Of a DNA stretch of 64,000 bases, positions 1 to 64,000 are shown piece after piece. The translations under genes and the position numbers were made by a program. The stretch is from assembly GCA_027923505.1 (NCBI GenBank), contig BROI01000008.1, positions 992,001-1,056,000 of the forward strand. The letters are read 5' to 3'. Source of the DNA: Mayamaea pseudoterrestris. Its lineage: Eukaryota. Positions within the stretch are counted from its first letter, which is position 1; every line of letters begins with the position of its first letter. The notes under the pieces are model-generated. The model searched no databases. It was not told the DNA's origin and was given only the letters and a program-made list of their open reading frames with translations.

Positions 1-1
1 G

Positions 2-745
2 TTGCCTCGAGAAACTTGGCCAGCATCGGTTGCTGCCCAAGCTCTCCGACTCCCCTTTCAGCTTGACATTTTGCTCGACGATCGACGAGCGTCGTCTACC
101 GGAGTACAAGTGGCGAGCATACTAAAAGCGGCAGGTCAAGAAACTAGCTTTAGAATATATGATCTCACCAAATGTGAGGACGATAAAGCTCTTCCAGATT
201 ACACATCCACCGACGCCGACGACAACCATGATGGCACCTACCTACTCTTTCCTGACAGCTCGGCAGTAACACTTTCATCCGTTATCAAAAGTGGCAAACC
301 AATCAAGCGTATCATTGTCATGGACTGCAAGTGGTCTAAATTTAGCAAAACTTTGGTTTTGCCTTTACACAAGGCAGTGGCGGATGTACCTCGCATCAAG
401 CTTGAACTACCAGCGCACGTTGAGTCATTCTACTGGCGATGGCACAATGCGGGGGACGGTGCAGTCAGTACAATCGAAGCCATTTATTATGCGGCCCATC
501 AAATTAGCGGAAAGTGTGTTTTGAATCAGCAAGAAAATGTCACAGCTAGCATGGATATACTGGACATATTTTGGCTGTTTCGCTTGCAGCGAAATATAAT
601 TGCAAACCGATATGAGCAAGAATCGATTGAAAACCGGCGAGCATTTCCATTTTCGGCAGAGGGTAAGGAGTACAATCGTGCTTTACGTCGGGGACACAGT
701 TTACAGCAGGCAGAGTCGGAACTGGACGTTGCAATGGAGGGTTAG
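2..745 (+). CDS. DTW-domain protein (DTWD1-like tRNA-uridine aminocarboxypropyltransferase), 5'-partial
   Basis: Motifs LLFP, IIVMDCKW (at the DxTW position), FYWR and STIEAIYY resemble DTWD1. The ORF is open at the window edge. Confidence 0.7.
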   Translation: MPRETWPASVAAQALRLPFQLDILLDDRRASSTGVQVASILKAAGQETSFRIYDLTKCEDDKALPDYTSTDADDNHDGTYLLFPDSSAVTLSSVIKSGKPIKRIIVMDCKWSKFSKTLVLPLHKAVADVPRIKLELPAHVESFYWRWHNAGDGAVSTIEAIYYAAHQISGKCVLNQQENVTASMDILDIFWLFRLQRNIIANRYEQESIENRRAFPFSAEGKEYNRALRRGHSLQQAESELDVAMEG

Positions 746-792
746 TGTGTATTTTAAGAATGACAACCACCTCAATTTAGAAGTTTTAGAGT

Positions 793-1314
793 TTATACAA
801 CTGGATCACTGGCCTTGGTGTAAAATGAGATCAGTGCATCTGCCCGCTCCATCATATTCACTATTTTCAGCGACAAATCCTTCTTTCGTTGCTTCACCAG
901 ATCATTATCCGATAGCACAGTGTCAACGCTTGCTGCCAATAGATCCAAGTTATGACTTAACACTGCCAACTCCTGTCTTAGGTCAGCTGTCATCGGTTGA
1001 ACGTTTTTCTGCCACTCAATCAATATTGATGAAAAATTGGATTCTTCGGCCAAGTGTGCATTGTCCAAGGCGACTTCGAGCGCACGGATCGTGGTTTGCA
1101 GTGTCCTGGCATTGTTACTGGCATCATCTAAGGCTTCATGTGGCACCCTCGATTCTAGGGGATATGGCGAACCCTCCCATAGTAAACGTAATGTTCCATC
1201 ATAGCCATGTCGAGAAAGCAGTCTGTAAATGTAGAATGATGACGCGCTGAGAATAGTGGCAGTCACCACTCGTGCCCATGGGACAGCTGTGTGGTGGGGT
1301 GGTATTTTTATCAT
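793..1314 (-). CDS. BAG-domain protein with N-terminal hydrophobic segment
   Basis: C-terminal LDLLAASVDTVLSDNDLVKQRKKDLSLKIVNMMERADAL resembles BAG helices 2-3. Confidence 0.55.
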   Translation of the reverse strand: MIKIPPHHTAVPWARVVTATILSASSFYIYRLLSRHGYDGTLRLLWEGSPYPLESRVPHEALDDASNNARTLQTTIRALEVALDNAHLAEESNFSSILIEWQKNVQPMTADLRQELAVLSHNLDLLAASVDTVLSDNDLVKQRKKDLSLKIVNMMERADALISFYTKASDPVV

Positions 1315-1490
1315 TCTAGGACTTTTTCTTGAAACTTTTGTTCATAAAAGAGTGTAAGAAGTTATCTGCAGTCATGTCCTATGGACGAAATGGCCTTGGC
1401 GAATGAATGCAAGGCTTCAAACATGACACTATTTCTAGGGGATAAATAGCTATTTCTGCAATATAATGATCACACTGTGTCTGAGTACAT

Positions 1491-1563
1491 GGGAGCTTAG
1501 CTCAGTTGGTAGAGCGTCCGCTTCGCATGCGGAAGGTCTAGGGTTCGATTCCCTAAGTTTCCA
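1491..1563 (+). tRNA. tRNA-Ala, anticodon CGC
   Basis: Full cloverleaf: GGGAGCT/AGTTTCC acceptor stem with G3:U70, D arm GCTC/GAGC, anticodon arm TCCGC-TTCGCAT-GCGGA and T arm TAGGG-TTCGATT-CCCTA. It is followed by a TTTT Pol III terminator. Confidence 0.97.
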
Positions 1564-1959
1564 TTTTGCCAGTTGAGAGATAAGTATTTTGTTAGCTTAG
1601 GTAATAAAATTGTGACCCATGTGGCAACATACATGGGGGACTGCGGATAATCCGGCTCAGGGCGGATGCTTCGAGGAGACTGCCTTGGGGACACTCATAA
1701 GATACCCTTATGAGTACACTGTGATCGATAGTCACGTCATCAGTGGTGCGGGAGAGAAGAATGGGAACAGCTACCGACAACGGGCAGACCACATGCCGAT
1801 GTTGATCGGGTTGCCTCCCATTCCTTTGGTTAGCTTGCCGACCTTGTTGTTGTCTAGCAAGCTCTCTGAATTGGCTCTGAAGACTCCCAAAGTGCACTGT
1901 GAGTCCATTGCCTGGTTGTGGTTACTCAAGCAAAGTACAAAAGTCATTAAACCGTTGAT

Positions 1960-1983
1960 AATATATATATATATATTTATATA
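1960..1983. repeat. (TA)n microsatellite
   Basis: atatatatatatatatttatata. Confidence 0.8.
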
Positions 1984-2279
1984 CATTGACCTATCATAGG
2001 ATGACATGTAAATGGAAATTATGGTGGCAAGTTGCCGCCATGGCGATCCATTGCTCTTTTTCATGGCAAGGCTCGCAGATGTTGCATCCGGATTGCCCTC
2101 ACCGCCAGTACCCAACGGGCGCTCCAATGACTGTCCAGCTCGCCGTTGAGGCAGGGCCGGTGCACGTGAATCATGTTAGATAAGTGGCAGCGGCCTTCCT
2201 GTCATTGCAGGGTGCTGTAATTTAGCTCAATCATGGTAGATCAAACAAGGGAGCTGCGCAAACCTTAAACGTCTTGCCT

Positions 2280-3625
2280 TTATGGCTTGATTCATCAAAT
2301 ATTAACTTGGTCAGTCATCAATGTCATCATTGGCAAAAGGCAAATGGTAACAGTTCTATAATATGGACTTGTTGCATTAAATAAGGACTCCTTGAGCTTG
2401 GTAGGGTTGTAGACCTTTTTAAGGACTCGCTCGTCAACTTTAAAGTCATGAGTCAAGTGCAAGTGGTTTGCCTGAAGCAAACTTTCATTGACAATTGCTT
2501 CTCATTAAACGGAGATAGTGAGGATGTTGGCAACAAGCGGTATATCCAGAAACATGTCGCGTTGAAAGATGACAGTGCCGGGAGAGAGGTTGTCAAGAGC
2601 TCCACTTGATGCAACTCACGTTGTGTGCATTGCTGTCATGAGGCATTGCTTGATTATATTGTCAGCTTCCATAACATCTTTGGGGAGGATGGGCAGGTAC
2701 TAGCGTATGAAGCACATTCCCAATGACAAGATGGCAGCGCTCGCAGATGCTATTAGCAGTGGGCGTCTTGGCCGAAGCGGCTTGCCATTCAATCCCGTTG
2801 TATTCAAGGATGGTTCCAAATGCGCCTTTAAACTATTTGCCTTGATCCGCAACAAGTCGCATTGGTCAAAGATAACGAGAGAGCCAGTTGTCATCAAAGA
2901 GACGTCCGATATGGTACACCGACTTGTCCTGGTAGCAAACAATTTTGACAAGGTTAGTAGCTGGGTCAATCATTGTCAATGCTCTGAAATATCAGTCAAT
3001 GCCATTCACGGATACTTTCCATGGTCCCATGTGATCAATGTGGACCTCATACCAAGGCGCAACGCGCACGTCTCACACTGGCAGCTCTCCATATTGATGG
3101 CTGCCTCCTTTATTGCATTGGCAGGTATCGCAAGCTCCAACAAGATGCTCAACTAGCTGTTGAGCTTAGGAAGGTAAAAGTGGTGCTTGATGCTTGCCGT
3201 GAGGCAAGTCATACCAGTGTGGGCACTGACAAGTGGTGCTAAAGAATCAAACAATCTAAAATCTAAGAATCCAACGATCTAGAATCTCAATGGGGATGTA
3301 GATTTGCCATCACACAATCTAGGATCTCAATGGGGATGCAGATTCGCCAGCGTGCATCTGCTTGGAATACAACAATCTGAACGTCTCCAAGTTGTTTGTA
3401 TTGTATGTTTGTCGCTTCTTGATTTTGGACTGTGGCCATTAGCGCTGCATCTTCTTGTTGATACTCGGCAATGGTTGAATATGACAGGGGATATCTCCCT
3501 TGCTCATCAAACTCTGGATGAAGGAGCAGGCATTCTGCTAGCTCTGGTTTGTCCCATAGGAGACAGTAAGCTTCATTATGCTGGGTCACATCAAGCCATG
3601 TTAACACCCAAATTGCAGAAGTACG
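2280..3625 (-). mobile_element. Decayed Ty3/gypsy LTR-retrotransposon pol relic (integrase region)
   Basis: Minus-strand translation through stops gives PLSYSTIAEYQQED...RICIP (pre-HHCC region), PWYEVHIDHMGPW...ALTMIDPATNL, WLSRYL*PMRLVADQGK*FKG...TPTANSICERCH (rve core) and SPGTVIFQRDMFLD...QVNI**IKP. Confidence 0.85.
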
Positions 3626-6600
3626 GTGCAACTTCTCACCAGTCTCAGCCAGCAGCTGCCATGCCTTTCAAATGCCCATACCTTGACCCATGTGTACGCC
3701 CAAATCAAGCCAGATTGGTGCCAGCATCCATATTCAAAATGCGCAACAAGATAAGCTGACTGGCTGGTGCCTTGGTGGACTGCAATGTGATTGGTGATAA
3801 CTGGTCACCAGTCTCAGCCATTGTGCTCCCATGCCTTTCAAATGCCCATTGCTTGAGCCATGTGTATGCCCAAATCAAGCCAGAATACGCTAACATCCTC
3901 ATTTTCAGGTGCGCTACAAGAAAAGATGACTGGCTGGTGTCTCAGTGGAATGCAATGTGATGGTAATAACTTGTCACCAGTCTCAGCCAGCAGCTGCCAT
4001 GCCTTTCAAATGCCCATACCTTGAGCCATGTGTATGCCCAAATCAAGCCAGAATGGTAATGAAACCCTTATTTGCCATCATCACTATTCAGTCTATGCTA
4101 CAAGATGGTATGCCTGGTGGGCGCCCTTTTACTCTGCAATGTGATTGGTGACAAGGTGTCACCAGTCTCAGCCAGCAGATGCCTTGACATTCAATTGCCC
4201 ATCAAACATGCCAGGTATACACCCAAATCACACCAGAATTGGCGCCAACATCATTATTCAGTCTGCGCTACAAGATGGTATGCCTGGTGGGTGCCCTTGT
4301 AGACTGCAATTGGACTGGTGAGAACTTCCCACCAGTCTCAGCCCACAGATGCCCTGACATTCAATTGCTTCTAAAACATGCCATGTATGCACCCAAATCA
4401 TGCCAGAATGGTGCCAACCTAATTATTCAGTCTGCGCTAAAAAGTGGTATGCCTGGTGGGTGCCCTAGTAGACTGCAATGCAATTGGTGACAAGTTGTCA
4501 CCAGGTTTAGCCCGCATATGCCTTGCCATTCAATTGCTTCTAAAACATGCCAGGTATGCACCCAAATCACATCAGAATGGTGCCAACATCATTACTCAGG
4601 CTGCGCTACAAGATGGTAAGCTTGGCTTGTGTCTCAGGGGATGGCAATGTATTTGGTGACAACTTGTCACCAGTCTCAGCCCGCAGATGCCATGACATTC
4701 AAACACACCTACAGCAGGCCCTGTAGGTGCCCATATTACACCAGAATGGTGCCAACATCATTATTCAGGCTGCGCTACAAGATGGTAAGCTTGGCTGGTG
4801 TCTCAGGGGATGGCAATGTATTTGGTGACAACTTGTCACCAGTCTCAGCCCGCAGATGCCATGACATTCAGACACTCCTACAACAGGCCCTGTAGGAGCC
4901 AAAGATACACCAGAATGGTGCCAACATCATTACTCAGGCTGTGCTACAAGATGGTAGGTTTGGCTGGTGTCTCAGGAGATGGCGATGTATTTGGTGACAA
5001 CTTGTCACCAGTCTCAGCCCGCAGATGCCATGACATTCAGACACACCTACAGCAGGCCCTGTAGGTGCCCAAATTACACCAGAATGGTGCCAACATCATT
5101 ATTTAGGCTGCGCTACAAGATGGTAGGCTTGGCTGGTGTCTCAGGGGATGGCAATGTATTTGGCGACAACTTGTCACCAGTCTCAGCCCGCAGATGCCAT
5201 GACATTCAGACACTCCTACAGCAGGCCCTGTAGGTGCCCAAATTACACCAGAATGGTGCCGACATCATTAATCCGGCTGCGCTACAAGATGGTAGGCTTG
5301 GCTGGTGTCTCAGGGGATGGCAATGTATTTGGTGACAACTTGTCACCAGTCTCAGCCCGCAGATGCCATGACATTCAGACACTCCTACAGCAGGCCCTGT
5401 AGGTGCCTATATTACACCAGAATGGTGACAACATTATTATTCAGGCTGCGCTACAAGATGGTAGGCTTGGCTGGTGTCTCAGGGGATGGCAATGTATTTG
5501 GTGACAACTTGTCACCAGTCTCAGCCCGCAGATGCCATGACATTCAGACACACCTACAGCGGGCCCTGTAGGTGCCCAAATTACACCAGAATGGTGCCAA
5601 CATCATTATTCAGGCTGCGATACAAGATGGTAGGCTTGGCTGGTGTCTCAGGGGATGGCAATGTATTTGGCGACAACTTGTCACCAGTCTCAGCCCGCAG
5701 ATGCCATGACATTCAGACACTCCTACAGCAGGCCCTGTAGGTGCCCAAATTACACCAGAATGGTGCCAACATCATTAATCCGGCTGCGCTACAAGATGGT
5801 AGGCTTGGCTGGTGTCTCAGGGGATGGCAATGTATTTGGTGACAACTTGTCACCAGTCTCAGCCCGCAGATGCCATGACATTCAGACACATCTACAGCAG
5901 GCCCTGTAGGTGCCCATATTACACCAGAATGGTGCCAACATCATTATTCAGGCTGCGCTACAAGATGGTAGGCTCGGCTGGTGTCTCAGGGGATGGCAAT
6001 GTATTTGGTGACAACTCGTCACCAGTCTCAGCCCGCAGATGCCATGACATTCAGACACACCTACAGCAGGCCCTGTAGATGCCCAACTTACACCAGAATG
6101 GTGCCACCATCATTTTGGAGGCTGAGCTACAAGATGGTAGGCTTGGCTGGTGTCTCAGGGGATGGCAATGTATTTGGTGACGACTTGTCACCAGTCTCAG
6201 TCGCAGATGCCATGACATTCAAACACACCTACAGCAGGCCCTGTAGGTGCCCATATTACACCAGAATGGTGCCAACATCATTTTTCAGGCTGCGATACAA
6301 GATGGTAGGCTTGGCTGGTGTCTCAGGGGATGGCAATGTATTTGGTGACAACTTGTCACCAGTCTCAGCCCGCAGATGCCATGACATTCAGACACTCCTA
6401 CAGCAGGCCCTGTAGGTGCCTATATTACACCAGAATGGTGCCAACATCATTATTCAGGCTGAGCTACAAGATGGTAGGCTTGGCTGGTGTCTCAGGGGAT
6501 GGCAATGTATTTGGTGACAACTTGTCACCAGTCTCAGCCCGCAGATGCCATGACATTCAGACACTCCTACAGCAGGCCCTGTAGGTGCCTATATTACACC

Positions 6601-9600
6601 AGAATGGTGCCAACATAATTATTTTGGCTGCTCTACAAGATGGTAGGCTTGGCTGGTGTCTCAGGGGATGGCAATGTATTTGGTGACAACTTGTCACCAG
6701 TCTCAGCCCGCAGATGTCATAACATTCAGACACACCTACAGCAGGCCCTGTAGGTGCCCATATTACACCAGACTGGTGCCAACATCATTATTCAGGCTGC
6801 GCTCAAGATGGTAGGCTTGGCTGGTGTCTCAGGGGATGGCAATGTATTTGGTGACAACTTGCCACCAGTCTCAGCCTTCAGATGCCATGACATTCAGACA
6901 CTCCTACAGCTGGCCCTGTAGGAGCCCAAAATACACTGAAATGGTGCCGCCATCATTTTTCAGGCTGCGCTTCAAGATGGTAGGCTTGGCTGGTGTCTCA
7001 GGGGATGGCAATGTATTTGGTGACAACTTGTCACCAGTCTCAGCCCGCAGATGCCATGACATTCAGACACACCTACAGCAGGCCCTGTAGGTGCCCAAAT
7101 TACACCAGACTGGTGCCAACATCATTTTTCTGGCTGCGCTACAAGATGGTAGGCTTGGCTGGTGTCACAGGGGATGGCAATGTATTTGGTGACAACTTGT
7201 CACCAGTCTCAGCCCGCAGATGCCATGACATTCAGATACACCTACAGCAGGCCCTGTAGTTACCCAAATTACATAAGAATGGTGCCAACATCATTATTCA
7301 GGCTGCGATACAAGATGGTAGGCTTGGCTGGTGTCTCAGGGGATGGCAATGTATTTGGTGACAACTTGTCACCAGTCTCAGCCCGCAGATGCCATGACAT
7401 TCAGACACTCCTACAGCTGGCCCTGTAGGTGCCCAAATTACACCAGACTGGTGCCGCCATCATTTTTCAGGCTGCGCTACAAGATGGTAAGCTTGGCTGG
7501 TGTCTCAGGGGATGGCAATGTATTTGGTGACAACTTGTCACCAGTCTCAGCCCGCAGATGCCATGACATTCAGACACTCCTACAGCAGGCCCTGTAGGTG
7601 CCCAAATTACACCAGAATGGTGCCACCATCATTTTTCAGGCTGCGCTACAAGATGGTAGGTTTGGCTGGTGTCTCAGGGGATGGCAATGTATTTGGTGAC
7701 AACTTGTCACCAGTCTCAGCCCGCAGATGCCATGACATTCAAACACACCTACAGCAGGCCCTGTAGGTGCCCAAATTACACCAGAATGGTGCCAACATCA
7801 TTTTTCAGGCTGAGCTACAAGATGGTAGGCTTGGCTGGTGTCTCAGGTGATGGCAATGTATTTGGTGACAACTTGTCACCAGTCTCAGCCCGCAAATGCC
7901 ATGACATTCAGACACTCCTACAGCAGGCCCTGTAGGTGCGCAAATTACACCAGAATGGTGCCAACATCATTATTCAGGCTGCGCTACAAGATGGTAGGCT
8001 TGGCTGGTGTCTCAGGGGATGGCAATGTATTTGGTGACAACTTGTCACCAGTCTCAGCCCGCAGATGCCATGACATTCAAACACACCTACAGCAGGCCCT
8101 GTAGGTGCCCAAATTACACCAGAATGGTGCCAACATCATTTTTCAGGCTGAGCTACAAGATGGTAGGCTTGGCTGGTGTCTCAGGTGATGGCAATGTATT
8201 TGGTGACAACTTGTCACCAGTCTCAGCCCGCAGATGCCATGACATTCAGACACTCCTACAGCAGGCCCTGTAGGAGCCCAAAATACACCAGAATGGTGCC
8301 AACATCATTTTTCAGGCTGCGCTACAAGATGGTAGGCTTGGCTGGTGTCTCAGGGGATGGCAATGTATTTGGTGACAACATGTCACCAGTCTCAGCCCGC
8401 AGATGCCATGACATTCAGACACACCTACAGCAGGCCCTGTAGGTACCCATATTACACCAGACTGGTGCCAACATCATTTTGCAGGCCGCGCTCAAGATGG
8501 TAGGCTTGGCTGGTGTCTCAGGGGATGGCAATGTATTTGGTGACAACTTGTCACCAGTCTCAGCCCGCAGATGCCATGACATTCCGACACTCCTACAGCA
8601 GGCCCTGTAGGTGCCCATATTACACCAGAATGGTGCCAACATCATTATTCAATCTGCGCTACAAGATGGTAGGCTTGGCTGGTGTCTCAGGGAATGGCAA
8701 TGGATTTGGTGACAACTTGTCACCAGTCTCAGCCCGCAGATGCCATGACATTCAGACACTCCTACAGCAGGCCCTGTAGGTGCCCAAATTACACCAGAAT
8801 GGTGCCAACATCATTATTCAGGCTGCGCTACAAGATGGTAGGCTTGGCTGGTGTCTCAGGGGATGGCAATGTATTTGGTGACAACTTGTCACCAGTCTCA
8901 GCCCGCAGATGCCATGACATTCAAACACACCTACAGCAGGCCCTGTAGGTGCCCAAATTACATAAGAATGGTGCCAACATCATTTTTAGGCTGCGCTACA
9001 AGATGGTAGGCTTGGCTGGTGTCTCAGGGGATGGCAATGTATTTGGTGACAACTTGTCACCAGTCTCAGCCTGCAGATGCCATGACATTCAAACACACCT
9101 ACAGCAGGCCCTGTAGGTGCCCAAATTACACCAGACTGGTGCCAACATCATTTTTCAGGCTGCGCTACAAGATGGTAGGCTTGGCTGGTGTCACAGGGGA
9201 TGGCAATGTATTTGGTGACAACTTGTCACCAGTCTCAGCCCGCAGATGCCATGACATTCAAACACACCTACAGCAGGCCCTGTAGGTGCCCAAATTACAT
9301 AAGAATGGTGCCAACATCCTTGATCTGGCTGCGCTACAAGATGGTAGGCTTGGCTGGTGTCTCAGGGGATGGCAATGTATTTGGTGACAACTTGTCACCA
9401 GTCTCAGCCTGCAGATGTCATGACATTCAAACACACCTACAGCAGGCCCTGTAGGTGCCCAAATTACACCAGACTGGTGCCAACATCATTTTTCAGGCTG
9501 CGCTACAAGATGGTAGGCTTGGCTGGTGTCACAGGGGATGGCAATGTATTTGGTGACAACTTGTCACCAGTCTCAGCCCGCAGATGCCATGACATTCAGA

Positions 9601-12600
9601 CTCACCTACAGCAGGCCCTGTAGGTGCCCAAATTACACCAGAATGGTGCCAACATCAATATTCAGGCTGTGCTACAAGATGGAAGGCTTGGCTGGTGTCT
9701 CAGGGAATGGCAATGTATTTGGTGACAACTTGTCACCAGTCTCAGCCCGCAGATGCCATGACATTCAAACACACCTACAGCAGGCCCTGTAGGTGCCCAA
9801 ATTACACCAGAATGGTGCCAACATCAATATTCAGGCTGTGCTACAAGATGGAAGGCTTGGCTGGTGTCTCAGGGAATGGCAATGTAATAAGTGACAACTT
9901 GTCACCAGTCTCAGCCCGCAGATGCCATGACATTCAAACACACCTACAGCAGGCCCTGTAGGTGCCCAAAATACACCAGACTGGTGCCAACATCATTATT
10001 CAATCTGCGCTACAAGATGGTAGGCTTGGCTGGTGTCTCAGGGAATGGCAATGTATTTGGTGACAACTTGTCACCAGTCTCAGCCCGCAGATGCCATGAC
10101 ATTCAGACACTCCTACAGCAGGCCCTGTAGGTGCCCAAAATACACCAGAAGGGTGCCAACATCATTAATAATGCTGCGCTACAAGATGGTAGGCTTGGCT
10201 GGTGTCTCAGGGGATGGCAATGTATTTGGTGACATCTTGTCACCAGTCTCAGCCCGCAGATGCCATGACATTCAGACACTCCTACAGCAGGCCCTGTAGG
10301 TGCCCAAATTACACCCGAATGGTGCCAACATCCTTGATCTGGCTGCGCTACAAGATGGTAGGCTTGGCTGGTGTCTCAGGGGATGGCAATGTATTTGGTG
10401 ACAACTTGTCACCAGTCTCAGCCTGCAGATGTCATGACATTCAAACACACCTACAGCAGGCCCTGTAGGTGCCCAAATTACACCAGACTGGTGCCAACAT
10501 CATTTTTCAGGCTGCGCTACAAGATGGTAGGCTTGGCTGGTGTCACAGGGGATGGCAATGTATTTGGTGACAACTTGTCACCAGTCTCAGCCCGCAGATG
10601 CCATGACATTCAGACTCACCTACAGCAGGCCCTGTAGGTGCCCAAATTACACCAGAATGGTGCCAACATCAATATTCAGGCTGCGCTACAAGATGGAAGG
10701 CTTGGCTGGTGTCTCAGGGAATGGCAATGTAATAAGTGACAACTTGTCACCAGTCTCAGCCCGCAGATGCCATGACATTCAAACACACCTACAGCAGGCC
10801 CTGTAGGTGCCCAAAATACACCAGACTGGTGCCAACATCATTTTTCAGGCTGCGCTACAAGATGGTAGGCTTGGCTGGTGTCTCAGGGGATGGCAATGTA
10901 TTTGGTGACAACTTGTCACCAATCTCAGCCCGCAGATGCCATGACATTCCGACACTCCTACAGCAGGCCCTGTAGGTGCCCAAATTACACCAGGATGGTG
11001 CCAACATCATTATTCAATCTGCGCTACAAGATGGTAGGCTTGGCTGGTGTCTCAGGGAATGGCAATGTATTTGGTGACAACTTGTCACCAGTCTCAGCCC
11101 GCAGATGCCATGACATTCAGACACTCCTACAGCAGGCCCTGTAGGTGCCCAAAATACACCAGAAGGGTGCCAACATCATTAATAATGCTGCGCTACAAGA
11201 TGGTAGGCTTGGCTGGTGTCTCAGGGGATGGCAATGTATTTGGTGACATCTTGTCACCAGTCTCAGCCCGCAGATGCCATGACATTCAGACACTCCTACA
11301 GCAGGCCCTGTAGGTGCCCAAATTACACCCGAATGGTGCCAACATCATTATTCAGGCTGCGCTACAAGATGGTAGGCTTGGCTGGTGTCTCAGGGAATGG
11401 CAATGTATTTGGTGACAACTTGTCACCAGTCTCAGCCCGCAGATGCCATGACATTCAGACACTCCTACAGCAGGCCCTGTAGGAGCCCAAAATACACCCG
11501 AATAGTGCCAACATCATTATTCAGGCTGCGCTACAAGATGGTAGGCTTGGCTGGTGTCTCAGGGGATGGCAATGTATTTGGCGACAACTTGTCACCACTC
11601 TCAGGACCCAGATGCCATGACACACCTTACAGCAGGCCCTGTATGTACCCATATTACACCAGAATGGTGCCAACATCATTTTTCAGGCTGCGCTACAAGA
11701 TGGTAAGCTTGGCTGGTGTCTCAGGGGATGGCAATGTATTTGGTGACAACTTGTCACCAGTCTTAGCCCGCAGATGCCATGACATTCAGACACACCTACA
11801 GCAGGCCCTGTAGATGCCCAAATTACACCAGACTGGTGCCAACATCCTTGATCTGGCTGCGCTACAAGATGGTAAGCTTGGCTGGTGTCTCAGGGGATGG
11901 CAATGTATTTTGTGACAACTTGTCACCAGTCTCAGCCCGCAGATGCCATGACATTCAAACACTCCTACAGCAGGCCCTGTAGGTGCCTATATTACACCAG
12001 AATAGTGCCAACATCATTAATCCGGCTGCGCTACAAGATGGTAGGCTTGGCTGGTGTCTCAGGGAATGGCAATGTATTTGGTGACAACTTGTCACCAGTC
12101 TCAGCCCGCAGATGCCATGACATTCAGACACTCCTACAGCAGGCCCTGTAGATGCCCAAAATACACCAGAATGGTGCCACCACCATTTTTGAGGCTGCGC
12201 TACAAGATGGTAAGCTTGGCTGGTGTCTCAGGGGATGGCAATGTATTTGGTGACAACTTGTCACCAGTCTCAGCCCGCAGGTGCCATGACATTCAGACAC
12301 TCCTACAGCAGGCCCTGTAGGTGCCCAAATTACACCAGACTGGTGCCAACATCCTTGATCTGGCTGCGCTACAAGATGGTAGGCTTGGCTGGTGTCTCAG
12401 GGGATGGCAATGTATTTGGTGACAACTTGTCACCAGTCTCAGCCCGCAGATGCCATGACATTCAGACACTCCTACAGCAGGCCCTGTAGATGCCCAAATT
12501 ACACCAGAATGGTGCCACCACCATTTTTGTGGCTGCGCTACAAGATGGTAAGCTTGGCTGGTGTCTCAGGGGATGGCAATGTATTTGGTGACAACTTGTC

Positions 12601-15600
12601 ACCAGTCTCAACCCGCAGATGCCATGACATTCAGACACTCCTACAACAGGCCCTGTAGGAGCCCAAAATACACCAGACTGGTGCCAACATCATTGATCCG
12701 GCTGCGCTACAAGATGGTAGGCTTGGCGGGTGTCTCAGGGGATGGCAATGTATTTGGTGACAACTTGTCACCAGTCTCAGCCCGCAGATGCCATGACATT
12801 CAGACACTCCTACAGCAGGCCCTGCCCTGTAGGAGCCCAAAATACACCAGAATGGTGCCAACATCAATAATCAGGCTGCAATACAAGATGGTAGGCTTGG
12901 CTGGTGTCTCAGGGGATGGCAATGTATTTGGTGACAACTTGTCACCAGTCTCAGCCCACAGATGCCATGACATTCAGACACACCTACAGCAGGCCCTGTA
13001 GGTGCCCAAATTACACCAAATAGGTGCCAACATCTTTTTTCAGGCTGCGCTACAGGATGGTAGGCTTGGCTGGTGTCTCAGGGGATGGCAATGTATTTGG
13101 TGACAACTTGTCACCAGTCTCAGCCCGCAGATGCCATGACATTCAGACACACCTACAGCAGGCCCTGTAGGTACCCATATTACACCAGACTGGTGCCAAC
13201 ATCATTATTCAGGCTGCACTTAAGATGGTAGATTGGCTGGTGTCTCAGGGGATGGCAATGTCTTTGGTGACAACTTGTCACCAGTCTCAGCCCGCAGATG
13301 CCATGACATTCAGACACTCCTACAGCCGGCCCTGTAGGAGCCCAAAATACACCAGAATGGTGCCACCATCATTTTTCAGGCTGCGCTACAAGATGGTAGG
13401 CTTGGCTGGTGTCTCAGGGGATGGCAATGTATTTGGTGACAACTTGTCACCAGTCTCAGCCCGCAGATGCCATGACATTCAGACACTCCTACAGCAGGCC
13501 CTGTAGGTGCCTATATTACACCAGAATGGTGCCAACATAATTATTTTGGCTGCTCTACAAGATGGTAGGCTTGGCTGGTGTCTCAGGGGATGGCAATGTA
13601 TTTGGTGACAACTTGTCACCAGTCTCAGCCCGCAGATGCCATGACATTCAGACACTCCTACAGCAGGCCCTGTAGGAGCCCAAAATACCCAGAATGGTGC
13701 CAACAACAGTATTTAGGCTGCGCTATAAGATGGTAGACTTGGCTGGTGTCTCAGGGGATGGCAATGTATTTGGTGACAACTTGTCACCAGTCTCAGCCCG
13801 CAGATGCCATGGCATTCAAACACACCTACAGCAGGCCCTGTAGGTGCCCAAAATACACCAGAATGGTGCCAACATCATTATTCAGGCTGCACTTAAGATG
13901 GTAGACTTGGCTGGTGTCTCAGGGGATGGCAATGTATTTGGTGACAACTTGTCACCAGTCTCAGCCCGCAGATGCCATGACATTCAAACACACCTACAGC
14001 AGGCCCTGTAGGTGCCCAAATTACACCAAATAGGTGCCAACATCTTTTTTCAGGCTGCGCTATAAGATGGTAGGCTTGGCTGGTGTCTCAGGGGATGGCA
14101 ATGTATTTGGTGACAACTTGTCACCAGTCTCAGCCCGCAGATGCCATGACATTCAAACACACCTACAGCAGGCCCTGTAGGTGCCCATATTACACCAGAA
14201 TGGTGCCAACAACATTTTTCAGGCTGCGCTACAAGATGGTAGGCTTGGCTGGTGTCACAGGGGATGGCAATGTATTTGGTGACAACTTGTCACCAGTCTC
14301 AGCCCGCAGATGCCATGACATTCAGACACACCTACAGCAGGCCCTGTAGGTGCCCAAATTACACCAGAATGGTGCCAACATCATTATTCAGGCTGCGCTA
14401 CAAGATGGTAGGCTTGGCTGGTGTCTCAGGGGATGGCAATGTATTTGGTGACAACTCGTCACCAGTCTCAGCCCGCAGATGCCATGACATTCAGACACAC
14501 CTACAGCAGGCCCTGTAGATGCCCAACTTACACCAGAATGGTGCCAACATCATTTTGGAGGCTGAGCTACAAGATGGTAGGCTTGGCTGGTGTCTCAGGG
14601 GATGGCAATGTATTTGGTGACAACTTGTCACCAGTCTCAGCCCGCAGATGCCATGACATTCAGACACTCCTACAGCAGGCCCTGTAGGTGCCCAAAATAC
14701 ACCAGAATGGTGCCAACATCATTATTCAGGCTGCGCTACAAGACGGTAGGCTTGGCTGGTGTCTCAGGGGATGGCAATGTATTTGGTGGCAACTTGTCAC
14801 CAGTCTCAGCCCGCAGATGCCATGACATTCAGACACTCCTACAGCAGGCCCTGTAGGAGCCCAAAATACACCAGAATGGTGCCACCATCATTTTTCAGGC
14901 TGCGCTACAAGATGGTAGGTTTGGCTGGTGTCTCAGGGTATGGCAATGAATTTGGTGACAACTTGTCACCAGTCTCAGCCCGCCGATGCCATGACATTCA
15001 ACCACACCTACAGCAGGCCCTGTAGTGGCCCATATTACACCAGAATGGTGCCAACATCATTATTCAGGCTGTGCTAAAAGATGGTAGACATGGCTGGTGT
15101 CTCAGGGGATGGCAATATAGGTGCCCATATTACACTAGAATGGTGCCAACATCTTTGATAAGGCTGCGCTACAAGATGGTAGGTTTGGCTGGTGTCTCAG
15201 GGGATGGCAATGTATTTGGTGACAACTTGTCACCAGTCTCAGCCCGCAGGTGCCATGACATTCAGACACACCTACAGCAGGCCCTGTAGGTGCCCAAAAT
15301 ACACCAGAATGGTGCCTACATCATTGTTGAGGCTGCGTTAGAAGATGGTAGGCTTGGCTGGTGTCTCAGGGGATGGCAATGTATTTGGTGACAACTTGTC
15401 ACCAGTCTCAGCCTGCAGATGCCATGACATTCAAACACACCTACAGCAGGCCCTGTAGGTGTCCAAAATACACCAGAATGGGTGCCAACATCATTATTCA
15501 GGTTGCGCTACAAGATGGTAGGTTTGGCTGGTGTCTCAGGGGATGGCAATGTATTTGGTGACAACTTGTCACCAGTCTCAGCCCACAGATGCGAAGACAT

Positions 15601-15962
15601 TCAATTGCCCATATATCTTGCCATATAAGCACCTAAATCATACCAGAATCAACATCATTACTCAGTCTGCGCTACAAGATGTTATGCCTGTTGGGTGCCC
15701 TAGTAGACTGCAATGTGATTGGTAGCAAGTTGTCACCAGTCTCAGCCTGCAGATGCCGTGACTTTCAATTGCCCATATAACATGTCATGTATACATATAA
15801 ATCACACCAGAATGGTGCCAACATCATTATTCAGTCTGCGCTACAAGAAAAGATGACTGGCTGGTGTCTCAGTGGACTGCATTGTGATTGGTGATAACTG
15901 TCACCAGTCTCAGCCAGCACCAGCCATGCCTTTCAAAGGCCCATACCTTGAGTCATGTGTAT
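3625..15962. repeat. Satellite array, 169-bp monomer, about 73 copies (homogeneous core ~4600-15600)
   Basis: Direct 169-bp periodicity (ORF-track starts 4629, 4798, 4967...). Core consensus GTGTCTCAGGGGATGGCAATGTATTTGGTGACAACTTGTCACCAGTCTCAGCCCGCAGATGCCATGACATTCAGACACWCCTACAGCAGGCCCTGTAGGTGCCCAAATTACACCAGAATGGTGCCAACATCATTATTCAGGCTGCGCTACAAGATGGTAGGCTTGGCTG. Confidence 0.98.
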
Positions 15963-16091
15963 AGTGAGTCTACCGATTAGTGCACCGCACATCTAGACAG
16001 CTACTCGTATATAAGATGCTTGATTGTGGTACATGTTTGCGTTATGGTTAGTTAAAGTTAAGGTGGACTTAAACCAATCTGCAACCTGCAA

Positions 16092-16523
16092 TTAAAGAAT
16101 TGATCCAGAGTTGGAAGCAATACGAGGCCAAAGTTCTGCGCATTCCTTGGCGACTGGTCCAGAAACTGCCGAACCCTTCATCTCTCCCTTATTGTTAACA
16201 ATCACACCAGCCGAGTCCTCAAAATGAATAAATACACCCTCCTTTCTGCGAAAAGCCTTGCGTTGTCGGACAATAATTCCAGGAACAACCTTCTTTCGAA
16301 GCTCTGGCTTTCCCTTTTTGACACTGCACATGACCATGTCACCCGACGACGCCTTTGGAAGACGATTCAACCGACCACCAATGTTGCAAACGGCGATAAT
16401 GTGAAGATTCTTGGCGCCAGAGTTGTCAGCACAGTTGACAACGGCAGCCGTCGGCAGACCAGCCGTCACCTTGTGCTTGATACCGGCGGCAAGAGCGCGT
16501 CCTCGTTTTCCTTTCTCACCCAT
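16092..16523 (-). CDS. RPL23: 60S ribosomal protein L23 (uL14)
   Basis: [23 protein letters not shown] and [17 protein letters not shown]; intronless. Confidence 0.97.
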
Positions 16524-17005
16524 AATATATTAATAGAATTAAATATTCCTGAGATGAATATGAAAGCGAATAAGCAATGAGTACTGTGCGTCCCAAGCAG
16601 AAAATAACGTGCGAAATACAGTGGTCGACGACAATCCATCGCGCAAGACATCGCGCAAATGACTTTGATCCACGCTCCGGCGCTACAATGGAGCTCCTTC
16701 GTAAGCTTTAGCAGCAGTAACAACAACGACAACAAGGCATGAAACGGCATACCTGTAGACTCAAAAGGTCAAGGCAATGGTGCAATGCAAGCTGCAAGCT
16801 GATTGTCGGAGCCAGTCGAGTAACGCGGTAAGCGGTAATCGAGGAGCACAGTCGCTCACTTTCGTCGTTAGAACTCGATCCTTAACTTACATGATCGATC
16901 CACGTGGAGGATCTTTTGCCAACCAGCATCGAACGCTGTTCATCACTCGCAGCGACTCATCGCGGAGGAACAAGCAACCAACCGGCCAAAAGACTCCTTT
17001 CAACC

Positions 17006-18766
17006 ATGAAGTTATCAAACGCAGCAGTCCTCGCAGCTCTATCGGTGTCCCCAGTGGCGGGAAAAGTTTACTTCAAGGAACAGTTCAACGACGAAGTATG
17101 TGTCGATTGACGACTTGCGGAAGATTCGTTGTGCTGGAAGGTCATTGTTCGTCATAGTCGTGGTTCACTCACACTTTGATTTCTATCATGGCAGGCTTGG
17201 AACAAGCGATGGACCATTCCATCCAAATGGAAGCCAAAGGCGGAAATGGGAAAGTGGGAGCACACTGCAGGAAAGTGGTACGGTGACAAGGACGACAAGG
17301 GCATTCAAACATCGGAAGATGCACGGTTCTACGGCATTTCGGCGCCATTGGACGAGGTTTACACGTCTGACGCGAGCAAGCCACTTGTCATTCAGTATAC
17401 AGTTAAACATGAGCAGAAACTAGACTGTGGTGGCGCTTATATCAAGTTGCTTCCAGGTGGAAAGAAGTTTGATGCCGACAAATTCTCGGGCGACACGCCA
17501 TATTCCGTCATGTTTGGCCCAGACGTTTGTGGAACGTCCAACAAGAAGACTCACTGCATTCTTCACTACGATAAGAAGGACGAAAATTTGTTGATCAAGA
17601 AGGAAGTGAGCTGCGAGACAGACAAGGTTTCTCATTTATACACTCTCGTTATTTCGCCCGACAATACCGTCGAGATTTTCATTGACGACAAGAGCGTGAG
17701 AAAGGGTGCATTAGCGGACGAGTTTGATTTCCTTGAGCCGAAAGAAATTAAAGATCCTGACGGTAAGCACACGGATTCGCCGGCGAAGGTGGCATTTACG
17801 TAATGATGACCTTTCGCGACTCCTTTCGTTGCATTGCATTGGAAACTTCAAATCTAAACCTTTCGTTCCTTCTATTTCCTCCATCGACCTTAAAGCCAAG
17901 AAGCCTGAAGACTGGGTTGATGAAAAGATGATTGATGATCCATCTGACGTGAAGCCGGCTGGGTATGATGACATTCCAAAAGGTAAGGCATGCAAGATTG
18001 AGGCCTCGTCGCATAGCTGTTCTAAGGCAGGGTGTGGATTTGCGGTGTGTCTTGCGAATCATTGATGCGGAGTTGGCTTTTACAGCGCCTCGATAGCGTG
18101 AGACCTTATTGATCTGTTCGGCAGCTAACAATAGTTTCGACTCGCGCAGAAATTCCTGATGAGACTGCAGTGAAGCCGTCAGACTGGGACGACGAGGACG
18201 ATGGCGAATGGGAGGCTCCACTTATACCCAACAAAGATTACAAGGGCGAGTGGAAGGCCAAGAAGATCGAAAATCCACTATACAAGGGACCTTGGGTGCA
18301 CCCTATGGTGCCGAATCCGAAGTACCAGGAAGATACCGACCTTTTCAAGGTGTGCAAGGATGGTTGCACGCACGTAGGCTTTGAACTCTGGCAGGTTAAG
18401 ACAGGAACGCTGTTTGACGACATTATTATCACTGATAGCTTGGAGGAGGCGCAAGCATTTGCAAAGGAGACCTTTTTCAAGAAGAAGGAAGGCGAGAAGA
18501 AGATGTTGGACGAGCAAGAAGCGGAGGACAAGAAGAAGCAAGACGAGGAAATGGTACGTACTGGAGTCAGCATGTGTTTTTATGCACTACTCGGTTGGTT
18601 TGAAAAGTCGTTGGACTTAATGGTTATACTTTGATCGCTGCAGGAAAAGATGAAGGCAGAAGGTGGAATGGATGACATGGATATGGGCATGGGCGGTATG
18701 GATATGCCTGATGATGACGCCATGATGGGCGGCATGGGCATGGATGGTTTTGAAGACGAGTTCTAA
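17006..18766 (+). CDS. CRT: Calreticulin (5 exons: 17006-17095, 17195-17762, 17896-17982, 18150-18553, 18644-18766)
   Basis: Signal peptide, KHEQKLDCGGAYIK, VMFGPDVCG, P-domain repeats KPEDW/KPSDWD and GFELWQVK. GT-AG introns join in frame; the protein ends EDEF. Confidence 0.95.
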
Positions 18767-18896
18767 TCAATGACGAATTTCGATGCTTGTCGCTTTATCT
18801 TCTTGTAACGGGTTGTGCAACTCTATCCAGTAGAGGCCGTTTAGTAAGAGGCAGCGCTTATTAATACTGATAAATTTTCTAGCCTTCATGTACAGA

Positions 18897-20651
18897 TTAT
18901 TGCTCCTTCGGAATAATGTTGCGGCCATGTCGACCCGACGTCCTTCCCAATTCATGACCGTCTTCGACGAGGCCATATCGTCTCGCAATAGCTCCTATCC
19001 AGCTCACCGTCTCCGCGGTAATTTGTCCAGTCGTTACAGCCGCAATGAGCGGGCGTCCATGAATCATAGAGTTGCTGCTTTCGTTGGAAGAGAATCCTTG
19101 AAGCGCATGGTCGGCCGCTGTGGCAATGCGGATCTTCCCGACGGAACCCTGTCGCTTTAACTCAAATCGACTGTCGGGTTCATTGCTCGTGTTCTCTACC
19201 CAACCGCATTCATAGCGTAAAGATTTTGTGCTAAGTGAGCTTTGAGAAGTGTATGCGTCTGTATCAATGGCTACAGAATTCTCTGCTTGCTCGCACGTCT
19301 TCGTCACGTCGTCTGGAATATTGGAGAGCACACGCTCCAGTATCTCATCGTCTTCTTCATCGGCGAGTAGTGCAGCCACCTCGTCGATGCATGTTCGAGT
19401 AGTCAAACTTGCAAGACGAAGATCTGATTCCACTTTACGATCGAGTGTGAGCTGGATGTCACCTCGATCAACAGATAGCAAACTCACCGAGTCTTCCGAC
19501 AGACTATCAACATGACACTGGCACGCTATCCATCTGTCCTTTCCGTCGTAAATCGGAGTCACTGGACTGTTGCCAATTGAAACCTGAGTGCTTCCATTGA
19601 CACCTCCAAGCTCCAACAAAGGGTAGAGTGATCCATCATCTCGACAATTGTTTGGTCTTTTGCATCCATCCAGCAAGACTTGTAGAGGGCCGTGATGAGA
19701 TTTGATTCGGACGACTCGCTTTTCCAACTGGTAGTCTCGACCGTTGACCAATATAGTCGCTCCTCCGTCGCCAGATATGAACAGGGAGCTAATATCGACA
19801 ATAGATCCTTCATCATCAATGTCTGATTCCGGTATACATGACGAATCCACAAAAGGCTTGGACTTGTCCACGGTTACTTGAACTGAACGACCATGAATTT
19901 GCTTGGCACGCACCCTTCCACTAGTAATCACCTTCAAGTTTTGTGCCTCGAGTAATTCTTTTGCGTATACTGTCTTACTTGCTGTCAAGTGGAGTTCGTG
20001 CCCTCGCAGCCTGGTGACGAAAATGTCGCCGTCTGTGGTTGAGAGGCTGCAATCGCCTTCAAGCTTGCCTTCAACAGCAATGTTTCCACCGCCTTCAGAT
20101 AGCAATACTTCAAGATTAAGTTTTTCAGGCACCTGTACTATAAGGTTGATCCCTGGCAGTATCTCGTTCTCGTCTAATTGGTCGGACGAAAGGTGGGTGA
20201 TGTCGTCATGATATTCGATTCGCCGAAACGAGTCGACAAGCTTGGGCTGTACGGTCGAGACAGTTTCATCATCTAAAACGAAATTTTCCTTTTGTTGCGT
20301 GGGTACTGACGGTACTACGGTGTTCTGTGTATTTCTGGATCCTGTCTGTCGAATGCAATCGTCCATTGACTGTTGAATTAGAATGGAAATGTGGTTCGCA
20401 GCTCGCCCCAGTGAAGTGAGCCTATTGGCTTCGTGAGTCACGATGACATCGCAAAGTTCTTCGGATAAATGATTCTTCGCAAACTTTTGGGTAAATTCGG
20501 CATGCCCGACATCTCTCCATCCACTTTGAATGATAATGTTTGTCGGTTGTGCAAGCGTCGATCGAATGGATAGCGATGAACCCTGAGTCAGTTGGAGCAA
20601 AGGAATTGATCGCCAGTGACGAGCGAGATTTCTTGTCTTCGGTAGTAACAT
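18897..20651 (-). CDS. FAM185A-like / DUF4097 beta-strand repeat protein, probably mitochondrial
   Basis: Long ORF with GGNIAVEGKLEGDCSLSTTDGDIFVTRLRG repeats. The N-terminus from Met 20651 looks like an Arg/Ser-rich transit peptide (start uncertain). Confidence 0.55.
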   Translation of the reverse strand: MLLPKTRNLARHWRSIPLLQLTQGSSLSIRSTLAQPTNIIIQSGWRDVGHAEFTQKFAKNHLSEELCDVIVTHEANRLTSLGRAANHISILIQQSMDDCIRQTGSRNTQNTVVPSVPTQQKENFVLDDETVSTVQPKLVDSFRRIEYHDDITHLSSDQLDENEILPGINLIVQVPEKLNLEVLLSEGGGNIAVEGKLEGDCSLSTTDGDIFVTRLRGHELHLTASKTVYAKELLEAQNLKVITSGRVRAKQIHGRSVQVTVDKSKPFVDSSCIPESDIDDEGSIVDISSLFISGDGGATILVNGRDYQLEKRVVRIKSHHGPLQVLLDGCKRPNNCRDDGSLYPLLELGGVNGSTQVSIGNSPVTPIYDGKDRWIACQCHVDSLSEDSVSLLSVDRGDIQLTLDRKVESDLRLASLTTRTCIDEVAALLADEEDDEILERVLSNIPDDVTKTCEQAENSVAIDTDAYTSQSSLSTKSLRYECGWVENTSNEPDSRFELKRQGSVGKIRIATAADHALQGFSSNESSNSMIHGRPLIAAVTTGQITAETVSWIGAIARRYGLVEDGHELGRTSGRHGRNIIPKEQ

Positions 20652-21082
20652 AAGGTATATAAGAAGTTCTTCAGGGAGTGCTGCGATCGAACCAACACTG
20701 TCACAGTATGCCAGGACGCCGGGATGGTCTGTGTTGGTTGTTTGATCGATGAGCGACGTTTGCGCGATGCGCGTTTCTGTCGTCGTTTGGTGGTGCAATC
20801 GTGATGCGACATTTCAAATGCAGGTGTCATTTTCTTTGTGAAAAGCCTGCGATTGGGTATTGCCGGCTGTACGACGTACACTAAATTGGATAGTAATTCC
20901 TCAGAATCTGCGGAGAAGCATGCAAGATCTGAAGCCTTTTGGCTGCAGTGGCACCTCGCATGATCCATGATCCTGCGAAGCGAAGTCACGTCGCCACACC
21001 GCTACGCTACAAAGCTGAAAGCAGCAGCCGAAGCAAAAGCTGTCCGTAACTCCTTATATTGGTACCAATCAACGCTAGCACA

Positions 21083-21571
21083 ATGAAAGTAACAAACATT
21101 CTGGCACTCTTCCTTGTTCCATGTTGTCTCGCCTTTCATCCGCTCTCCTCGCAAGTTGCGTTTGTGACGAGTCTCCGCTCGACCGTACCGGAAGGAATGA
21201 CTGACAATCCATGTTGGCAAGACATTTACGATGATGATTGTAGCATGAGCAATATAGCTGCTGCAGGATTCGTTGCGAGCAAGTGGATCAAGGGCATGCC
21301 ATGCGCGGCTGGTATCGAGGTACGTCGACTGATTTTGGATCCAAGGTTCAAGTGCTGCAGCAGTGTCGACGCCAACTTTAAATCATGATGCATCTCGACT
21401 GACTTTGCTCATACGTTATTTAATTTGCAGGACTGTGACATGCCTGAAAAGTTGCAGACGCCGGCAGAATACAGAGACGGTGGAGTTGACGACGTTGATG
21501 TAATGTCGTTTCTGGGTCTTAAACGCGCGGACTCGCTGAAGGCTCATCATGAGAATGACAAGATGCCCTAG
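21083..21571 (+). CDS. Small plastid-targeted Cys/Asp protein of unknown function (intron 21320-21430)
   Basis: Signal peptide ending CLA-F. In-frame GT-AG splice gives ...PCAAGIE|DCDMPE...DVMSFLGLKRA. Confidence 0.75.
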
Positions 21572-22074
21572 ATAGTCAATGATTACGTATATGTATAGGA
21601 ATAAGATAGGATTGATTATAGAAATTGATTGATATCAAGTAGTATGTGTCCATCAGTGACCTGAGTCTTTTAGGAAACGGATCCTCGGTCGCACCGCGCT
21701 TCCACCCTATCGTTTCATTAGCCGCGCTTGAACTTCTTTCGTATAACAGTCGAATCTTGCCGCAGAACGGATCCAACCCTCAAAAATGCTGCGAAGAGCG
21801 GCGTCGATGCAAACCGATGCCATTGGCGAAAGGTACATCTAGTATATACAGGCAGTTCGCGAGCCTCCCAGCATGCCTCGACAACTCTCGTATCGCTCGT
21901 TTGGTCAGGCTATATGCTCCTGGGATGGAGAAAACAATGGTATTGTGGACATGCTAACCTTTCCCACCGCAAGCAACGCTATATGTAACGGCGATGTAGC
22001 ATCCTCCGGGTCTTGACACCTCGTTGACGCGGGCAGTTCGCGCCATGTTCTTCCGGAAGACGCACTAATCGACC

Positions 22075-22572
22075 ATGATGAAGAGGAGCAGCGTCTTGAT
22101 TGCCTTATCGTCGGTCACCTGCGTCAGCGCCTTTGGACCACGCATTGAGCCAGCCTATTCATTTCATGGATCATCGTCGTCGACGGCTATCAGGAACACT
22201 GCCTCGGAACGTGATGAGGACGAGGGACGATGTCGCGGAGTAATGGCCCTCGAACACACCTACACACTTCCTCCTTCGGGGCAGTCAGTCTTTGATTTAT
22301 TATATAATCAGGATGGAGAACGTATTGCGCTAAAAGAATCGTTTGTCGTGGATGATCTCTCGCTATTGGGGCTATTGGAACAGTACGAGGAATCTATTGC
22401 GGCCGAGGATGATCTTTCATCATGTGGAGCTGACTGCGACGACTGCTTGATTCCGGAAGAATTTAAACGATTTCCTAATGATCAGCCGTTTGATGTGATG
22501 GCATATCTTGGCATTAAACGAGCCCATCCAATTCAAGTGACGATCACCAACGCAGACTCTGAGTTTCAGTAA
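22075..22572 (+). CDS. Small plastid-targeted protein of unknown function
   Basis: Signal peptide ending VSA-F; C-terminal CGADCDDCLIPE...DVMAYLGIKRA motif. Confidence 0.75.
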   Translation: MMKRSSVLIALSSVTCVSAFGPRIEPAYSFHGSSSSTAIRNTASERDEDEGRCRGVMALEHTYTLPPSGQSVFDLLYNQDGERIALKESFVVDDLSLLGLLEQYEESIAAEDDLSSCGADCDDCLIPEEFKRFPNDQPFDVMAYLGIKRAHPIQVTITNADSEFQ

Positions 22573-22888
22573 CGACTAACGACACACGACATCCTTCCCC
22601 ACTACATACACACTGATGTATCATTCCTCAAGTTCCTTTACATGATTACACATAGAATTGGTTGTTATTAACGATGCATGTTGCTTAAACAAGGCCTATA
22701 GTTTGGTCGTGATTATAACGTAATGGTGGGTATAGAGGTAGGTCGAGCTACGAGTCGTACGACTATGGATCCTTCCATTGATGATGCGACACGAGAGCTC
22801 AGCGCCATTTTTAAAATCGCAGCCAACAAACAACAAACCAAGTCACTCCTCTTTTGCAGCGTCGAATCAAAATCAAAGGACAATCACC

Positions 22889-23612
22889 ATGCTTAGAAGA
22901 ACGTCTATACTAGCAGCTCGCAGCCTCGACAGCATGACTATTATAAACCGTCTTGGCGTTGCCCACCGACCTATTTTCTCGGCAAGAATGGTGCGGTCCA
23001 GTGAAGAATTGTCGCTGCGCAGAGCAACGACAAGCATCCGCCGTTTGACAACGGACTCGTCAAAAAAGACACCAAAGGCAGAATCACAAGCAGTGACGAA
23101 GACGCCGACAGATACAGGAGGTCAGCCGACGTGGCTGCAGCGATTCCTTGGTCCGAAACCGATGCCGCAGCGAAACACTTTTGCGTGGTATAGAGAAGTA
23201 GCCCTGATATGTACAGTCTTTGCAATAACAGGATCCTCAACAATGATGGTGCGTTAGTGTGTCGCTTGAACTGGTTATCGCCTGATTGTTAGGAAATATG
23301 TCGTCATCAATTGTGTCATCTTACTGACTCGCTTTTCGCTGTCGTCACACCCCACAGCTGGTTCGCCCAGCCGTCAAAAATGTTCTTGGCTTGGAAGGTT
23401 CCATGAAGGATGGTCCATGGTCGTATAGGATATGCTCTCTCATTGTCATGTCGCCCATTTATGGAGTCTTGCTCGTCTGCGTCGGTACCTTGTTTGGCAG
23501 ACACGTTTACTTTCGTCACTTTTCAGTCAAGATATTTAGCAGATTTGGCGTTCCGCCTGAAATGCTGGATAAGAATTTTCATGAGACACGCAAGCATTTC
23601 AAGCGGTGGTAA
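22889..23612 (+). CDS. DUF6787-like membrane protein with mitochondrial-type presequence (intron 23249-23357)
   Basis: VFAITGSSTMM|LVRP and MSPIYGVLLVCVGTLFGRHVYF motifs; in-frame splice. Confidence 0.6.
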
Positions 23613-24239
23613 CCTGCGAGATGATGCGTGAATGGTGAGTTGTCGGTAGTACCAGGGCGGCGATTAGCAGTCACCGCGCGGCATCAGCGGATGTGCGTTA
23701 GCTTACTGTACAGATAATGAGTACCTTTTACAAATCGTCATCGATTTAGAAAAACGTTGAATTTGCGGCGACTCGATCAGCTGCATTTATCGAGGCGAGA
23801 CAATAACGCAAAGATGGTCGAAGCATTCCGTCAAACTAAGCTCCATCGCACCAAATTCCGTCCATGACATTTGACCTACACTCTATTTTATACTAGTGGG
23901 TGTCATGGCATGAGGGCAGATACGTCAAATATTTGCAACTGTCGTGCTGCTTCTGTACAGCACTGCGATTACATGTCATTTAAGGCAGGTAGCTAGAGCG
24001 TCGTATCGGTTCTCAAAGAGAAACGCAGCGGTTTTGCCGTGGCGACAAACGCACGATGAAGTTCATCAAAAATGTCCGGCCGTCGTCTTCTCCTCTGCCA
24101 CAGATTGCGATCATTTGGCTGGCGATGAATTGGTGCTAACATTTTCGAATTACTCCACCATCTCTCTTATAAGTCTTGAGAGTAGTTACTACTAATCAAA
24201 GTCTGTCCGGAGTCCATTTGCCACACCTCGGCTTGTACG

Positions 24240-25301
24240 ATGAGTTCCAGAGCCAGAGGCCACGCAAGTGGGAACGCTTCCGGCTCCGCCAATGAGGGTC
24301 AAGTTGCTGCTCAAGCACCGCAGCAGAATCAAAACGGCGAGTTGGAAAATCTTTTAGACGACATGTGGTCAAAGGCGACTCATGATATAAATTGCATTGC
24401 GCCAGGTATGTACTCGATGGTTGACCCTGATGTGCCCTCCGACAGTCGTCAGTCCACTCCATCCAAGGACTGTTTGACTCACACATTGCTTGTTTCCGGT
24501 ATACTTTTCATGTCGGCAGAGGCGGAAAACTGGAAGATACAAGCTTTACCTTTGGCTCGGATCAAGAAGATTATGAAAAGCGAAGAGTTTGTCATGCAAG
24601 AAATGGAGAAGGATCGTTGTATACAACAAGGGATTGATCCAGACGAGAAAACATCCATCAAGTTCATGATTTCGGCCGAAGCACCGCTAGTGATGAGCAA
24701 AGCTTGTGAGCTTCTCATCCGAGAGCTATCCGTAAGAGCTTGGCAGCATACAGCAAGGAATCGACGGAGGACGTTGCAGCGACAAGACATACACGCAGCT
24801 GTCGGCGAGAGTGACGTGTACGACTTTCTGATAGATATTATCCCGCGTGTCGCCACACATCGTCTACCGGCACCTAATGCTGTACCGGTAGACATGTCAC
24901 AAGTGGGCCAAGCATTAGTTGTGCAAAACTTTGGCATACCGCCAGGTCAGATGAATATCAACTTGCCAGCGGCCATGCTTCAACACGCAGGAAATATAAC
25001 TAGCGGGGCACCTAGCCAGGTTGACTTTAACGCCATACTGGAGCAGCATCACCAACAATTAAATCCTGAACAGCTCATGCAGCTTGGCTATCCCGTCCAG
25101 CTACCAAACCTGACTGCTCATACTGACAACGCCAATGGCCAACAGCAGCAGAACCATAATAACGGAGCGCAGCAACAGCCATCATTACAACAGCTAGCTC
25201 AAGCGCAGCAACAAGCAATAGCAGCTGCAAGCAGGATGCAGCTACAACAACAGCAGCAGCATCAATCGGACCAACAGCCATCGCAATGGTCCAATCCATA
25301 G
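24240..25301 (+). CDS. NF-YC/HAP5-like histone-fold transcription factor with Gln-rich tail (probable intron 24406-24519)
   Basis: LPLARIKKIMK, MISAEAPLVMSKACELLIRELS and RRTLQRQDIHAAVGESDVYDFLIDIIPR. Confidence 0.9.
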   Translation: MSSRARGHASGNASGSANEGQVAAQAPQQNQNGELENLLDDMWSKATHDINCIAPGMYSMVDPDVPSDSRQSTPSKDCLTHTLLVSGILFMSAEAENWKIQALPLARIKKIMKSEEFVMQEMEKDRCIQQGIDPDEKTSIKFMISAEAPLVMSKACELLIRELSVRAWQHTARNRRRTLQRQDIHAAVGESDVYDFLIDIIPRVATHRLPAPNAVPVDMSQVGQALVVQNFGIPPGQMNINLPAAMLQHAGNITSGAPSQVDFNAILEQHHQQLNPEQLMQLGYPVQLPNLTAHTDNANGQQQQNHNNGAQQQPSLQQLAQAQQQAIAAASRMQLQQQQQHQSDQQPSQWSNP

Positions 25302-25622
25302 AGGGGGCCTGCCCAATGAGTTCGCGCAGACGATTTGCGCGTTTACTCATGGGGCTTACGCTAGTAGACTACCGTATATCATTTTAATTGGGAGTTACAT
25401 TTCTGTCCGTGCTGTTTTAGCATATTTACAATCTCACTGATGGAAAGCGATCTACTGTCGAGCTTGGCGAGCGTATATAGAAAGTTGCATCCTCAAGCGC
25501 TACATGAACGAATTTTGCAGAATAGCGCAACACGTACTAAAAAGCAGAGACCTTCACCGCAAATTTAAACATGTTACTAATCAAGATCGAAAACAGCAAA
25601 GATACATAGTCCGCTGTCCACT

Positions 25623-26524
25623 CTACATGCCGAAAAAATCATTCAAAAGCGATTTAACATTCCGTAGCCGAACCTTTTCCGCCGATCCACTGGCTGCCAA
25701 AATTTCATGAGGACTCTTGTGATGCCGATGTAGCCGCGATTCGGGTGATCTCGAAGCAGAAGCGGCAGTTCGTTCGCCTCGATCAGTCGTTGGCTGCTGC
25801 TGACGAACGTTGCGCGTGGACCCTCGAATGGGTTCATGATCGTACTACAAACGCGCCAAACATAACGTTGAGACATGAATTGCGCAGACAGATAATACTT
25901 GTTTAAAGAGAAAGCCCATTTTGGATTGATCTTGCTTACCTTGCGCTGCAGCATGCGATGAATATCTTGATCTTTTCGCACCACTTGATCAATCAACCTA
26001 GAATTCTTCGTCTGCTCCACCTGCACGACTCCCTTCCAATGATCCCTGTCTTTTGATAGCTCGTCGAATCTGTTTGCCCATTCTCGTTCTCGCGACTCCA
26101 GTGTTTTCTCCAGTTCCTTGCGTCGGTTGCTTTCCGATTCTAGTCGAGCCTCCAAGTCTCCGTGCACGCGTTCCAGTTCAACCAATCGTCGCTGCTGGCT
26201 TTCAATGATCCGCGCATATGCTTTGATCTCTTGCACTTCTTCTGTGACTAGTCGTTCAAAGAGTGGCGTCGGTTGCTTGGGGCTGGTGTTGGAGGTATTT
26301 GTGGCGGCAGCAGCAGCCATATTGTTGGCGTAGTTGGAGTAATTTTGCATTTGAAAAATTTGAGCATTATCGTCTTCATTGTGCTCCTGGTGTCTATTAA
26401 CTCCATTGGATGACAAGGAGGAAGAACCTCTATTTACATTTTGTCGTATTTTGGCGTCGTTCTTGCGATGTGCATCTGTTTGTAAATCTGGCGCCGCTAC
26501 AGCCTTCTCACTACTTGCCGGCAT
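25623..26524 (-). CDS. Hypothetical coiled-coil protein (intron 25845-25939)
   Basis: Charged heptad region. An in-frame GT-AG splice leads to the ...NDFFGM stop. Confidence 0.6.
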
Positions 26525-27098
26525 CGTGCTCCAATGTATTAAGCGTACAAGTAAGTTGATGTGACTGACAGGCACTTTTGCACAAGTTTGACGAACTTGA
26601 ACTACGATGCTGTTCGAAAAACTATCGGTTGTTGGAACGCTCGAGGCTCGAAGAAGTACTCCTTCACTCCGCCTGATTTCTAGCAACAAAGATTCTCTCG
26701 ATATGAACTTGTCAACGATATGGCTGCGCAAGCTTATCTTGCTCTTGCTGAAAGCTCGGCTGCCGACAAGACTTGCAAGAAGCCCATTCCTTCGCTGCTT
26801 CGCAGTTACAGCAGCAGCAGTTCAATTTCGCCGCGCTCGTCACACCTTCCCGTGCGTCGACAAAGATTTTAGTGCCGTTGCGATGCAATCGCCTCTCTTG
26901 AACAAGGTCTCTATCATATATGTACGCATCTACGCACGGTACGTACTGTGTTGGAAAACCTATGATAGACTGTAGTTCTAGTATGAATATCTAGTACCCA
27001 ACGGTAGTCTGGCACCAAAATGTTTACAAACAATGCAGAATGGACTCAGATACTGTATACGTCGGCCAATGAGGAAATGCACCGAGCTCTCCCTTTCT

Positions 27099-27872
27099 TC
27101 AAAAGAAATCACCAGAACCAGCAGAACTTGGCCCGCCATCGCTTCGATCATTGTACGACTTGCCACCACTATTACCCGACCGACTTCGTCGAGCTTCCGC
27201 TTCGTCTTTGCTTTCCAGTATATCAAAGTCTCGAACAATTATTTTTGCCTTGTTTCTCAATTCGCCAGTCGCCCTATCCGTCCACTCGTCAATCTGCAAG
27301 CTTCCTATTACACTAACATGCGTCCCTCGATCAACATACTTGGAGACAAACTCGGCAGTGCTTCCCCATATCTCCAAGGCATACCAGTCCGTTTCCTCTT
27401 GGCCCCATTGAAGGTTGCTTGCTTGTCGTTCCAGCGAATGGTACTTGCGCTTGGTCGCTAGTGATAGATTGACAACCACCTTGCCGTCGTCAAAGTAACG
27501 GGGCTCGGGGTCGTTACCAATGCGTCCGGTCAAGTGAATCGTGTTAAACTTGGCGACTCCTTCGTCCCATGGTCCCATGTGTGCTTCAAGATCGGAATCT
27601 GACATGGAGTACGTGTCGGAAGGATCGGAGGGAGACTCGTAACTTGACGACGAAGAAGCTTGTCCATACTCCTCATAGTCATCGTCGAGGACAAACGACC
27701 GAGTGCTGGCGAGCCGAGTTGTGGATTGAACGGTTGTTGCATGAAATTCTCGGCTTATTGCAACATCTATCTTGCTGTGTTTCGTCCCAAATTTGCTGCT
27801 ACAGCTCCATCCATGTGCGACATTTAGAGACAAGAGGATCCCAATAATTGTACATGCGGCATGATTCCACAT
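27099..27872 (-). CDS. ssb: Bacterial-type single-stranded DNA-binding protein, organelle-targeted
   Basis: NTIHLTGRIGNDPE, ETDWYALEIWG and VSVIGSLQIDEWTD; Gly/Ser linker and DFF tip; N-terminal signal peptide. Confidence 0.9.
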   Translation of the reverse strand: MWNHAACTIIGILLSLNVAHGWSCSSKFGTKHSKIDVAISREFHATTVQSTTRLASTRSFVLDDDYEEYGQASSSSSYESPSDPSDTYSMSDSDLEAHMGPWDEGVAKFNTIHLTGRIGNDPEPRYFDDGKVVVNLSLATKRKYHSLERQASNLQWGQEETDWYALEIWGSTAEFVSKYVDRGTHVSVIGSLQIDEWTDRATGELRNKAKIIVRDFDILESKDEAEARRSRSGNSGGKSYNDRSDGGPSSAGSGDFF

Positions 27873-28155
27873 GATGGCAATGAATGTGGTGTGAGAGCGA
27901 GGGAACACTTTTGCGAGTGCTTGGCCATGGTGGATGGATCTCGACGCCATCCCGGGAGTAGCGCTACGACAGTTGCTGCGGTACTAAAAAGGCGATGGGC
28001 GTCACGGATTCGATGGATCGATCCCACGAGCAACAAACATCACGATCTTCTCTTTGAATTCGGCACCTCTTGTGTTGACCGCACACTTTGTACATACATC
28101 ACTGGCGCACTAAAGCAGACAAAAGCATATGCAAGAAAGCGACTGACTAGACAAT

Positions 28156-29781
28156 ATGGATCGTCAATTTCCATCGATTAACGGAATTCTCGTTTTGTTC
28201 CTTCTACGGCCAGATCGCATCGACGGATGGATACCATCACAGTCACAGGCCGTAACAAAATCCTTTCACACTTCCTCGTCTACTCGCCTTTTTAGCGAGT
28301 CTTCCTGGTCGACAACAGATGATTGGAATGGTCTTTCAAAGGCTGAAAGTGCTGACAACAATCTCCCTTTTGGGCTCATTCATCAAATTGACAGCCCAGA
28401 AAAGATTCCATCTGCCGAGGAACAGTGGCTACAAGATACAGTGGATGCAATATTCAATGATAAAGCAGATAGCAATGAATCTAGCGAGACTAGTCAGCAG
28501 AAGAACAGTCTGCCTGCTTCTTTTGAGGACGACATGGGCGACGAAATTGCACTATTGATTCGCTGCAATGAACAACCACAATCCATGCTCGTGCAGGAAG
28601 GACGGGCTCTGCCGCCATTGACGAATGCTGAGCGATTCCATCCTTCACAACTGGTGGAGCGGTTTGTCGGTGAACAGTGGGTTTCATCCAAATTCCTAGA
28701 CCGCAGCGTCAATAAAATGTTTGACTTGCACGCCAAAACTGCCACAACGCGCAATAATGACGAAAAGATCAAGGTCATGGATGCTAAATCGGTTGCCTCT
28801 TGGTTTCAGCAGTGCCTTCAGCCAGCGCAAGCGATTGGACCCCATGACCAGCGAGTGTTGAGTATTCTTGCAGCCTACTCTTCGTATGGAACTGGATACT
28901 TGACGCTGGATGACTTGAAGCGACTTTATCTACTAGCGCTTGTTGGTGAGAAACAAAGTGAATGCAACTCTTCCGAGGACATTGTCAAGCGACGATCCGA
29001 CGCCTTAAAATCTGTTTGGCGAGACTTGAAACATCATGGGATTCTTCCGCCGCTGGACGTGGAACGGGCTCGCATGCAGCTCGAGATGGTGCTTACTCAT
29101 GAGCCGACAACTCACTTTAGTTCACACAATAGCATGGACGAATGTGAACTCGTTTACGAAAAACTCGGAGATGACCGCGTCAAGAAGAGTAGCCATAAGC
29201 TCGTGGAGCTGGCATCGGATAAGGAGACACCGCTTTGGATTAATGACGGCGAGTTCATCTTCATCGACGAAGATTCGTGCATTGGATGTACCAATTGCGC
29301 ATTGGCCGCTCCTGGTAGTTTTGAAATACTTAGCGACGATGGACGAGCGCGTACATTTGATCAGCGTCCACGTAGTCCAGATATTGTGGCTGCCATTGCG
29401 GCTTGTCCGGTGGACTGCATGCATGACGTATCATTCGACGAGCTGAAGGAACTTGAGACTGCTCGGGATGAAGGTGATGGTCGAGAGGATCATCGCCACT
29501 TTGGCAGCAGCAAGGCACGGGGCACGGTTGCGCGAAAGCCACTTCACGTACAACGCAGGGAGAGTGACGCTAGTCACAGGAGCAGCTGGTATCACTATTT
29601 GAAAGATAAGTGCTGCAAAAGCTCTGCTTGTCCAGAGAGAGGGTGCTTTGACTGTCCGTCGTACAAGAACGGAAGCAATCCCTTCTTCCAAAAGCGCGTT
29701 CGCAAAGCAACACACATCAGATCGAAACATTTCATCGATATGGGAGTGGCGAATTCGTATAGAAAGACAGCAGATTTGTAA
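28156..29781 (+). CDS. Plastid-type protein with a ferredoxin-like Fe-S domain (as in DnaJ-Fer proteins), no J-domain seen
   Basis: FIDEDSCIGCTNC...GRAR...AIAACPVDCMH plus an extra C-terminal Cys cluster. Confidence 0.75.
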   Translation: MDRQFPSINGILVLFLLRPDRIDGWIPSQSQAVTKSFHTSSSTRLFSESSWSTTDDWNGLSKAESADNNLPFGLIHQIDSPEKIPSAEEQWLQDTVDAIFNDKADSNESSETSQQKNSLPASFEDDMGDEIALLIRCNEQPQSMLVQEGRALPPLTNAERFHPSQLVERFVGEQWVSSKFLDRSVNKMFDLHAKTATTRNNDEKIKVMDAKSVASWFQQCLQPAQAIGPHDQRVLSILAAYSSYGTGYLTLDDLKRLYLLALVGEKQSECNSSEDIVKRRSDALKSVWRDLKHHGILPPLDVERARMQLEMVLTHEPTTHFSSHNSMDECELVYEKLGDDRVKKSSHKLVELASDKETPLWINDGEFIFIDEDSCIGCTNCALAAPGSFEILSDDGRARTFDQRPRSPDIVAAIAACPVDCMHDVSFDELKELETARDEGDGREDHRHFGSSKARGTVARKPLHVQRRESDASHRSSWYHYLKDKCCKSSACPERGCFDCPSYKNGSNPFFQKRVRKATHIRSKHFIDMGVANSYRKTADL

Positions 29782-29794
29782 AGTCTATATATTG

Positions 29795-29890
29795 ATAAAT
29801 AAATAAATAACGAGACGTTTATATTAATACTGCTATCACAGAATGGCTCCTCCTGCCTTGAGCAGGTGAGAACATAATAGACCCACAGTC
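29795..29890 (-). mobile_element. Short (TATT)n-tailed retroposed element, copy 1
   Basis: Reverse complement of 56936-57023 with 2 mismatches; flanked by a 19-bp imperfect direct repeat (29778-29796 / 29891-29909). Confidence 0.8.
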
Positions 29891-29940
29891 GTAAAGTGTA
29901 TATAATGATTTATGTAATTAACTATGACAATGTCTTTAAC

Positions 29941-32900
29941 CTACTGGCTCGGCTGAAGATTTTCGTCACGGCGATGCCGTTCTCGACTGCGGCGGCCGTC
30001 GCTATTGTTGTTACTTTGCATTGCAACAGCAGCCATCCCCACTACAGCTCCAACCACAGCAAGTCCGCCTCCAAGCTGCATCCAAATGTTATCTCCACTA
30101 GCTTGTGACTCGCCTGAAAATACATGCTGGGAGCCTGTTGACGGCACCGGTGGATATATAATTGCAGATTCTGAGTCGATATCGACAACTTGAGACCTTG
30201 ATCCGGACTCATGGTTATTACTAATCGGCTCGTACATTTCTTCGGTAAGCCCATTTGTGCAGCGTTCACTCTCCAGTGCTGCCTGATCGTCCGATAAGCT
30301 CGGCACACAGACGTCACCATGCGGATTGCGTGTCTCATCCGTCGATTCGCCCCCCATGCAATTGTTGTCCATCGCCAACATCCCGGCGCGTTCGTCAATC
30401 AAAATGAGACCCTCCAAAGTTCTTTTTGTGGCCTCACGCCAACCTCTATCAGACAGACCCTCCGACTTTAATTTCGAGAGCCTCTCACACAAATCGTTCT
30501 TCTCGACTTGGTCAGTTAACTGCCGCGATGATGCAGCTGCAATCAAGTCCATGATTTCGGACACAAGCTTCTGATCCTGTGCACAATTGCCTTCCACAGC
30601 ACGGTCATTGGACCTCTCAGGACTTTTGGAAGCACTGATAACCATTTCTTCGTGCAAAACGGTGGATTGGATACGAGGGGAAACAGTCGTACTATCGTCC
30701 CTTGCATCAAGATTATTGTTAGAAACATCAGTAGCTTCCGTGTTACTGCTATCAAGCTCTTCAATGAGAACTGTCGACTGTGTATGAGTAGATACCGAAA
30801 CATTTTCCTCCCTTCCCCACAACCAACCTCGGCCAACTGCAACAGATACAAAGCCGAAAACTGGAGGCAGAAAGTGACTAGCATTTTCATCCTCCATCAA
30901 AATTTGTAGGTTCTTGGTCACTTTGCGGCTATTTTCAACTGCTCGAATTGCCGCGCTAGTGTATTTGGTTTCGCGCATGTTCGGCTCTCGCGCTGCTCGA
31001 GCACGCTGTATGATAAGTTCCTTCGCAATAACGCCAGCGCCATGCATCCATCCGTGCGACGCCACTTGGTAACCAAACTCCGCCAAAGACATGATGTTTT
31101 GTGCAAAGTCAATTGCGGCAGTCGTTGTCTGGACACATCGAGCAGCAATGAGCCCCATTTCAAGCGCAGCGACAGACGAGACAACATTCATCCACACACC
31201 AAGCAGAGTCGGGGGTCGGTGCAAAGAGAGCTTATCGGTACTTAATAGTATCACCATTGGGTCTACATTTTCAAGGAACAGAGCTTCAGGTCCAGCGCCG
31301 AAGCCGCCAGTGTTAATTTCTGGCTTATTAGCAGCGCGCTTGCAAGATTCGCTCCAATTCTTACAGCGAAATAGTTCAAAGGCAATAAACGGAAGTAGAG
31401 CCACTGTCGAGACAAAACTTCCAGACTGCGCAAAAATGAGTTCCCATAGTAGAGCAAGAAGTGCTGGGCATCGTCGAGCAACAGACAGCAAAATAGCCAT
31501 TTCACGGGACGGTGGAAAGCTCTCGACCGCCTTTTTGTATGCCATGACGGCAGGCTTGGCATGCGCATCCAAATCCATTGACGCTAACATGGTCTGAAAG
31601 TCACTCACAGATCCCGGTGAAGGAGAAGATGAAGACGATGCTGGCATAGAGGATGTGTACTGCTGATGTTGATTGCTGCTTTCGTGAACAACAAGACTCT
31701 CGCTGCGCTGATCTCCCGGTTCGTGAATCGACTCACTGCCGGCATTGCCATTTTGAAGTATATCAACTTCAGTTCGAATTTGCTCCGACGTCACGGTAAG
31801 CATTGGAAGAAGTTCATTCCAAGTAAGTTGTCGTTCCGGTGGCACCGTCACAAGGGACATGTTACGACCGACGGCACCGGATGTGCGAGGTGCCGGGGTT
31901 GCTGTCGATGGACCAGCAGTCGACCCTGCAGATTGTTGCTGCGTACTTCCCCAATAATCAACCAGCCACCGCAGCATGGCAAGCTGCAGCATCTCATCCT
32001 GTGATATCGACTCGCTGACGGAAGCAAGAGCATCTCGCAGTGACATGCGCAAAGCGTTATGAATGGCTTGACTGCACCATTCATAACTATCATCGACACT
32101 GTGCAGCAATAAAATACCAGTTGCCACAAAGAACGGAGCGACGAGCACCGGAATCTTCCATATATCAAACTGAATAATTGTCACCACAAATAGGGCCGAT
32201 CCGTACAAACAAACGAGTCCAATATGCGTACATTCTCGCGGTGACTTGTCCAACTTGATATAGGCCGCGCCCATGACAGCAGCAATCAAACCTGAGATTG
32301 TTAAGTGATAAATGAAGCCCCATGAAGCTTCAACCCGAATCTGCGACAAGAACTGAATAGTTCGTACTTCAAGGAGAGTGGGGATAAACAGGCAAAGGCA
32401 AACAACTTTTCGCAGAGCCGACGGATCGAAATCGCCGAGTGCGTCGGCGAGCTTTGAAGGATTCTGCAACGCATGGATAGCTCGCTCCAGCTTGACTGGT
32501 ACGTATGACGGGTTCAAGTAGAAGAATGGTACCAAAATCAAAGCTGGCACAACAAAGAGACGAGGATACCAAAGGAACGCCGTCGAAAGGAGTAAAACCT
32601 TGGTAACCAACCCCAGCAGTATCAATATTAAAGCCAGTCTGATTCTCGCATCAAGATCCCATATTTCATTCACCAAATATCTAAGAAATCGACTCCATAA
32701 TAAATGCAGCGGATGCTTCATCAGCTTGTCCTTTAGTTGCCGTTTGCTCTCCAATCGTTGACTGACAGCAAGAATGCGCGATTGATTATGGTTCGTGAGA
32801 TTAGCCGTCCTATAAGGCCCAGCTGCAAGCATTAATGCCGTTGATACTTCGTTCTGGCACTCGTCGCTCGCGTTCATTTCTTCGATCACATGGTTTCTGT

Positions 32901-33012
32901 ATGTATTCATAGTTGATTCGGCAGCAGACTGCAATTGCCGGTCCGCTAATCCAATCGTGCTCGTGGGCTGCTCTCCGAGCGATTCCCATTCTCCGTCATC
33001 CAAAGGCTCCAT
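29941..33012 (-). CDS. Hypothetical multi-pass membrane protein (1023 aa)
   Basis: Uninterrupted 3-kb ORF with several hydrophobic segments; no family recognised. Confidence 0.75.
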   Translation of the reverse strand: MEPLDDGEWESLGEQPTSTIGLADRQLQSAAESTMNTYRNHVIEEMNASDECQNEVSTALMLAAGPYRTANLTNHNQSRILAVSQRLESKRQLKDKLMKHPLHLLWSRFLRYLVNEIWDLDARIRLALILILLGLVTKVLLLSTAFLWYPRLFVVPALILVPFFYLNPSYVPVKLERAIHALQNPSKLADALGDFDPSALRKVVCLCLFIPTLLEVRTIQFLSQIRVEASWGFIYHLTISGLIAAVMGAAYIKLDKSPRECTHIGLVCLYGSALFVVTIIQFDIWKIPVLVAPFFVATGILLLHSVDDSYEWCSQAIHNALRMSLRDALASVSESISQDEMLQLAMLRWLVDYWGSTQQQSAGSTAGPSTATPAPRTSGAVGRNMSLVTVPPERQLTWNELLPMLTVTSEQIRTEVDILQNGNAGSESIHEPGDQRSESLVVHESSNQHQQYTSSMPASSSSSPSPGSVSDFQTMLASMDLDAHAKPAVMAYKKAVESFPPSREMAILLSVARRCPALLALLWELIFAQSGSFVSTVALLPFIAFELFRCKNWSESCKRAANKPEINTGGFGAGPEALFLENVDPMVILLSTDKLSLHRPPTLLGVWMNVVSSVAALEMGLIAARCVQTTTAAIDFAQNIMSLAEFGYQVASHGWMHGAGVIAKELIIQRARAAREPNMRETKYTSAAIRAVENSRKVTKNLQILMEDENASHFLPPVFGFVSVAVGRGWLWGREENVSVSTHTQSTVLIEELDSSNTEATDVSNNNLDARDDSTTVSPRIQSTVLHEEMVISASKSPERSNDRAVEGNCAQDQKLVSEIMDLIAAASSRQLTDQVEKNDLCERLSKLKSEGLSDRGWREATKRTLEGLILIDERAGMLAMDNNCMGGESTDETRNPHGDVCVPSLSDDQAALESERCTNGLTEEMYEPISNNHESGSRSQVVDIDSESAIIYPPVPSTGSQHVFSGESQASGDNIWMQLGGGLAVVGAVVGMAAVAMQSNNNSDGRRSRERHRRDENLQPSQ

Positions 33013-33509
33013 TCTTTTTTTAGTATCCGAGATGCACTATTTATGCTTACGCTTGTACTGATTGCTATTCGGCCACCGTAGTCCCAGATTGCTCCATGTT
33101 CGTTGTTGTGATGATGTTGTGTGATCGATGGAAAGCGAGGACGAGAATCGTGTTAAGAGAACCGGTACGACGTTTGATAACCGCTCCGACGAAACGAATG
33201 CGAAGCGACGACGAAACGTGACCACAATCGGTTCATCAATCGCACCTCAGTTACACTACACATTGTACCGGGATCACAAATATGCGCATTGCTTGCGCGG
33301 CAAAGAACCTCGTCGTAGCTTTACGGATGGTAATACAAACATACGCAAATGCGCTTGTGCAAGGTAGTAGATGTCGCACGGTTATTGCGCAGCGCACGTG
33401 AAGAGGACGACGTCATCATGTCGCAACGGCAGAGCCTCAATTAATGTCGTGAAGCATGTTCGGATAGATCCTACCACAATAATCATGCCATCTCAAAAAA
33501 CATTTGGCC

Positions 33510-35083
33510 ATGAGAAAACAAAATAGCAATGCAGGAAGAGGGGTTGTCGGAGCCGTGATAGTTGCTGGCTGCTTCATTTGTGCATTTGTGCAATACTCAC
33601 TCCTTCCGCTAGATGCCCATCTTGTTGATGTTCATTCGCAAGTGCTGCCGACCAAGCACGAATTCGTCAAAGAAAAACCGGCGACTGTAACTCGACCACT
33701 AGCCAAAGACCAACTCCAGCTTGAAACCTTACGAAATACGACAAGCACAAAAATTCCGCACTACTACACTGTCTTTTCCACGAGCTGCAGCCCACAACAA
33801 GACTGGGAGAGCTTTGTCTTTTTCTTTCACGCCATGCAAGTCAAACAACCTGGATCAGTCACAAGAATTTTATCTGGCTGCAAAGACTTTGAAGAAAAGG
33901 AGCAACGAGATTTTTACGAAAGGTACATCGAGCCAATGGGAGATTTTCACGTTCACTTTACTCCGTCCTACTCCAAGCTTCACCTTGCGGAAGGTGCACC
34001 CTACAAGTACTCAAACAAACCCTATGGACTCTTGCACTGGTTCGAACATGCTCTAGGACTAAATTCTACAAGCAATATTTTAGCAGCTTCTGGCGAATTA
34101 TTGGATGGCATTGTCATTCTCATGGATCCTGACATGATTCTGCTGCGACCACTGCAGCACGACTTTACCGACGAACATGTCCTTTGGGTAGAGAATGAAC
34201 CAGTTTCCAAAATCGTTAGACATGGGCATCCAATTGCTCAGCACGATGGCTACTTGACAAACCAATGGATGTCACTGCCATTAAATTTTACCAAGCCTTT
34301 TGATCGCGACGGACCCTTGCACTGGAACAGTGGGCCTCCTTATATGGCCACGGTCAAAGACTTTTATCAACTCACTTTGAAGTGGACATCGTGGCTGCCC
34401 AAAGTATTGCAAGTGTATCCAAAATTGTTTGCGGAAATGTATGCTCTCATTTTTGCCGGTGTGGAGCTAAACCTTCCGTTTACGTTTATTCGATCCATTG
34501 TGGTTTCAGACCCCACTGCTGGGTCGAAACGAGAAGGCTGGCCATTCATTGATGCGCTTACCGACGAAGAGCTTTGCAACGTTCCAGAGTCGGCTCCAAT
34601 GCCGATTGCTTTACATTACTGTAGTCGCTACATGATTGGAAAGGTAAGAACGAATCAGTGTATCGTTGGTTGTGCTGCATGTGTTGACGTAATACACTAC
34701 CGGTAGTGTAACTAATGGGGGTACATACCATTCTATTATCTGCATACATTTTCGCACAGAATTTCTTCAGCAAATATCGCTTAAAGAAAAATATAATGGA
34801 TTGCGACAAAGCTCTCATTCTTCCGCCTGCGATAGACGTGTATCCGAGGTACAGCTTTACTGTCAACGTGCCCTTGGCGAATGGTCGAGATCGCGATACG
34901 TACCAGGAGGAACATACGCCTTTTTCGAGTGTACAAGAGGCACGTCGACAGGCCTTTATGGTCTGCGCCATGACAGCTAAAGTTAACGAGGCACTTGTGT
35001 ATATAAAAGAGAGGGCATGCAATGGGACAGCCAATTTTAACAAAACATACTCTGTGTATGATGATCCCAGCAACACGCGCTAG
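33510..35083 (+). CDS. Peptidyl-serine alpha-galactosyltransferase / HPAT-like glycosyltransferase (intron 34644-34759)
   Basis: Type II membrane anchor, GSVTRILSGC, YKYSNKPYGLLHW, DPD (DxD) motif and LFAEMYA. Confidence 0.75.
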
Positions 35084-35135
35084 CGTAATAAAAGTAGTTA
35101 ATTAGAGTTCATTCATTACATTTACACCTATCTCA

Positions 35136-35707
35136 TTAGCTTCGTCTTCGACTTGGTTCGCGTTTTGAGCTTCGCGAGGGCTCATGATCATTCGTACTCG
35201 ATCGTCGTTCAGGCACGGGCATATCGTCACCATTGGTCAAATCCTCTATCGATGGAGGTGGGACGAAGCTGCTGCGTTTCTGTATCTCGCTTCGTCTGGC
35301 ACTTTGTGAACGTGGCTTTTCCGAAAGAAGCTCATTATCCGACTCATTTCTTGATCCGGTTTCTGAATGTCTCCTCGTCGTGTTGCGCTTCTTTCCTTAA
35401 GGTGAGACACACTGCAAGCGAACGTCGTTAACATCGTCCTCGATAGCAAAGCCGCGACCGAATTGGATGCGCATAACAGTGATGTCACAAGCATATGAAG
35501 CAAAAGAAACAAGGCATGACTACCAGTAGGCAGCTCCATGATCACAATGACTCCGTCCCTCCCTCCAACGAATCTCCAAGAACAATCGAGCAAATAGGCG
35601 CTACACAACCAATAACTCGCATCGTTCCATCGCTTACCATCATACTTGACTTCTGCCACGCTGCTGGCCAAGATGGCACCTGGGTTTTCCTTGTAAAAGG
35701 TAGTCAT
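35136..35707 (-). CDS. Possible small two-exon disordered protein
   Basis: ATG at 35707 and a G|GTAAGC donor. Splicing to the TTAAG acceptor near 35396 gives an open ~110-aa Ser/Arg-rich frame. Confidence 0.35.
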
Positions 35708-36279
35708 GGTGAATAATACGAGGAGTAAAACGAGCGAGGTACACGTTGGAGGCAAGTGGATGGACGAGGTTGGCGAAAGGAGGGAGGAAGCCGCGCTCTC
35801 TCTAGCGTCGTTTGAAGAGTGATCTAAACCCATTGCAAACAGTGATGGAACGCTCCAGAGCAACTCCGAATCGTTTGCGACGTCACGTGAACAATTAAAC
35901 TCGCAGCGGCACCGAAACGTTCGTCCGCGTCATTGACAAGCATCGCAGCGGCACTAACGAAACCGCGACGGCGCGGCACGCGATGGCCACGAGCGGCACC
36001 TCATCGATGGAAGACTCGACTCTGACTCGACCCATTTCGCAACGACGATCATCCGTATTAGCGTCCCAACAACGTTGAGCAATATCAATTCGACTTGCAC
36101 TGCTCCTGCACGAGCGGATAGTTAATCTTTGATAGAATTTGGCTGCTTTCTTGACCACGGAACGAGAGAAGCCAATCATTCTTTGCTGGCTACCAATTCG
36201 TCGACTTGTTGCTCGCCGGCTCTGATAAGACTATTGAACAACAACAAACATCGATACAAAACATTCATTTCACTAAATC

Positions 36280-37134
36280 ATGTCTGTTGACGAGAGTGCT
36301 CCACTCACTGCCATGGATGGCATTCGCAACGCCTACTACGAGACGGACGCAACCAAGTCCAAGGCCTTTCACGACGCCCGCGAAAAGTCGGCCAGCGAGG
36401 ATGGCCATCAGTCGTCCGGTGGTCAATTGAAACCAATCATTTTTGGTGGTCTCGATGGCATTCTGACTTCCTTTGCCATTGTGGCGGGTGCAGCAGGAGG
36501 GCGACTGTCGCCGCAGATTGTGTTGATCCTTGGCGTGTCCAACATTTTTGCCGATGCACTGAGCATGGGAGTTGGGGAATTTCTTTCGAGCAAGGCGGAG
36601 AATGAATGGATTCTAAGTGAACGCAGTCGAGAGGAATGGGAGCTTGAGAATTATCCGCAAGGTGAAATTCAGGAAATGATTGATATTTACGAAAGCAAGG
36701 GAGTCAGCAAACGAGATGCGGAGTTGGTCATTAACACTCTGTCCAAGTACAAGAGCTTTTTTGTTGACCTCATGATGCAACAGGAGCTGGAGCTGCAAGT
36801 TCCTGATAAGGACCATGTGAAAGAGTCGATGCGCGAAGGAGTCGTCATGTTTTGCTCGTTTGCCTTCTTCGGGTCGCTGCCTCTGCTGGGTTATGTCATT
36901 ATACCGGCCAAATTCCCTCATCTGTCGGAAGATGCCTTGTTTCGGTGTGCCTGCATAGTCACTGGATGTGTCTTGTTTCTGCTGGGAGCTGTCAAGAGCT
37001 TCTTTTCGAGTTTAAAGTGGTACCGAGCTGGCATGGAGACACTGCTGCTGGGAGGATGTTGCGCGACTGTCGCATTTACGATAGGACAAGCTGTCCATCA
37101 ATACCTTGGAGACGATGCAGACAAGTTGGAATAA
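36280..37134 (+). CDS. VIT1: VIT1/CCC1 vacuolar iron/manganese transporter
   Basis: IIFGGLDGILTSFAIVAG, ADALSMGVGEFLS and DLMMQQEL. Confidence 0.92.
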   Translation: MSVDESAPLTAMDGIRNAYYETDATKSKAFHDAREKSASEDGHQSSGGQLKPIIFGGLDGILTSFAIVAGAAGGRLSPQIVLILGVSNIFADALSMGVGEFLSSKAENEWILSERSREEWELENYPQGEIQEMIDIYESKGVSKRDAELVINTLSKYKSFFVDLMMQQELELQVPDKDHVKESMREGVVMFCSFAFFGSLPLLGYVIIPAKFPHLSEDALFRCACIVTGCVLFLLGAVKSFFSSLKWYRAGMETLLLGGCCATVAFTIGQAVHQYLGDDADKLE

Positions 37135-37381
37135 ACTTGATAACGAGAAGAGCGACTAAAGCGGGCGAGCATCGGATGGCGAAGTATCATGTTGCTCATC
37201 GCAGGTCGTTGGTTTCCAACTACTAATGCTTGCGCTTTACATCTGATAGACTTACTATGAACATTGCACACGACTCTATTCTTATTTGTCTGTATGTGGA
37301 AATGATTACATTTTATTTGTTGCGCATTTAAGGTGGTGCATTGATGCAGACGAGTTTGCTACTATTAGCACAGTGGTGCAA

Positions 37382-38299
37382 CTATTGCACTTGCTGCACC
37401 TTTCGCAAACTCTCCGCCGCCTCCTCCACCGCCGCTACCCACGCTTCCATGCCTGGCGCGTCAGGATAGAATATTTCCGCATCGCTCCAGCCTTGTTCGC
37501 GGCATGCCTTGGCACTAGTTTCGCCAATGCAGGCGGCCAATGGCCGCTTGCAAGCATCGTTGCCTTGAGTGTTTGCCAACCATCCCTTGACGGCGGATGG
37601 ACTAGCAAAGCAAGCAATTTGGCATTTACTTGCTAGTTCTTGTTGCGAGTCTGTCCATTTAGCTTGAATGGTATCGTAGGTATTAAGTCGAGTCACTTGC
37701 ATGTTTCGCGCCGTCAATCCATTCATCAACGTATCTGCCGCTCGAACTGATGCCGGATATAGAATCCTAGTAGTGTCGCTAGTAGTCGACGCTGGAATTT
37801 CCTTGGCCAAGAATACGGCCGTTGCCTTTGATGGTGTAAAGGCAACAGGTATGCCGTAGGATTCGAGCGTTACTTGCGTCGCCACGCCAACGGCTGCCAC
37901 GGCTGGCGTTTGTTTTGTGGAGTTCCATGCCGACGACAAGATTTTGGCCGCTTCTGGAGATGTGACTACGACATAGTCCCATGGCTCTTGGGGTGAATAG
38001 AGTGTCTCTGATAAGGCATCAAAGTCTGGTCCGTGTGCGTGTTCAATGCATGGGAGTTCGACTGGAGTCAAATGCTTATTGAGTGCCTCTATGGATTCAC
38101 AAAGCTTGCCATTCTTGCCGTCTTCTCGCGTCATGGCAACGTAAATGGTTTCAGACGATGATATGCTAGACATTCTACCTGCGACTTGTTGTCGACGAGC
38201 AGAGGCAATTGTTCTTTCAGAAGCTGGCCGACTTGTCGCAAAAGCAAGTGATTCTATCGTCTGCAGAAGCAGCAGAAGCACTGCCTCTTTAGCTATCAT
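37382..38299 (-). CDS. hemD: Uroporphyrinogen-III synthase, plastid-targeted
   Basis: TREDGKN, VVVTSPEAA, RLNTYDT, FASPSAV and CIGETSA; SLA-F signal cleavage site. Confidence 0.9.
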   Translation of the reverse strand: MIAKEAVLLLLLQTIESLAFATSRPASERTIASARRQQVAGRMSSISSSETIYVAMTREDGKNGKLCESIEALNKHLTPVELPCIEHAHGPDFDALSETLYSPQEPWDYVVVTSPEAAKILSSAWNSTKQTPAVAAVGVATQVTLESYGIPVAFTPSKATAVFLAKEIPASTTSDTTRILYPASVRAADTLMNGLTARNMQVTRLNTYDTIQAKWTDSQQELASKCQIACFASPSAVKGWLANTQGNDACKRPLAACIGETSAKACREQGWSDAEIFYPDAPGMEAWVAAVEEAAESLRKVQQVQ

Positions 38300-38600
38300 T
38301 GTGTGTCACTTTGTCCTGTAGATGCTACGAGTGTTTGTTGTCTAGAATAGCGGTCGCTGCTTGAAGGTTGCGCGATTAATGGGCATGGTCGAGCAAGTTG
38401 AAGTCTATGCGATCTTTGTAAGTCGCACTGGTTCCGAGTATTCATCCGTGCAGGACTCTTGTCTTATCGAGGCTGACTCATCGGCGCCGCGCCTTCCCAC
38501 TTGTTCCGAAGCGACGATGAGGTTCGACTTGTTCGCTTTTGGCTTGTTTCAACTTACATTCTGCGGTACCTCTACTCAATCATTGCAAATAGGATCCATC

Positions 38601-39823
38601 ATGGGGCAGGCTATATCGTCGACGCAGTTTTACTTCTACGGAAGAAAGCATTTCACCCAGTGAGTTGCGGACAAATTGGACGATCGGCTCGTTCCATGAA
38701 ACTTGGCGCAGAATTTAGCTTGCCAACTCGCAGAGAAGGCGTATGTTGTGCCGAAAGGGAACGGTTTCTGTTGTTACTCATGCATCTCATCTCAAACTGT
38801 TCGAAAAATTGCCATGTACACAGAACCGGCTACCTGAAGCATGTTTCAAGCTATTACTCGCAACCGCCACAGTCATTGGCAAGCATTCCACTTGGCGCTT
38901 CAAATGCCGATGGCATTGACATGACAGGCAAGGTGGTTTTGGTGACGGGGGCTAATTCCGGCTTGGGCAAGCAAGTTGCCACATATGCGGCTGCCAAGGG
39001 AGCCAAGCTGTACATGCTATGTCGAAATGAGCAAAAAGCGGAACAAGCCAAGCAAGATATACTACAGGAAATAAAAACTAGTGGAGGTGATGATGCAGCA
39101 ACAACAAACGGTTCCTTTACGCCAACGGTCGAAGTAATAGTTGTGGATGTTTCCGAAATGGAGTCTGTTCGATCCGCAGCAAAGGAATTGCAGGCGAGGG
39201 AAAGCAAGGTTGACGTGATTGTCTGCAACGCTGGTGTCTTGCTGAACGACAGGACGGAAACGAGTGAAGGCCACGAGGCAACCTTTGCCAGTCATTTGCT
39301 GGGTGGAGCGTACCTACTGCCACAACTCTTGCTGCCGCAGTTGGAGGCGGCGGATGGTGCTCGCGTCATTACTGTCACTTCGGGAGGCATGTACAATTTC
39401 AAGCTACCAAGCTGGGAAGTGTTAACGTCGGACAAGAGCGTCACCTACAATGGCGTCAATGCCTACGCCTACGCCAAGCGGGGTCAGGTGCTGTTGGCGG
39501 AGCGTCGCAGCCACGAGCAACCAAAGGTGAAGTGGGTGACGGTGCATCCTGGCTGGGCCGACACGAACGCTGTGGACGAAGCCTTTGGAGACAAGAAGAA
39601 ATATTTGCAGCCGCTGCGCGAGCCATGGCAGGGTGCGGAAGGTGTCGCCTGGCTCATGGCGGCGGATGCGAGCGAGCTGGAGAATGGCGCCTTCTACTTG
39701 GATCGAAAGCCTCAACCGAAACATATTGCAGGACCATTCTTTACGGAAGGCCATTACACAAAGAACAAGCCAGAAGAAGTTGATGCGTTTATGATCAAGT
39801 TAAAGGAGGCTGCTGGTCTATAA
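38601..39823 (+). CDS. DHRS12-like short-chain dehydrogenase/reductase (intron 38660-38823)
   Basis: TGANSGLG, CNAG, TSGGMY, YAYAKR and HPGWADT. Exon 1 is MGQAISSTQFYFYGRKHFT. Confidence 0.88.
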
Positions 39824-39899
39824 AGAATGTTTTGGTATCGCAGTCTAGTGTCAAATACCGAATAACGTTTTCATGGTTACATGTCGTAACATACTACAA

Positions 39900-40841
39900 C
39901 TAATCACTATCATCATCGTCTCCTTCATCATCGTCTTGATCGTCATCATCCTCATCATCATCGGGCGCTTCCACTATCGTTTCCGGTTTAATGGTAGCAT
40001 CCAACGTGTACGACTCTCCGTACCGACTCTTCATGAGCGTATTCATGTTTCGCTTGGAAATGCCACTGACAATGGCAAAGCCAAAGAGAAACAGGAGCGG
40101 TCCTCCAATGGCAAAGGCACTGGCAAGGACAACCATGGCCGTCGACTGCGATAATCCCCGCTTTTGCAGCAAGGAGATTGCCTTGAAGAACATTCCTTCA
40201 ATGGTCATTTTGGACGACGCTGCCTTTTCCACCTTTTGACCGAGCGACTCGGCCACAACTTCCCGCAGTGCCTGCGGATAGGTTCCTTGCGTGGCGTCAT
40301 CGTAGGCTTCCCGGTAGAGGGACTCGACGGGATCATACTTGTCGTCGTCAAACATGTGGTTTTGCACGTAGCGATCAACGATCTTGTCGAGCGATGGAGA
40401 CGTTTTCTCCATCAAGCGCTCCATGGGAGATATTGATGCTGATGATGACGCATGCGTTGGTGTCGTGTGAAGTGATGCTGATCCTAGCCAGAAAAAGGCA
40501 GCCGCAAACAAGAGAAACATGCTGCGTCGAACGCGACGGCGAATCGAAAAGGGCGACTGGATGTTCCGAAGCGTTTGCTGTATTACGCGCAGTCGCGTCA
40601 TCATTACTAAGCGTTTGGAATCACCATTTCCGTGAGCGTTGCATCTAGATGAAAACAAACGCGAAGCAGTCCATCTAGCGGATTGATTAGTCCAGGTTGT
40701 TGGCGTCGGATCCACCATTGGCTTCATCGTCGATAGTCTTGTCGACGCGGGCGATGATACAGTGAATCCAGACGCTAGATTCGCACATGCTATGCATATA
40801 ATAGCTGTCAAACTATAATTCACAATACAGGACCTCATCAT
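39900..40841 (-). CDS. Hypothetical plastid-targeted membrane protein with acidic C-terminus
   Basis: ASG-F signal site, two hydrophobic segments and a poly-Asp tail; start codon uncertain. Confidence 0.65.
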   Translation of the reverse strand: MMRSCIVNYSLTAIICIACANLASGFTVSSPASTRLSTMKPMVDPTPTTWTNQSARWTASRLFSSRCNAHGNGDSKRLVMMTRLRVIQQTLRNIQSPFSIRRRVRRSMFLLFAAAFFWLGSASLHTTPTHASSSASISPMERLMEKTSPSLDKIVDRYVQNHMFDDDKYDPVESLYREAYDDATQGTYPQALREVVAESLGQKVEKAASSKMTIEGMFFKAISLLQKRGLSQSTAMVVLASAFAIGGPLLFLFGFAIVSGISKRNMNTLMKSRYGESYTLDATIKPETIVEAPDDDEDDDDQDDDEGDDDDSD

Positions 40842-41473
40842 AAATATCTTGTTCGTTGTTGCAAGCGACAGAAATCCCATGGTCGGGAAGGGGAAGTGAC
40901 GGATGCAGTTGGGTTTCACTTCGCACGAGCCATTGTCTTTTCATTGCCGCTCTCAAACTCAACTCAGCTATTGCTTTGGAACTTTCCAAGCTTTGGTTTG
41001 TACGAGGCAACGTCTAGTAGTCTAACCTGGTATCAGATAAAACTACTTGACAACTCTAAACTGAATCATTTTCAGTCTCGTCATTGACACGCGTTAGAGA
41101 TTTCGGGAGTGGGTGTAATTGTTTATAGCTATTTACGTACCTACTCAAAGAGCAGCACTTCTTTATCTAAACCTAGATGATTACAATGACAATATACGAG
41201 AAAAGATTTTCTACTTGTTACAATAATCTCACAGGATACCGATACAACCGGGAAGATATGAGATTCTGGCGGACAATCTTCGAAAGGGCCTGGTCGATAT
41301 TGACTGGCAAAGATGCCGCGAATTGGTGAATAGAGAGGATTTATAACATCCGTTTCTGGGCAGCGAATATGCGAGAATGTTCATATGAATGAGTCGCAAT
41401 GTAGATGATGTATGACAAAGACATGGATCATGTTACTCACTCACCTATCTGCTTCCGGCATTGCAATATAAAA

Positions 41474-42004
41474 TCAATCACGCTTGCGCTTCAATGGGAA
41501 GCGCTTGATTTGAATATTGGGCGTCGAAAAGTCAAGCTTCTCCACCATGAGTGGTGTCGTGTCGTCTGGCATGTTGCGGCAGCGGTACTGTGTGGCGCGC
41601 GAGAGTTGCATGGAGCGATCCGAGTGCACCGAACGCGCCGCCCGACGAGCCTCGTGGACAATGCGGCGGCGCTCCGATCTGGTCAACACTGGCTCGACAG
41701 TGCGATTACTAGAGGAAGTGAAATTGGAAGTAGACTTGCGCGATTTAAAGTTGGCGGCATTTGCAGGGCGAGCGTCTTGCTTCGCGGCAGCGGCACTTGC
41801 TTTCTTCGTCTTTTTGATTTCTACCTTGACAATGACAGGCGGCGGAAAGTTCTCCTTTTCACAGCGACCTCGCATGACTGGCTGAGCAGCAACTGACTTG
41901 TCTTTCTTGGACTTATTCTTGTGCTTGCTCGTCTTCTTTTTGAGTTTGAAGATCGGAATAGGATGCATGCTGCTGTCAGAGCTGTTGTTCGAGTGATGCG
42001 GCAT
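41474..42004 (-). CDS. Hypothetical Lys/Arg-rich protein
   Basis: 176-aa ATG-initiated ORF, basic and low-complexity. Confidence 0.45.
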   Translation of the reverse strand: MPHHSNNSSDSSMHPIPIFKLKKKTSKHKNKSKKDKSVAAQPVMRGRCEKENFPPPVIVKVEIKKTKKASAAAAKQDARPANAANFKSRKSTSNFTSSSNRTVEPVLTRSERRRIVHEARRAARSVHSDRSMQLSRATQYRCRNMPDDTTPLMVEKLDFSTPNIQIKRFPLKRKRD

Positions 42005-42163
42005 GGTCGGAACGGTTTTTAAATGGCGTATCTTGCGATCGAGGGAAATTCTCCGGTAGTGAATTGTACTTCTTTGACGTTGAGAAACAAATCAAGAGAG
42101 CTATCGATGTATACAGAATGAAGGCGGGCTTGTATGCCTGTTGCTTCGAGGCGCAAAGATCTG

Positions 42164-42374
42164 TGTTGGATCTAGAATATATCTTGCGCGCCCTTGAAGC
42201 GACACTAATGATTAAGCAGAACAGAGTCAATAAAACCACTTTACTTATTTTCTCCAAGAAGTGATCGTCCTCGATCCACTCCTTCGGTTGCCGCTTACCG
42301 CGCTTACTTAAATGTGACCGTCTTCGTGACGTCACCGCTGCCGCTTCGGTTTGGGTTCTCATCCATGCTCAACA
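42164..42374 (-). repeat. 3' LTR
   Basis: TGTTGG...TCAACA, direct repeat of 47179-47389. Confidence 0.95.
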
Positions 42375-45300
42375 CACTCCTTTGGGCCGAGTAGTACTTA
42401 CTGCTCGAGGCCAGATTCATAACCAGGTTGCGGAGCTTGCCAAACTGGGCTCCCTGCAATGGTTTCGTGAAGAAATCCGCGACCATGTCTCCGGTCGGAC
42501 AATGCTCAATGTTGACTTCACCAGCTGCCACGCGATCTTTCACAAAGAAGTACCGAACATTCATGTGTCGCGTGCGCTTTGTACTTGAGCTTCTGCCATT
42601 CTTTTCCAACAGCATTGAACTCATATTGTCTTGATACAATTTCGTGTCTTTGACCCCGAAACCTTGCGCCTTCAGAAAATATCCTGTCCACAGCAACTGC
42701 GGTAGCACATCATGAACTCCCACAACTTCGCTCTCCGTCGAGCTTCTTGTTACCAACTTCTGTTTAGCCGACGTACTGTACACTGATCCTTGGCCAAGTG
42801 TCATTGTTCCACCAGTGTGACCCTTCATGTCTGGGTGCACCGCGTACGACGCATCCACCCACCACTGGACTATCCCGGACTGGTCCGCCTTCAGCGTCAA
42901 CACCATGTCCACGCTTCCGCGTAAATATTTAATCACTCTTGCAGCCTTCTTATAGTCGTCTTCGTCAGGCTGCTGCAGCCTCGTGCTCAAGAAAGAAATC
43001 GCTGTGCGAATATCCGGTCGCGCTCGCTGACTCAGATACAGACACTGCATCACAATCGTCACAAAAATCTGCTTCTTCGCTTCGCTCAACATGACAGGAT
43101 TTTCCGATATCTGAAACAAGTGACTGGCTGCCGGAGTAGCTGCCGTTCCATCCATGTCGTCTGGCGCATGATGCAGGATGTTCTTCACATAGTCAACCAT
43201 GTTGATTGCTACTTCTCCAGGCTTAGTATAGTCCAATACCATGCCGAGGTAGTCGTGCACTTTTCCGCGTGACTTATTCATTGGAGTCTCCTTGCCAAAC
43301 TCCTCATCCATCTGCGCGATGAACTCATCCACTACGCTCACGTCGACGTGCGAAATCTTCAAATCGTCCACGTGCCATCCCACGGTGATTTGCTTCCCAT
43401 TGACAATCTTGTTGCACACACACGGATCGTACGGGTTCTTCTCGAAGCCCCACTCAAGCAATTTTGCGGACAACTTCTCCCAGAATAGTCGCGCTGCTCG
43501 AAGCGTACCATAAAGCGCCATGAGTAATTCAACATACATGACTTTCTCGCCATTCTCCATTGTGACGCAAGGCTCGTACATCTCGCGATCAATTTCCAAC
43601 AGTAGCTCCACCATCTTCCCAGTGAAACGAACGTGCACCAACTCATCCATTTCCGCTTGCATGAAAGCACCCGGTACATCAACCACAGCAACCTCGCGCC
43701 CTTCCATAGCGTCAATGATAGCTGTCAGAAAGATGGCCTCTGTCGCTATCGTTGGAGATGCTGCGTCTTCCTTTGCAGTGTATGCTCGTTGCTTGCGTCC
43801 ATCCGCGCATCCGCGTCCCTTCACAGTCCCGCATCTCTTGCGCTTGAGAAACATCAAATACGCCAGAGCGTCCTTGCGCTGCTGCGGAGTCAGAGTGCAT
43901 TGGGGGACTGCCTTCATGACGTGCCTGTCGTGTAGCTGCTGCATTTCCTTGCGCACTGCCTCCACTCCAGCATCGCCAAAAGCCTTTAAACCTTGTCGCA
44001 TATTCATCTGTGCCGTGACGAGTGGCTCCGACACTTCCTCTGCAGCGTCGAGCGTGAACAAATGAGCGAACGAGCGAGGTTTGCGCGCACGCAGGCCATA
44101 CCGACCAGTGCGTGGGCCATAGCGCGCATCGAAATCCTCTTCGTCTGCAGCAGCTGGCACTCCTTCAATTTCGCCTTCATCGGGCACTCCTTCAATTTCG
44201 CCATCATCCACGGCTGGCGCGTCGTCAAGTTCGCCGTCAATGGCCTCACCATCCTCGTCGTTCGGCACTCCTTCGATTGCGCCGTCAGCACCATCGTCGT
44301 CGTCGTCGTCGTCATCGGTCGCATTCACTCCTTCGCTTCCGCCGGCAGAGTCGTCGTCACCGCGAGAAGCGTCGTCATCATAATCAGAGTCATCATCATC
44401 CTCGGCGTCATCTTCGTGCCACATGACTGGCTCAGCAGCCTCCGCAACACGGTGGCGGTCCATGAACACGATGCCCGGATTGGCCTTCTGTTGACGAGCG
44501 AGACGATGCACGCGCTCAATGACATCATCAGGCATGGGCAAAGGCGTAGCGTGCCCACGATTCAGAACTTTGCCCGAAGACAAACTGAGGAAATAAAACC
44601 CACCCTGCACATTACCAGTCGGGCGCAGAGCCAGCGCACCGATCGTGCGCGCCTGCATGTCATTGCTGTGCGACTCATGCGTTTGCACATACTGACCAAA
44701 TTCATACTTGCAATGCCGATTAAAGTCAACTGTCTGACCAGTCACAATAGTGCGTGGACTGAGATCCTTCGAAATGCCACGCTCGTTCGGAAACGCATTC
44801 AACCAAAACACGGCAGACTTCGTCATTTCGATAACCAAGCGTGCCGGCACGTGCTTAAATGGCAACGTGTTGTATGTCGCGCGCACCCGTTCTTTCACGA
44901 CACGGATAAAACGTTCAATTTCGCCAACGTGTTCATCCTCAGATGTCGCATTGAGCGCCACTCCGAGATCAGCCAACGCGCCAAGCATTGGAGCGAACTC
45001 CCCATCCATCAGAGCCGCGACGACACGGAACCCACCGCGTGCGTAAATCTTCAACACAGACTCGATTGCCTTCAACATAACCGGAAGCGTACGGTTTTGA
45101 ATCACCTCAACCGTAGCAAAACGAATGCTGCGGGAGAACGTCACCAACATAGGGACTTTGTTGATATACATGATGTCAGCACAAAGAGTAACGTCTCGAT
45201 AGCGACTCATGATAGCCGGTGGAAGCTGCTCAACAATCGCAGGCTTCACCAGATGCGACGCGCGACGCGTCGTCTTTCCTTTTAACGAGCCAACATCTGG

Positions 45301-47151
45301 TCCAAAGATGTGCTCAGCAGCCAGGATGTCGGCCTTCGTCACAGGACAGTTCGGCAACTGATTGCTAGTAACGATGCGCAGGTAATCCTTGAGGCTTGGC
45401 CGTCCAATTTTGATTTGCAGTTCCCTAGCTCTAACAGCGCGTAAATAGTCATCATTGGTGTAGTTAGTACGGTTATCGTCTACCGTAGTCAACATCGCCA
45501 CTCCATCCTTGACATCGCTGCGCTTGCCCTTCGAAAAGCTCTCGCAAACATACAGCCCAGAGTCAGTCTCGACAAACTCTCGCTGCTTACCATCCGGCTT
45601 CTCCACAACGAACATTGGACGATCCACGCCGTGCATGAGATACTCCACGGTAAACTTCTTGCGGACTTGCGCCAAACTCAAAATGTTCGCCAGTCCCTGC
45701 GGATACCACCACACCGGACCATAGCCCTCCAGGTCGCCCATCATGTTCGTCCTTACTGTACCAGCGTTGCACTTGATCACCATCCACGTTGGCACCGGGC
45801 GAATGTTCGTCAGCATCTTGGCGTTGCAGAACAGATCCACTGTCGACTGATTGTCCAAGAGCACAGCCTTCTTCGAGATGTTCACCTTCGGCGGCTGCGC
45901 GAACATGTATCCGACCTCATCGTCGTCATCGCTTTCTTCCTCGCTACCCAGCGTGAAGTGCTGCGCCCCACTAGCCTCTGCAGCCGGCGCACTCTCCGTA
46001 GACTCCGTTCTCGTAGGACAGTCTCGCTGCACATGACCAACCTGTTGACAGGTCCAGCATCTGGGAGGGTCACGCGCTGTACCAGTCGTGTGAAACGCCA
46101 CGCCCTCGTTCGTTGGCAACGTGGCTTCTCCATCCGCATGCTCACGACGCTGCATGATGTTGTATGCATCGTGGATCGTCAACGGGAAGTTGTCGTGCCC
46201 GTCGAGGTAGCAGTTGCGCAAGTGCTTGCAATACCCAGCGTATTCGCCCGTTGCGCCACGCACGAAAAGCATCGCAAGCTCGAGCTCTTCGGCGGCCTTG
46301 ATATCCTCCTTGTTCGCCTTGTTACGATTGTCATCCTTGGCAATGTTCAACGCCACAATCTCGTTGTGCATCGTGACGCCAACCGCCTTCGCCACGTCTG
46401 CCAGCGTGACCATGCTTTCGTAATATTTCTGCAGGCTTTCGCGCGCTCCTTGAGTACGTCCGAACAACTCAGCTTGAATGTCCACGACTTGATCCACAAG
46501 TTTGCAGCGCCCTTCGTACGTATGCGAGATCTCCTTGATAATCGCCAGCAACTTAATTCCGTCCGTGTCCTCCTCGGCGTCTCGGAACTTGGCGTGCGAC
46601 TTGACACGATCCTTCATACGCTCCGTGCATTGTCCATGCAACACGGCGTAGAGACCAGCGAGGAAGTCGGAGTATACACGCACGCGCTCGACATGCTCTT
46701 TCTTGTCGGCCTTGTATTCCTCGAGCATTATGGACCAGTCCGAGTCCGTCGTGTCGGCATCCTTCGTTGGACGTGCAGGCTCGTCAGGAATCTCCAGTTC
46801 CACGTTGCGCATGCCCTTGAGCAGCTCCTTGGTATATTTCTTGTAGGAGCGCCCGACGAAAGTGATGATCTCGTTCGTCGTACGGATGAATCCATCGGGA
46901 TCGCGCGAACCGTTATAGTCGTAGATGAATCCAGCGAGCGTCGGCTCGCTTCCTTGGAAATTTCCACTCGGCGCACGACTCGGTCCGTTGAGTCTGTTAC
47001 CATTGCCTTGATTCCCGGAACGATTCCCAGCACGATTCCCACGACGATAATGACGGTTGCGTCGGTTTCCTTCGCTTGCTGGCGGAGCGGGAGGTGCACC
47101 TCCACCGCTCGACGCCGCTCCTGTCGTCGGAGTATTGCTCGTCGAAGACAT
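42304..47151 (-). CDS. Copia Gag-Pol polyprotein (1615 aa)
   Basis: CWTCQQVGHVQRDC zinc knuckle, LLDNQS protease, integrase D-D-E core, RT HVDD and RNase H VDASY...ADFFTKPL, in the PR-IN-RT-RH order. Confidence 0.97.
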   Translation of the reverse strand: MSSTSNTPTTGAASSGGGAPPAPPASEGNRRNRHYRRGNRAGNRSGNQGNGNRLNGPSRAPSGNFQGSEPTLAGFIYDYNGSRDPDGFIRTTNEIITFVGRSYKKYTKELLKGMRNVELEIPDEPARPTKDADTTDSDWSIMLEEYKADKKEHVERVRVYSDFLAGLYAVLHGQCTERMKDRVKSHAKFRDAEEDTDGIKLLAIIKEISHTYEGRCKLVDQVVDIQAELFGRTQGARESLQKYYESMVTLADVAKAVGVTMHNEIVALNIAKDDNRNKANKEDIKAAEELELAMLFVRGATGEYAGYCKHLRNCYLDGHDNFPLTIHDAYNIMQRREHADGEATLPTNEGVAFHTTGTARDPPRCWTCQQVGHVQRDCPTRTESTESAPAAEASGAQHFTLGSEEESDDDDEVGYMFAQPPKVNISKKAVLLDNQSTVDLFCNAKMLTNIRPVPTWMVIKCNAGTVRTNMMGDLEGYGPVWWYPQGLANILSLAQVRKKFTVEYLMHGVDRPMFVVEKPDGKQREFVETDSGLYVCESFSKGKRSDVKDGVAMLTTVDDNRTNYTNDDYLRAVRARELQIKIGRPSLKDYLRIVTSNQLPNCPVTKADILAAEHIFGPDVGSLKGKTTRRASHLVKPAIVEQLPPAIMSRYRDVTLCADIMYINKVPMLVTFSRSIRFATVEVIQNRTLPVMLKAIESVLKIYARGGFRVVAALMDGEFAPMLGALADLGVALNATSEDEHVGEIERFIRVVKERVRATYNTLPFKHVPARLVIEMTKSAVFWLNAFPNERGISKDLSPRTIVTGQTVDFNRHCKYEFGQYVQTHESHSNDMQARTIGALALRPTGNVQGGFYFLSLSSGKVLNRGHATPLPMPDDVIERVHRLARQQKANPGIVFMDRHRVAEAAEPVMWHEDDAEDDDDSDYDDDASRGDDDSAGGSEGVNATDDDDDDDDGADGAIEGVPNDEDGEAIDGELDDAPAVDDGEIEGVPDEGEIEGVPAAADEEDFDARYGPRTGRYGLRARKPRSFAHLFTLDAAEEVSEPLVTAQMNMRQGLKAFGDAGVEAVRKEMQQLHDRHVMKAVPQCTLTPQQRKDALAYLMFLKRKRCGTVKGRGCADGRKQRAYTAKEDAASPTIATEAIFLTAIIDAMEGREVAVVDVPGAFMQAEMDELVHVRFTGKMVELLLEIDREMYEPCVTMENGEKVMYVELLMALYGTLRAARLFWEKLSAKLLEWGFEKNPYDPCVCNKIVNGKQITVGWHVDDLKISHVDVSVVDEFIAQMDEEFGKETPMNKSRGKVHDYLGMVLDYTKPGEVAINMVDYVKNILHHAPDDMDGTAATPAASHLFQISENPVMLSEAKKQIFVTIVMQCLYLSQRARPDIRTAISFLSTRLQQPDEDDYKKAARVIKYLRGSVDMVLTLKADQSGIVQWWVDASYAVHPDMKGHTGGTMTLGQGSVYSTSAKQKLVTRSSTESEVVGVHDVLPQLLWTGYFLKAQGFGVKDTKLYQDNMSSMLLEKNGRSSSTKRTRHMNVRYFFVKDRVAAGEVNIEHCPTGDMVADFFTKPLQGAQFGKLRNLVMNLASSSKYYSAQRSVLSMDENPNRSGSGDVTKTVTFK

Positions 47152-47178
47152 GTCTTTTCACTCGCTTCTTGGAGAAAA

Positions 47179-47389
47179 TGTTGGATCTAGAATATATCTT
47201 GCGCGCCCTTGAAGCGACACTAATGATTAAGCAGAACAGAGTCAATAAAACCACTTTACTTATTTTCTCCAAGAAGTGATCGTCCTCGATCCACTCCTTC
47301 GGTTGCCGCTTACCGCGCTTACTTAAATGTGACCGTCTTCGTGACGTCACCGCTGCCGCTTCGGTTTGGGTTCTCATCCATGCTCAACA
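47179..47389 (-). repeat. 5' LTR
   Basis: Direct repeat of 42164-42374. Confidence 0.95.
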
Positions 47390-47636
47390 ATCTGTCACAT
47401 CAGCCATGGTGGATTGCGAAACGACCATCATTGAGACGCGATAAGACATAATCACGTTTCATACTTAGCAGGTTTGACAATGTTGTGACAATGACCGCCG
47501 CGACGACTGCCGCCAAGACGAATGACCATGCGGGCGGTTACGCAAGATCCCCCTCACTGCACCAACATCACCAGGTCCGAAAAAGCAACGACAAAGAATA
47601 TATATTTTACCTCCTGCCTCCCCTCTACCTTTCAGA

Positions 47637-48737
47637 ATGTGCTGGCCTCGCAAGTGGCAGTGTCCCTGTCCCTATGGACCATATCTACTCGTTCCCCTCT
47701 TCTTCACGGCTGCGGCCGTCATGTGCACATGCTACGCTGCCTTTGAATGCACCTTTTTCCAAATCTCTGGCATGTCGACGCGTCGCATGACGGTGAGCTT
47801 TGGTCTCTGGACGGTCGAAAAGTATCGGTCCTTCAAGTCTGATCAGCTGGGTGAACCACTGGAGAATGTCTACGTGTACAAGACTCCCAATCAATGCACG
47901 GCTTGGTCCAAACATGAAGAAATTGACAAGTCTGAAATTGATTTGCCCATTCGAGCGGCTCGAGCCATGGGACTGATTTCGGTGATAGTTAGTCCGTTTC
48001 TCTTGGGTTATTTGTACAAGGGCCGCAACGAATTGTTCACCAAGTTGGCCATTCGAACCATGAGTTGTGGCATGATGTTTACTGGTCTTTTTACAGGCTT
48101 GTCTCTTATTGCGCTGCAGAGCTCGCTTTGTCAGGACCATAAGGAAACATGTGACATTGGATTCGCTGGCTACATTTGCATGGCCGCTGTAGTGTTTTGG
48201 ATCTTTGCCTGTTTTTCGACATGCACCTTGCATGGAACGTAAGTGCATGACATTTTTATAAGCGAAAGCATACGACCCAACCGCACAGCAACTCATTAAA
48301 TTTCGACTTGTCTTTTTCGCAGCCGCAGTGTTCGTCGCCGGAGAAAGCCTGGTGAGAGCCGTCGCCAGCGTCGCGATCGCGAGCGTGAGGAACGGCGGTT
48401 GGCTGCCGAGCGACGGGCCATGGAATCGGAAGGCTATAACGATGGTTACGTTGATGAAGATGCAGTCGCTGAGACGGCGCCTCTCGCTGACCCTGATGAT
48501 GGGTATCGGTCCGATGGCAATGAAGAGGAAGGCATTTTTCGGGACAAGGACCCGTACGATGATGCCGATGACGACACGGAAGGTGTTTACAGAGATGACG
48601 ACACAGACAACCAACCAAGGCAGTTCAGAAATGATGATGTAGTAGACGATTACGATGATAATGCATCCTACCACAGCAACAGTAACACATTCGCAGCTGA
48701 TGATAATTCAGTGAACAAAACACGTCACATTGACTAA
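47637..48737 (+). CDS. Claudin-like four-helix membrane protein with acidic tail (intron near 48239-48321)
   Basis: FGLW...C motif, four hydrophobic helices with Cys in the loops and an Asp/Glu-rich second exon; start uncertain. Confidence 0.6.
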
Positions 48738-48829
48738 TGCCGCCGAGCGGTTTGGTTCTGCCTCTCCTCATACGAAACAAAAATTCCAGAGAGAGTCGCT
48801 CTTGTAATATAAGATAATCTACTTTATAC

Positions 48830-50272
48830 TTACAGTCTATGAACGTGCTGCAAAAACTGTGCCGCCGCGTGAGAACCAAGCGATGGTGCATTAGTCCCTA
48901 TTCGTTCGTCGTCATTGTCAACTTGCTGAAAGATGAAACCCAAATGCCCTCCACTTTGACATTGCACCATTTTGAGAGGCGCCGGACCTCCATGTTCGCT
49001 GCTTAGATGCGTCGGCCAAACTGAATTGTCAAAGAATGGATCATTTTTGGCGTTGAGTACGAGCGTCGGCACGGCAATCTTGTCCAAAACATGAATGGAT
49101 GACGTCTGTCGATAGTAGTCCCAACAATCTTCAAAGCCATATATAGGAGCGATAAAGGCATCATCAAACTCTGAGATGGTTTCGGCGCTCTTGATGCGCT
49201 CGGCGGAGATTTTATCGTACGCTTGGAGTCGCTCAAGTTGCTCCTTGGCCATTTTTTGGAGCGACTTGAGCAAGCCGTCTGTGTATACGTATCGCTGAAT
49301 GCTAAAGGGGCGAGCAAGGACGGGAGCGTTTCGTAGTTGATCCAGTGGCGCGCAGAGCGCCGCAGCACCTTGAATGTTCCAGTCCAGTGCTTGGTCTGCC
49401 AAGTCACCCAAGCACTTTAGTACAACGTTGGCACCTAGCGAAAAGCCAGCCAAGTAGATTGGCGTTGTAGGTTCTCGCTGCCGAAAAATTTCCATGAAAT
49501 GCAAAAGGTCTTTTGTGAATCCCAGGTGGTACGCGCCAAGTGTGTCGTTTGGTATATTGTTTCCGTCCTTGTCCTTGGAGCAGCCGCGAAAGTTGATGGC
49601 AATCACATTCATTTCTTGATTTGCAAACGCCCTAGCCATTTCGACTGCAAGGTTCCCGTACGAGCTTGATTGCAAGCCATGCAACAGCAGGACCGTAGGA
49701 GTGGGTTGTTGTGCTGCAGTAGTAGGTGATGCTGGAACATCAGAGTCTTTTCTTCGTTTAACGTACTTGTAGTCAACATGAAACCAATCATTGTCTGGCG
49801 TTTCAATGCGCTCTCGCTCGTCCCAAAAAGCCGCGTTATCAATCTCCTTGGACGCAGTCTTGAATCCATTCTGTACGCGACGCACAAAGTCAATGGGCGA
49901 TTCGTTTCGTGGAACGTACGAACAGGATTCTCGCAGAAGGAAACCGAAGATTGTTTGCACGTGGCCTTTGCCAATCTTTGGATGAAATTCTTCACCAATC
50001 TCAAATTTTTTTATTAAAGCAGCTCCCTTTCTCTGCAGCTCTTCTAGTCGCGTCGCCGCTGCAGTCTCTTTATATTCTGACATGGATGTATCGCTACTGA
50101 TTGACTTCTGGATTCGTCGGCCTTGTTGCTGCGCCAGTGCATCTGAGCATGTGACGAACGCGGGTAGAAGCAAAATGACACTTCCTATTATAGTCCCTTT
50201 TGTCTCTTTTGCATCAGGCCGGCAATAGTTACGATAGGCCATGTTGCGCAGAGTATATTGTGCTTGCAACAT
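48830..50272 (-). CDS. Alpha/beta hydrolase, YheT/ABHD1-3 family
   Basis: GHVQTI, LLHGL, NFRGCS, GFSLGAN nucleophile elbow, NDPF and GGHLGF; start uncertain. Confidence 0.88.
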   Translation of the reverse strand: MLQAQYTLRNMAYRNYCRPDAKETKGTIIGSVILLLPAFVTCSDALAQQQGRRIQKSISSDTSMSEYKETAAATRLEELQRKGAALIKKFEIGEEFHPKIGKGHVQTIFGFLLRESCSYVPRNESPIDFVRRVQNGFKTASKEIDNAAFWDERERIETPDNDWFHVDYKYVKRRKDSDVPASPTTAAQQPTPTVLLLHGLQSSSYGNLAVEMARAFANQEMNVIAINFRGCSKDKDGNNIPNDTLGAYHLGFTKDLLHFMEIFRQREPTTPIYLAGFSLGANVVLKCLGDLADQALDWNIQGAAALCAPLDQLRNAPVLARPFSIQRYVYTDGLLKSLQKMAKEQLERLQAYDKISAERIKSAETISEFDDAFIAPIYGFEDCWDYYRQTSSIHVLDKIAVPTLVLNAKNDPFFDNSVWPTHLSSEHGGPAPLKMVQCQSGGHLGFIFQQVDNDDERIGTNAPSLGSHAAAQFLQHVHRL

Positions 50273-50411
50273 GGCAAGAAACAGATTGATGATGGATGAG
50301 TCGAATCGATGATGGAAGACGCTGCGGGCGAACAACGCGACGTCACGCTTCCAGTTGCGGTGCGACTTACGAATCTGCCGCGCCGACGCGCGCACATTTT
50401 GCATTTCGACC

Positions 50412-51533
50412 ATGACGTTTGTCGAAATACTTGGCAAACCAGACCAGAACCATGACAAACCAAAGTACATGGAAGCGTATATAGCAGTAGTGGAGCCAGA
50501 GCGTTGCGGAACGCTCATGAAGCGACTGGCATGTGACTTGCCGCCAAAATTGACAGCAGCATCAGCATCAACTAGTGAAAATGGCAGTAGTCGTCATCAT
50601 CACGTTGACTTTTCGCACTTGAAGCGCGTCAAGAGAACCATTGTGAAGCAAACTTGCGTGATCAAGGAAGTAGTCGATGAAGATTCCGCGGAATTGACGA
50701 CTCTACCAAAGCGCCGCCGCTCCAATGCCGACGAAACGATTCGCTTGGAGATTGTCCTTGGGGCCGTTTCCTCGCTCGACGCCAAGTTCCAAGACGCGAC
50801 GGTTGAGCTCCAACAAACATATGACCTAAGGTCTATTTACAAGCGTTCAGTTCCAAGTCGGTCTGCTGAATCCGAAGAAGAGTTCAAGGAATTTCATTCT
50901 GTCTGGCCCATTGTCTACTTTGCCAATCGAACGTTGGAATGTCGTGAACGAGAGCGACAACTGAGTCAAGAGGATATTGATATGATGATATCTAGCATGA
51001 AGGCTGCAATTCACGATGCCAATGAACAAGTAGACGGCATGACGAGCAAACGGCGCGTCGGTACTGTCGTGGTCGACCCAAAGACTGGTCGCATTCTGGC
51101 TCGATCGAGCGACGAACGCCAACTACAGACCACCAGTTGCGGCAGCAGCAGCAACACCATTTCACTCAATCCACTCGCCACGTCCGTACTCTTTGCCATT
51201 CAAGGAGTCAGTCGGATGGAACGACATCATGCCATGAACCACGGAATGAATAGCTCCACCTTTCAAACTGGTCAATACTTGTGCACTGGCTGCGACGTTT
51301 ACACGACACTGGAACCAACTGTTTATGAAGCAATGGCGCTGGTACATGCACGAGTACGTCGACTTGTCATTGGATGTCGTCGTCGAACACTAGGCAATGA
51401 TGCACCTGGAGGTTTGACCGACTTGTCGGTGCACGCTTTGCCTGGAACGAACCACAAGTATCGAGCGTTTGTTTGTGATGCGGAGAGTGAACTGGCCAAG
51501 GCTTGCGTTCAACTACGGGATTGTACAAAGTAG
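50412..51533 (+). CDS. ADAT3: tRNA adenosine-34 deaminase non-catalytic subunit (ADAT3/Tad3-like)
   Basis: HLKRVK, WPI, YLCTGCDVYTTLEP...MALVHARVRR and NHKYRAF. Confidence 0.8.
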   Translation: MTFVEILGKPDQNHDKPKYMEAYIAVVEPERCGTLMKRLACDLPPKLTAASASTSENGSSRHHHVDFSHLKRVKRTIVKQTCVIKEVVDEDSAELTTLPKRRRSNADETIRLEIVLGAVSSLDAKFQDATVELQQTYDLRSIYKRSVPSRSAESEEEFKEFHSVWPIVYFANRTLECRERERQLSQEDIDMMISSMKAAIHDANEQVDGMTSKRRVGTVVVDPKTGRILARSSDERQLQTTSCGSSSNTISLNPLATSVLFAIQGVSRMERHHAMNHGMNSSTFQTGQYLCTGCDVYTTLEPTVYEAMALVHARVRRLVIGCRRRTLGNDAPGGLTDLSVHALPGTNHKYRAFVCDAESELAKACVQLRDCTK

Positions 51534-51679
51534 TACTGTAGTTGATAAGGTCTGTTGCGCGTGGATTTTACGTATTGAATTGGGAACGATAGCTACAAAG
51601 CATTGACTACCTGTACTAAATGTTCCCTACCCCTTCACTTCAAACCATTCACTTACAATACATTCAATACTATATCACA

Positions 51680-52339
51680 TTACGCGTCATGCTCCACTGT
51701 TTCCGTGACTGTTTGCGATCCATCTGGATTCACCGTCGTTTTGATAATCTTGCGGTTGCCATCCGGCATGACTGTTTCCGTCGTGGTCACAGTCCCAGGA
51801 GCATACGCCTGCGCTCCAGCCTGCTCCAAGGGTGGTTTGGCCGACGGAGTGCTACATAGGAGTATGCCGGTAATGAGTGCCGCAATGGTGGCTCCAATGG
51901 CCAAGCCCGAGTCCGTTGAAAAAGTTCCATTGTAGGGATCATCCGTAATGAAGGAAGCATATGACACAAAGGTCAAGGCCATGCACAAGGCGCCGAAAAT
52001 AGATGCAATGGCAATGCCTCTAATAACGTTTCGTTCAAAGTTGAAGCAACCAAGAATAAACAGCAACACCATGCAAATCCCAGTGCAAAGGTTGGCAATA
52101 ATGGCAAAGACGTAGGCTGCCACAAAGGGACCATCCCAAAAGGATTGCATCTGCTCCGACGAGTACGTGTAGCAGTACTTGTTTCCATCTGATCCCAAAC
52201 CTTCGTAAGAGTACAGTCCCACGCCCCAGTCGTCGTCGCCGTTGGTCGTGGAAGCATTCAGGTTCGAATCCACTGTCCAATAGTTGCACCGATAGGTTGC
52301 GTTTTGAACGAGCAAATATGTAATAATGCCAAATATCAT
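51680..52339 (-). CDS. Claudin-like four-helix membrane protein with Thr/Val-rich PDG-repeat tail (5' end may include another exon)
   Basis: GVGLYS...YC loop, four helices and the tail TVTTTETVMPDGNRKIIKTTVNPDGSQTVTETVE. Confidence 0.65.
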   Translation of the reverse strand: MIFGIITYLLVQNATYRCNYWTVDSNLNASTTNGDDDWGVGLYSYEGLGSDGNKYCYTYSSEQMQSFWDGPFVAAYVFAIIANLCTGICMVLLFILGCFNFERNVIRGIAIASIFGALCMALTFVSYASFITDDPYNGTFSTDSGLAIGATIAALITGILLCSTPSAKPPLEQAGAQAYAPGTVTTTETVMPDGNRKIIKTTVNPDGSQTVTETVEHDA

Positions 52340-52782
52340 GGCTAATATACTAAACTGCCCATGAGGCCAAGAACTGAGAGAATGATATTGGATTTACAAT
52401 TAGTGTTTGTATGAATGCATTATGACGGCGCTGCGCAAGCTGCAAAAGCGGACAGTCTCGCCTGGCATGCAGAATGCAGACTGCAGGACAAGCAAACATA
52501 TTCTTACCAGCACCCGCGAAAGCCCATGATTGTTTATAGACTACGTTTAATGGCTCGTTCCGTTCCTTTGAATAAGTCTTCGGGGCAAACCTCAAGTCAA
52601 AAAGCACAGGCTCTCATCACCAGGTGACAGCAAGTTGCAAGATGCGGATCTTCCGGTCCGATGAGTGCTGTCCACCCCGGGATCCAGAACATCGCACCAG
52701 CACTCAAAACTGTCGTGCTTTGCTTCCATCTCAGCGGGAGCTTGAGTAACCCTCTACACATGACTTTTACACTAAAAGGCTA

Positions 52783-54014
52783 TTAAGTAGAAACATTTTG
52801 CTTATCTGTGATAGCTGGTTGAATGATTGCAACAGCAGAAAGCGGCAATGGATCATCTCGTCGGACTGGTGGAAGGACAAGGTCTACCTTGCTCACTGGC
52901 ACCTGTATCGCTGGTACAACCCACGTGCCGCCTATGGTAGACAAGACAACGAGTTAACTGCAAACAAAAGGACTTTATGACACATCACTAGCTTTCACGA
53001 TTAACACTTACAGGAACACTGCGCTCCGGACCAATGCCACGTTCCAACCTTGACCATGCACCGCGGGCAACTCAGCTTGCCCACCTCCTCACCCATGTCG
53101 GAAGCCGCCAGCCAGTTGACGTTACTCGTGAGAAAGAGCGACTGGCATGCATCTGCCGCGTTGGCATGCTGCTTGCGATGCGAAAACTTGTGCTTGGCGG
53201 GCAAATGTGGTGGATCTTCCACATGGTCGCTTCCGAACAACATGGTGCGACACTTGCGACAGGCGTAGCGATTCAATTCCACGTTCATGTCTGTTGGAAC
53301 TGTCGCTGGTACATGCGTGGGCGGGGCAGCCGCTTCTGCTTCGGTAGCGAGTTGTTGGGCTTGTTTTCGTCGCTGCTCCTCCGCTTGTTCGATTGCCTTG
53401 TCGACAATGTCACAAGCAAACTGTATAGCAAACTGCGCCATTTTGGCTGGGCCGATTGTTCCGTGCTTCATCGCTTCCTCCTTTTCCGCAACATCAAAGG
53501 TGCGATATGCCTCGAGTTCTTCCTGCATGCTTGCATACTCAGAGTTGGGTTGCACAACGGCGATTGACACTTTCTTTCTCGACAATGTTTCAATGAATAC
53601 TTGGATCTTTTCAGCGTCTTCGGCTGCACTAATTCCTGCGCCGATTGCAACGCCAGAAACTCCCTGAAAGAGAGGTTTGTCGCGTGTGTCGTGTAATGGA
53701 GAAGCTGCCGTTTCCGAGTCGAATGGAGCCGAGGAGGCATCATCGTCAACGAATGGTAGCAGGCCATCCGGTACTAGTTCAACGCCATTACGAAAATATT
53801 CGACCTTTGTCAAGTAGCGTATTCGCTTTCCATCTTCCTCCAAGTACGAATCAAACGATGCAACGCAGGGAAGAAACTGAATGGCAACGCCGCGATGAGC
53901 ATAAGCAGTTGATAACGGATCGTCTTGTATCAAAGAATACACTTTTACTATTCGAGCCTTTGCAGCTCCCAGCAATACAATCCGACAACATTCTTGCTGT
54001 TTCATGGGATGCAT
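52783..54014 (-). CDS. Protein with a DUSP12/YVH1-type C-terminal zinc-binding domain (intron ~52933-53010)
   Basis: YACRKCRTMLF, CQSLF and KLSCPRCMVKVGTWHWSGAQCSC|GTWVVPAIQVPVSKVD. Confidence 0.75.
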
Positions 54015-54345
54015 GAGCGTTTTATAGCTTGAATAAAGCAAAGGGATGCAGGAACCAAGAAGCAATTTGGAAACGGACGCTTGTCGCTATAGATGTCACG
54101 TGTGTCACGCTGCGACTTGGCATTCATTCATTCACAATCAGACCGCTCGTGTTTCCATGGCGCAACGATTCAAGACAAAGCATCACAAGATTTGCTCATA
54201 GAATAACCTAAGAGAAAGGACAGTTAATTCGATCACTTAGAGAAGAGACATTTGGAGCCAAAGCAAATTTGTAGCTGCGACAATCGTTAGATGCAGCGCA
54301 CCATATACACATGCGACATGCGACGGTTCGTTCAAAGTCGTCCTC

Positions 54346-55093
54346 CTATTGCAATGCACCTGACGATTGTACAGCGTCAGACACGGCTTGAATCGTTTCC
54401 GTCACGCCAGAGGAGCTCACTTGCACTGCTGTGTTTGCAATCCAGTCATCAATGAATGGAATGTTCGTCCCTTGCCACGTTCCAGCTTCCTGTTGACTTG
54501 CCACGTAATTTAGGAATTGTGGCTTGGCGACAGTACTCAAGACAACATATGTAATGTAGGCAATGACCAGAGTTCTAAACGAAAAGAAACCTTCCTTCTT
54601 TTCCACGCCAAACTCTGGATCTTCTGCCTTTTTCTTTTCGTATGCAACGTAAAAGTCGATTGCCTCCTTGTCAAGCATGAACCATTCGACAGCTTTTGTT
54701 GCTTCCTCTCGATCATAACTCGATATGTCTTCCATGGTTTTGGAAATGAGATCCTCCTTGCTGTAAAGGAAATGGGATAGAAGCAGGTAAAATCAGCAAA
54801 ATGTTTCGACCTCCATCAACCAGCCGTCTCACCCTCCGAATAACTTACGTTCCAAAGTACATGAGAAACTCTTCAGCGTCGACTCCCATTGCTAGTTGAT
54901 CTTCTTCCACTCCGATTCGTTCGTAGGGGGATGCCAGACTTGGCATGGCAGATCCAAAATCCGAAGCGAAATCAGATGCCAAGCTCGTAATTCTCAAAAA
55001 AGCCGGTTGCTGTGATTGGCGCGGCGCTACAGAAAATGCATCTGTTGATCCAACCAGCAGCACAATCGAAAGACATGTTTTAACGGAGATCAT
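54346..55093 (-). CDS. Hypothetical plastid-targeted membrane protein, two exons
   Basis: TDA-F signal site; two coding blocks separated by a GT-AG intron near 54762-54848. Confidence 0.65.
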
Positions 55094-55682
55094 CGTGGCT
55101 ACCGGTAGTTACTGTTGTAGGAGATGTTGTGATAGTATAGGAGCAGCACAGACACCATCGTCGCTGCCGATCACACAAGTTGAAGTCGAAGCGAAATCTA
55201 AAGCAGAAGTCGCACCGGTGAAGTTCGAAACTCGGAAACATTCGGACTTTTCCAAAGCGAAGTTTCGGACGATTGACATTTCTTAACTTCAAAAATGCCA
55301 GCTGTGACACGTCTTTGACATTTCTGAAGACATTTTCAATCGCGTTAAATGATCGTGCAGATGTCCATGCTGCTGCACCATGTCGAATGTTTCATTGGCC
55401 AAATTAACTCGTCTCGACTTTTCATCAGTGTATCATTGGCTGTAAAGCTACCAGCTGCTCCAGCTGCTGCTTCTTGAGCAAGAAGCAGCTTGATCGCGCG
55501 AAGGGGTGGATGTCACGGGTGCATCTCAGATATTGTCCGCTGATGGCCGATTGATGCCCGAAGTGCCTTCGTTCAAAGATTTCGAGACGTCCTTCACATA
55601 ATCCTCAACAGTGCCCTTCGTCCTCCGCGAAGCCACAAATTAATTTACTCAATCCGTCGCGTTCTTCAAAGCCTGCCATACC

Positions 55683-55943
55683 ATGACCAAGCACACAAGC
55701 ACTGCCTCGGAGGATGTCTGCGCCGACGCGCTTGTAGCAACAACATCCGTCATTCAAGACAACAAGGCTCCAGACAGCTCAACGGCTCGTTCTATCTGCC
55801 ATCATCATCGGCCGCCACTCACCAAGCAACGACTCATATCCATTATTGAAGAAGCCCTCGAGGTGCTGGATAATGTCGACGACGAAGATTTTCTTTATCC
55901 ATTGCCATATGCCATGGGGCATTCCTGCAACCAAATGCAATAA
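55683..55943 (+). CDS. Possible small protein
   Basis: ATG in a good context; amphipathic helix RLISIIEEALEVLD. Confidence 0.4.
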   Translation: MTKHTSTASEDVCADALVATTSVIQDNKAPDSSTARSICHHHRPPLTKQRLISIIEEALEVLDNVDDEDFLYPLPYAMGHSCNQMQ

Positions 55944-56685
55944 GGCGAGACACAGTCCAGCCCGTCTGTACATTTACAGTTTTGATGGTCAAGTGGCACA
56001 CAGCTCACACAGATGCCATCAGGTTTGATGATGATGAAATGGTCCACTCAAGTTAAAGAGGGGGCCATAACCATCACCAGCAACCGCATGAGCTATAGCA
56101 ACTACATTTATTTTAAGTCCAAATAAAGCGTTATTTCCCCGGTAACAAATTAATATCATATGTATCCATCACTTTAACCAACCATTACAAAGCTTCCACC
56201 ACCCGCCTCTATAAAGAATTGAAACGTTGGGTGCTTGCAGCCTGCAAGCTGCTCACTAGCTCGCATCCACAATGCCGACAAATTTTTTTAACGTGCCAGC
56301 TGCTGCGAGCAAGCAATGACTCTTGACAATTTAGCTGACGACCGAAACGCCGAGGGCTATATGTACATATCATACATAACGATCAATGAACTCGTGAGTT
56401 CATCGACTCGAAGAACACTTACAATTAGTACCGGTACGAATGCGAACGTGTTTTGGAACAACCTGTGCAAGTATCGGGAACTACCGGTCGCTACTGTACT
56501 AATCTGCTCCCGCAAAGAATCAACCAATTGTTAAAAATTGTGCAAACACTAGGAAACATATATGTTTCATTACAGAGGTCTGCATACTACAAGATCGCAC
56601 CTCAAATTCACATCGACCATCGCTGGAAATGGCTTCAAACGCGATACGACTACACTGCTTCACGAGCAGCCCCCTCCTGCTATTA

Positions 56686-57806
56686 TTAATCAACCACAAC
56701 CCACAGCTTCCTCGTCGTATCGATCACGTCCCAGTAGCCAGACCATCCCTTTGGTAAGACGACAGTGTCGCCCGTCGTGCATCGTTGGCCTCGTCCGTCT
56801 TCACCCGACAACACAAAGGTTCCATCCAGGACGATAAAACACTCCGTCTTTGGTAATGAATCAATAAAGAATGATCCTGGCGTACAAGCCCAGCAGCCAA
56901 CAGTCGTTGGACCAACGTGATAGAGTCGTCCAGATGTCTATTATGTTCTCACCTGCTCAAGGCAGGAGGAGCCATTCTGAGATAGCAGTATAAATATAAA
57001 CGTCTCGTTATTTATTTATTTATTTATTTATTCGTCCTTGGTTCACCATGAACTGCCTCAGGCATGAGTCCTTGCTGCGTCAAGAATTCCGGTGCCAAGT
57101 CGTCGTATGGCGTCACAATAGCCCGCATGGGATAGCCGGTATCTTCAATGCGCTCGTGCTTATTGACGAACCAGATCTTGTGCAAATCCTCTAACACATC
57201 CCATCGACCCGACCAACCTTTTGGCAAGACCACTGTATCGCCTGCTTTGAATTCGTGCGGCTGACCATCAGTATCCGTCACACATCCACGGCCCGACAAG
57301 ACGAAAAAGACTTCTGTAGATACGCGCTGCGCTGGTGATGGCCATCCGCCCTTGGAGCACCACCAAGATCCAGTGGAAAGTGTTTCGCCAATGGAAACAA
57401 GTTCACGAGTAGCGTCGTGTGGATTTCCGTTATCGGCATTCTTGCGGGGTCCCTTTGGCTTCAATTTGTCAATCTCAAAGTATGACAGCTTGGCGTGCGA
57501 AAAGACAGGGTTTTTGGAGTCGCTGCCGCTGCTGCTGCTGCTGGCATCAATATTGTTCTCTTTATACTGCTGATTGGTGCTAATCGACGTGTCCTCGGCT
57601 GGAGGAGAAATTCCATTGACCTTTGGCTCTGGAGCCGCTGCATAACTCGCAGGCTCCATTCTTGTGAACGAAGGTGCCGCGTTATTCAATCTGGAGAGGG
57701 ATGAGAGGTAATCCGTCGACGAGACGACGCTCATCGCGTTCGAAGGAGCGATGAGGAGGGCTGAGAAAAGTGCCCCACTCGATATGAACTTTTCAATCGT
57801 CATCAT
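56686..57806 (-). pseudogene. Tandem two-domain cupin (Cupin_3/DUF861-like) gene interrupted by a 95-bp insertion
   Basis: Domain 1 ends ...AGDTVVLPKGWSGRWDV. Removing 56938-57032 joins GEPRT|TSGRLYHVGPTTVGCWACTPGSF...TGDTVVLPKGWSGYWDVIDTTRKLWVVVD* in frame. Confidence 0.85.
56938..57032 (+). mobile_element. Short (TATT)n-tailed retroposed element, copy 2
   Basis: Near-identical to the 29795-29882 copy; ends in ~6 TATT units; interrupts the cupin reading frame. Confidence 0.85.
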
Positions 57807-58093
57807 GAGCGATCCTTAGCTTCTCAATTTTTACTAAGCGTCTCTATAGTCTCAAGAGGCAAGCAAGAAGAATCTTGGTTGTCTGCTTGCTTGTTCGATT
57901 GATTTGATGGGCGAATGATGTCGATCTTTCGATTGGAGCCGCACGCGAACAGTGACATCAGTGACGTTCGCCGTGCGCACTTCGTGTCTTTTCAATGCTG
58001 CGATAGACTAGCTAACATGACAGCGGCAGGCGAAAATGACGACATGATTGTGACATGGAAAACTGTAGATGTGCATTCGTACTACTACCGTTG

Positions 58094-60217
58094 CTATGCT
58101 GTTATTACGTTACGCCATGCTTTTGGAAATATCTCATCAGGTATGCCGATGGAATGCCTAAACACATTCGTTTGGTGCAAGTCACTCGTATACGGTTTGT
58201 CAAGAAACAGCAACGCCTCTCGCGGAACATTATCCAATTTGCCGACAAGGTCATCCGTCTCGTCGTTCCACATGATGGTTGTAAATAGATGCTTCCCCGT
58301 GGCGCGATCTTTTCGAACTCGCATGTTATCACACCGATACAGCTCGGCACTGTTGCTTGAAAACATGTCGTAGACCCATTCCTCCAACGTTCCCGCCTTC
58401 CAATGTCTCTTCCACACGTTGGGTTGTGAAGCAAAGACTCCGTAGCAATACAAGTCTACATTGTCATACTTTGACGACCGCTTCGAAAGTAGTTCATACT
58501 CGGTTGGTACCCTCGCCTCTTGGTTTAGCGCTTGGGCTGACTTGTAACGGTTCGCATTTCGAAGGGGTTTCCAGTGAGCCACATGCGCGTTCCATGCTTG
58601 CTCCCAGTCATTGCCATAGTCTAGAAAGAGCTCCTCGTTTGGTGCCAAGTCACGCAGTGCAACGAGTTCAAACGCAAGCTTGGCCGTCGAGTCCTTTCCC
58701 AAACTCTCCAAGCTTTCGTTGAGAAGTCCTGGATGATGATTTCCCTTTTCAGGATCAGACCATTGCAGCTTGACATTCGCCAATGTCTGGTTGTGATTGA
58801 TATAGTTGACGATTGGGCCGTACGGACAAAGTACCAGCGTGCTTTCGGAATGCCCATAGCAGTAGTTGGTCAGTAGCTGCTTGTTTGCCAGGCCCAGGCG
58901 GCGATCTGGTCGATTAAGTTCGTCCATGTGGTACATTTCCAACACTGACTTGTCGAGAATGTGAATGAGCGGGAGCTGCGCAATAATGGTGCCATTGGGC
59001 AGAAAGCGTCGCGTGAATGCGCCTCGGCCGGCTTGTGGTATGGTGGATGGTTTCGCCTCCAAATGATCCGCGCATGTTCCATGCTTGGCTAGCCAAGTTG
59101 GTGATCTGATTCCTTGCTTGATGCGCAACTCTGTCAAGGTGATATTTTGCTTCTCTAGCAGTTCTAGCTCCTCTGGATTGTCGTGATGAAAGCCTCCAAT
59201 TACGCGCGAGTTTATGTAGGATGTATTTCGAACTAGCAAATCCCATAGTTCCTGGAGTACCGACGGAGGAACGTTGCCTTGCTTTGTCAATGATTGCTTC
59301 ATGGCGGAATAGCTTTGGAACAAGTCGTTCGCAAGATTCAAATCATCAGCTAGCGGTATTGGTCCAAGGAAAGGTCGAAATTTGAACCACTCCTCGCCGT
59401 AATCAACAAAGAACTCCTCTCCCGCCGAAATATCTCTCATGGCCGTTGCTTTGCGATTGTAGTAGGGTGTAAAGGCACCAGCGCCGGGGTCTTTGGAGCT
59501 ATGCAAGCCCAAGTCGTTTAGCAATGGGTTCCATTCGCGCACATTGGCGACTGGTAGAAAGGAGTTGGCCGCCGCACCAAAGCCGGGGCAGGCAACTTCC
59601 ACCTGATGGTGACCAAGGTTGAACATGTTCATAAAGGATGCTGACCAAGTGTACTCGTCGTGTAGAAATTTGAATGGGTGTGGATGATGGTATCTGAGAT
59701 CGATGATTGGAATGGCAATGTCATTTTCAAGCGTTTGGCCTTGCTGAAAGTCTTGGCCGGCAAACATGCCGAGTCCGGCGCCTTTAATGGTACTGGGAGC
59801 GACCCAAATGCCACATTTTGGCTCATTTTGATCATTGTTGTCGTGTAATTCAGTTACAGTCATGGTAGCGTCAACTTGTACTTCATCGTCGTCGTCGATA
59901 TATTCTTGAAAATTGTCATCGTCGAATTCGTCGTCGTCTGCAAAGACTTCGTCTCCTGGAGGATAACCATCATCGTCTTCAAAGTCATCCTCGTCATCAT
60001 ATTCATCCTCCTCGTCGTAACTGGTTTGTTTCTGATGGATGGAGTGTGCAGTTGCTTCGCCCGCTGATGTAGGTCTCGATCTCGCAGCCGACTCGCCCGT
60101 CAATGCGTCAATTTCAACTTCCTGAACAGTTGTTTGAGCGAAACAGCAATTTTGATTGATACATGCTATAGCAATGGCGAGCATAAGCAGTTGACGATAT
60201 CGATTTGGCGAAAGCAT
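58094..60217 (-). CDS. Secretory-pathway protein with two SET domains (diatom BacSET-like methyltransferase)
   Basis: Signal peptide and acidic linker; SET 1 PSTIKGAGLGMFAG...GEEFFVDYG; SET 2 PSTIPQAGRGAF...YINH...NEELFLDYG. Confidence 0.8.
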   Translation of the reverse strand: MLSPNRYRQLLMLAIAIACINQNCCFAQTTVQEVEIDALTGESAARSRPTSAGEATAHSIHQKQTSYDEEDEYDDEDDFEDDDGYPPGDEVFADDDEFDDDNFQEYIDDDDEVQVDATMTVTELHDNNDQNEPKCGIWVAPSTIKGAGLGMFAGQDFQQGQTLENDIAIPIIDLRYHHPHPFKFLHDEYTWSASFMNMFNLGHHQVEVACPGFGAAANSFLPVANVREWNPLLNDLGLHSSKDPGAGAFTPYYNRKATAMRDISAGEEFFVDYGEEWFKFRPFLGPIPLADDLNLANDLFQSYSAMKQSLTKQGNVPPSVLQELWDLLVRNTSYINSRVIGGFHHDNPEELELLEKQNITLTELRIKQGIRSPTWLAKHGTCADHLEAKPSTIPQAGRGAFTRRFLPNGTIIAQLPLIHILDKSVLEMYHMDELNRPDRRLGLANKQLLTNYCYGHSESTLVLCPYGPIVNYINHNQTLANVKLQWSDPEKGNHHPGLLNESLESLGKDSTAKLAFELVALRDLAPNEELFLDYGNDWEQAWNAHVAHWKPLRNANRYKSAQALNQEARVPTEYELLSKRSSKYDNVDLYCYGVFASQPNVWKRHWKAGTLEEWVYDMFSSNSAELYRCDNMRVRKDRATGKHLFTTIMWNDETDDLVGKLDNVPREALLFLDKPYTSDLHQTNVFRHSIGIPDEIFPKAWRNVITA

Positions 60218-60551
60218 GACTTGCCAATGTACGATGAAGCGGCTGAAACAACCGCCATGGTGTGCATGCTGCAGGTGCAAAAGGATTCCCATGTCGCAAT
60301 GAGATGCATTTTCATTCCCGCCGCTCTGACTAGACGTCGTTCCGCGACTAACTCGGACAATTTTTCAGGATCACCATGGCGGGCGCCGAGCTGTCACACT
60401 CACTGCCTTCCTTCTCCCTCCTTTTAACATCCATCTGCATTCTGACATTGCTCGATTTCGCGCTATCCTATCAATTTTAAGCTGGTAAGAAAAGATTAAC
60501 TCGCCAGCAACGCAAACGATCGCAAATACCAGCGAAAAGGTTGCATCGGCA

Positions 60552-62118
60552 ATGAATTCTTTCGCCGCCTCTTCATCCGACTTCAATTCATCATCATCAA
60601 CAGCAGCAGCAGCAGCAGCAGCAGCACCATCCGACCGCTTCGCCTGGCACGAGGAACTCCGCGTCTATGAAGCCAAGCGAAAACTCAAGTATTCATCCAA
60701 ATTGGATAGCTGCCAGTTATACTACAAATCGCATCGTCAGCTACTCGAGGACGGTGTCAACGAAACAAAGCGAGCGCATCGATTGACGCTTGGATTGGCG
60801 CAGGCGCAAAAGATTTTGGCCAATAGTTTGCGGACCAAAAAACATGTCAAACGAACGAGGAAGAACGTAACGAAACTTGGCTTTTTGGATAGCTTGAACG
60901 AGTCGACGGACGCAATCAAAACATGCTTTGTCGAGTCGTCGCATCAAGTCATGCAAGTGGATGAAAAGATTAAAGCTCTCATCCAGGAAATAATGGATGG
61001 CATTTTGCATCTCACGGAGCGTGGCAAGAGTATACTTGAGTTGATGGAGAAGACGCAGAATGATACGACTGACGCTTGGGGTAAGTAGGGGTCACGAGAG
61101 TGAGAAGCGTTGTTGTCGCCGTTTGGCCAGAAGGTAGTAATTTTGTCGCACAATGGTCTAACCCTCACGCTTGTTCAACAATCGCCCAGACGCTTACTAT
61201 GAGTCTGTGAAAACGGTGGAAACTGCTGCGAATCCTGCTCTACTGGCATCGCCCAATCTTCGCACCTCTGCGGCACCGTCCGCTACCACAGAAGTCAAGA
61301 CGGATCCATGGCTCGCCGAACTCACGTATCGCTCTCGCGTCCAGTTGCAACTGACAACCTGGGAGACGGCGCTCGAGCAGTTATCCCGACTATTTTCACA
61401 GGCGCAACAGCTAGAATGTCATCGACGTACTCAGTTGCGCGAGTACATGATTGACATGTGGACGCAGCAAGGAAACACCATGCAGGCGGCGGAAGCTTCA
61501 CATGAAGCGCCACTGGTAGACTGGGGTGCCAAACCCACTGCCAAGGAGGAAGTGGAGATGGATGTAAAGGAGATTATTGACAAGCTGTCTCGGGCGGTTG
61601 AAGGTTTGGAAGATGTGAACGATGACAGCATCCACACTCATTTTGACACTGCTTTGGCCGAGCAAAACGTTCGAGACACCAAAGATGTGCAGCCACTTTC
61701 GGATCGACTGAGCGTATTTGGCTTTTATGAGGACTTGTTCACAACAGGCCTCCATAGCGATTACGTCAAGCACGTCTCCGTGGTAGAAGTCATCCGCAAG
61801 ACGGACATTCTTCGCAGCAATTACGCGCTGTGCGTAGTTACGATCGATGCTATGATGCACTTATTTTGGCTTCAAAAGAAGCCTGATACGCCTGAAGAAG
61901 CATTTGGGATCATTAGCAGTCGGTTTGAAAGCCATGAGCATGAAGGGACCTTGCTGCAACCTGACGAGACAATTGCCCTTACCGCTGCAAAGGCATCTGC
62001 CAGCGCAACCGGAAACAAAGTTGATCTCTCGACGTCCAAAAAAGTAATCATGAGTCTTATCTCTGCCACGCGAGAAGAACAAATGATGCTTTGCGATGCA
62101 TTGGGCGGTGGGGAGTGA
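60552..62118 (+). CDS. Hypothetical protein with helical (BAR-like) N-terminus and PH-like C-terminus (intron 61082-61189)
   Basis: In-frame GT-AG splice; coiled helices followed by the beta-rich CVVTIDAMMHLF and a terminal helix. Confidence 0.5.
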
Positions 62119-62310
62119 ACGACATTTGATCGGACGAATCGCTCCTTGAATCAGAGTTAGGACTTGACGGCAGATGACTCGCAGGCCGTATTTGCCAGCA
62201 GCAAGCTTGTTGAGTAAACAATTTTAATGTAACATATTTATAAATGCGATCTATAAAATAAAAGAACATATATACGATGTTGTTGCTTCATGCGACAACC
62301 AAAATCGAGG

Positions 62311-64000
62311 TTAACCTCCGCCCCTGGCAGCGATGGCTGCCATCAAACCGCCACGACCGCCGGCGTCGCCTCCACCGCGACCTTTGATCGCATCCAAAAG
62401 GCCTCCTCTTCCAGGCGGGCCACCGCCTCCACGACCACGCCCTTGTATTGCATCCATGAGTCCACCGCGGCCACCTCCTGCTTGCCCTCTTCCCTTTATA
62501 CCATCCAGCAACCCGCCTCTTCCACCTTGTCCTCGACCCTTGATTCCATCCAACAATCCGCCCCTTCCTCCTCCACGCCCCTTGATGCCGTCCAATAGGC
62601 CGCCGCGTCCAGGGGCGCCAGCTGGAATACCTGGCGGAGGTGGAGATGAAGGAGAGTCGTCAGCAGCCTCATCGGCGGCACTCTTTCGTTTCTCCTCGAC
62701 CTCCTTCTCGATATCGGCAATAGTTCGAAGTTTGCGAGATCGATCCGACCGCTTAGCTTGCAAATTTACTAACACCTCAAGGTTCTTGTCGTGAAGTTCG
62801 TTGAACATTCCTTCAAGCAGTTCAATTGTTTTCGCAATACGTGTGTCATAAATGGCAAGGTCTTTCATGCGCATTCGAATGAATGTAAAGAATTGCTGTG
62901 TCAATTCAATAACCTCCTCTGACAGACTCGCCTCAACTGAACTACGGATGTCAGGCTTGTCGCCTCCGGCTTTCTTCTTTCCAGATGTCTGCATGCCCGA
63001 GCGCTGGGCGAAATCGAGTGTCATCAGCTTTATTTCGTTGATTGTCTCGGTAAAATTGGCGATTTCCTTAGTTTTGTCAGCGTCACTCTGGTTTGGTCCA
63101 CCATTATCAATCTTAAATTCAATCCAGCGAATCAGTGCGTGTTCCATCTTGTCCATGGCTTCATCCATCGACTCGCAGCTTCCATTCGCTTTCGACACCT
63201 GCAGAAGCTTGCCCTTATAGTGCTTCTTTAGCAAATCTGCACGCTCGTTGGCCTTCTTCTCGCGCGCAAGTTCACGGGCCTCGGCCATCGCCTTTGCTCC
63301 GGGATCATCAGCGTCGGACTTTGTCACGTTCGAAATCTCATACTCGGCAGCATCCGTCCATCCATAATCGCTTCTGTAGTCTGGCATAAGATCAGCCTTG
63401 CACGGGCATTGTTTTCCAATGAGAGGACATCCAACATCCGGATTCTCTCGAGTTGCGTAAGGATGATTGTCTGGTGGACCATACTGTGCAATGTGACGGT
63501 CAAACGGCGCAAGATTTTCTTTGAAGTTGTTCTTCATCATTTGGTACCAAGTCCATTTCCTTTCGCTCATTTTCTCAGCCTTGTTCTTCTCCCACCGGGG
63601 ACCGAGGACACGCAAATGCGAATACAATGCGCGACGTTCTGTCAATGTCAAACCGGTGACGCGCATATTTTCAAGCGTCGAAGGATGCATTCGCTCAATA
63701 TCGTCCGGGTTAAGGCGAAGTATCTGGAGCACATTTGTTCTTTTGAACTTCTTTGCAATAGCCGCAGGCAGAAATTTGCCATTTGGCGATGGATTGCCAG
63801 TCAATTCTGCTTCGCTCATGCTGCGGATGTTGACAGGCATATGGCGCCGAATCATCTTAAGTGCTTCAAGATTCTTGGGGGCGTTCTCTGCCTCCCACTC
63901 CTTCTCTTTTCGATCCTGTTCGGCTTGATATTCCTCGGAAATCATCAATGCAGTGTTGTAACGTTCCATTTCTTGCTCAAGTTTAAAGTATTCCTCTCGC
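62311..64000 (-). CDS. 5'-partial protein with poly-Pro and six WH2-like GRGGLLxxIxxRG repeats
   Basis: ORF open to the window edge; the C-terminal repeats are visible directly. Confidence 0.75.
   Translation of the reverse strand, partial: REEYFKLEQEMERYNTALMISEEYQAEQDRKEKEWEAENAPKNLEALKMIRRHMPVNIRSMSEAELTGNPSPNGKFLPAAIAKKFKRTNVLQILRLNPDDIERMHPSTLENMRVTGLTLTERRALYSHLRVLGPRWEKNKAEKMSERKWTWYQMMKNNFKENLAPFDRHIAQYGPPDNHPYATRENPDVGCPLIGKQCPCKADLMPDYRSDYGWTDAAEYEISNVTKSDADDPGAKAMAEARELAREKKANERADLLKKHYKGKLLQVSKANGSCESMDEAMDKMEHALIRWIEFKIDNGGPNQSDADKTKEIANFTETINEIKLMTLDFAQRSGMQTSGKKKAGGDKPDIRSSVEASLSEEVIELTQQFFTFIRMRMKDLAIYDTRIAKTIELLEGMFNELHDKNLEVLVNLQAKRSDRSRKLRTIADIEKEVEEKRKSAADEAADDSPSSPPPPGIPAGAPGRGGLLDGIKGRGGGRGGLLDGIKGRGQGGRGGLLDGIKGRGQAGGGRGGLMDAIQGRGRGGGGPPGRGGLLDAIKGRGGGDAGGRGGLMAAIAARGGG

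What the first reader, a model, noticed from the sequence alone, without database searches (positions are those of the whole stretch)
3625..15962. 12.3-kb, 169-bp-monomer satellite: candidate repeat-based diatom centromere
Seen: ~73 head-to-tail monomers at ~51% GC, next to a decayed retroelement, ending ~130 bp from the RPL23 stop codon. Known: monomers of about one nucleosome repeat length are typical of plant and animal centromeric satellites, whereas Phaeodactylum centromeres were described as short low-GC regions. Inference: this may be a satellite-type centromere or a nucleosome-phasing heterochromatin block.
Basis: partly seen in the sequence, partly recalled or inferred. Interest (0 to 1): 0.8.

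Follow-up and report, generated by a model that had tools for sequence, protein, structure and literature searches.

The report
Abundant 169-bp diatom satellite array
This is a real 12-kb block of a 169-base repeat that appears to be the dominant, megabase-scale satellite DNA of a pennate diatom; whether it acts as a centromere is untested.

Summary
Window 3636-15962 is a head-to-tail array of 73 monomers of 169 bp at 50.5% GC. A broken Ty3/gypsy retroelement lies on its left, and the array ends 129 bp from the RPL23 stop codon.

New findings:
- The array is layered. A core of 64 monomers sits between two older variant types that recur on both edges in the same order.
- It has no higher-order repeat and no coding or Rfam signal.
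- It is strongly CpG-depleted (observed/expected 0.19, against 1.07 outside).
- It is not a local oddity. In contigs of two public runs, 9.6% and 4.5% of all contigs land on the monomer. Summed depth is about 35,000-55,000 times the single-copy flank, roughly 6-16 Mb of satellite.
- The nearest named relatives are Mayamaea pseudoterrestris proteins. That species' published 30.6-Mb assembly lists zero satellites.

No tool here could place the family on chromosomes or test CENH3 binding. The experimentally studied diatom centromeres I found in print are short, low-GC and non-repetitive, and this array meets none of those criteria.

Most likely this is one gene-flanked block of the genome's major, probably methylated, satellite heterochromatin. 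A centromeric role stays open, at about 0.2.

The parts
2268..3577 (-). 5'-truncated, frameshifted Ty3/gypsy pol remnant covering the integrase half only (residues 617-1033 of a 1033-aa relative). Its broken end abuts the array.
   Evidence: 89% identity to P0121, which carries RVT_1, RT_RNaseH, Integrase_H2C2 and rve; three tblastn pieces in different frames at 66-86% identity. Pfam scan of P0121. The RT half is found nowhere in the window.
3588..3630 (+). Possible degenerate monomer fragment (profile positions 45-87) between the retroelement remnant and the first full monomer.
   Evidence: nhmmer E 0.087. This is weak.
3636..4158 (+). Outer left layer: three 'C-type' monomers (m2-m4), 69-73% identical to the core consensus.
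   Evidence: They are 90-93.5% identical to the last, truncated monomer on the right edge.
4159..4666 (+). Inner left layer: two 'B-type' monomers (m5, m6) and one transitional monomer (m7, 86% to the consensus).
   Evidence: m5 is 87.6% identical to the right-edge monomer m72.
4667..15568 (+). Homogenised core: 64 'A-type' monomers, mostly 94-100% identical to the consensus, with no higher-order repeat. One irregular 264-bp unit at 14966-15229 carries a 95-bp internal repeat.
15569..15732 (+). Inner right layer: one B-type monomer (m72).
15733..15900 (+). B/C hybrid monomer (m73).
   Evidence: (87% to m3, 84% to m5), and the read sequence.
15901..15962 (+). Outer right layer: a C-type monomer cut off at position 62. 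This is the end of the array.
   Evidence: The junction is bridged by single-copy-depth contigs of runs X1 and X2 with 0 differences.
16092..16523 (-). Neighbouring RPL23 (uL14) gene. Its 3' end faces the array 129 bp away.

Best explanation
The array is genuine non-coding satellite DNA. It is one assembled, gene-flanked block of a 169-bp family that is the dominant tandem repeat of this pennate diatom's genome. The family amounts to tens of thousands of monomers, several to more than ten megabases, most of it apparently absent from the assembly.

The array grows and is kept uniform by exchange between misaligned monomers (unequal crossing-over and gene conversion) acting in its interior. That left a uniform young core between the same two older variant layers on both edges. 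The left edge was fixed at a break inside a Ty3/gypsy element.

Each monomer is about one nucleosome long and carries three short dyad symmetries. The near-absence of CpG, with an excess of TpG and CpA, indicates that the family has long been cytosine-methylated. It therefore most likely forms silent heterochromatin.

I take this particular copy to be an interstitial outpost of the family rather than a demonstrated centromere.

Shown: the array, its layers, its composition, its abundance in reads and its flanks. Inferred: the exchange mechanism, the methylation and heterochromatin state, and the non-centromeric status of this copy.
For: Array and period.

Layering: core monomers are mostly 94-100% identical to the consensus and edge monomers 69-86%. 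The right terminal monomer is 90-93.5% identical to the three leftmost monomers but 72-77% to the others. m72 is 87.6% identical to m5 but 75% to the core.

Non-coding: 169 is not a multiple of 3 and the longest ORFs are 142-146 aa. No Pfam family reaches its cut-off. Rfam finds nothing at the gathering threshold or at E<=1.

Dyads: three distinct dyads (9+9, 7+7 and 5+5 nt). Nine stems of at least 5 nt are counted, nested ones included, against 1.9 in shuffles, and 0 of 500 shuffles reach that. Each dyad is present in 51-60 places in the array and 0 outside.

CpG: observed/expected is 0.17-0.20 in the core and both edges, against 1.07 +/- 0.15 in 100 outside 1-kb windows (minimum 0.64). TpG and CpA are at 1.6-2.0. 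A single monomer has 2 CpG against about 11 expected, reached by 0 of 5000 shuffles. Only 0.04% of random 169-bp pieces outside are as depleted.

Abundance (runs X1 and X2 from two studies): 53,150 of 555,133 and 25,287 of 560,787 contigs were laid on the stretch, almost all of them on its satellite part. Summed depth is 3.8-6.4 million against 162 on the flank in X1, and 0.27-0.56 million against 14-16 in X2. Integrated, this is about 15.7 and about 14.5 Mb-equivalents. The lower bound from the single deepest place is about 55,700 and about 50,900 monomers.

Other loci: a satellite ORF matches a gene model on a different 917,834-bp contig, and a second protein is made of satellite translation.

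Background: CG methylation targets repeats in diatoms (PMC9998398, passages). The studied diatom centromeres are low-GC and repeat-free, whereas the array is 50.5% GC and the lowest 500-bp GC anywhere in the window is 39.8%. The flanks are gene-dense.
Against: The tool warns that summed contig depth is not a copy number. My megabase figure assumes that each contig is laid once. It also ignores the k-1 overlap of short contigs, which would lower it by about 30%. If contigs that fit two places (43% in X1) were laid twice, it falls further, so I give 6-16 Mb.

X1 may be the data the assembly was made from. X2 carries the flank with 0 differences, so it is probably the same strain. These are two libraries, not two populations.

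Methylation is inferred from composition only. All three subfamilies share ancestry, so they amount to one to three independent observations.

The mosaic of variants in the core and the seven 168-bp units could partly be long-read consensus noise.

The assembled 12.3 kb could be a collapsed version of a much longer array. In that case a centromere at this very site is not excluded.

[quoted passage not shown] Layered edges and dyads are also seen at satellite centromeres.
Confidence: 0.6

Rival explanations
1. The 169-bp family is the CENH3-bound centromeric satellite. This array, probably collapsed in the assembly, marks the centromere of its roughly 1.1-Mb chromosome.
For: It is very probably the most abundant tandem repeat of the genome. 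That property predicted the known centromere repeat in most tested animals and plants (PMC4053949, passages). The same paper reports that centromere repeat GC content is not conserved and can be high. The monomer is of nucleosome size. The young core lies between mirrored older layers. There are dyad symmetries and a retroelement fragment at the edge. If the window comes from the 41-contig assembly with an N50 of 1,068 kb, centromeres would have to lie inside contigs, as this array does. That assembly was filtered with Purge Haplotigs at a high-coverage cut-off of 80. From my knowledge of the program, this would discard satellite-only contigs.
Against: There are no CENH3, Hi-C or cytological data. 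The two diatoms with experimentally studied centromeres have short, low-GC, non-repetitive centromeres: Phaeodactylum below about 33% GC from 500 bp, and Fistulifera 1.4-2 kb at 36-37% GC. Fistulifera gave the best named hit for a window protein. The array is 50.5% GC, has no higher-order repeat and lies 129 bp from a ribosomal protein gene. The abundance heuristic has known exceptions, such as maize knobs. I could not compare its abundance with that of other repeats.
Confidence: 0.22
2. The array is derived from, or was carried by, a transposable element: an internal tandem-repeat region of the adjacent gypsy element, of a copia element, or of a Helitron or MITE. It spread with that element.
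For: The array starts within about 10-60 bp of the broken end of a gypsy pol remnant. Gypsy/DIRS1 elements are rare in the probable species, at 51 pieces and 0.32% of the assembly, so the adjacency is unlikely to be chance.
Against: There is no protein or DNA similarity between the monomers (core or edges) and the gypsy relative, the remnant, the window's copia polyprotein or its LTR, beyond chance-level hits. The right flank is at single-copy depth immediately after the last monomer. No target-site duplication or terminal structure was noted when reading the ends. The missing half of the gypsy element is not on the other side of the array.
Confidence: 0.05
3. It is a purely local tandem duplication (a single-locus VNTR), an assembly artefact or a contaminant.
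For: Only one array is visible in the 64-kb window, and no whole genome was available.
Against: Tens of thousands of contigs and depths 10^4 times the flank in two runs. Exact junction contigs at single-copy depth. Satellite-derived protein models from elsewhere. Nuclear diatom genes on both sides.
Confidence: 0.02
4. It is a tandem array of small structured RNA genes.
For: Three hairpin-forming dyads per unit. As single-stranded DNA the unit folds slightly better than shuffles (z -1.87; 8 of 200 shuffles fold as well).
Against: No Rfam family at the gathering threshold over the window or at E<=1 over four monomers. The central dyad is absent from the older B and C variants, with 39-49% mismatch there, so it is not a conserved structure.
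Confidence: 0.02

Closest known systems
Centromeric satellites of animals and plants (alpha satellite at about 171 bp, Arabidopsis at about 178 bp, rice and maize at about 155 bp; names and sizes recalled, the general pattern from PMC4053949)
   Same: Head-to-tail non-coding monomers of about one nucleosome. Megabase-scale abundance. A young homogeneous core flanked by older diverged layers. Short dyad symmetries. A CpG-decay signature. A retroelement at the edge.
   Different: No CENH3 evidence and no higher-order repeat. This copy is only 12.3 kb and sits between expressed-type genes. It comes from a lineage whose studied centromeres carry no repeats at all.
Diatom centromeres of Phaeodactylum tricornutum and Fistulifera solaris (10.1101/096016 and 10.1101/2021.11.10.468027, passages read)
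   Same: Same group of organisms (pennate diatoms), and both sit between genes.
   Different: Those are 0.5-2 kb, at or below about 33-37% GC, unique in sequence and without repeats. This is 12.3 kb of tandem repeat at 50.5% GC, and the window holds no such low-GC block.
Non-centromeric heterochromatic satellites, such as maize knob repeats (named in PMC4053949) and subtelomeric satellites of plants and algae (recalled)
   Same: Nucleosome-sized monomers and very high copy number that can exceed the centromere repeat. Methylated, silent chromatin. Small dispersed arrays besides the main blocks.
   Different: The chromosomal position of this family is unknown, so membership cannot be decided.
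Satellite DNA families of the oomycete Phytophthora parasitica (PMC7290008; search listing and start of the abstract only)
   Same: Satellite DNA described in another stramenopile.
   Different: A different organism and sequence. I did not read the paper beyond the abstract start, so I make no finer comparison.
Transposon-based centromeres of other stramenopiles: Phytophthora sojae (PMC7082073) and Ectocarpus (PMC11541908); listings and abstract starts only
   Same: Repeat-associated regional centromeres exist in the wider lineage, and a retroelement fragment borders this array.
   Different: Those are transposon-rich regions, not satellite arrays.

Membership tests
Satellite DNA | Head-to-tail monomers of constant length in one orientation | tested here: met
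   73 units, 55 of 71 spacings exactly 169 bp, all on the + strand.
Satellite DNA | High copy number in the genome, beyond one locus | tested here: met
   9.6% and 4.5% of all contigs of two runs, at depths about 10^4 times the flank. The tool cautions that this is not an exact copy number. Searches show a second contig with satellite-derived sequence.
Satellite DNA | Non-coding | tested here: met
   ORFs of at most 146 aa, no Pfam family above its cut-off, no Rfam match.
Satellite DNA | Homogenised interior with diverged array ends | tested here: met
Centromeric satellite | Occupied by CENH3/CENP-A nucleosomes | not testable with these tools
   No ChIP data are reachable. No RNA or chromatin runs were listed.
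Centromeric satellite | One main array per chromosome at the kinetochore site | not testable with these tools
   No genome is held. Metagenome scans were empty. All I have is that the family exists on at least one other contig.
Centromeric satellite | Most abundant tandem repeat of the genome (a heuristic, PMC4053949) | tested here: inconclusive
   One search shows extreme abundance, but no other repeat was measured for comparison.
Centromeric satellite | Higher-order repeat organisation (frequent, not obligatory) | tested here: not met
   Identity by monomer lag is flat at 0.924-0.934 for lags 1-24. Variant order does not differ from random.
Phaeodactylum/Fistulifera-type diatom centromere | At least 500 bp of low GC (below about 33-37%) | tested here: not met
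   the array is 50.5% GC. The lowest 500-bp window anywhere is 39.8%. Only 5 of 1,279 100-bp windows are at or below 32% GC, and they are scattered.
Phaeodactylum/Fistulifera-type diatom centromere | Unique sequence without repeats | tested here: not met
Phaeodactylum/Fistulifera-type diatom centromere | Maintains an episome and recruits CENP-A | not testable with these tools
   This needs a bench assay.
Ty3/gypsy LTR retrotransposon (left flank) | pol with RT, RNase H and integrase (H2C2 plus rve) in that order | tested here: met
   The relative P0121 has all of these domains. The window keeps only the integrase half, frameshifted. LTRs were not looked for.

The most novel reading that the evidence does not exclude
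The 169-bp family is the CENH3-bound centromere repeat of this diatom. That would be the first satellite-type regional centromere in diatoms, in contrast with the tiny low-GC centromeres of Phaeodactylum and Fistulifera. A few hundred kilobases per chromosome would then be hidden from an assembly that reports zero satellites, and the array in this window would be the collapsed centromere of its roughly 1.1-Mb chromosome.
Probability: 0.2. Interest if true: 0.85.

Novelty: new member of a known kind. Interest (0 to 1): 0.6.

Why it matters
Diatom genomes are treated as compact, satellite-poor genomes whose centromeres are short low-GC stretches. Here a pennate diatom seems to carry several to more than ten megabases of a single 169-bp satellite.

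The probable species has an assembly of 30.6 Mb and a k-mer size estimate of 27.2 Mb. Its repeat table lists no satellites (PMC9724779). If the estimate holds, three things follow:
- The genome is about a fifth to a half larger than reported.
- A major heterochromatin compartment has been overlooked.
- There is a concrete sequence with which to ask, by CENH3 ChIP or FISH, whether centromere type switches between related diatoms.

It also bears on artificial-chromosome design in diatoms, which currently relies on the low-GC rule.

I found no paper describing a diatom satellite family or a repeat-based diatom centromere in five full-text searches. The library does not cover subscription journals.

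Tried and rejected
- Whole-genome mapping: no genome is held for this window.
- Earlier notes of this scan: none for this sequence, this genome or these words.
- Metagenome scans with two conserved monomer stretches: 0 matches each.
- RNA evidence: no RNA holder was listed, so nothing can be said about expression.
- Runs X6 and X7 are other organisms from the same study as X1. They carry the satellite at summed depths of about 8,000 and 6,500, with exact flank pieces at depth 1-3. I take this as traces of the same organism's DNA, not as evidence that other species share the satellite.
- Pfam found nothing in nine short reading frames left of the array, even at E 5, apart from two chance-level hits. 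Comparison with the window's copia polyprotein was also empty. The retroelement was recognised only through a database search for longer proteins.
- Higher-order repeats: none.
- Origin of the monomer from the neighbouring gypsy element, the copia element or its LTR, or from internal sub-repeats: no support.
- Rfam: no family.
- The histone-fold gene 8 kb away is NF-YC, not a centromeric histone.
- Nucleosome repeat length in diatoms: a search gave no usable source.
- One script that carried a typed majority consensus was not run. The comparison with the rest of the window was made instead with the natural monomer 8720-8888 read from the window file.
- Number of arrays estimated from edge-variant depth: the depths are equivalent to roughly 500 copies of the C type and 1,500 of the B type. 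That is too indirect to count arrays. It shows only that the edge types are genome-wide subfamilies.
Full report
**Observation**

Tandem Repeats Finder gives 4136-15116 as period 169, 65.0 copies, 93% matches and score 18,479, with more diverged 169/170-bp rows at both ends. A 13-nt anchor occurs 72 times in the array, always on the + strand, and 55 of the 71 spacings are exactly 169 bp. Cutting at the anchor yields 73 units between 3636 and 15962, the last one a 62-bp stump. A profile built from the monomers finds no other copy in the 64 kb. It finds one weak fragment at 3588-3630. The array is 50.5% GC against 48.7% for the rest of the window.

**Anatomy**

- The 64 interior monomers (4667-15568) are mostly 94-100% identical to the consensus. 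Two indel-bearing units are at 89%. Mean pairwise identity is 92.4%.
- The edges are 69-86% identical to the consensus and are not random decay.
  - The truncated last monomer is 90-93.5% identical to the three leftmost monomers but only 72-77% to everything else.
  - The right inner-edge monomer m72 is 87.6% identical to the left inner-edge monomer m5 but 75% to the core.
- The order is therefore C-B-A(core)-B-C. This is what growth from the inside of an older array produces.
- There is no higher-order repeat. Identity is flat (0.924-0.934) across monomer lags 1-24. The common variants are interspersed as if at random: 30 runs at position 41 against 34 +/- 3.9 in shuffles.
- One unit (14966-15229) is 264 bp because of a 95-bp internal repeat.
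- The monomer has no internal sub-repeat. It has three dyad symmetries: a 19-nt near-perfect palindrome spanning the unit boundary, a 7+7 and a 5+5. Each is present in 51-60 places in the array and never outside.
- Across subfamilies, the palindrome with the following 13 nt and a block at positions 79-117 are the best conserved. The central 7+7 dyad exists only in the core type.
- Nothing suggests a product. The ORFs are at most 146 aa, no Pfam family passes its cut-off and Rfam is empty.

**Composition**

CpG observed/expected is 0.19 in the core and 0.17 and 0.20 in the two edges. In 100 1-kb windows outside the array it is 1.07 +/- 0.15, with a minimum of 0.64. TpG and CpA are raised to 1.6-2.0. 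A single monomer holds 2 CpG where about 11 are expected, which 0 of 5000 shuffles reach. Only 0.04% of random 169-bp pieces of the flanks are as depleted. The four CpG positions vary about twice as often as other positions (8.6% against 3.7%, a small sample).

This is the classical footprint of long-term cytosine methylation. In Phaeodactylum, CG methylation is maintained by DNMT5a, and transposable elements are major methylation targets in diatoms (PMC9998398, passages). The subfamilies share ancestry, so this is one to three observations, not 73.

**Flanks**

On the left, 2268-3577 (minus strand) matches residues 617-1033 of a 1033-aa Ty3/gypsy pol protein (P0121). That protein carries RVT_1, RNase H, Integrase_H2C2 and rve. 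The match is in three frames at 66-86% identity. The reverse-transcriptase half is nowhere in the window, so the element is broken exactly where the satellite begins.

On the right, RPL23 ends 129 bp from the last monomer. The rest of the window is gene-dense. It holds calreticulin, NF-YC, SSB, VIT1, HemD, an SDR, a SET protein and others, and it contains no low-GC block. The monomer resembles neither the gypsy remnant nor the window's copia element.

**Organism**

A window protein (HemD) has its best named hits in raphid pennate diatoms: Fistulifera at 59%, then Nitzschia, Seminavis and Pseudo-nitzschia. It lies on a contig of 1,119,184 bp. The gypsy relative (89% identity) and a satellite-derived gene model are both named Mayamaea pseudoterrestris.

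The window therefore probably comes from that species or a very close relative. This is an inference from names and contig sizes, not a stated fact.

**Abundance**

I laid contigs of four coded runs on 15230-19000, a stretch holding four full monomers, the terminal 62-bp piece and 3 kb of unique flank.

| Run | Contigs laid on the stretch (almost all on its satellite part) | Summed depth on core monomers | Depth on flank |
|---|---|---|---|
| X1 | 53,150 of 555,133 | 3.8-6.4 million | 162 |
| X2 (another study) | 25,287 of 560,787 | 0.27-0.56 million | 14-16 |

Integrating the six satellite bins gives about 15.7 Mb-equivalents (X1) and about 14.5 Mb-equivalents (X2). The single deepest place alone gives about 55,700 and about 50,900 monomers.

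The tool warns that summed contig depth is not a copy number. Short contigs overlap by k-1 letters (my assumption about how they were built), which inflates the figure by roughly 30%, and 43% of the X1 contigs fit two places. I therefore state 6-16 Mb, or 35,000-95,000 monomers. The two libraries agree, but they probably come from one strain.

The edge variants are themselves present at several hundred to about 1,500 copy-equivalents, so they are genome-wide subfamilies. The right junction is carried with 0 differences at single-copy depth in both runs.

**Other loci**

A translated satellite ORF finds two proteins. One is a 107-aa gene model on a different 917,834-bp contig, built from a diverged variant of the repeat. 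The other is a 208-aa protein that is 76% identical to the translated array.

**Literature**

- Phaeodactylum centromeres are low-GC and lack repeats. About 500 bp below about 33% GC suffices for function (10.1101/096016, passages).
- Fistulifera solaris centromeres tested on vectors are 1.4-2 kb at 36-37% GC (10.1101/2021.11.10.468027, passages).
- The M. pseudoterrestris genome paper reports a 30.6-Mb assembly in 41 contigs (N50 1,068 kb) and a k-mer size estimate of 27.2 Mb. It used Purge Haplotigs with a high-coverage cut-off of 80 (PMC9724779, passages).
- Its repeat table lists Satellites 0 bp, Unclassified 2.26 Mb, Gypsy/DIRS1 51 elements (0.32%) and Copia 3.3 Mb (supplementary table rows). 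The words satellite, tandem, centromere and telomere do not occur in its main text.
- From my knowledge of these programs, k-mer size estimators cap high-copy k-mers and Purge Haplotigs discards very deep contigs. That would explain why a multi-megabase satellite escaped notice.
[quoted passage not shown] Maize knobs were an exception. They also found that centromere repeat GC content is not conserved (PMC4053949, passages).
- Five searches found no paper describing a diatom satellite family or a repeat-based diatom centromere.

**Interpretation**

The sequence is satellite DNA in the full sense, and a member of the genome's dominant satellite family. The layered edges show that it expands from within by exchange between misaligned units. 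The CpG footprint points to methylated, silent chromatin. The unit length fits one nucleosome per monomer.

I rate this copy as an interstitial block rather than a shown centromere (confidence 0.6). My reasons:
- It fails every criterion of the diatom centromeres described in print.
- It is short.
- It sits against a housekeeping gene.
- Abundant nucleosome-sized satellites are as typical of knobs and subtelomeres as of centromeres.

The centromere reading keeps about 0.2, because abundance is its best single predictor and because the assembled length may be collapsed.

**Limits**

I could not:
- map the family on chromosomes;
- see where the window lies in its contig;
- test array length with long reads;
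- see any RNA or chromatin data;
- compare the family's abundance with that of other repeats.

The bioRxiv papers were read as passages only and their supplements were not available. The variant mosaic in the core may partly reflect consensus errors of a long-read assembly.

Noticed in passing
window 42164-47389: An apparently intact, very young Ty1/copia element. It has two 211-nt LTRs that are 100% identical (42164-42374 and 47179-47389) around a single 1617-aa open frame carrying zf-CCHC and RVT_2. Its CpG observed/expected is 1.23, so it is not depleted like the satellite.
   Followed up: partly
window 2268-3577 and the array start: A member of a rare element class (Gypsy/DIRS1, 51 pieces or 0.32% in the probable species' repeat table) is broken exactly at the edge of the satellite. 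Its CpG observed/expected is intermediate at 0.56. This may hint that the gypsy family targets, or is retained in, satellite chromatin. It is a single case.
   Followed up: partly
protein P0124 (from another contig of 917,834 bp): A public gene model named as a hypothetical protein of Mayamaea pseudoterrestris is nothing but the translation of a diverged copy of this satellite. It is probably a mis-annotation, and it marks a second satellite locus.
   Followed up: partly
window 14966-15229: One irregular 264-bp unit. A monomer is cut near position 150 and rejoined to position 58 of the next, giving a 95-bp internal repeat that Tandem Repeats Finder reports as periods 95 and 264.
   Followed up: partly
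window 1490-1564: A tRNA-Ala (anticodon CGC) gene lies about 700 bp beyond the 3' end of the gypsy pol remnant. The 1565-2267 gap could hold a decayed LTR, which I did not examine.
   Followed up: no
window 24186-25298: A histone-fold gene 8 kb from the array is NF-YC (best solved relatives are NF-YC/HapE at E 1e-24), not a centromeric histone.
   Followed up: yes
runs X6 and X7 laid on window 15230-19000: Runs labelled as other organisms in the same study as X1 carry the satellite at depths of thousands and exact flank pieces at depth 1-3. This looks like carry-over of this diatom's DNA between libraries. Such a high-copy satellite is a sensitive tracer of that.
   Followed up: no
window 15963-16091: RPL23 is transcribed toward the array, and only 129 bp separate its stop codon from the last monomer. 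Its 3' UTR or read-through transcripts may therefore enter the satellite on the antisense strand.
   Followed up: no

What the first reader, a model, noticed from the sequence alone, without database searches (positions are those of the whole stretch)
3625..15962. Mirror-image age layers around the homogeneous core of the array
Seen: the outermost left monomers (3913-4036, GCTACAAGAAAAGATGACTGG...GCCTTTCAAATGCCCATACCTTGAG) match the outermost right monomer (15840-15962) much better than they match the core. A second subtype (ATGCCTG(G/T)TGGGTGCCCTAGTAGACTGCAAT) lies just inside on both sides (~4450 and ~15683). The order is A-B-core-B-A. Inference: a new variant expanded inside an older array and pushed it apart, as in the layered expansion described for primate alpha satellite.
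Basis: partly seen in the sequence, partly recalled or inferred. Interest (0 to 1): 0.75.

Follow-up and report, generated by a model that had tools for sequence, protein, structure and literature searches.

The report
Nested satellite layers in a diatom
A 12-kb block of a 169-base tandem repeat in a diatom has a young, uniform core wedged between matching remnants of two older versions of the same repeat, a miniature of the layered growth known from human centromeres, although nothing here shows that the block is a centromere.

Summary
Confirmed. The array (3625-15962) reads A,A,A,B,B,B, core C (65 units), C/B hybrid, B, A. Left and right A units group together, as do the B units (tree support 100/99 and 99/94); both are only 68-76% like the core. 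A, B and C are genome-wide subfamilies, not decayed core copies. The inner A pair shares a 23-mer found nowhere else in the 30.6-Mb assembly, which favours one old array split in two.

Refinements: C did not arise here. About 5,800 C units (estimate) lie in at least 53 small arrays on 28 contigs. Old units sit at array ends and join C by sharp in-phase switches (22 of 30 junctions). The best reading is import by recombination followed by local growth. A full two-layer mirror is rare (only this array among 30 seen at both ends), and divergence does not show A older than B. Centromere function is untested.

The parts
3625..4096 (+). Left A layer: one partial and two full A-subfamily units; the last turns B-type near its 3' end
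4058..4073 (+). 16 extra bases at the left A-to-B join; resembles the end of an A unit followed by a restart in B, i.e. a join slipped by about 16 bases (inference)
   Evidence: sequence; unit length 184; site painting
4097..4604 (+). Left B layer: three B-subfamily units; the last switches to C between unit positions 133 and 165
4605..15506 (+). Core: 64 full C-subfamily units and one deleted unit, 93.9% pairwise; CpG observed/expected 0.19
9333..11360 (+). Recent tandem duplication of a six-unit block (989 of 1014 bases identical)
15073..15167 (+). Core unit with an internal deletion of about 74 bases
15507..15670 (+). C/B hybrid unit; single switch between unit positions 88 and 99
15671..15839 (+). 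Right B unit, same B sub-variant as the three left B units
15840..15962 (+). Right A unit (partial, positions 1-124); closest sampled relative is the left unit at 3913
1989..3578 (.). Left neighbour: decayed dispersed repeat, about 81% like copies on several other contigs; LTR-retrotransposon-like by layout (inferred)
   Evidence: CpG o/e 0.59
16104..16523 (-). Right neighbour: ribosomal protein L23 (uL14) gene, about 140 bases from the array end; named top hits are diatoms and a bolidophyte

Best explanation
Serial invasion of an old satellite array by younger subfamilies of the same 169-bp family. Step 1 (inferred): a B block entered a short A array near a unit boundary and left sibling A units on both sides. 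Step 2 (junctions shown, pathway inferred): C units from another locus were copied into the B block by homology-directed repair (interlocus gene conversion or break-induced replication with a switch back), making in-phase hybrid units at both ends. Step 3 (shown): the C block grew locally by out-of-register duplication and pushed the old units apart. The old units, now about 25-30% different from the core, stopped recombining with it and remain as fossils. The same C wave reached dozens of small arrays across the genome. No kinetochore is needed for this, and the arrays are most simply methylated heterochromatin islands.
For: Order and clades. Four subfamilies among 1343 near-full units, identity to own consensus A 88.9, B 89.9, D 93.5, C 96.4%; site patterns favour (A,B)|(D,C) 5:2:0. 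Local kinship: the 23-mer shared by units 3913 and 15840 occurs 2 times in the assembly; 3913 is the best match of 15840 among 204-207 sampled A units although the pool was picked for likeness to 3913; all four B edge units share a sub-variant held by 18 of 127 sampled B units, and 3 of 7 genome hits of a B motif lie at these two edges. Edge bias: A/B among the outer three units at 32 of 108 array ends, 18 of 82 in arrays picked from C hits, against 3 of 1523 interior units. Junctions: 22 of 30 same-strand old-to-C joins are one clean switch in phase. Local growth: 70% of core units have their nearest neighbour in this array, and one allele is at 47% here versus 2% elsewhere; six-unit block duplication. 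The two C junctions lie at different unit positions (133-165 and 88-99) and the B pieces are only 72% alike over positions 98-133, which fits a two-crossover event better than one circle integrating.
Against: Kinship of the A pair is modest: over positions 1-124 unit 3913 is closer to a unit on contig C33 (95.1%) than to 15840 (94.3%), and a tree of 119 of 216 A units gives the pair no supported set. The 23-mer was chosen after seeing the pair. The right B unit ranks its best left partner only 5th of 111. Two-sided old flanks are no commoner than chance (4 of 30; 16 one-sided, 10 none). A lies outside B at only 4 of 5 ends that carry both, two of them this array's. A and B are equally diverged. 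In arrays without C, B precedes A in 6 of 7 and none reads A-B-A (read by eye). No mirror pattern inside the core. BIC preferred three classes to four, and B and D are not single clades in a sample tree.
Confidence: 0.68

Rival explanations
1. Asymmetric assembly: C blocks join old arrays at one end (one crossover, segmental duplication, block transfer), and the mirror here is a coincidence of two such joins or a later copying of one edge to the other.
For: One-sided old flanks are four times commoner than two-sided ones and two-sidedness fits independence. Edges do move between contigs with their flanks: C34:180k and C1:2190k share units and 1.2 kb of flank. 5 of 32 old flanks are inverted. 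One end reads B-A-C. Shepelev et al. 2009 list a 'segment cut off' scenario of this kind.
Against: The assembly-unique 23-mer and best-match rank of the A pair and the shared B sub-variant need local common descent; the A pieces break at nearly complementary positions (about 162 on the left, 166-12 on the right). Independent loss of flanks after a symmetric event also gives independence.
Confidence: 0.17
2. Kinetochore-driven layered expansion: the C arrays are the current centromere units of dispersed (holocentric or polycentric) chromosomes, and A, B and D are former centromere repeats displaced outward.
For: Nucleosome-sized unit; kb-sized arrays, several per contig (six clusters on the 0.97-Mb contig C12), next to genes, like Tyba in Rhynchospora (172 bp, about 20-kb arrays across euchromatin); copia elements sit inside arrays; C spread to at least 28 contigs.
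Against: No CENH3 data. Centromeres described in two other diatoms are short low-GC regions, and one per chromosome is the working assumption, whereas this array is 51% GC. Drosophila euchromatic satellites invade older clusters without being centromeres. Large A-only and D-only arrays persist elsewhere. The assembly may lack larger arrays.
Confidence: 0.1
3. Classical edge decay: the ends are core copies that escaped homogenisation and drifted.
For: 19 of 108 terminal units are unassigned, that is decayed or hybrid, so edge decay does occur in this family.
Against: The edge units carry the diagnostic alleles of subfamilies that form their own arrays elsewhere; the switch to C is sharp, not graded; left and right edges cluster together.
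Confidence: 0.02
4. The whole A-B-C-B-A block is a mobile unit (a transposon with an internal tandem repeat and fixed ends), or an assembly artefact.
For: Most arrays border other repeats; some composite blocks recur on different contigs.
Against: Array end positions are spread over the unit; DNA next to this array matches no other fetched array flank; no other of 30 arrays seen at both ends has this layout; the right A-to-unique join is in contigs of two studies.
Confidence: 0.03

Closest known systems
Layered expansion of primate alpha satellite (Shepelev et al. 2009, PMC2729386; abstract and sections 9 and 12 read)
   Same: Discrete subfamily layers, partly symmetrical around a homogeneous core; the core less diverged than the flanks; the same layers on different chromosomes; new variants come by interchromosomal transfer, insert, amplify and move the remains sideways.
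   Different: Layers here are 1-7 units at most C-array ends, not hundreds of units; arrays are many per contig and touch genes; the two outer layers are equally diverged; the core is not shown to be an active centromere.
Rsp-like satellite invading 1.688 clusters in Drosophila X euchromatin (Sproul et al. 2020, PMC7403614; passages read)
   Same: A young satellite spreads to many small euchromatic clusters by entering pre-existing clusters of an older satellite; interlocus gene conversion, template switching and eccDNA are the proposed routes.
   Different: There the two satellites are different families joined at 4-7 bp microhomologies; here they are subfamilies of one family joined in phase, and the process appears to have run more than once.
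Tyba repeat-based holocentromeres of Rhynchospora (bioRxiv 10.64898/2026.01.17.700053; passages read)
   Same: About 170-bp unit, short arrays interspersed with genes, transposon fragments at the borders and LTR elements inside.
   Different: Tyba co-localises with CENH3; nothing of the kind is tested here. The words 'layer' and 'edge' do not occur in that paper's main text. Arrays here look smaller (median 5.3 kb for 41 uninterrupted pieces seen at both ends).
Described diatom centromeres (Phaeodactylum, bioRxiv 10.1101/096016; Fistulifera, bioRxiv 10.1101/2021.11.10.468027; passages read)
   Same: Same group of organisms.
   Different: Those are short low-GC, non-satellite regions; this array is a 51% GC satellite.

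Membership tests
Layered satellite expansion (alpha-satellite type) | Discrete subfamily layers, partly symmetrical around a homogeneous core | tested here: met
   for this array; both sides old in 4 of 30 arrays
Layered satellite expansion (alpha-satellite type) | Divergence falls toward the core, layer by layer | tested here: inconclusive
   Core far less diverged than flanks (94 vs 82% pairwise), but A and B are equal
Layered satellite expansion (alpha-satellite type) | The same layers on non-homologous chromosomes | tested here: met
   A on 41, B on 32, C on 36 of the 81 stretches then held (stretches were chosen from hits to these types); edges
Layered satellite expansion (alpha-satellite type) | Conserved order of layers between chromosomes | tested here: inconclusive
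   Old outside C is strong; A outside B at 4 of 5 ends only
Layered satellite expansion (alpha-satellite type) | Core is the active centromere (CENH3/CENP-A bound) | not testable with these tools
   No chromatin data
Monocentric satellite centromere | One major array per chromosome | tested here: not met
   At least 53 C clusters on 28 contigs, up to six on one contig; caveat: contigs are not proven chromosomes and larger arrays may be unassembled
Repeat-based holocentromere (Tyba type) | Short arrays of one satellite dispersed along all chromosomes among genes | tested here: inconclusive
   Dispersal seen but only about 40% of C units were fetched, so spacing and evenness are not measured
Repeat-based holocentromere (Tyba type) | Arrays bind CENH3; line-like kinetochores | not testable with these tools
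   No chromatin or cytology data
Low-GC diatom centromere | Short low-GC region | tested here: not met
   Array GC 0.50-0.52 against 0.45-0.56 in the rest of the window
Transposon with internal tandem repeat | Fixed ends and shared flanks between copies | tested here: not met

The most novel reading that the evidence does not exclude
The dispersed C arrays are the centromere units of a holocentric or polycentric diatom, and each records in miniature the genome-wide replacement of one centromere repeat by the next (A, B, D, C). That would be a repeat-based dispersed centromere in a group whose described centromeres are short AT-rich regions, with dozens of replicate layer records in a 30-Mb genome.
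Probability: 0.1. Interest if true: 0.9.

Novelty: new variant of a known kind. Interest (0 to 1): 0.5.

Why it matters
Layered expansion is usually explained by the kinetochore favouring and amplifying a new repeat variant. This genome holds more than 50 small arrays of one family, many with fossil edges and readable junctions. One CENH3 experiment splits the question. If the arrays lack CENH3, ordinary recombination is enough to build alpha-satellite-like layers. If they carry it, the alga has a dispersed satellite centromere unlike those described in diatoms. The pattern itself is known from primates and, in another form, from Drosophila, so the single array is a good example rather than a new principle.

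Tried and rejected
1. Mirror structure inside the core: no signal at five trial centres (Spearman -0.05 to 0.03, P 0.31-0.70).
2. A first count of 9 of 10 ends with A outermost (P values printed) was dropped: four of the inner 'B/D' units are A/C hybrids or mosaics. The honest count is 4 of 5.
3. A fixed breakpoint at the unit's palindrome: array ends are spread over the unit, and the unit folds no better than shuffles (z -1.4).
4. Single-circle integration for the core: the two junction positions differ and the B pieces are not duplicates.
5. Structured RNA in 1000-17000: only the tRNA.
6. AT-rich centromere candidates by runs of 26 A/T: eight scattered places, uninformative.
7. Runs X2 and X3 (other organism labels) hold the repeat and thin cover of the unique flank; this may be carry-over and is not used as evidence of the repeat in other species. 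Summed contig depth was not used as a copy number.
8. Phage tblastn and exact look-up of the L23 protein gave nothing useful.
9. Left-right kinship in other arrays is mixed: rank 1 of 136 at C14:658k, 3 of 231 at C19:610k, 70 of 124 at C20:613k (best ranks quoted, other units ranked lower).

Full report
What is there. The window holds one tandem array of a 169-bp unit from 3625 to 15962. It lies between a decayed dispersed repeat and a ribosomal protein L23 gene whose named top hits are diatoms and a bolidophyte. The window is G000:C8:992001-1056000 of a 30.6-Mb assembly in 41 contigs. Cut into units, the array reads A(partial), A, A, B, B, B, 64 full core units and one deleted unit, a hybrid, B, A(partial). 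The right A unit is 85-94% like the left A units and 71.5% like the core consensus. The right B unit is 82-88% like the left B units and 75.7% like the core. Core units are 93.9% alike. A tree of 73 units separates A (100/99) and B (99/94), each with left and right members.

The three types are genome-wide. A core 20-mer occurs 4076 times; scaled by the share of sampled units that hold it, C has about 5,800 copies and A roughly 325 (rough estimates). A and B queries hit many short arrays on many contigs (lower bounds). I fetched 133 stretches, chosen from hits to A, B or C, and found 3143 units including the window's. A mixture model on 1343 near-full units gave A, B, C and an intermediate class D at four classes, with identity to own consensus 88.9, 89.9, 96.4 and 93.5%; BIC slightly preferred three classes. 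Consensus site patterns group A with B and D with C (5:2:0). In a sample tree A and C are each one side of a branch, while B and D are not. C clusters number at least 53 on 28 contigs, six of them on C12.

Edges are not decayed core. The window's B units carry 17-21 of 22 B-diagnostic alleles and its A units 19/23, 29/33, 24/36 and 21/27 A-diagnostic alleles. Across fetched arrays, A or B units lie among the outer three at 32 of 108 ends (27 same strand, 5 inverted). In arrays picked from C hits alone the figure is 18 of 82, against 3 of 1523 interior units (the limits of some of those stretches were set knowing A/B hits). Many of the C-only ends are borders with inserted repeats.

Were the two flanks once one array? 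For: the 23-mer shared by units 3913 and 15840 occurs only at those two places in the assembly. Unit 3913 is the best match of 15840 among 204-207 sampled A units. The pair shares 10 private 20-mers, while only 49 of 21,013 between-locus pairs share four or more. All four B edge units belong to a sub-variant held by 18 of 127 B units. The left A block ends near unit position 162 and the right A unit starts between 166 and 12. Against: the motif was chosen after the fact; over positions 1-124 unit 3913 is slightly closer to a C33 unit (95.1%); and a tree of 119 of 216 A units does not resolve the pair. I take local descent as likely, not proven.

How C got in. Painted by diagnostic sites, 22 of 30 same-strand old-to-C junctions are one clean switch with the unit phase kept (two of the 30 are copies of one duplicated locus). 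Many switches fall in the longest identical tracts between subfamilies (positions 49-87, 134-164 and 166-14). Here the switches are at 133-165 on the left and 88-99 on the right, and the B pieces are not duplicates, so a two-crossover or template-switch event fits better than one circle integrating. The core shares its consensus changes with arrays on C6 and C14, yet 70% of its units have their nearest neighbour inside the array and one allele is at 47% here versus 2% elsewhere. A six-unit block is duplicated in tandem (989 of 1014 bases). So the core was seeded from outside and grew in place. Which repair pathway did the seeding is inference.

Limits of the age-layer picture. A and B are equally diverged, so 'A older than B' rests on position here and on the ladder topology, which has no root. 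A lies outside B at 4 of 5 ends that carry both; two of those are this array's and one end reads B-A-C. Of 30 arrays seen at both ends, 4 have same-strand old flanks on both sides, 16 on one and 10 on none, as independence predicts (P=0.82). Only this array has the full A-B-C-B-A. There is no mirror pattern within the core.

Chromatin hints. CpG observed/expected is 0.15-0.19 in all layers against about 1.1 in the genic flank, and transitions at consensus CpG sites run several-fold above other C/G sites in B, C and D. This fits long-term methylation (inference). Copia elements and blocks of a second tandem repeat sit inside other arrays.

Comparison. The pattern works like the interchromosomal transfer and amplification scenario for alpha satellite (PMC2729386; abstract and two sections read) and like Rsp-like repeats entering 1.688 clusters in Drosophila (PMC7403614; passages). 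It is not a member of the monocentric satellite-centromere class as far as this assembly shows. The dispersal recalls Tyba arrays (10.64898/2026.01.17.700053; passages), but described diatom centromeres are low-GC regions (10.1101/096016 and 10.1101/2021.11.10.468027; passages). Searches for diatom satellites (listings only) and for subfamily edges in dispersed arrays showed no paper on this family or on such layers in a diatom. The library lacks most subscription journals, and supplements were not read. Earlier scan notes describe the same 169-bp family in other windows; none matched a word search for layers.

Verdict. Real and well supported as an observation. Best read as recombinational invasion of an old array by a younger genome-wide subfamily followed by local growth (0.68). 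A new variant of a known kind; interest 0.5, because the many replicate arrays make it testable whether layering needs a kinetochore.

Noticed in passing
L006:1710-2758 and 4301-5344, L007:3599-5177, L092:4095-6064, L093:4853 onward: Blocks of a second tandem repeat (period about 181 bp) interrupt C arrays with the same junction phase on C7 and C12 (unit position 74, insert, position 53-54), so composite two-satellite blocks seem to have been copied between contigs.
   Followed up: partly
L090:5525-10000 with L091:1-2228; L006:6537-10000 with L007:1-3234: A 6.7-kb copia-type retrotransposon with long open frames sits inside C arrays on C2 and C7; related short inserts lie at unit positions about 73-82 in L050, L092 and L096, hinting at a preferred insertion phase.
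   Followed up: partly
L049:1-3500 and L075:166-3500: The arrays at C34:180k and C1:2190k share their A units, the A/C junction and about 1.2 kb of flank: a segmental duplication that carried an array edge.
   Followed up: partly
L005:557-947 and 9157-9493; also L078, L023, L046, L131: Some C arrays are flanked by A or B units on the opposite strand; at C7:363-372k this is so on both sides.
   Followed up: partly
L062:1858-5900: A B-type cluster on C3 lies in a long inverted duplication with a 1.6-kb centre.
   Followed up: no
window 1490-1564: tRNA-Ala gene about 2 kb left of the array.
   Followed up: no
window 1642-1868: A 227-bp dispersed repeat, 95-100% like copies elsewhere, several of which lie in or beside satellite arrays (C14:737k and 746k, C10:424k, C25:437k).
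   Followed up: no
window 14277-14295 and the same place in most units: Each unit carries a palindrome at positions 50-68, within the longest tract shared by all subfamilies; it could be a protein-binding site, untested.
   Followed up: partly
window 42304-47157 (-): Long copia-type open frame (RVT_2, zinc knuckle), already noted by the scan.
   Followed up: no
L047:1405-8973; L069:18-8499: A 45-unit array made only of A units (C1) and an array of at least 50 D units (C30): older subfamilies also form long arrays of their own.
   Followed up: no

What the first reader, a model, noticed from the sequence alone, without database searches (positions are those of the whole stretch)
4629..15600. 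Three dyad symmetries per monomer
Seen: TGGTGACAA-C-TTGTCACCA (9-bp arms, nearly invariant), CACCTACAG-CAGGCC-CTGTAGGTG (9-bp arms) and CACCA-GAA-TGGTG, whose common variant CACCAG-A-CTGGTG extends it. ATGGCA/TGCCAT also brackets the first dyad. Inference: these could be cruciform (non-B DNA) sites, binding sites for a dimeric protein or a structured repeat RNA.
Basis: partly seen in the sequence, partly recalled or inferred. Interest (0 to 1): 0.7.

Follow-up and report, generated by a model that had tools for sequence, protein, structure and literature searches.

The report
Diatom 169-bp satellite with short palindromes
A 12-kb block of a 169-base repeat in a diatom chromosome really does carry short palindromes in every unit, but they behave like ordinary features of very abundant, probably methylated satellite DNA, and only one of them (a 19-base box) is old and conserved enough to be a candidate functional site.

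Summary
The window is nuclear DNA of a raphid pennate diatom. Positions about 3603-15965 are a non-coding, head-to-tail array of a 169-bp satellite. All three dyads are present. Two dyads with 9-bp arms in one monomer is beyond chance (0 of 5000 dinucleotide shuffles). The 5-bp dyad, the ATGGCA/TGCCAT bracket and overall dyad density are not. Arm positions are no better conserved than the rest of the monomer (0.031 vs 0.039 mismatches per site, p=0.58).

The dyads differ in history:
- D1, the 19-bp palindrome, lies in the family's conserved domain and survives in diverged edge monomers.
- D2 lies in the hypervariable domain, is absent from older subtypes, and is perfect in only 32 of 63 core units.
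- D3 is at chance level.

Whole-monomer RNA folds are unremarkable and no Rfam family matches. The array is strongly CpG-depleted (0.19 vs 1.09) and the family is extremely abundant.

Best reading: ordinary satellite heterochromatin, with dyads made or sharpened by arm-to-arm copying and spread by array homogenisation. D1 remains a candidate protein or non-B-DNA box. The scan already reported palindromic boxes in another satellite of this genome (e1-7561519).

The parts
3603..15965 (+). Whole 169-bp satellite array, head-to-tail, non-coding
   Evidence: TRF rows. All 82 blastn HSPs of the consensus fall inside 3550-16000. No ORF of 150 aa or more lies between 3760 and 17245. The sequence edges were read.
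4634..15535 (+). Homogenised core (subtype A): 63 regular monomers plus one 264-bp unit
   Evidence: Monomer alignment. Mean identity between monomers is 0.934-0.941 at every lag from 1 to 15, so there is no higher-order repeat.
3603..4633 (+). Left edge: diverged older subtypes (C, then B), 68-80% identical to the core consensus
15536..15965 (+). Right edge: the same diverged subtypes in mirror order (B, then C)
7525..7543 (.). D1 example: TGGTGACAA-C-TTGTCACCA (monomer positions 21-39), the family's conserved palindromic box
   Evidence: 51 exact copies. 9/9 pairs in 49 of 63 core monomers. DNA hairpin -7.0 kcal/mol. Edge-monomer divergence 0.079 vs 0.23 for the rest.
5044..5067 (.). D2 example: CACCTACAG-CAGGCC-CTGTAGGTG (monomer positions 73-96), a dyad specific to this subtype in the hypervariable domain
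   Evidence: 24 exact copies, plus 4 exact copies of the T74/A95 form, plus 18 with one broken pair. 9/9 pairs in 32 of 63. Edge monomers keep only 2-6 of 9 pairs and diverge by 0.508.
5077..5089 (.). D3 example: CACCA-GAA-TGGTG (monomer positions 106-118), a short dyad at chance level
   Evidence: 36 exact copies. -2.8 kcal/mol. The count of dyads with arms of 5 or more equals the shuffle expectation.
6766..6778 (.). D3 variant CACCAG-A-CTGGTG (A113 changed to C)
   Evidence: 13 of 63 monomers. Hairpin energy is unchanged at -2.8 kcal/mol.
7512..7564 (.). ATGGCA (7512-7517) and TGCCAT (7559-7564) bracketing D1, with an axis offset of 4 bp
   Evidence: 59 copies of ATGGCA-N41-TGCCAT. About chance level once the D1 and D2 6-mers are set aside (plus my arithmetic).

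Best explanation
This is a block of ordinary satellite DNA. The unit is a nucleosome-sized 169-bp repeat of a raphid pennate diatom. It is very abundant genome-wide and so depleted of CpG that it has probably long been cytosine-methylated heterochromatin.

The 'three dyads per monomer' are properties of one monomer sequence, copied about 65 times by unequal exchange and gene conversion. They do not form one system.
- D1 (19 bp) is an old quasi-palindromic box inside the family's conserved domain.
- D2 is a young palindrome that exists only in the subtype expanded in this array. It sits in the family's most variable segment.
- D3 and the ATGGCA/TGCCAT bracket are what chance gives in a CA/TG-rich sequence.

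I infer, but have not shown, that the long perfect arms arose or were sharpened by arm-to-arm copying: replication template switching that 'corrects' quasi-palindromes. Amplification of the monomer variant carrying them then fixed them. Any function, such as a protein site or non-B DNA, would rest on D1 alone.
For: Identity as a satellite:
- 169-bp period, 65 copies, 93% matches.
- No long ORF.
- No copy elsewhere in the window.

Host: histone-fold, calreticulin, SET and copia RT genes lie nearby. The SSB homologues are named from Amphora, Cylindrotheca, Epithemia, Seminavis and Fistulifera.

Abundance: in run X1 the summed word depth on satellite bins is 4.1-6.5 million against 162-164 on the adjacent unique DNA. 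This is rough and is not a copy number.

Methylation signature: CpG observed/expected is 0.19 in the array against 1.09 in the flank. TG is 1.61 and CA is 1.86, against about 1.2 in the flank.

Dyads are not a general enrichment:
- Density equals the shuffles.
- The count of dyads with arms of 5 or more equals the shuffles.
- Arms are no more conserved than the rest.
- The whole-monomer DNA fold z-score is only -1.61.

Different histories of the dyads:
- In the 7 diverged edge monomers, divergence from the core consensus is 0.079 for D1 arms, 0.508 for D2 arms, 0.229 for D3 arms and 0.23 for the rest.
- D2 differs at 15 of 28 positions between subtypes A and B.
- Family-wide reads show position 74 is mostly C: 77% at 15439 and 24% at 15270. 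C pairs with nothing at position 95.

The apparent compensation is linkage. A95 occurs only with T74 (9 of 9). It also occurs only with A103 (9 of 9), which lies outside any dyad, so this is one monomer haplotype.

None of the 14 core monomers with a broken D1 is compensated.

The mechanism is documented elsewhere. Template switching creates and perfects hairpins and quasi-palindromes: PMC8794818, PMC5453318, PMC3820800 and PMC8604942. I saw only the search listing and the starts of the abstracts.
Against: - Two 9-bp-arm dyads in 169 bp were never reached by shuffles (0 of 5000). Something beyond composition made them.
- D1 keeps its axis in old subtypes while the complementary positions change. 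Six of 8 complete edge monomers still have arms of 6 bp or more. One (4296-4464) carries a C:G to G:C double change and arms extended outward (GACTGGTG...CACCAGTC).
- The formal pair count finds 6 pairs with changes on both sides against 2.6 in shuffles (2 of 500 shuffles reach it) and 93.5% of cells paired. The tool warns that related rows can do this without any structure. Several of these cells also come from edge monomers whose D2 homology is doubtful.
- The inner 19 nt of D2 (positions 75-93) is the single best-conserved 19-nt window of the core (9 mismatches).
- No direct evidence for template switching was obtained. Both D2 arms differ from subtype B, so a single switch does not explain D2.
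Confidence: 0.6

Rival explanations
1. D1 is a recognition box for a dimeric, sequence-specific DNA-binding protein. It would work like the CENP-B box or the Meloidogyne 19-bp box. Two 9-bp half-sites sit one helical turn apart and place one protein dimer per 169-bp unit, helping to set heterochromatin or centromeric chromatin.
For: - D1 is a perfect 19-bp palindrome with half-site centres 10 bp apart (read directly from the sequence).
- It is conserved across subtypes: 0.079 vs 0.23 divergence. The D1 window ranks 11th of 151 windows.
- In a type-B monomer whose local copy deviates, family-wide reads restore the palindrome: 99% at two arm positions. The unpaired centre base is free, with G>C at 43%.
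- The Meloidogyne CenH3-associated repeats share a conserved 19-bp box with inverted segments and a fold energy of -5.4 kcal/mol (PMC8097292, passages read).
Against: - The conservation peak is not centred on the dyad axis. The best windows start at positions 28-31, that is the right arm plus GTCTCAGCC.
- The left arm carries 12 of the 16 core mismatches.
- The neighbouring non-dyad blocks at positions 11-16 and 35-48 are as conserved or more so.
- D1-broken monomers were re-duplicated within the array.
- No protein or binding data exist.
Confidence: 0.15
2. The dyads are selected for non-B DNA. Short cruciforms or hairpins at D1 and D2 would mark the array for CenH3 deposition, as Kasinathan & Henikoff proposed for satellite centromeres. 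On this reading the array is centromeric or pericentromeric.
For: - D1 and D2 fold as stable DNA hairpins: -7.0 and -7.2 kcal/mol, with 0 and 4 of 200 shuffles as stable.
- Dyad density is 1.5 times that of the unique flank: 0.284 vs 0.17-0.20.
- The variable D2 segment holds some 5-bp dyad of different sequence in 5 of 7 edge monomers, as if symmetry rather than sequence mattered there.
- The model and its criteria are in PMC5889037 (passages read).
Against: - Density is not above composition-preserving shuffles. That is the paper's own selection test.
- Five-bp dyads are expected at about 2.6 per monomer by chance.
- The diatom centromeres described so far are short, low-GC and non-satellite. 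The F. solaris preprint gives 36-42% GC and 1.4-2 kb, and summarises P. tricornutum likewise (passages read). This array is 50-51% GC.
- Earlier scan notes report several other satellite blocks on this and other contigs, so one array is not 'the' centromere.
- Nine-bp arms are marginal for extrusion (recalled, not tested).
Confidence: 0.12
3. D1 is a junction scar. The satellite would have arisen by tandem amplification of a small element with terminal inverted repeats (TTGTCACCA...TGGTGACAA). Each head-to-tail junction would then read as a palindrome.
For: The palindrome can be read as two abutting 9-bp termini around one base. MITE-to-satellite transitions are known in animals (recalled). 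The inverted self-alignment score of the monomer is high: 33 vs 20.7 +/- 5.0, with 7 of 300 shuffles reaching it.
Against: - There are no solo or dispersed copies in the 64-kb window (0 of 82 HSPs outside the array).
- The half-site 10-mer has only 2 matches outside the array, against about 6 expected for the whole window.
- A 1-bp spacer fits no common target-site duplication (recalled).
- No transposon library could be searched.
Confidence: 0.06
4. The repeat is transcribed and the dyads fold a functional structured or hairpin RNA.
For: The minimum-free-energy folds contain the D1 and D2 stems and the ATGGCA/TGCCAT bracket.
Against: - RNA fold z-scores are -0.39 and -1.15.
- No Rfam match reached a gathering score. 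The single listed match was snoZ163 at E=0.67.
- Stems of 5-9 bp are too short for Dicer-type substrates (recalled).
- The only clear 'covariation' is one inherited haplotype.
- D2 is absent from most of the family.
Confidence: 0.03

Closest known systems
Satellite DNAs with short (<10-bp) dyad symmetries (Kasinathan & Henikoff 2018, PMC5889037)
   Same: A nucleosome-sized tandem repeat carrying perfect dyads with arms under 10 bp and short spacers. These are predicted to form stable hairpins. Dyad density is higher than in unique flanking DNA.
   Different: The density is explained by dinucleotide composition. No centromere assignment exists. The host is a diatom, a group not covered by that survey as far as the passages I read show.
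Conserved-box satellites: the Meloidogyne 19-bp box of CenH3-associated repeats (PMC8097292) and the mammalian CENP-B box
   Same: A 19-bp box with inverted halves, kept while the rest of the monomer diverges. Its hairpin energy is similar: -7.0 here against -5.4 kcal/mol there.
   Different: Conservation here is shown only among subtypes of one family in one array plus coarse read pile-ups. There is no CenH3 or binding evidence. The box is not GC-rich. The neighbouring non-dyad sequence is equally conserved.
Quasi-palindrome correction and short template-switch mutations (PMC5453318, PMC8794818, PMC3820800, PMC8604942; listing and abstract starts only)
   Same: Substitutions are clustered in one 28-nt segment, and that segment ends as a perfect inverted repeat. 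There is one symmetric double change in D1.
   Different: No ancestral-state reconstruction or template-switch model was run. Both arms of D2 changed, so more than one event is needed.
Stramenopile satellites PpSat1 and PpSat2 of Phytophthora parasitica (PMC7290008)
   Same: Stramenopile tandem families with monomers of satellite size (PpSat2 has a mean monomer of 142 bp) and predicted secondary structure. Some arrays lie close to genes (passages read).
   Different: The sequences are unrelated. Those authors report transcripts and cross-species homologues. Neither could be examined here.
Known diatom centromeres (P. tricornutum; F. solaris preprint 10.1101/2021.11.10.468027)
   Same: Only that both are candidate chromosome landmarks in diatoms.
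   Different: Those centromeres are short, low-GC and free of highly repeated elements. This block is 12 kb of 50-51% GC satellite.

Membership tests
Satellite DNA | Long head-to-tail tandem array of a fixed-length monomer | tested here: met
   169-bp period, 65.0 copies, 93% matches. 56 of 70 box-to-box intervals are exactly 169 bp.
Satellite DNA | Non-coding | tested here: met
   No ORF of 150 aa or more lies between 3760 and 17245 under the standard code.
Satellite DNA | High copy number in the genome | tested here: met
   Summed word depth is 4.1-6.5 million on the satellite against 162-164 on the unique flank in run X1. This is a rough measure. X1 may be the source sample of the window.
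Satellite DNA | Concerted evolution: a homogenised core with older variants at the array edges | tested here: met
   Core monomers are about 94% identical at all lags. Edge monomers are 68-80% identical to the core consensus, and the same subtypes occur on both sides.
Dyad-enriched (non-B) centromeric satellites, Kasinathan & Henikoff 2018 | Dyad density above permuted or composition-matched sequence | tested here: not met
   Array 0.284 against 0.252 +/- 0.016 for per-monomer shuffles (maximum 0.296). Tiled consensus 0.272 against 0.26 +/- 0.12, reached by 438 of 1000 shuffles. Only the arm-length distribution is unusual (0 of 5000).
Dyad-enriched (non-B) centromeric satellites, Kasinathan & Henikoff 2018 | Location at the CenH3-bound centromere | not testable with these tools
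   No ChIP data are available and no whole genome is held for this window.
Conserved-box satellites (CENP-B box, Meloidogyne 19-bp box) | Box conserved while the rest of the monomer diverges | tested here: inconclusive
   D1 arms diverge by 0.079 against 0.23 for the rest in the 7 edge monomers. However, the D1 window ranks only 11th of 151, and the flanking non-dyad blocks are as conserved.
Conserved-box satellites (CENP-B box, Meloidogyne 19-bp box) | A specific binding protein or CenH3 association | not testable with these tools
   No binding or chromatin data are available.
Known diatom centromeres | Short, low-GC, non-repetitive DNA | tested here: not met
   GC is 0.50-0.51 across 4001-14000, and the region is a 12-kb tandem array. 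The criteria come from passages of the F. solaris preprint.
Structured RNA family | A match to a curated covariance model, or a fold more stable than shuffles with independent covariation | tested here: not met
   No Rfam match reached gathering score. Fold z-scores are -0.39 and -1.15. The covariation traces to one haplotype.
MITE/TIR-derived satellite | Dispersed single copies bounded by the inverted termini and target-site duplications | tested here: inconclusive
   None in this 64-kb window. The genome could not be searched.

The most novel reading that the evidence does not exclude
D1 would be the diatom counterpart of a CENP-B box or of the Meloidogyne 19-bp box. On this reading it is a symmetric 19-bp element, kept across subtypes of the genome's dominant satellite, that recruits a dimeric protein or extrudes a small cruciform once per nucleosome-sized unit. 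It would seed centromeric or heterochromatic chromatin. This diatom would then use satellite-based chromosome landmarks, unlike the low-GC, non-repetitive centromeres described for Phaeodactylum and Fistulifera.
Probability: 0.1. Interest if true: 0.7.

Novelty: new member of a known kind. Interest (0 to 1): 0.27.

Why it matters
Satellite DNA is barely described in diatoms. My searches for 'diatom' with 'satDNA', and for 'diatom' with 'satellite DNA'/'satellite', 'centromere' and 'tandem repeat' or 'telomere-to-telomere', found no paper describing a diatom satellite family. These searches cover the held library only. A very abundant, CpG-depleted, nucleosome-sized repeat with a conserved palindromic box shows that some diatoms carry plant- or animal-style satellite heterochromatin next to ordinary genes. 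If D1 proved to be a bound or structured site, it would give a handle on how such chromatin, or a centromere, is specified in this group. As it stands, the finding is a well-characterised example of a known pattern.

Tried and rejected
1. Relatives in metagenomes. Blastn of three tiled consensus monomers against all 121 matched only the palindrome itself, at most 34 nt. So no relatives were found, and no cross-species test was possible.

2. Expression. No RNA holder was listed by the look-up of sequencing runs. Nothing can be said about transcription.

3. Cross-species satellite sharing. Runs X6, X7 and X8 (three other organism labels, same study as X1) show satellite depth of thousands, with some bins far lower. 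They have almost no cover of the unique flank. The few flank pieces are about 150-210-nt records, identical to the window or nearly so (2 other letters in one), at depth 2-3. This fits trace carry-over of the X1 organism's DNA, so I did not use it as evidence of conservation.

4. A CACCW/WGGTG motif array. The motif occurs 7 times per monomer against 2.0 expected (16 of 5000 shuffles reach it). However, the control 'count of the commonest strand-symmetric 5-mer' is reached by 782 of 5000. I rejected it as post hoc.

5. An internal duplication of the monomer. The best direct self-alignment scores 15 against 15.06 in shuffles, reached by 156 of 300. Rejected.

6. Higher-order repeat structure. 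Identity is flat across lags 1-15.

7. Whole-genome search. No genome is held for this window.

8. The scan's own index by sequence found no look-alike stretch.

9. The 74/95 'compensatory' pair as evidence for selection. I rejected it because A95 is equally linked to A103, which lies outside the dyad.

Full report
**What the region is.** Tandem Repeats Finder reports a 169-bp period over 4136-15116 (65.0 copies, 93% matches, 0% indels). More diverged copies lie at 3636-4055 (period 170, 84% matches) and 15111-15937 (81% matches). Reading the edges puts the array at about 3603-15965.

Under the standard code, no ORF of 150 aa or more lies between 3760 and 17245. The flanks are gene-dense and eukaryotic: DTW, calreticulin, a histone-fold protein, SSB, SET, and a copia-type polyprotein with RVT_2 and zf-CCHC. 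The homologues of the SSB-domain protein that carry names come from raphid pennate diatoms (Amphora, Cylindrotheca, Epithemia, Seminavis, Fistulifera). The window's own protein sits on a contig of about 1.12 Mb. No whole genome is held for this window.

**The observation.** The 19-mer TGGTGACAACTTGTCACCA occurs 71 times with at most 3 mismatches. Of these, 51 are exact, and 56 of 70 intervals are exactly 169 bp. I cut monomers 20 nt upstream of this box and aligned them. On that numbering:
- D1 is positions 21-39.
- D2 (CACCTACAG-CAGGCC-CTGTAGGTG) is positions 73-96.
- D3 (CACCA-GAA-TGGTG) is positions 106-118.

Pairing in the 63 regular core monomers (the 264-nt unit at 14933 was left out) is as follows:

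| Dyad | Fully paired |
|---|---|
| D1 | 49 of 63 |
| D2 | 32 of 63 |
| D3 | 50 of 63 |
| D3 variant CACCAG-A-CTGGTG | 13 of 63 |

ATGGCA-N41-TGCCAT occurs 59 times in 4629-15600. Its axis lies 4 bp from the D1 axis.

**Is it more than chance?** The right unit of analysis is one monomer, because the ~65 copies are not independent. Against 5000 dinucleotide-preserving shuffles of the consensus:
- The number of dyads with arms of 5 or more and loop of 12 or less is 3 against a mean of 2.65; 2524 of 5000 shuffles reach it.
- A longest arm of 9 is reached by 70 of 5000.
- Two arms of 9 or more are reached by 0 of 5000.

I also used the density measure of Kasinathan & Henikoff (arms 5 or more, gap 20 or less; method passages read). 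Results:
- Array 0.284; unique flank 0.19 (chunks 0.17-0.20).
- Monomer-wise shuffles 0.252 +/- 0.016 (maximum 0.296).
- Tiled consensus 0.272 against tiled shuffles 0.26 +/- 0.12; 438 of 1000 reach it.

So the CA/TG-rich composition explains the dyad density. Only the two long perfect arms are exceptional. Six-mer inverted pairs with a spacer under 60 number 12 against 4.4 expected (11 of 1000 shuffles reach it). By my arithmetic, 8 of the 12 lie inside D1 and D2. The remaining 4, which include ATGGCA/TGCCAT, are about what chance gives.

**Conservation within the core.** Mismatches per site per monomer are as follows:

| Positions | Mismatch rate |
|---|---|
| D1 arms | 0.014 |
| D2 arms | 0.049 |
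| D3 arms | 0.029 |
| All arms | 0.031 |
| Rest of monomer | 0.039 |

The difference between all arms and the rest has Mann-Whitney p=0.58. Variation concentrates at positions 69, 74, 95, 101, 103, 113 and 122-145. The best-conserved 19-nt window of the core is 75-93, the inner part of D2. The next best start at 25-28.

**Apparent compensation.** Position 74 pairs with position 95. The counts are A:T 32, T:T 21, T:A 9 and A:A 0. This looks compensatory. However, A95 is also always accompanied by A103 (9 of 9), which lies outside any dyad. These nine monomers are one subtype scattered through the array. The association is therefore inheritance of one haplotype, at most one event. None of the 14 core monomers with a broken D1 has a matching change in the other arm.

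The formal count on all 70 aligned monomers gives 93.5% paired cells. It finds 6 pairs with changes on both sides against 2.6 +/- 1.1 in shuffles (2 of 500 shuffles reach it). The tool warns that related rows exceed shuffles without any structure. Several of the double changes also come from edge monomers whose D2 homology is doubtful.

**Three dyads, three histories.** Both array edges carry older subtypes in mirror order: C outermost, then B. In the 7 diverged edge monomers, divergence from the core consensus is as follows:

| Positions | Divergence | Pairs kept |
|---|---|---|
| D1 arms | 0.079 | 7-9 of 9 |
| D2 arms | 0.508 | 2-6 of 9 |
| D3 arms | 0.229 | 1-5 of 5 |
| Rest of monomer | 0.23 | - |

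D2 differs from subtype B at 15 of 28 positions. This makes it the most diverged segment of the monomer. D1 is kept, and six of 8 complete edge monomers still have arms of 6 bp or more. In one of them (4296-4464) pair 7-13 has changed from C:G to G:C, and the arms extend outward instead.

The conservation peak is not centred on the dyad axis, however. The best windows start at positions 28-31, that is the right arm plus GTCTCAGCC, and the D1 window ranks 11th of 151.

**Family-wide view.** All 8 sequencing runs found are kept as assembled contigs, and none is on record as RNA. I laid four of them on 15197-18200. In X1, which may be the source sample, the summed word depth is 4.1-6.5 million on most satellite bins against 162-164 on the adjacent unique DNA. 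That is very roughly 30,000-fold, and the tool warns it is not a copy number.

- At the type-B monomer whose D1 deviates locally (15720), 99% of the laid depth restores the two arm bases. The unpaired centre base is G>C in 43%.
- Among the 41 variant rows shown (49 more are not shown), none falls in the D1 arms of the other three monomers.
- Positions 69, 72, 74 and 84, in the D2 left arm and loop, are polymorphic. Position 74 is mostly C family-wide, which pairs with nothing at position 95.

So perfect D2 is a peculiarity of this array's subtype, while D1 is a family feature.

Runs of three other organism labels show the satellite at depths of thousands, with some bins far lower. They have almost no cover of the unique flank. 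The few flank pieces are about 150-210-nt records, identical to the window or nearly so (2 other letters in one), at depth 2-3. I read this as trace carry-over, not shared ancestry.

**Structure and RNA.**
- As single-stranded DNA, D1 folds at -7.0 kcal/mol (0 of 200 shuffles as stable), D2 at -7.2 (4 of 200) and D3 at -2.8.
- The 'extended' D3 variant is also -2.8, because a 1-nt loop cannot close.
- Whole-monomer fold z-scores are -0.39 (RNA, + strand), -1.15 (RNA, - strand) and -1.61 (DNA).
- The permissive Rfam scan of 3500-16200 lists one match, snoZ163, at E=0.67 and below its gathering score.

**Chromatin signature.** CpG observed/expected is 0.19 in the array against 1.09 in 16001-64000. 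TG (1.61) and CA (1.86) are in excess. This is the footprint of long-term cytosine methylation and deamination. That diatoms methylate repeats in the CG context is recalled, not looked up. Array GC is 0.50-0.51.

**Interpretation.** The array is ordinary satellite heterochromatin. D3 and the bracket are chance. D2 is a young palindrome in a hypervariable segment, spread by amplification of one subtype.

D1 is an old quasi-palindromic box within the conserved domain. Its long perfect arms need an explanation beyond composition. The most economical one is arm-to-arm copying by replication template switching, which is documented to create and perfect hairpins (PMC8794818, PMC5453318, PMC3820800, PMC8604942; search listing and abstract starts only). 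I did not demonstrate it. Both D2 arms differ from subtype B, so more than one event would be required.

A functional reading remains open for D1 only. Two comparators apply:
- The conserved, dyad-forming 19-bp box of CenH3-associated repeats in Meloidogyne (PMC8097292, passages read).
- The non-B-DNA model of Kasinathan & Henikoff (PMC5889037).

Against a centromere role, the diatom centromeres described so far are short, low-GC and without highly repeated elements (F. solaris preprint, passages read). Earlier scan notes also report several other satellite blocks in this genome, one of them 21 kb beyond this window (not checked here).

**Relation to earlier scan notes.** Note e1-7561519 reported palindromic boxes about every 170 bases in another satellite block of this genome. 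It gave the same 'arms copy each other' reading and the same closest-known paper. I reuse that reading. The sequence look-up found no look-alike of the present monomer in the index, so it appears to be a different family. If several unrelated satellites of one genome each carry a palindromic box, a general cause is more likely than a sequence-specific protein. That cause could be mutational, or selection for symmetry as such. I could not test this.

**Novelty.** This is a new member of a known kind: satellite DNA with short dyads and a conserved box. My literature searches found no description of diatom satellite families, but they cover the held library only.

Noticed in passing
window 4629-15100 vs 16001-64000: Strong CpG depletion of the array (observed/expected 0.19 vs 1.09), with TG and CA in excess. 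This suggests long-standing cytosine methylation of the satellite right next to ordinary genes.
   Followed up: partly
window 3603-4633 and 15536-15965: The array is layered symmetrically. The same two older monomer subtypes (C outermost, then B) flank the homogenised core on both sides, as if the young subtype expanded inside an older array.
   Followed up: partly
Read laying loose end at window 15799 (run X8): A loose end joins telomere-type CCCTAA repeats directly to the satellite within the D2 loop and right arm. Somewhere, an array of this family therefore abuts a telomere, either as a subtelomeric array or by telomere healing inside the satellite.
   Followed up: no
window 15111-15125: A partial monomer joins position ~14 directly to position ~92. 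This deletes D1 and most of D2 and produces the 264-bp box-to-box interval. Letters resembling this junction also appear among the X1 joints (table 5c), which hints that the deleted form may itself be multi-copy; I did not check this.
   Followed up: no
window 4058-4073; about 12815-12830; about 11626; 15480; 15640: Indels cluster in or next to D2 and D3 rather than D1. They are a 16-bp insertion in the D3 right arm, a 5-bp duplication in the D2 loop, a 7-bp deletion at the D2 left arm, and a 1-bp insertion and a 5-bp deletion in D3. The numbers are too small to test.
   Followed up: no
loci L005, L007, L018, L020, L021, L023 and others: In many GC-rich metagenome contigs, the same 19-mer sits inside a longer palindrome (TTCAAC-19mer-GTTGA) with conserved flanks. 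It looks like a conserved prokaryotic site or gene segment, unrelated to the diatom satellite.
   Followed up: no
runs X6, X7, X8: Runs labelled as three other organisms from the same study hold this satellite at depths of thousands, but almost none of the unique flank. The simplest explanation is trace cross-sample carry-over made visible by the satellite's huge copy number.
   Followed up: partly
window 42304-47151 (- strand): A 1615-aa open reading frame carries zf-CCHC and RVT_2 domains, indicating a copia-type retrotransposon 26 kb from the array.
   Followed up: no
monomer positions 21-30 and 114-123 (e.g. window 7525-7534 and 7618-7627): TGGTGACAAC and TGGTGCCAAC form a 9-of-10 direct repeat linking the D1 left arm with the D3 right arm. 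It is not above shuffle expectation.
   Followed up: yes

Follow-up and report, generated by a model that had tools for sequence, protein, structure and literature searches.

How reverse transcription is started in an LTR retrotransposon whose 5' LTR is not followed by a tRNA-type primer binding site (PBS) is the question raised by one element in the window, the 64-kb stretch of DNA analyzed here. The original prediction had been that a tract at the PBS position pairs with a tract inside the element's own LTR, and that a mechanism like that of fission yeast Tf1, in which the transcript primes its own copying, may operate in a diatom copia lineage. The element, which lies on the reverse strand of the window, is composed of the following parts:

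42164–47389, reverse strand: complete LTR retrotransposon of 5226 bp, with an identical LTR pair, TG...CA ends, a 5-bp duplication and one long open reading frame (ORF)
47179–47389, reverse strand: 5' LTR of 211 bp (TGTTGAG...TCCAACA), a direct repeat 100% identical to 42164–42374
42164–42374, reverse strand: 3' LTR of 211 bp, 100% identical to the 5' LTR and entered by the gag-pol ORF for 71 nt
47390–47394, reverse strand: target-site duplication CAGAT, upstream copy, read from the sequence
42159–42163, reverse strand: target-site duplication CAGAT, downstream copy, read from the sequence
42304–47151, reverse strand: gag-pol ORF of 1615 residues (P0001), a single ORF
46015–46062, reverse strand: CCHC zinc knuckle of Gag, residues 364–379 (PF00098, E 3.7e-5)
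43165–43836, reverse strand: copia-type reverse transcriptase, residues 1106–1329 (PF07727, RVT_2; E 3.4e-16, 60 bits against a cut-off of 31.6)
42375–42383, reverse strand: polypurine-rich tract AAAGGAGTG adjoining the 3' LTR, read from the sequence and presumed to be the plus-strand primer site
47342–47349, reverse strand: palindrome TGACGTCA at LTR positions 41–48, in the presumed U3, read from the sequence

The element is a diatom LTR retrotransposon of the Ty1/copia type, young and intact. Assignment to Ty1/copia follows the RVT_2 reverse transcriptase, the TG...CA LTR ends, the 5-bp target duplication and the CCHC gag, while a recent insertion can be deduced from the identical LTRs, the intact ORF and the intact target duplication. 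The closest database protein to P0001, 99% identical, is named as a hypothetical protein of Mayamaea pseudoterrestris, and a Nitzschia protein is related to it at 55% identity; a diatom host is indicated by these two matches. There was no second copy of the element within the 64-kb window.

A PDB profile search of the polyprotein returned gag and zinc-knuckle matches only, including a weak match of the gag region to the Copia VLP protein 8vvw (E 0.0022), and no integrase. Neither residues 420–1000 nor residues 1330–1615 gave any Pfam domain at E values up to 10, and an rve domain in particular was not detected by Pfam in residues 420–1000 even at E 10. Among the ESM-Atlas look-alikes of residues 600–900, some clusters carry rve, SH3_retrovirus or gag_pre-integrs in 13–78% of their members, which we treat as a lead only. 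Since the 286 residues that remain after the reverse transcriptase are too few for RNase H plus integrase, the copia order gag-PR-IN-RT-RH, with integrase upstream of the reverse transcriptase, is likely.

Three further features of the element are recorded as observations in their own right. Residues 428–438 (45838–45870) contain LLDNQSTVD where the D-S/T-G motif of a retroviral-type protease would be expected; in an alignment of 37 polyproteins, D433 and S436 never vary, and N434, Q435 and T437 hardly do. Pfam found no protease domain in P0001, and the conserved motif may represent an unusual protease active site. The gag-pol ORF runs across the polypurine tract and 71 nt of the 3' LTR (42304–42383), and the junction of the two encodes RSVL, which is conserved in the 37-protein consensus; the LTR start is therefore constrained both by coding and by the integrase. 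Finally, the perfect palindrome TGACGTCA is present in both LTRs (47342–47349 and 42327–42334), some 65 nt before the presumed start of transcription, and that it is a bZIP-type promoter element is a conjecture.

On the element strand, the 5' LTR (...TCCAACA) is followed by TTTTCTCCAAGAAGCGAG (TTTT...) and not by TGG, as had been noted originally; nine more bases separate TTTTCTCCAAGAAGCGAG from the gag ATG. The tracts that matter for the question of priming are these:

47165–47179, reverse strand: 3' arm and candidate PBS, ATTTTCTCCAAGAAG, starting at the terminal A of the LTR; exact complement of the 5' arm
47262–47276, reverse strand: 5' arm and proposed self-primer at LTR positions 114–128, exact complement of 47165–47179 and paired in the minimum free energy (MFE) and centroid folds
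42247–42261, reverse strand: 3' LTR counterpart of the 5' arm tract, located by a 15-mer search
47277–47279, reverse strand: initiator-like TCA directly 5' of the arm, a motif also seen in relatives, with the A at 47277 as the putative transcript start

Direct comparison of the two arms bore out the predicted perfect 15-nt reverse complementarity, and in blastn the pairing stretched to 17 of 18 nt with a single mismatch (LTR positions 111–128 against 47162–47179), in agreement with the two additional nucleotides that had been predicted beyond a mismatch. Throughout the 64-kb window, the arm 15-mer occurs three times, i.e. once in each LTR and once as the complement at the PBS. Dinucleotide shuffling (100 shuffles) gave an expectation of 0.01 occurrences, and none of the shuffles contained three matches. 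Likewise, when the 350 nt upstream of the ATG were shuffled, an inverted repeat of at least 15 nt with an arm in the last 60 nt was obtained in none of 300 cases. The complementarity between LTR and PBS in the window is thus far beyond chance. The 129-nt leader of the window element folds with an MFE of −31.8 kcal/mol, and the arm duplex is present in this fold.

Relatives of the element were collected by a homologue search with residues 560–1600, which yielded 684 related polyproteins. Of these, 37 were aligned, and the alignment was used to scan metagenome contigs, giving 77 loci with best-segment identities of 35–67%. Many of the loci reside on contigs of about 5.1–5.5 kb with mutually repeated ends, which are elements assembled through a collapsed LTR; such contigs were read across the join. 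Every locus was then scanned blind for exact inverted repeats of at least 11 nt enclosing a loop of 30–260 nt. The architecture of the window element was found in 35 of the 77 loci (36 of 78 sequences with the window included), and consists of (C)TCA, a perfect arm of 14–18 nt, a spacer of 52–158 nt (U5), ...CAAC and the complementary arm. Best-segment identity of the arm-bearing loci to the window polyprotein ranges from 35% (L057, L074) to 63% (L019).

An LTR-to-gag junction is contained in 42 of the sequences, among which 36 have perfect arms, two have decayed arms, one is partial and three are negative. The loci other than those with perfect arms are distributed as follows:

30 loci: no gag 5' end on the contig, thus not assessable
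6 loci (L022, L023, L039, L045, L058, L070): contig ends fewer than 170 nt before the ATG
2 loci: decayed arms, with 13 Watson-Crick and two G:U pairs in L016, whose LTRs are 93% identical, and a one-base bulge in L069
1 locus (L044): 5' arm present, site of the PBS arm absent
3 loci (L011, L034, L071): upstream sequence present, without arms

Four of the six cut loci have CAAC(A) and an A/T-rich tract at the right place, and the three loci without arms may be rearranged copies. Inverted repeats of at least 14 nt outside the canonical places are few, and occur in L020 (an AGCT repeat), L044 (2653/2886) and L055. The last of these is a 15-nt perfect inverted repeat (2948–2962 and 3126–3140) that lies downstream of the end of pol and departs from the CA / CAAC rule; it may mark a variant or a rearranged copy. 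A match in L063, with 13 Watson-Crick and two G:U pairs, falls within coding sequence, looks like chance and was rejected.

The LTR/PBS covariation across related elements that had been put forward as a check of the original prediction was indeed found in these 35 loci. The 36 perfect pairs comprise 31 distinct arm sequences, the window counted, with lengths of 14 nt (five), 15 nt (16), 16 nt (eight), 17 nt (one) and 18 nt (one). Pairs were counted in an anchored register and not on a MAFFT alignment of the 31 leaders, in which several arms were misplaced for want of any sequence common to the arms. Within the 14 inner positions of the 31 distinct arms, every one of the 434 pairs between an arm and its own partner is Watson-Crick, compared with 45% of positions when arms of different loci are combined (mean 6.3 of 14, maximum 11 of 14; 930 combinations). 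Three or four pair types are represented at 12 of the 14 inner positions. The arms read, for example, TATTTAATTTAAAAT in L001, TTCGATAAAGAATAT in L019 and CTCTTTTTACGAAAT in L003, L013, L017 and L018; the arm of L014 differs from CTCTTTTTACGAAAT at three positions, each of which is matched by a change in the PBS arm. No G:U pair is present within any of the 36 perfect arm pairs. The sole copy with G:U pairs is L016, which is old, given that its LTRs are only 93% identical.

Both edges of the pairing are fixed. At the inner edge, the PBS arm begins at the terminal A of ...CAACA in 26 of the 31 distinct cases and just after it in three, so that 29 of the 31 arms lie directly behind CAAC or CAACA. 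Wherever the end of the LTR could be set independently by the repeat (the window, L009, L016 and L067), it coincided with the first base of the arm (4/4). At the outer edge, the 5' arm comes after TCA in 18 cases and after another nCA in three, and includes the A of (T)CA in seven. A CA thus marks the outer edge of the 5' arm in 28 of 31, with C at −3 in 79% and T at −2 in 86%. Apart from these two positions, base composition upstream of the A is ordinary, and downstream it is A/T-rich; a TATA-like motif near −30 was not enriched in the 28 aligned promoters. The (C)TCA at the arm edge fits the eukaryotic initiator consensus. From this initiator-like motif and the logic of the arm edges, we infer a transcript start at about 47277 in the window element.

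We also folded leader RNAs from the initiator A to the end of the PBS. The arm duplex was present in both the MFE and the centroid structure of all 20 leaders, with z-scores of −2.7 to −7.2, and in all 20 it closed the whole R/U5 leader.

Judging from the covariation and from the fixed position of the arms in relatives, which lend support to the mechanism originally proposed, we consider it likely that reverse transcription in this lineage is initiated by Tf1-like self-priming from the 5' end of the transcript. Transcription would begin with the A of the LTR's conserved CTCA or with a base beside it, in the window near 47277. Folding back across some 82 nt of R/U5, the first 15–16 nt of the RNA would then anneal to the tract starting at the last base of the LTR. 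Cleavage of the RNA after the paired tract by the RNase H of the element would provide a free 3'-OH, the extension of which through U5 and R would yield minus-strand strong-stop DNA. During plus-strand synthesis, the primer would be copied back into DNA, such that the PBS would be rewritten from the 5' end of the RNA in each cycle. Retroviral PBSs are, in the same way, copied from the tRNA during plus-strand synthesis. Re-templating of the PBS would account for pairing that is always perfectly Watson-Crick, for arms that change in step, and for the agreement between the outer edge and the putative start of transcription. An RNA that terminates shortly beyond the arm would leave only a short R for the first strand transfer.

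The long-range duplex might instead be a structural RNA element with another job, the minus-strand primer being something else. Masking of a poly(A) signal in the 5' R, control of gag translation and packaging or dimerization are conceivable functions of such a helix, and several properties of the arms would suit them: the duplex closes the entire leader in each of the 20 folds, the arms are A/T-rich and overlap an AATAAG in the window element, and the PBS arm is close to the gag ATG (2–45 nt in the 11 loci with a placed ATG, 13 nt in the window). However, a helix of this kind should tolerate G:U pairs, mismatches and variable ends, whereas all 36 intact copies have perfect arms of 14–18 nt; the lack of G:U pairs and mismatches, together with the sharp outer edge, exceeds what a structural helix needs but is what re-copying of the PBS from the primer should produce. 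Moreover, the inner edge is fixed at the end of the LTR, where a PBS must lie, and the window element has no other candidate PBS, since the 13 nt between arm and ATG leave no room for one. We regard a purely structural role as unlikely. Slightly less probable again is a primer that derives from the element but acts in trans, from a co-packaged second RNA, or that stems from the 3' R tract at 42247–42261. The same 15-mer is indeed present in the 3' LTR, and hence would belong to the 3' R should R begin at the arm, and cis and trans pairing look the same at the level of sequence. Yet in 28 of 31 cases the pairing ends, on its outer side, at the initiator-like CA, as one would expect if the 5' end of the primer is the 5' end of the RNA, and a copy in the 3' R would precede more R and the poly(A) tail, and would still need cleavage.

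A third possibility is that the tract is a conventional PBS for the 3' end or an internal half of a host tRNA, of the sort found in Drosophila copia, Osser or Bianca elements, and that its match to the LTR is incidental. tRNAs are conserved, and a conserved tRNA or tRNA half serving as the primer would require a PBS sequence common to the lineage. Priming by half-tRNAs does have precedents in several copia lineages (PMC6317226). Nevertheless, the PBS of the window element does not start with TGG, nor does any of the 36 PBS tracts, and a 15-nt match to the LTR is expected by chance only about 0.01 times per window. No common sequence was found among the PBS tracts, the 31 distinct ones sharing on average 6.3 of 14 positions while each is perfectly complementary to its own LTR. 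Because the tracts differ and yet match their own LTRs, a tRNA or tRNA half is excluded, if indirectly, as the primer of the lineage. This covariation comes close to refuting the conventional explanation, which we consider very improbable.

Tf1 and Tf2 of Schizosaccharomyces pombe have no tRNA PBS; the PBS pairs with the first bases of the element's own folded-back mRNA, and in Tf1 RNase H cleavage after the paired tract generates the primer (PMC7175516, PMC4600332). Self-priming is established for Tf1; for other gypsy-type elements, namely the Tf1/sushi group, Tj1 and Tcn1, it has been deduced. The window element shares the geometry of Tf1, namely an arm at the presumed start of the RNA, a U5 loop and a PBS at the end of the LTR. 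In contrast to the 11 nt of Tf1, the arms of the present lineage measure 14–18 nt, and the pairing here includes the terminal A of the LTR. Furthermore, members of the Tf1/sushi group are gypsy chromoviruses, with the domain order RT-RH-IN and a chromodomain integrase, whereas the reverse transcriptase of the window element is of the copia type (RVT_2) and is situated in the C-terminal third of the polyprotein. With such a reverse transcriptase, the element is not a member of the Tf1/sushi group, although it apparently works like one.

Besides gypsy-group Tf1, to which the original prediction referred, there is a precedent within copia itself: self-priming has been predicted for the plant Ty1/copia TAR lineage, which includes Houba and Osr-1 (PMC6317226). 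In that survey, 12% of all plant elements were called self-primed, based on complementarity of at least 10 bp to the 5' LTR at a distance of 0–5 bp from its end; at this place, the window element has 15 nt of perfect complementarity. Compared by description, the TAR lineage thus belongs to the same superfamily and has the same type of predicted primer, called by the same rule, but its hosts are land plants. Fungal GalEa elements are copia elements that likewise are without a tRNA PBS, and have at the PBS position a Conserved Hairpin Site, which takes in the last A of the 5' LTR (PMC5445492). The GalEa motif is a local palindrome or hairpin for which its authors detected no partner tract in the LTR, whereas the partner of the window PBS lies in the LTR, 52–158 nt upstream in the lineage.

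Among diatom elements, the CoDi elements of Phaeodactylum and Thalassiosira (Maumus et al. 2009) are described as being from 5182 bp in length, with LTRs from 153 bp, TG/CA ends and a CCHC gag (PMC2806351). By these descriptive features, the window element is likewise a diatom copia-like element of similar size, with short LTRs, TG/CA ends and a CCHC gag. The main text of the CoDi paper (PMC2806351) contains none of the terms "primer binding site", "tRNA" or "priming". Repeats, mainly Ty1-Copia, make up 19% of the M. pseudoterrestris assembly according to its genome report (PMC9724779). Our full-text literature search found no report linking self-priming to diatom or stramenopile elements. The proposed mechanism is of a known kind, in a lineage and a host group for which the literature search found no earlier report.

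The stretch is present in five sequencing runs, the kind of which is not on record, and Logan contigs of four of them (X1–X4) were compared with the window. The contigs of run X1, from a single study, cover 42236–47266 without flanks, where uncovered parts prove nothing; they end within the LTRs, at position 124 of the 5' copy and position 139 of the 3' copy. These ends would fit a short R that starts near the arm, but were not counted as evidence. In X3 and X4, the LTR (47179/47185–47389) forms a separate contig, and X2 contigs depart from the window sequence at the LTR edges 42163, 42375 and 47390 and continue into other sequence. In X2–X4, the summed contig depth over the element exceeds that of the flanks by a factor of tens to thousands, contig depth being unreliable and the kinds of run not on record. 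The X2 edges together with the X2–X4 depth suggest further copies, solo LTRs and/or strong expression.

Elsewhere in the window, two other features were noted:

1490–1564: tRNA-Ala (CGC) gene; the window contains no other tRNA gene
4136–15937: tandem satellite with a 169-bp unit and a diverged edge at 3636–4055

The satellite comprises about 65 copies at 93% match over 4136–15116, followed by about five more diverged copies up to 15937. Its period is nucleosome-sized, in a small diatom genome.

Beyond the single element, and with less assurance than for the mechanism itself, we lean slightly towards a wider reading of the arm pairs, in which a widespread copia lineage of diatoms, and probably of other stramenopiles, would self-prime from the first 14–17 nt of its transcript, would have acquired this ability independently of Tf1/sushi and possibly of plant TAR, and would be represented in the window by a currently competent copy, with its identical LTRs and open ORF. 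If this holds true, PBS length would be a readout of how far the RNase H cut lies from the transcript start, and a single generation would suffice for any change in the LTR arm to be passed on to the PBS.

To our knowledge, self-priming has been shown experimentally only in gypsy-type elements of fission yeast, and elsewhere rests on inspection of sequences. The present results add 31 distinct natural arm pairs, all of them perfect and with both edges fixed, from a copia-type lineage of a major algal group. Confirmation would extend self-priming, whether newly evolved or kept from an ancestor, to both LTR superfamilies and to a third eukaryotic supergroup. Annotation of such elements would be simple (CTCA plus arm ... 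CAAC plus complementary arm), and DNA sequence would suffice to predict their transcript starts. A further consequence is an explanation of why LTR finders that look for a PBS with the help of tRNA libraries would find no tRNA-type PBS in these elements. The finding also matters for judging which diatom elements remain mobile.
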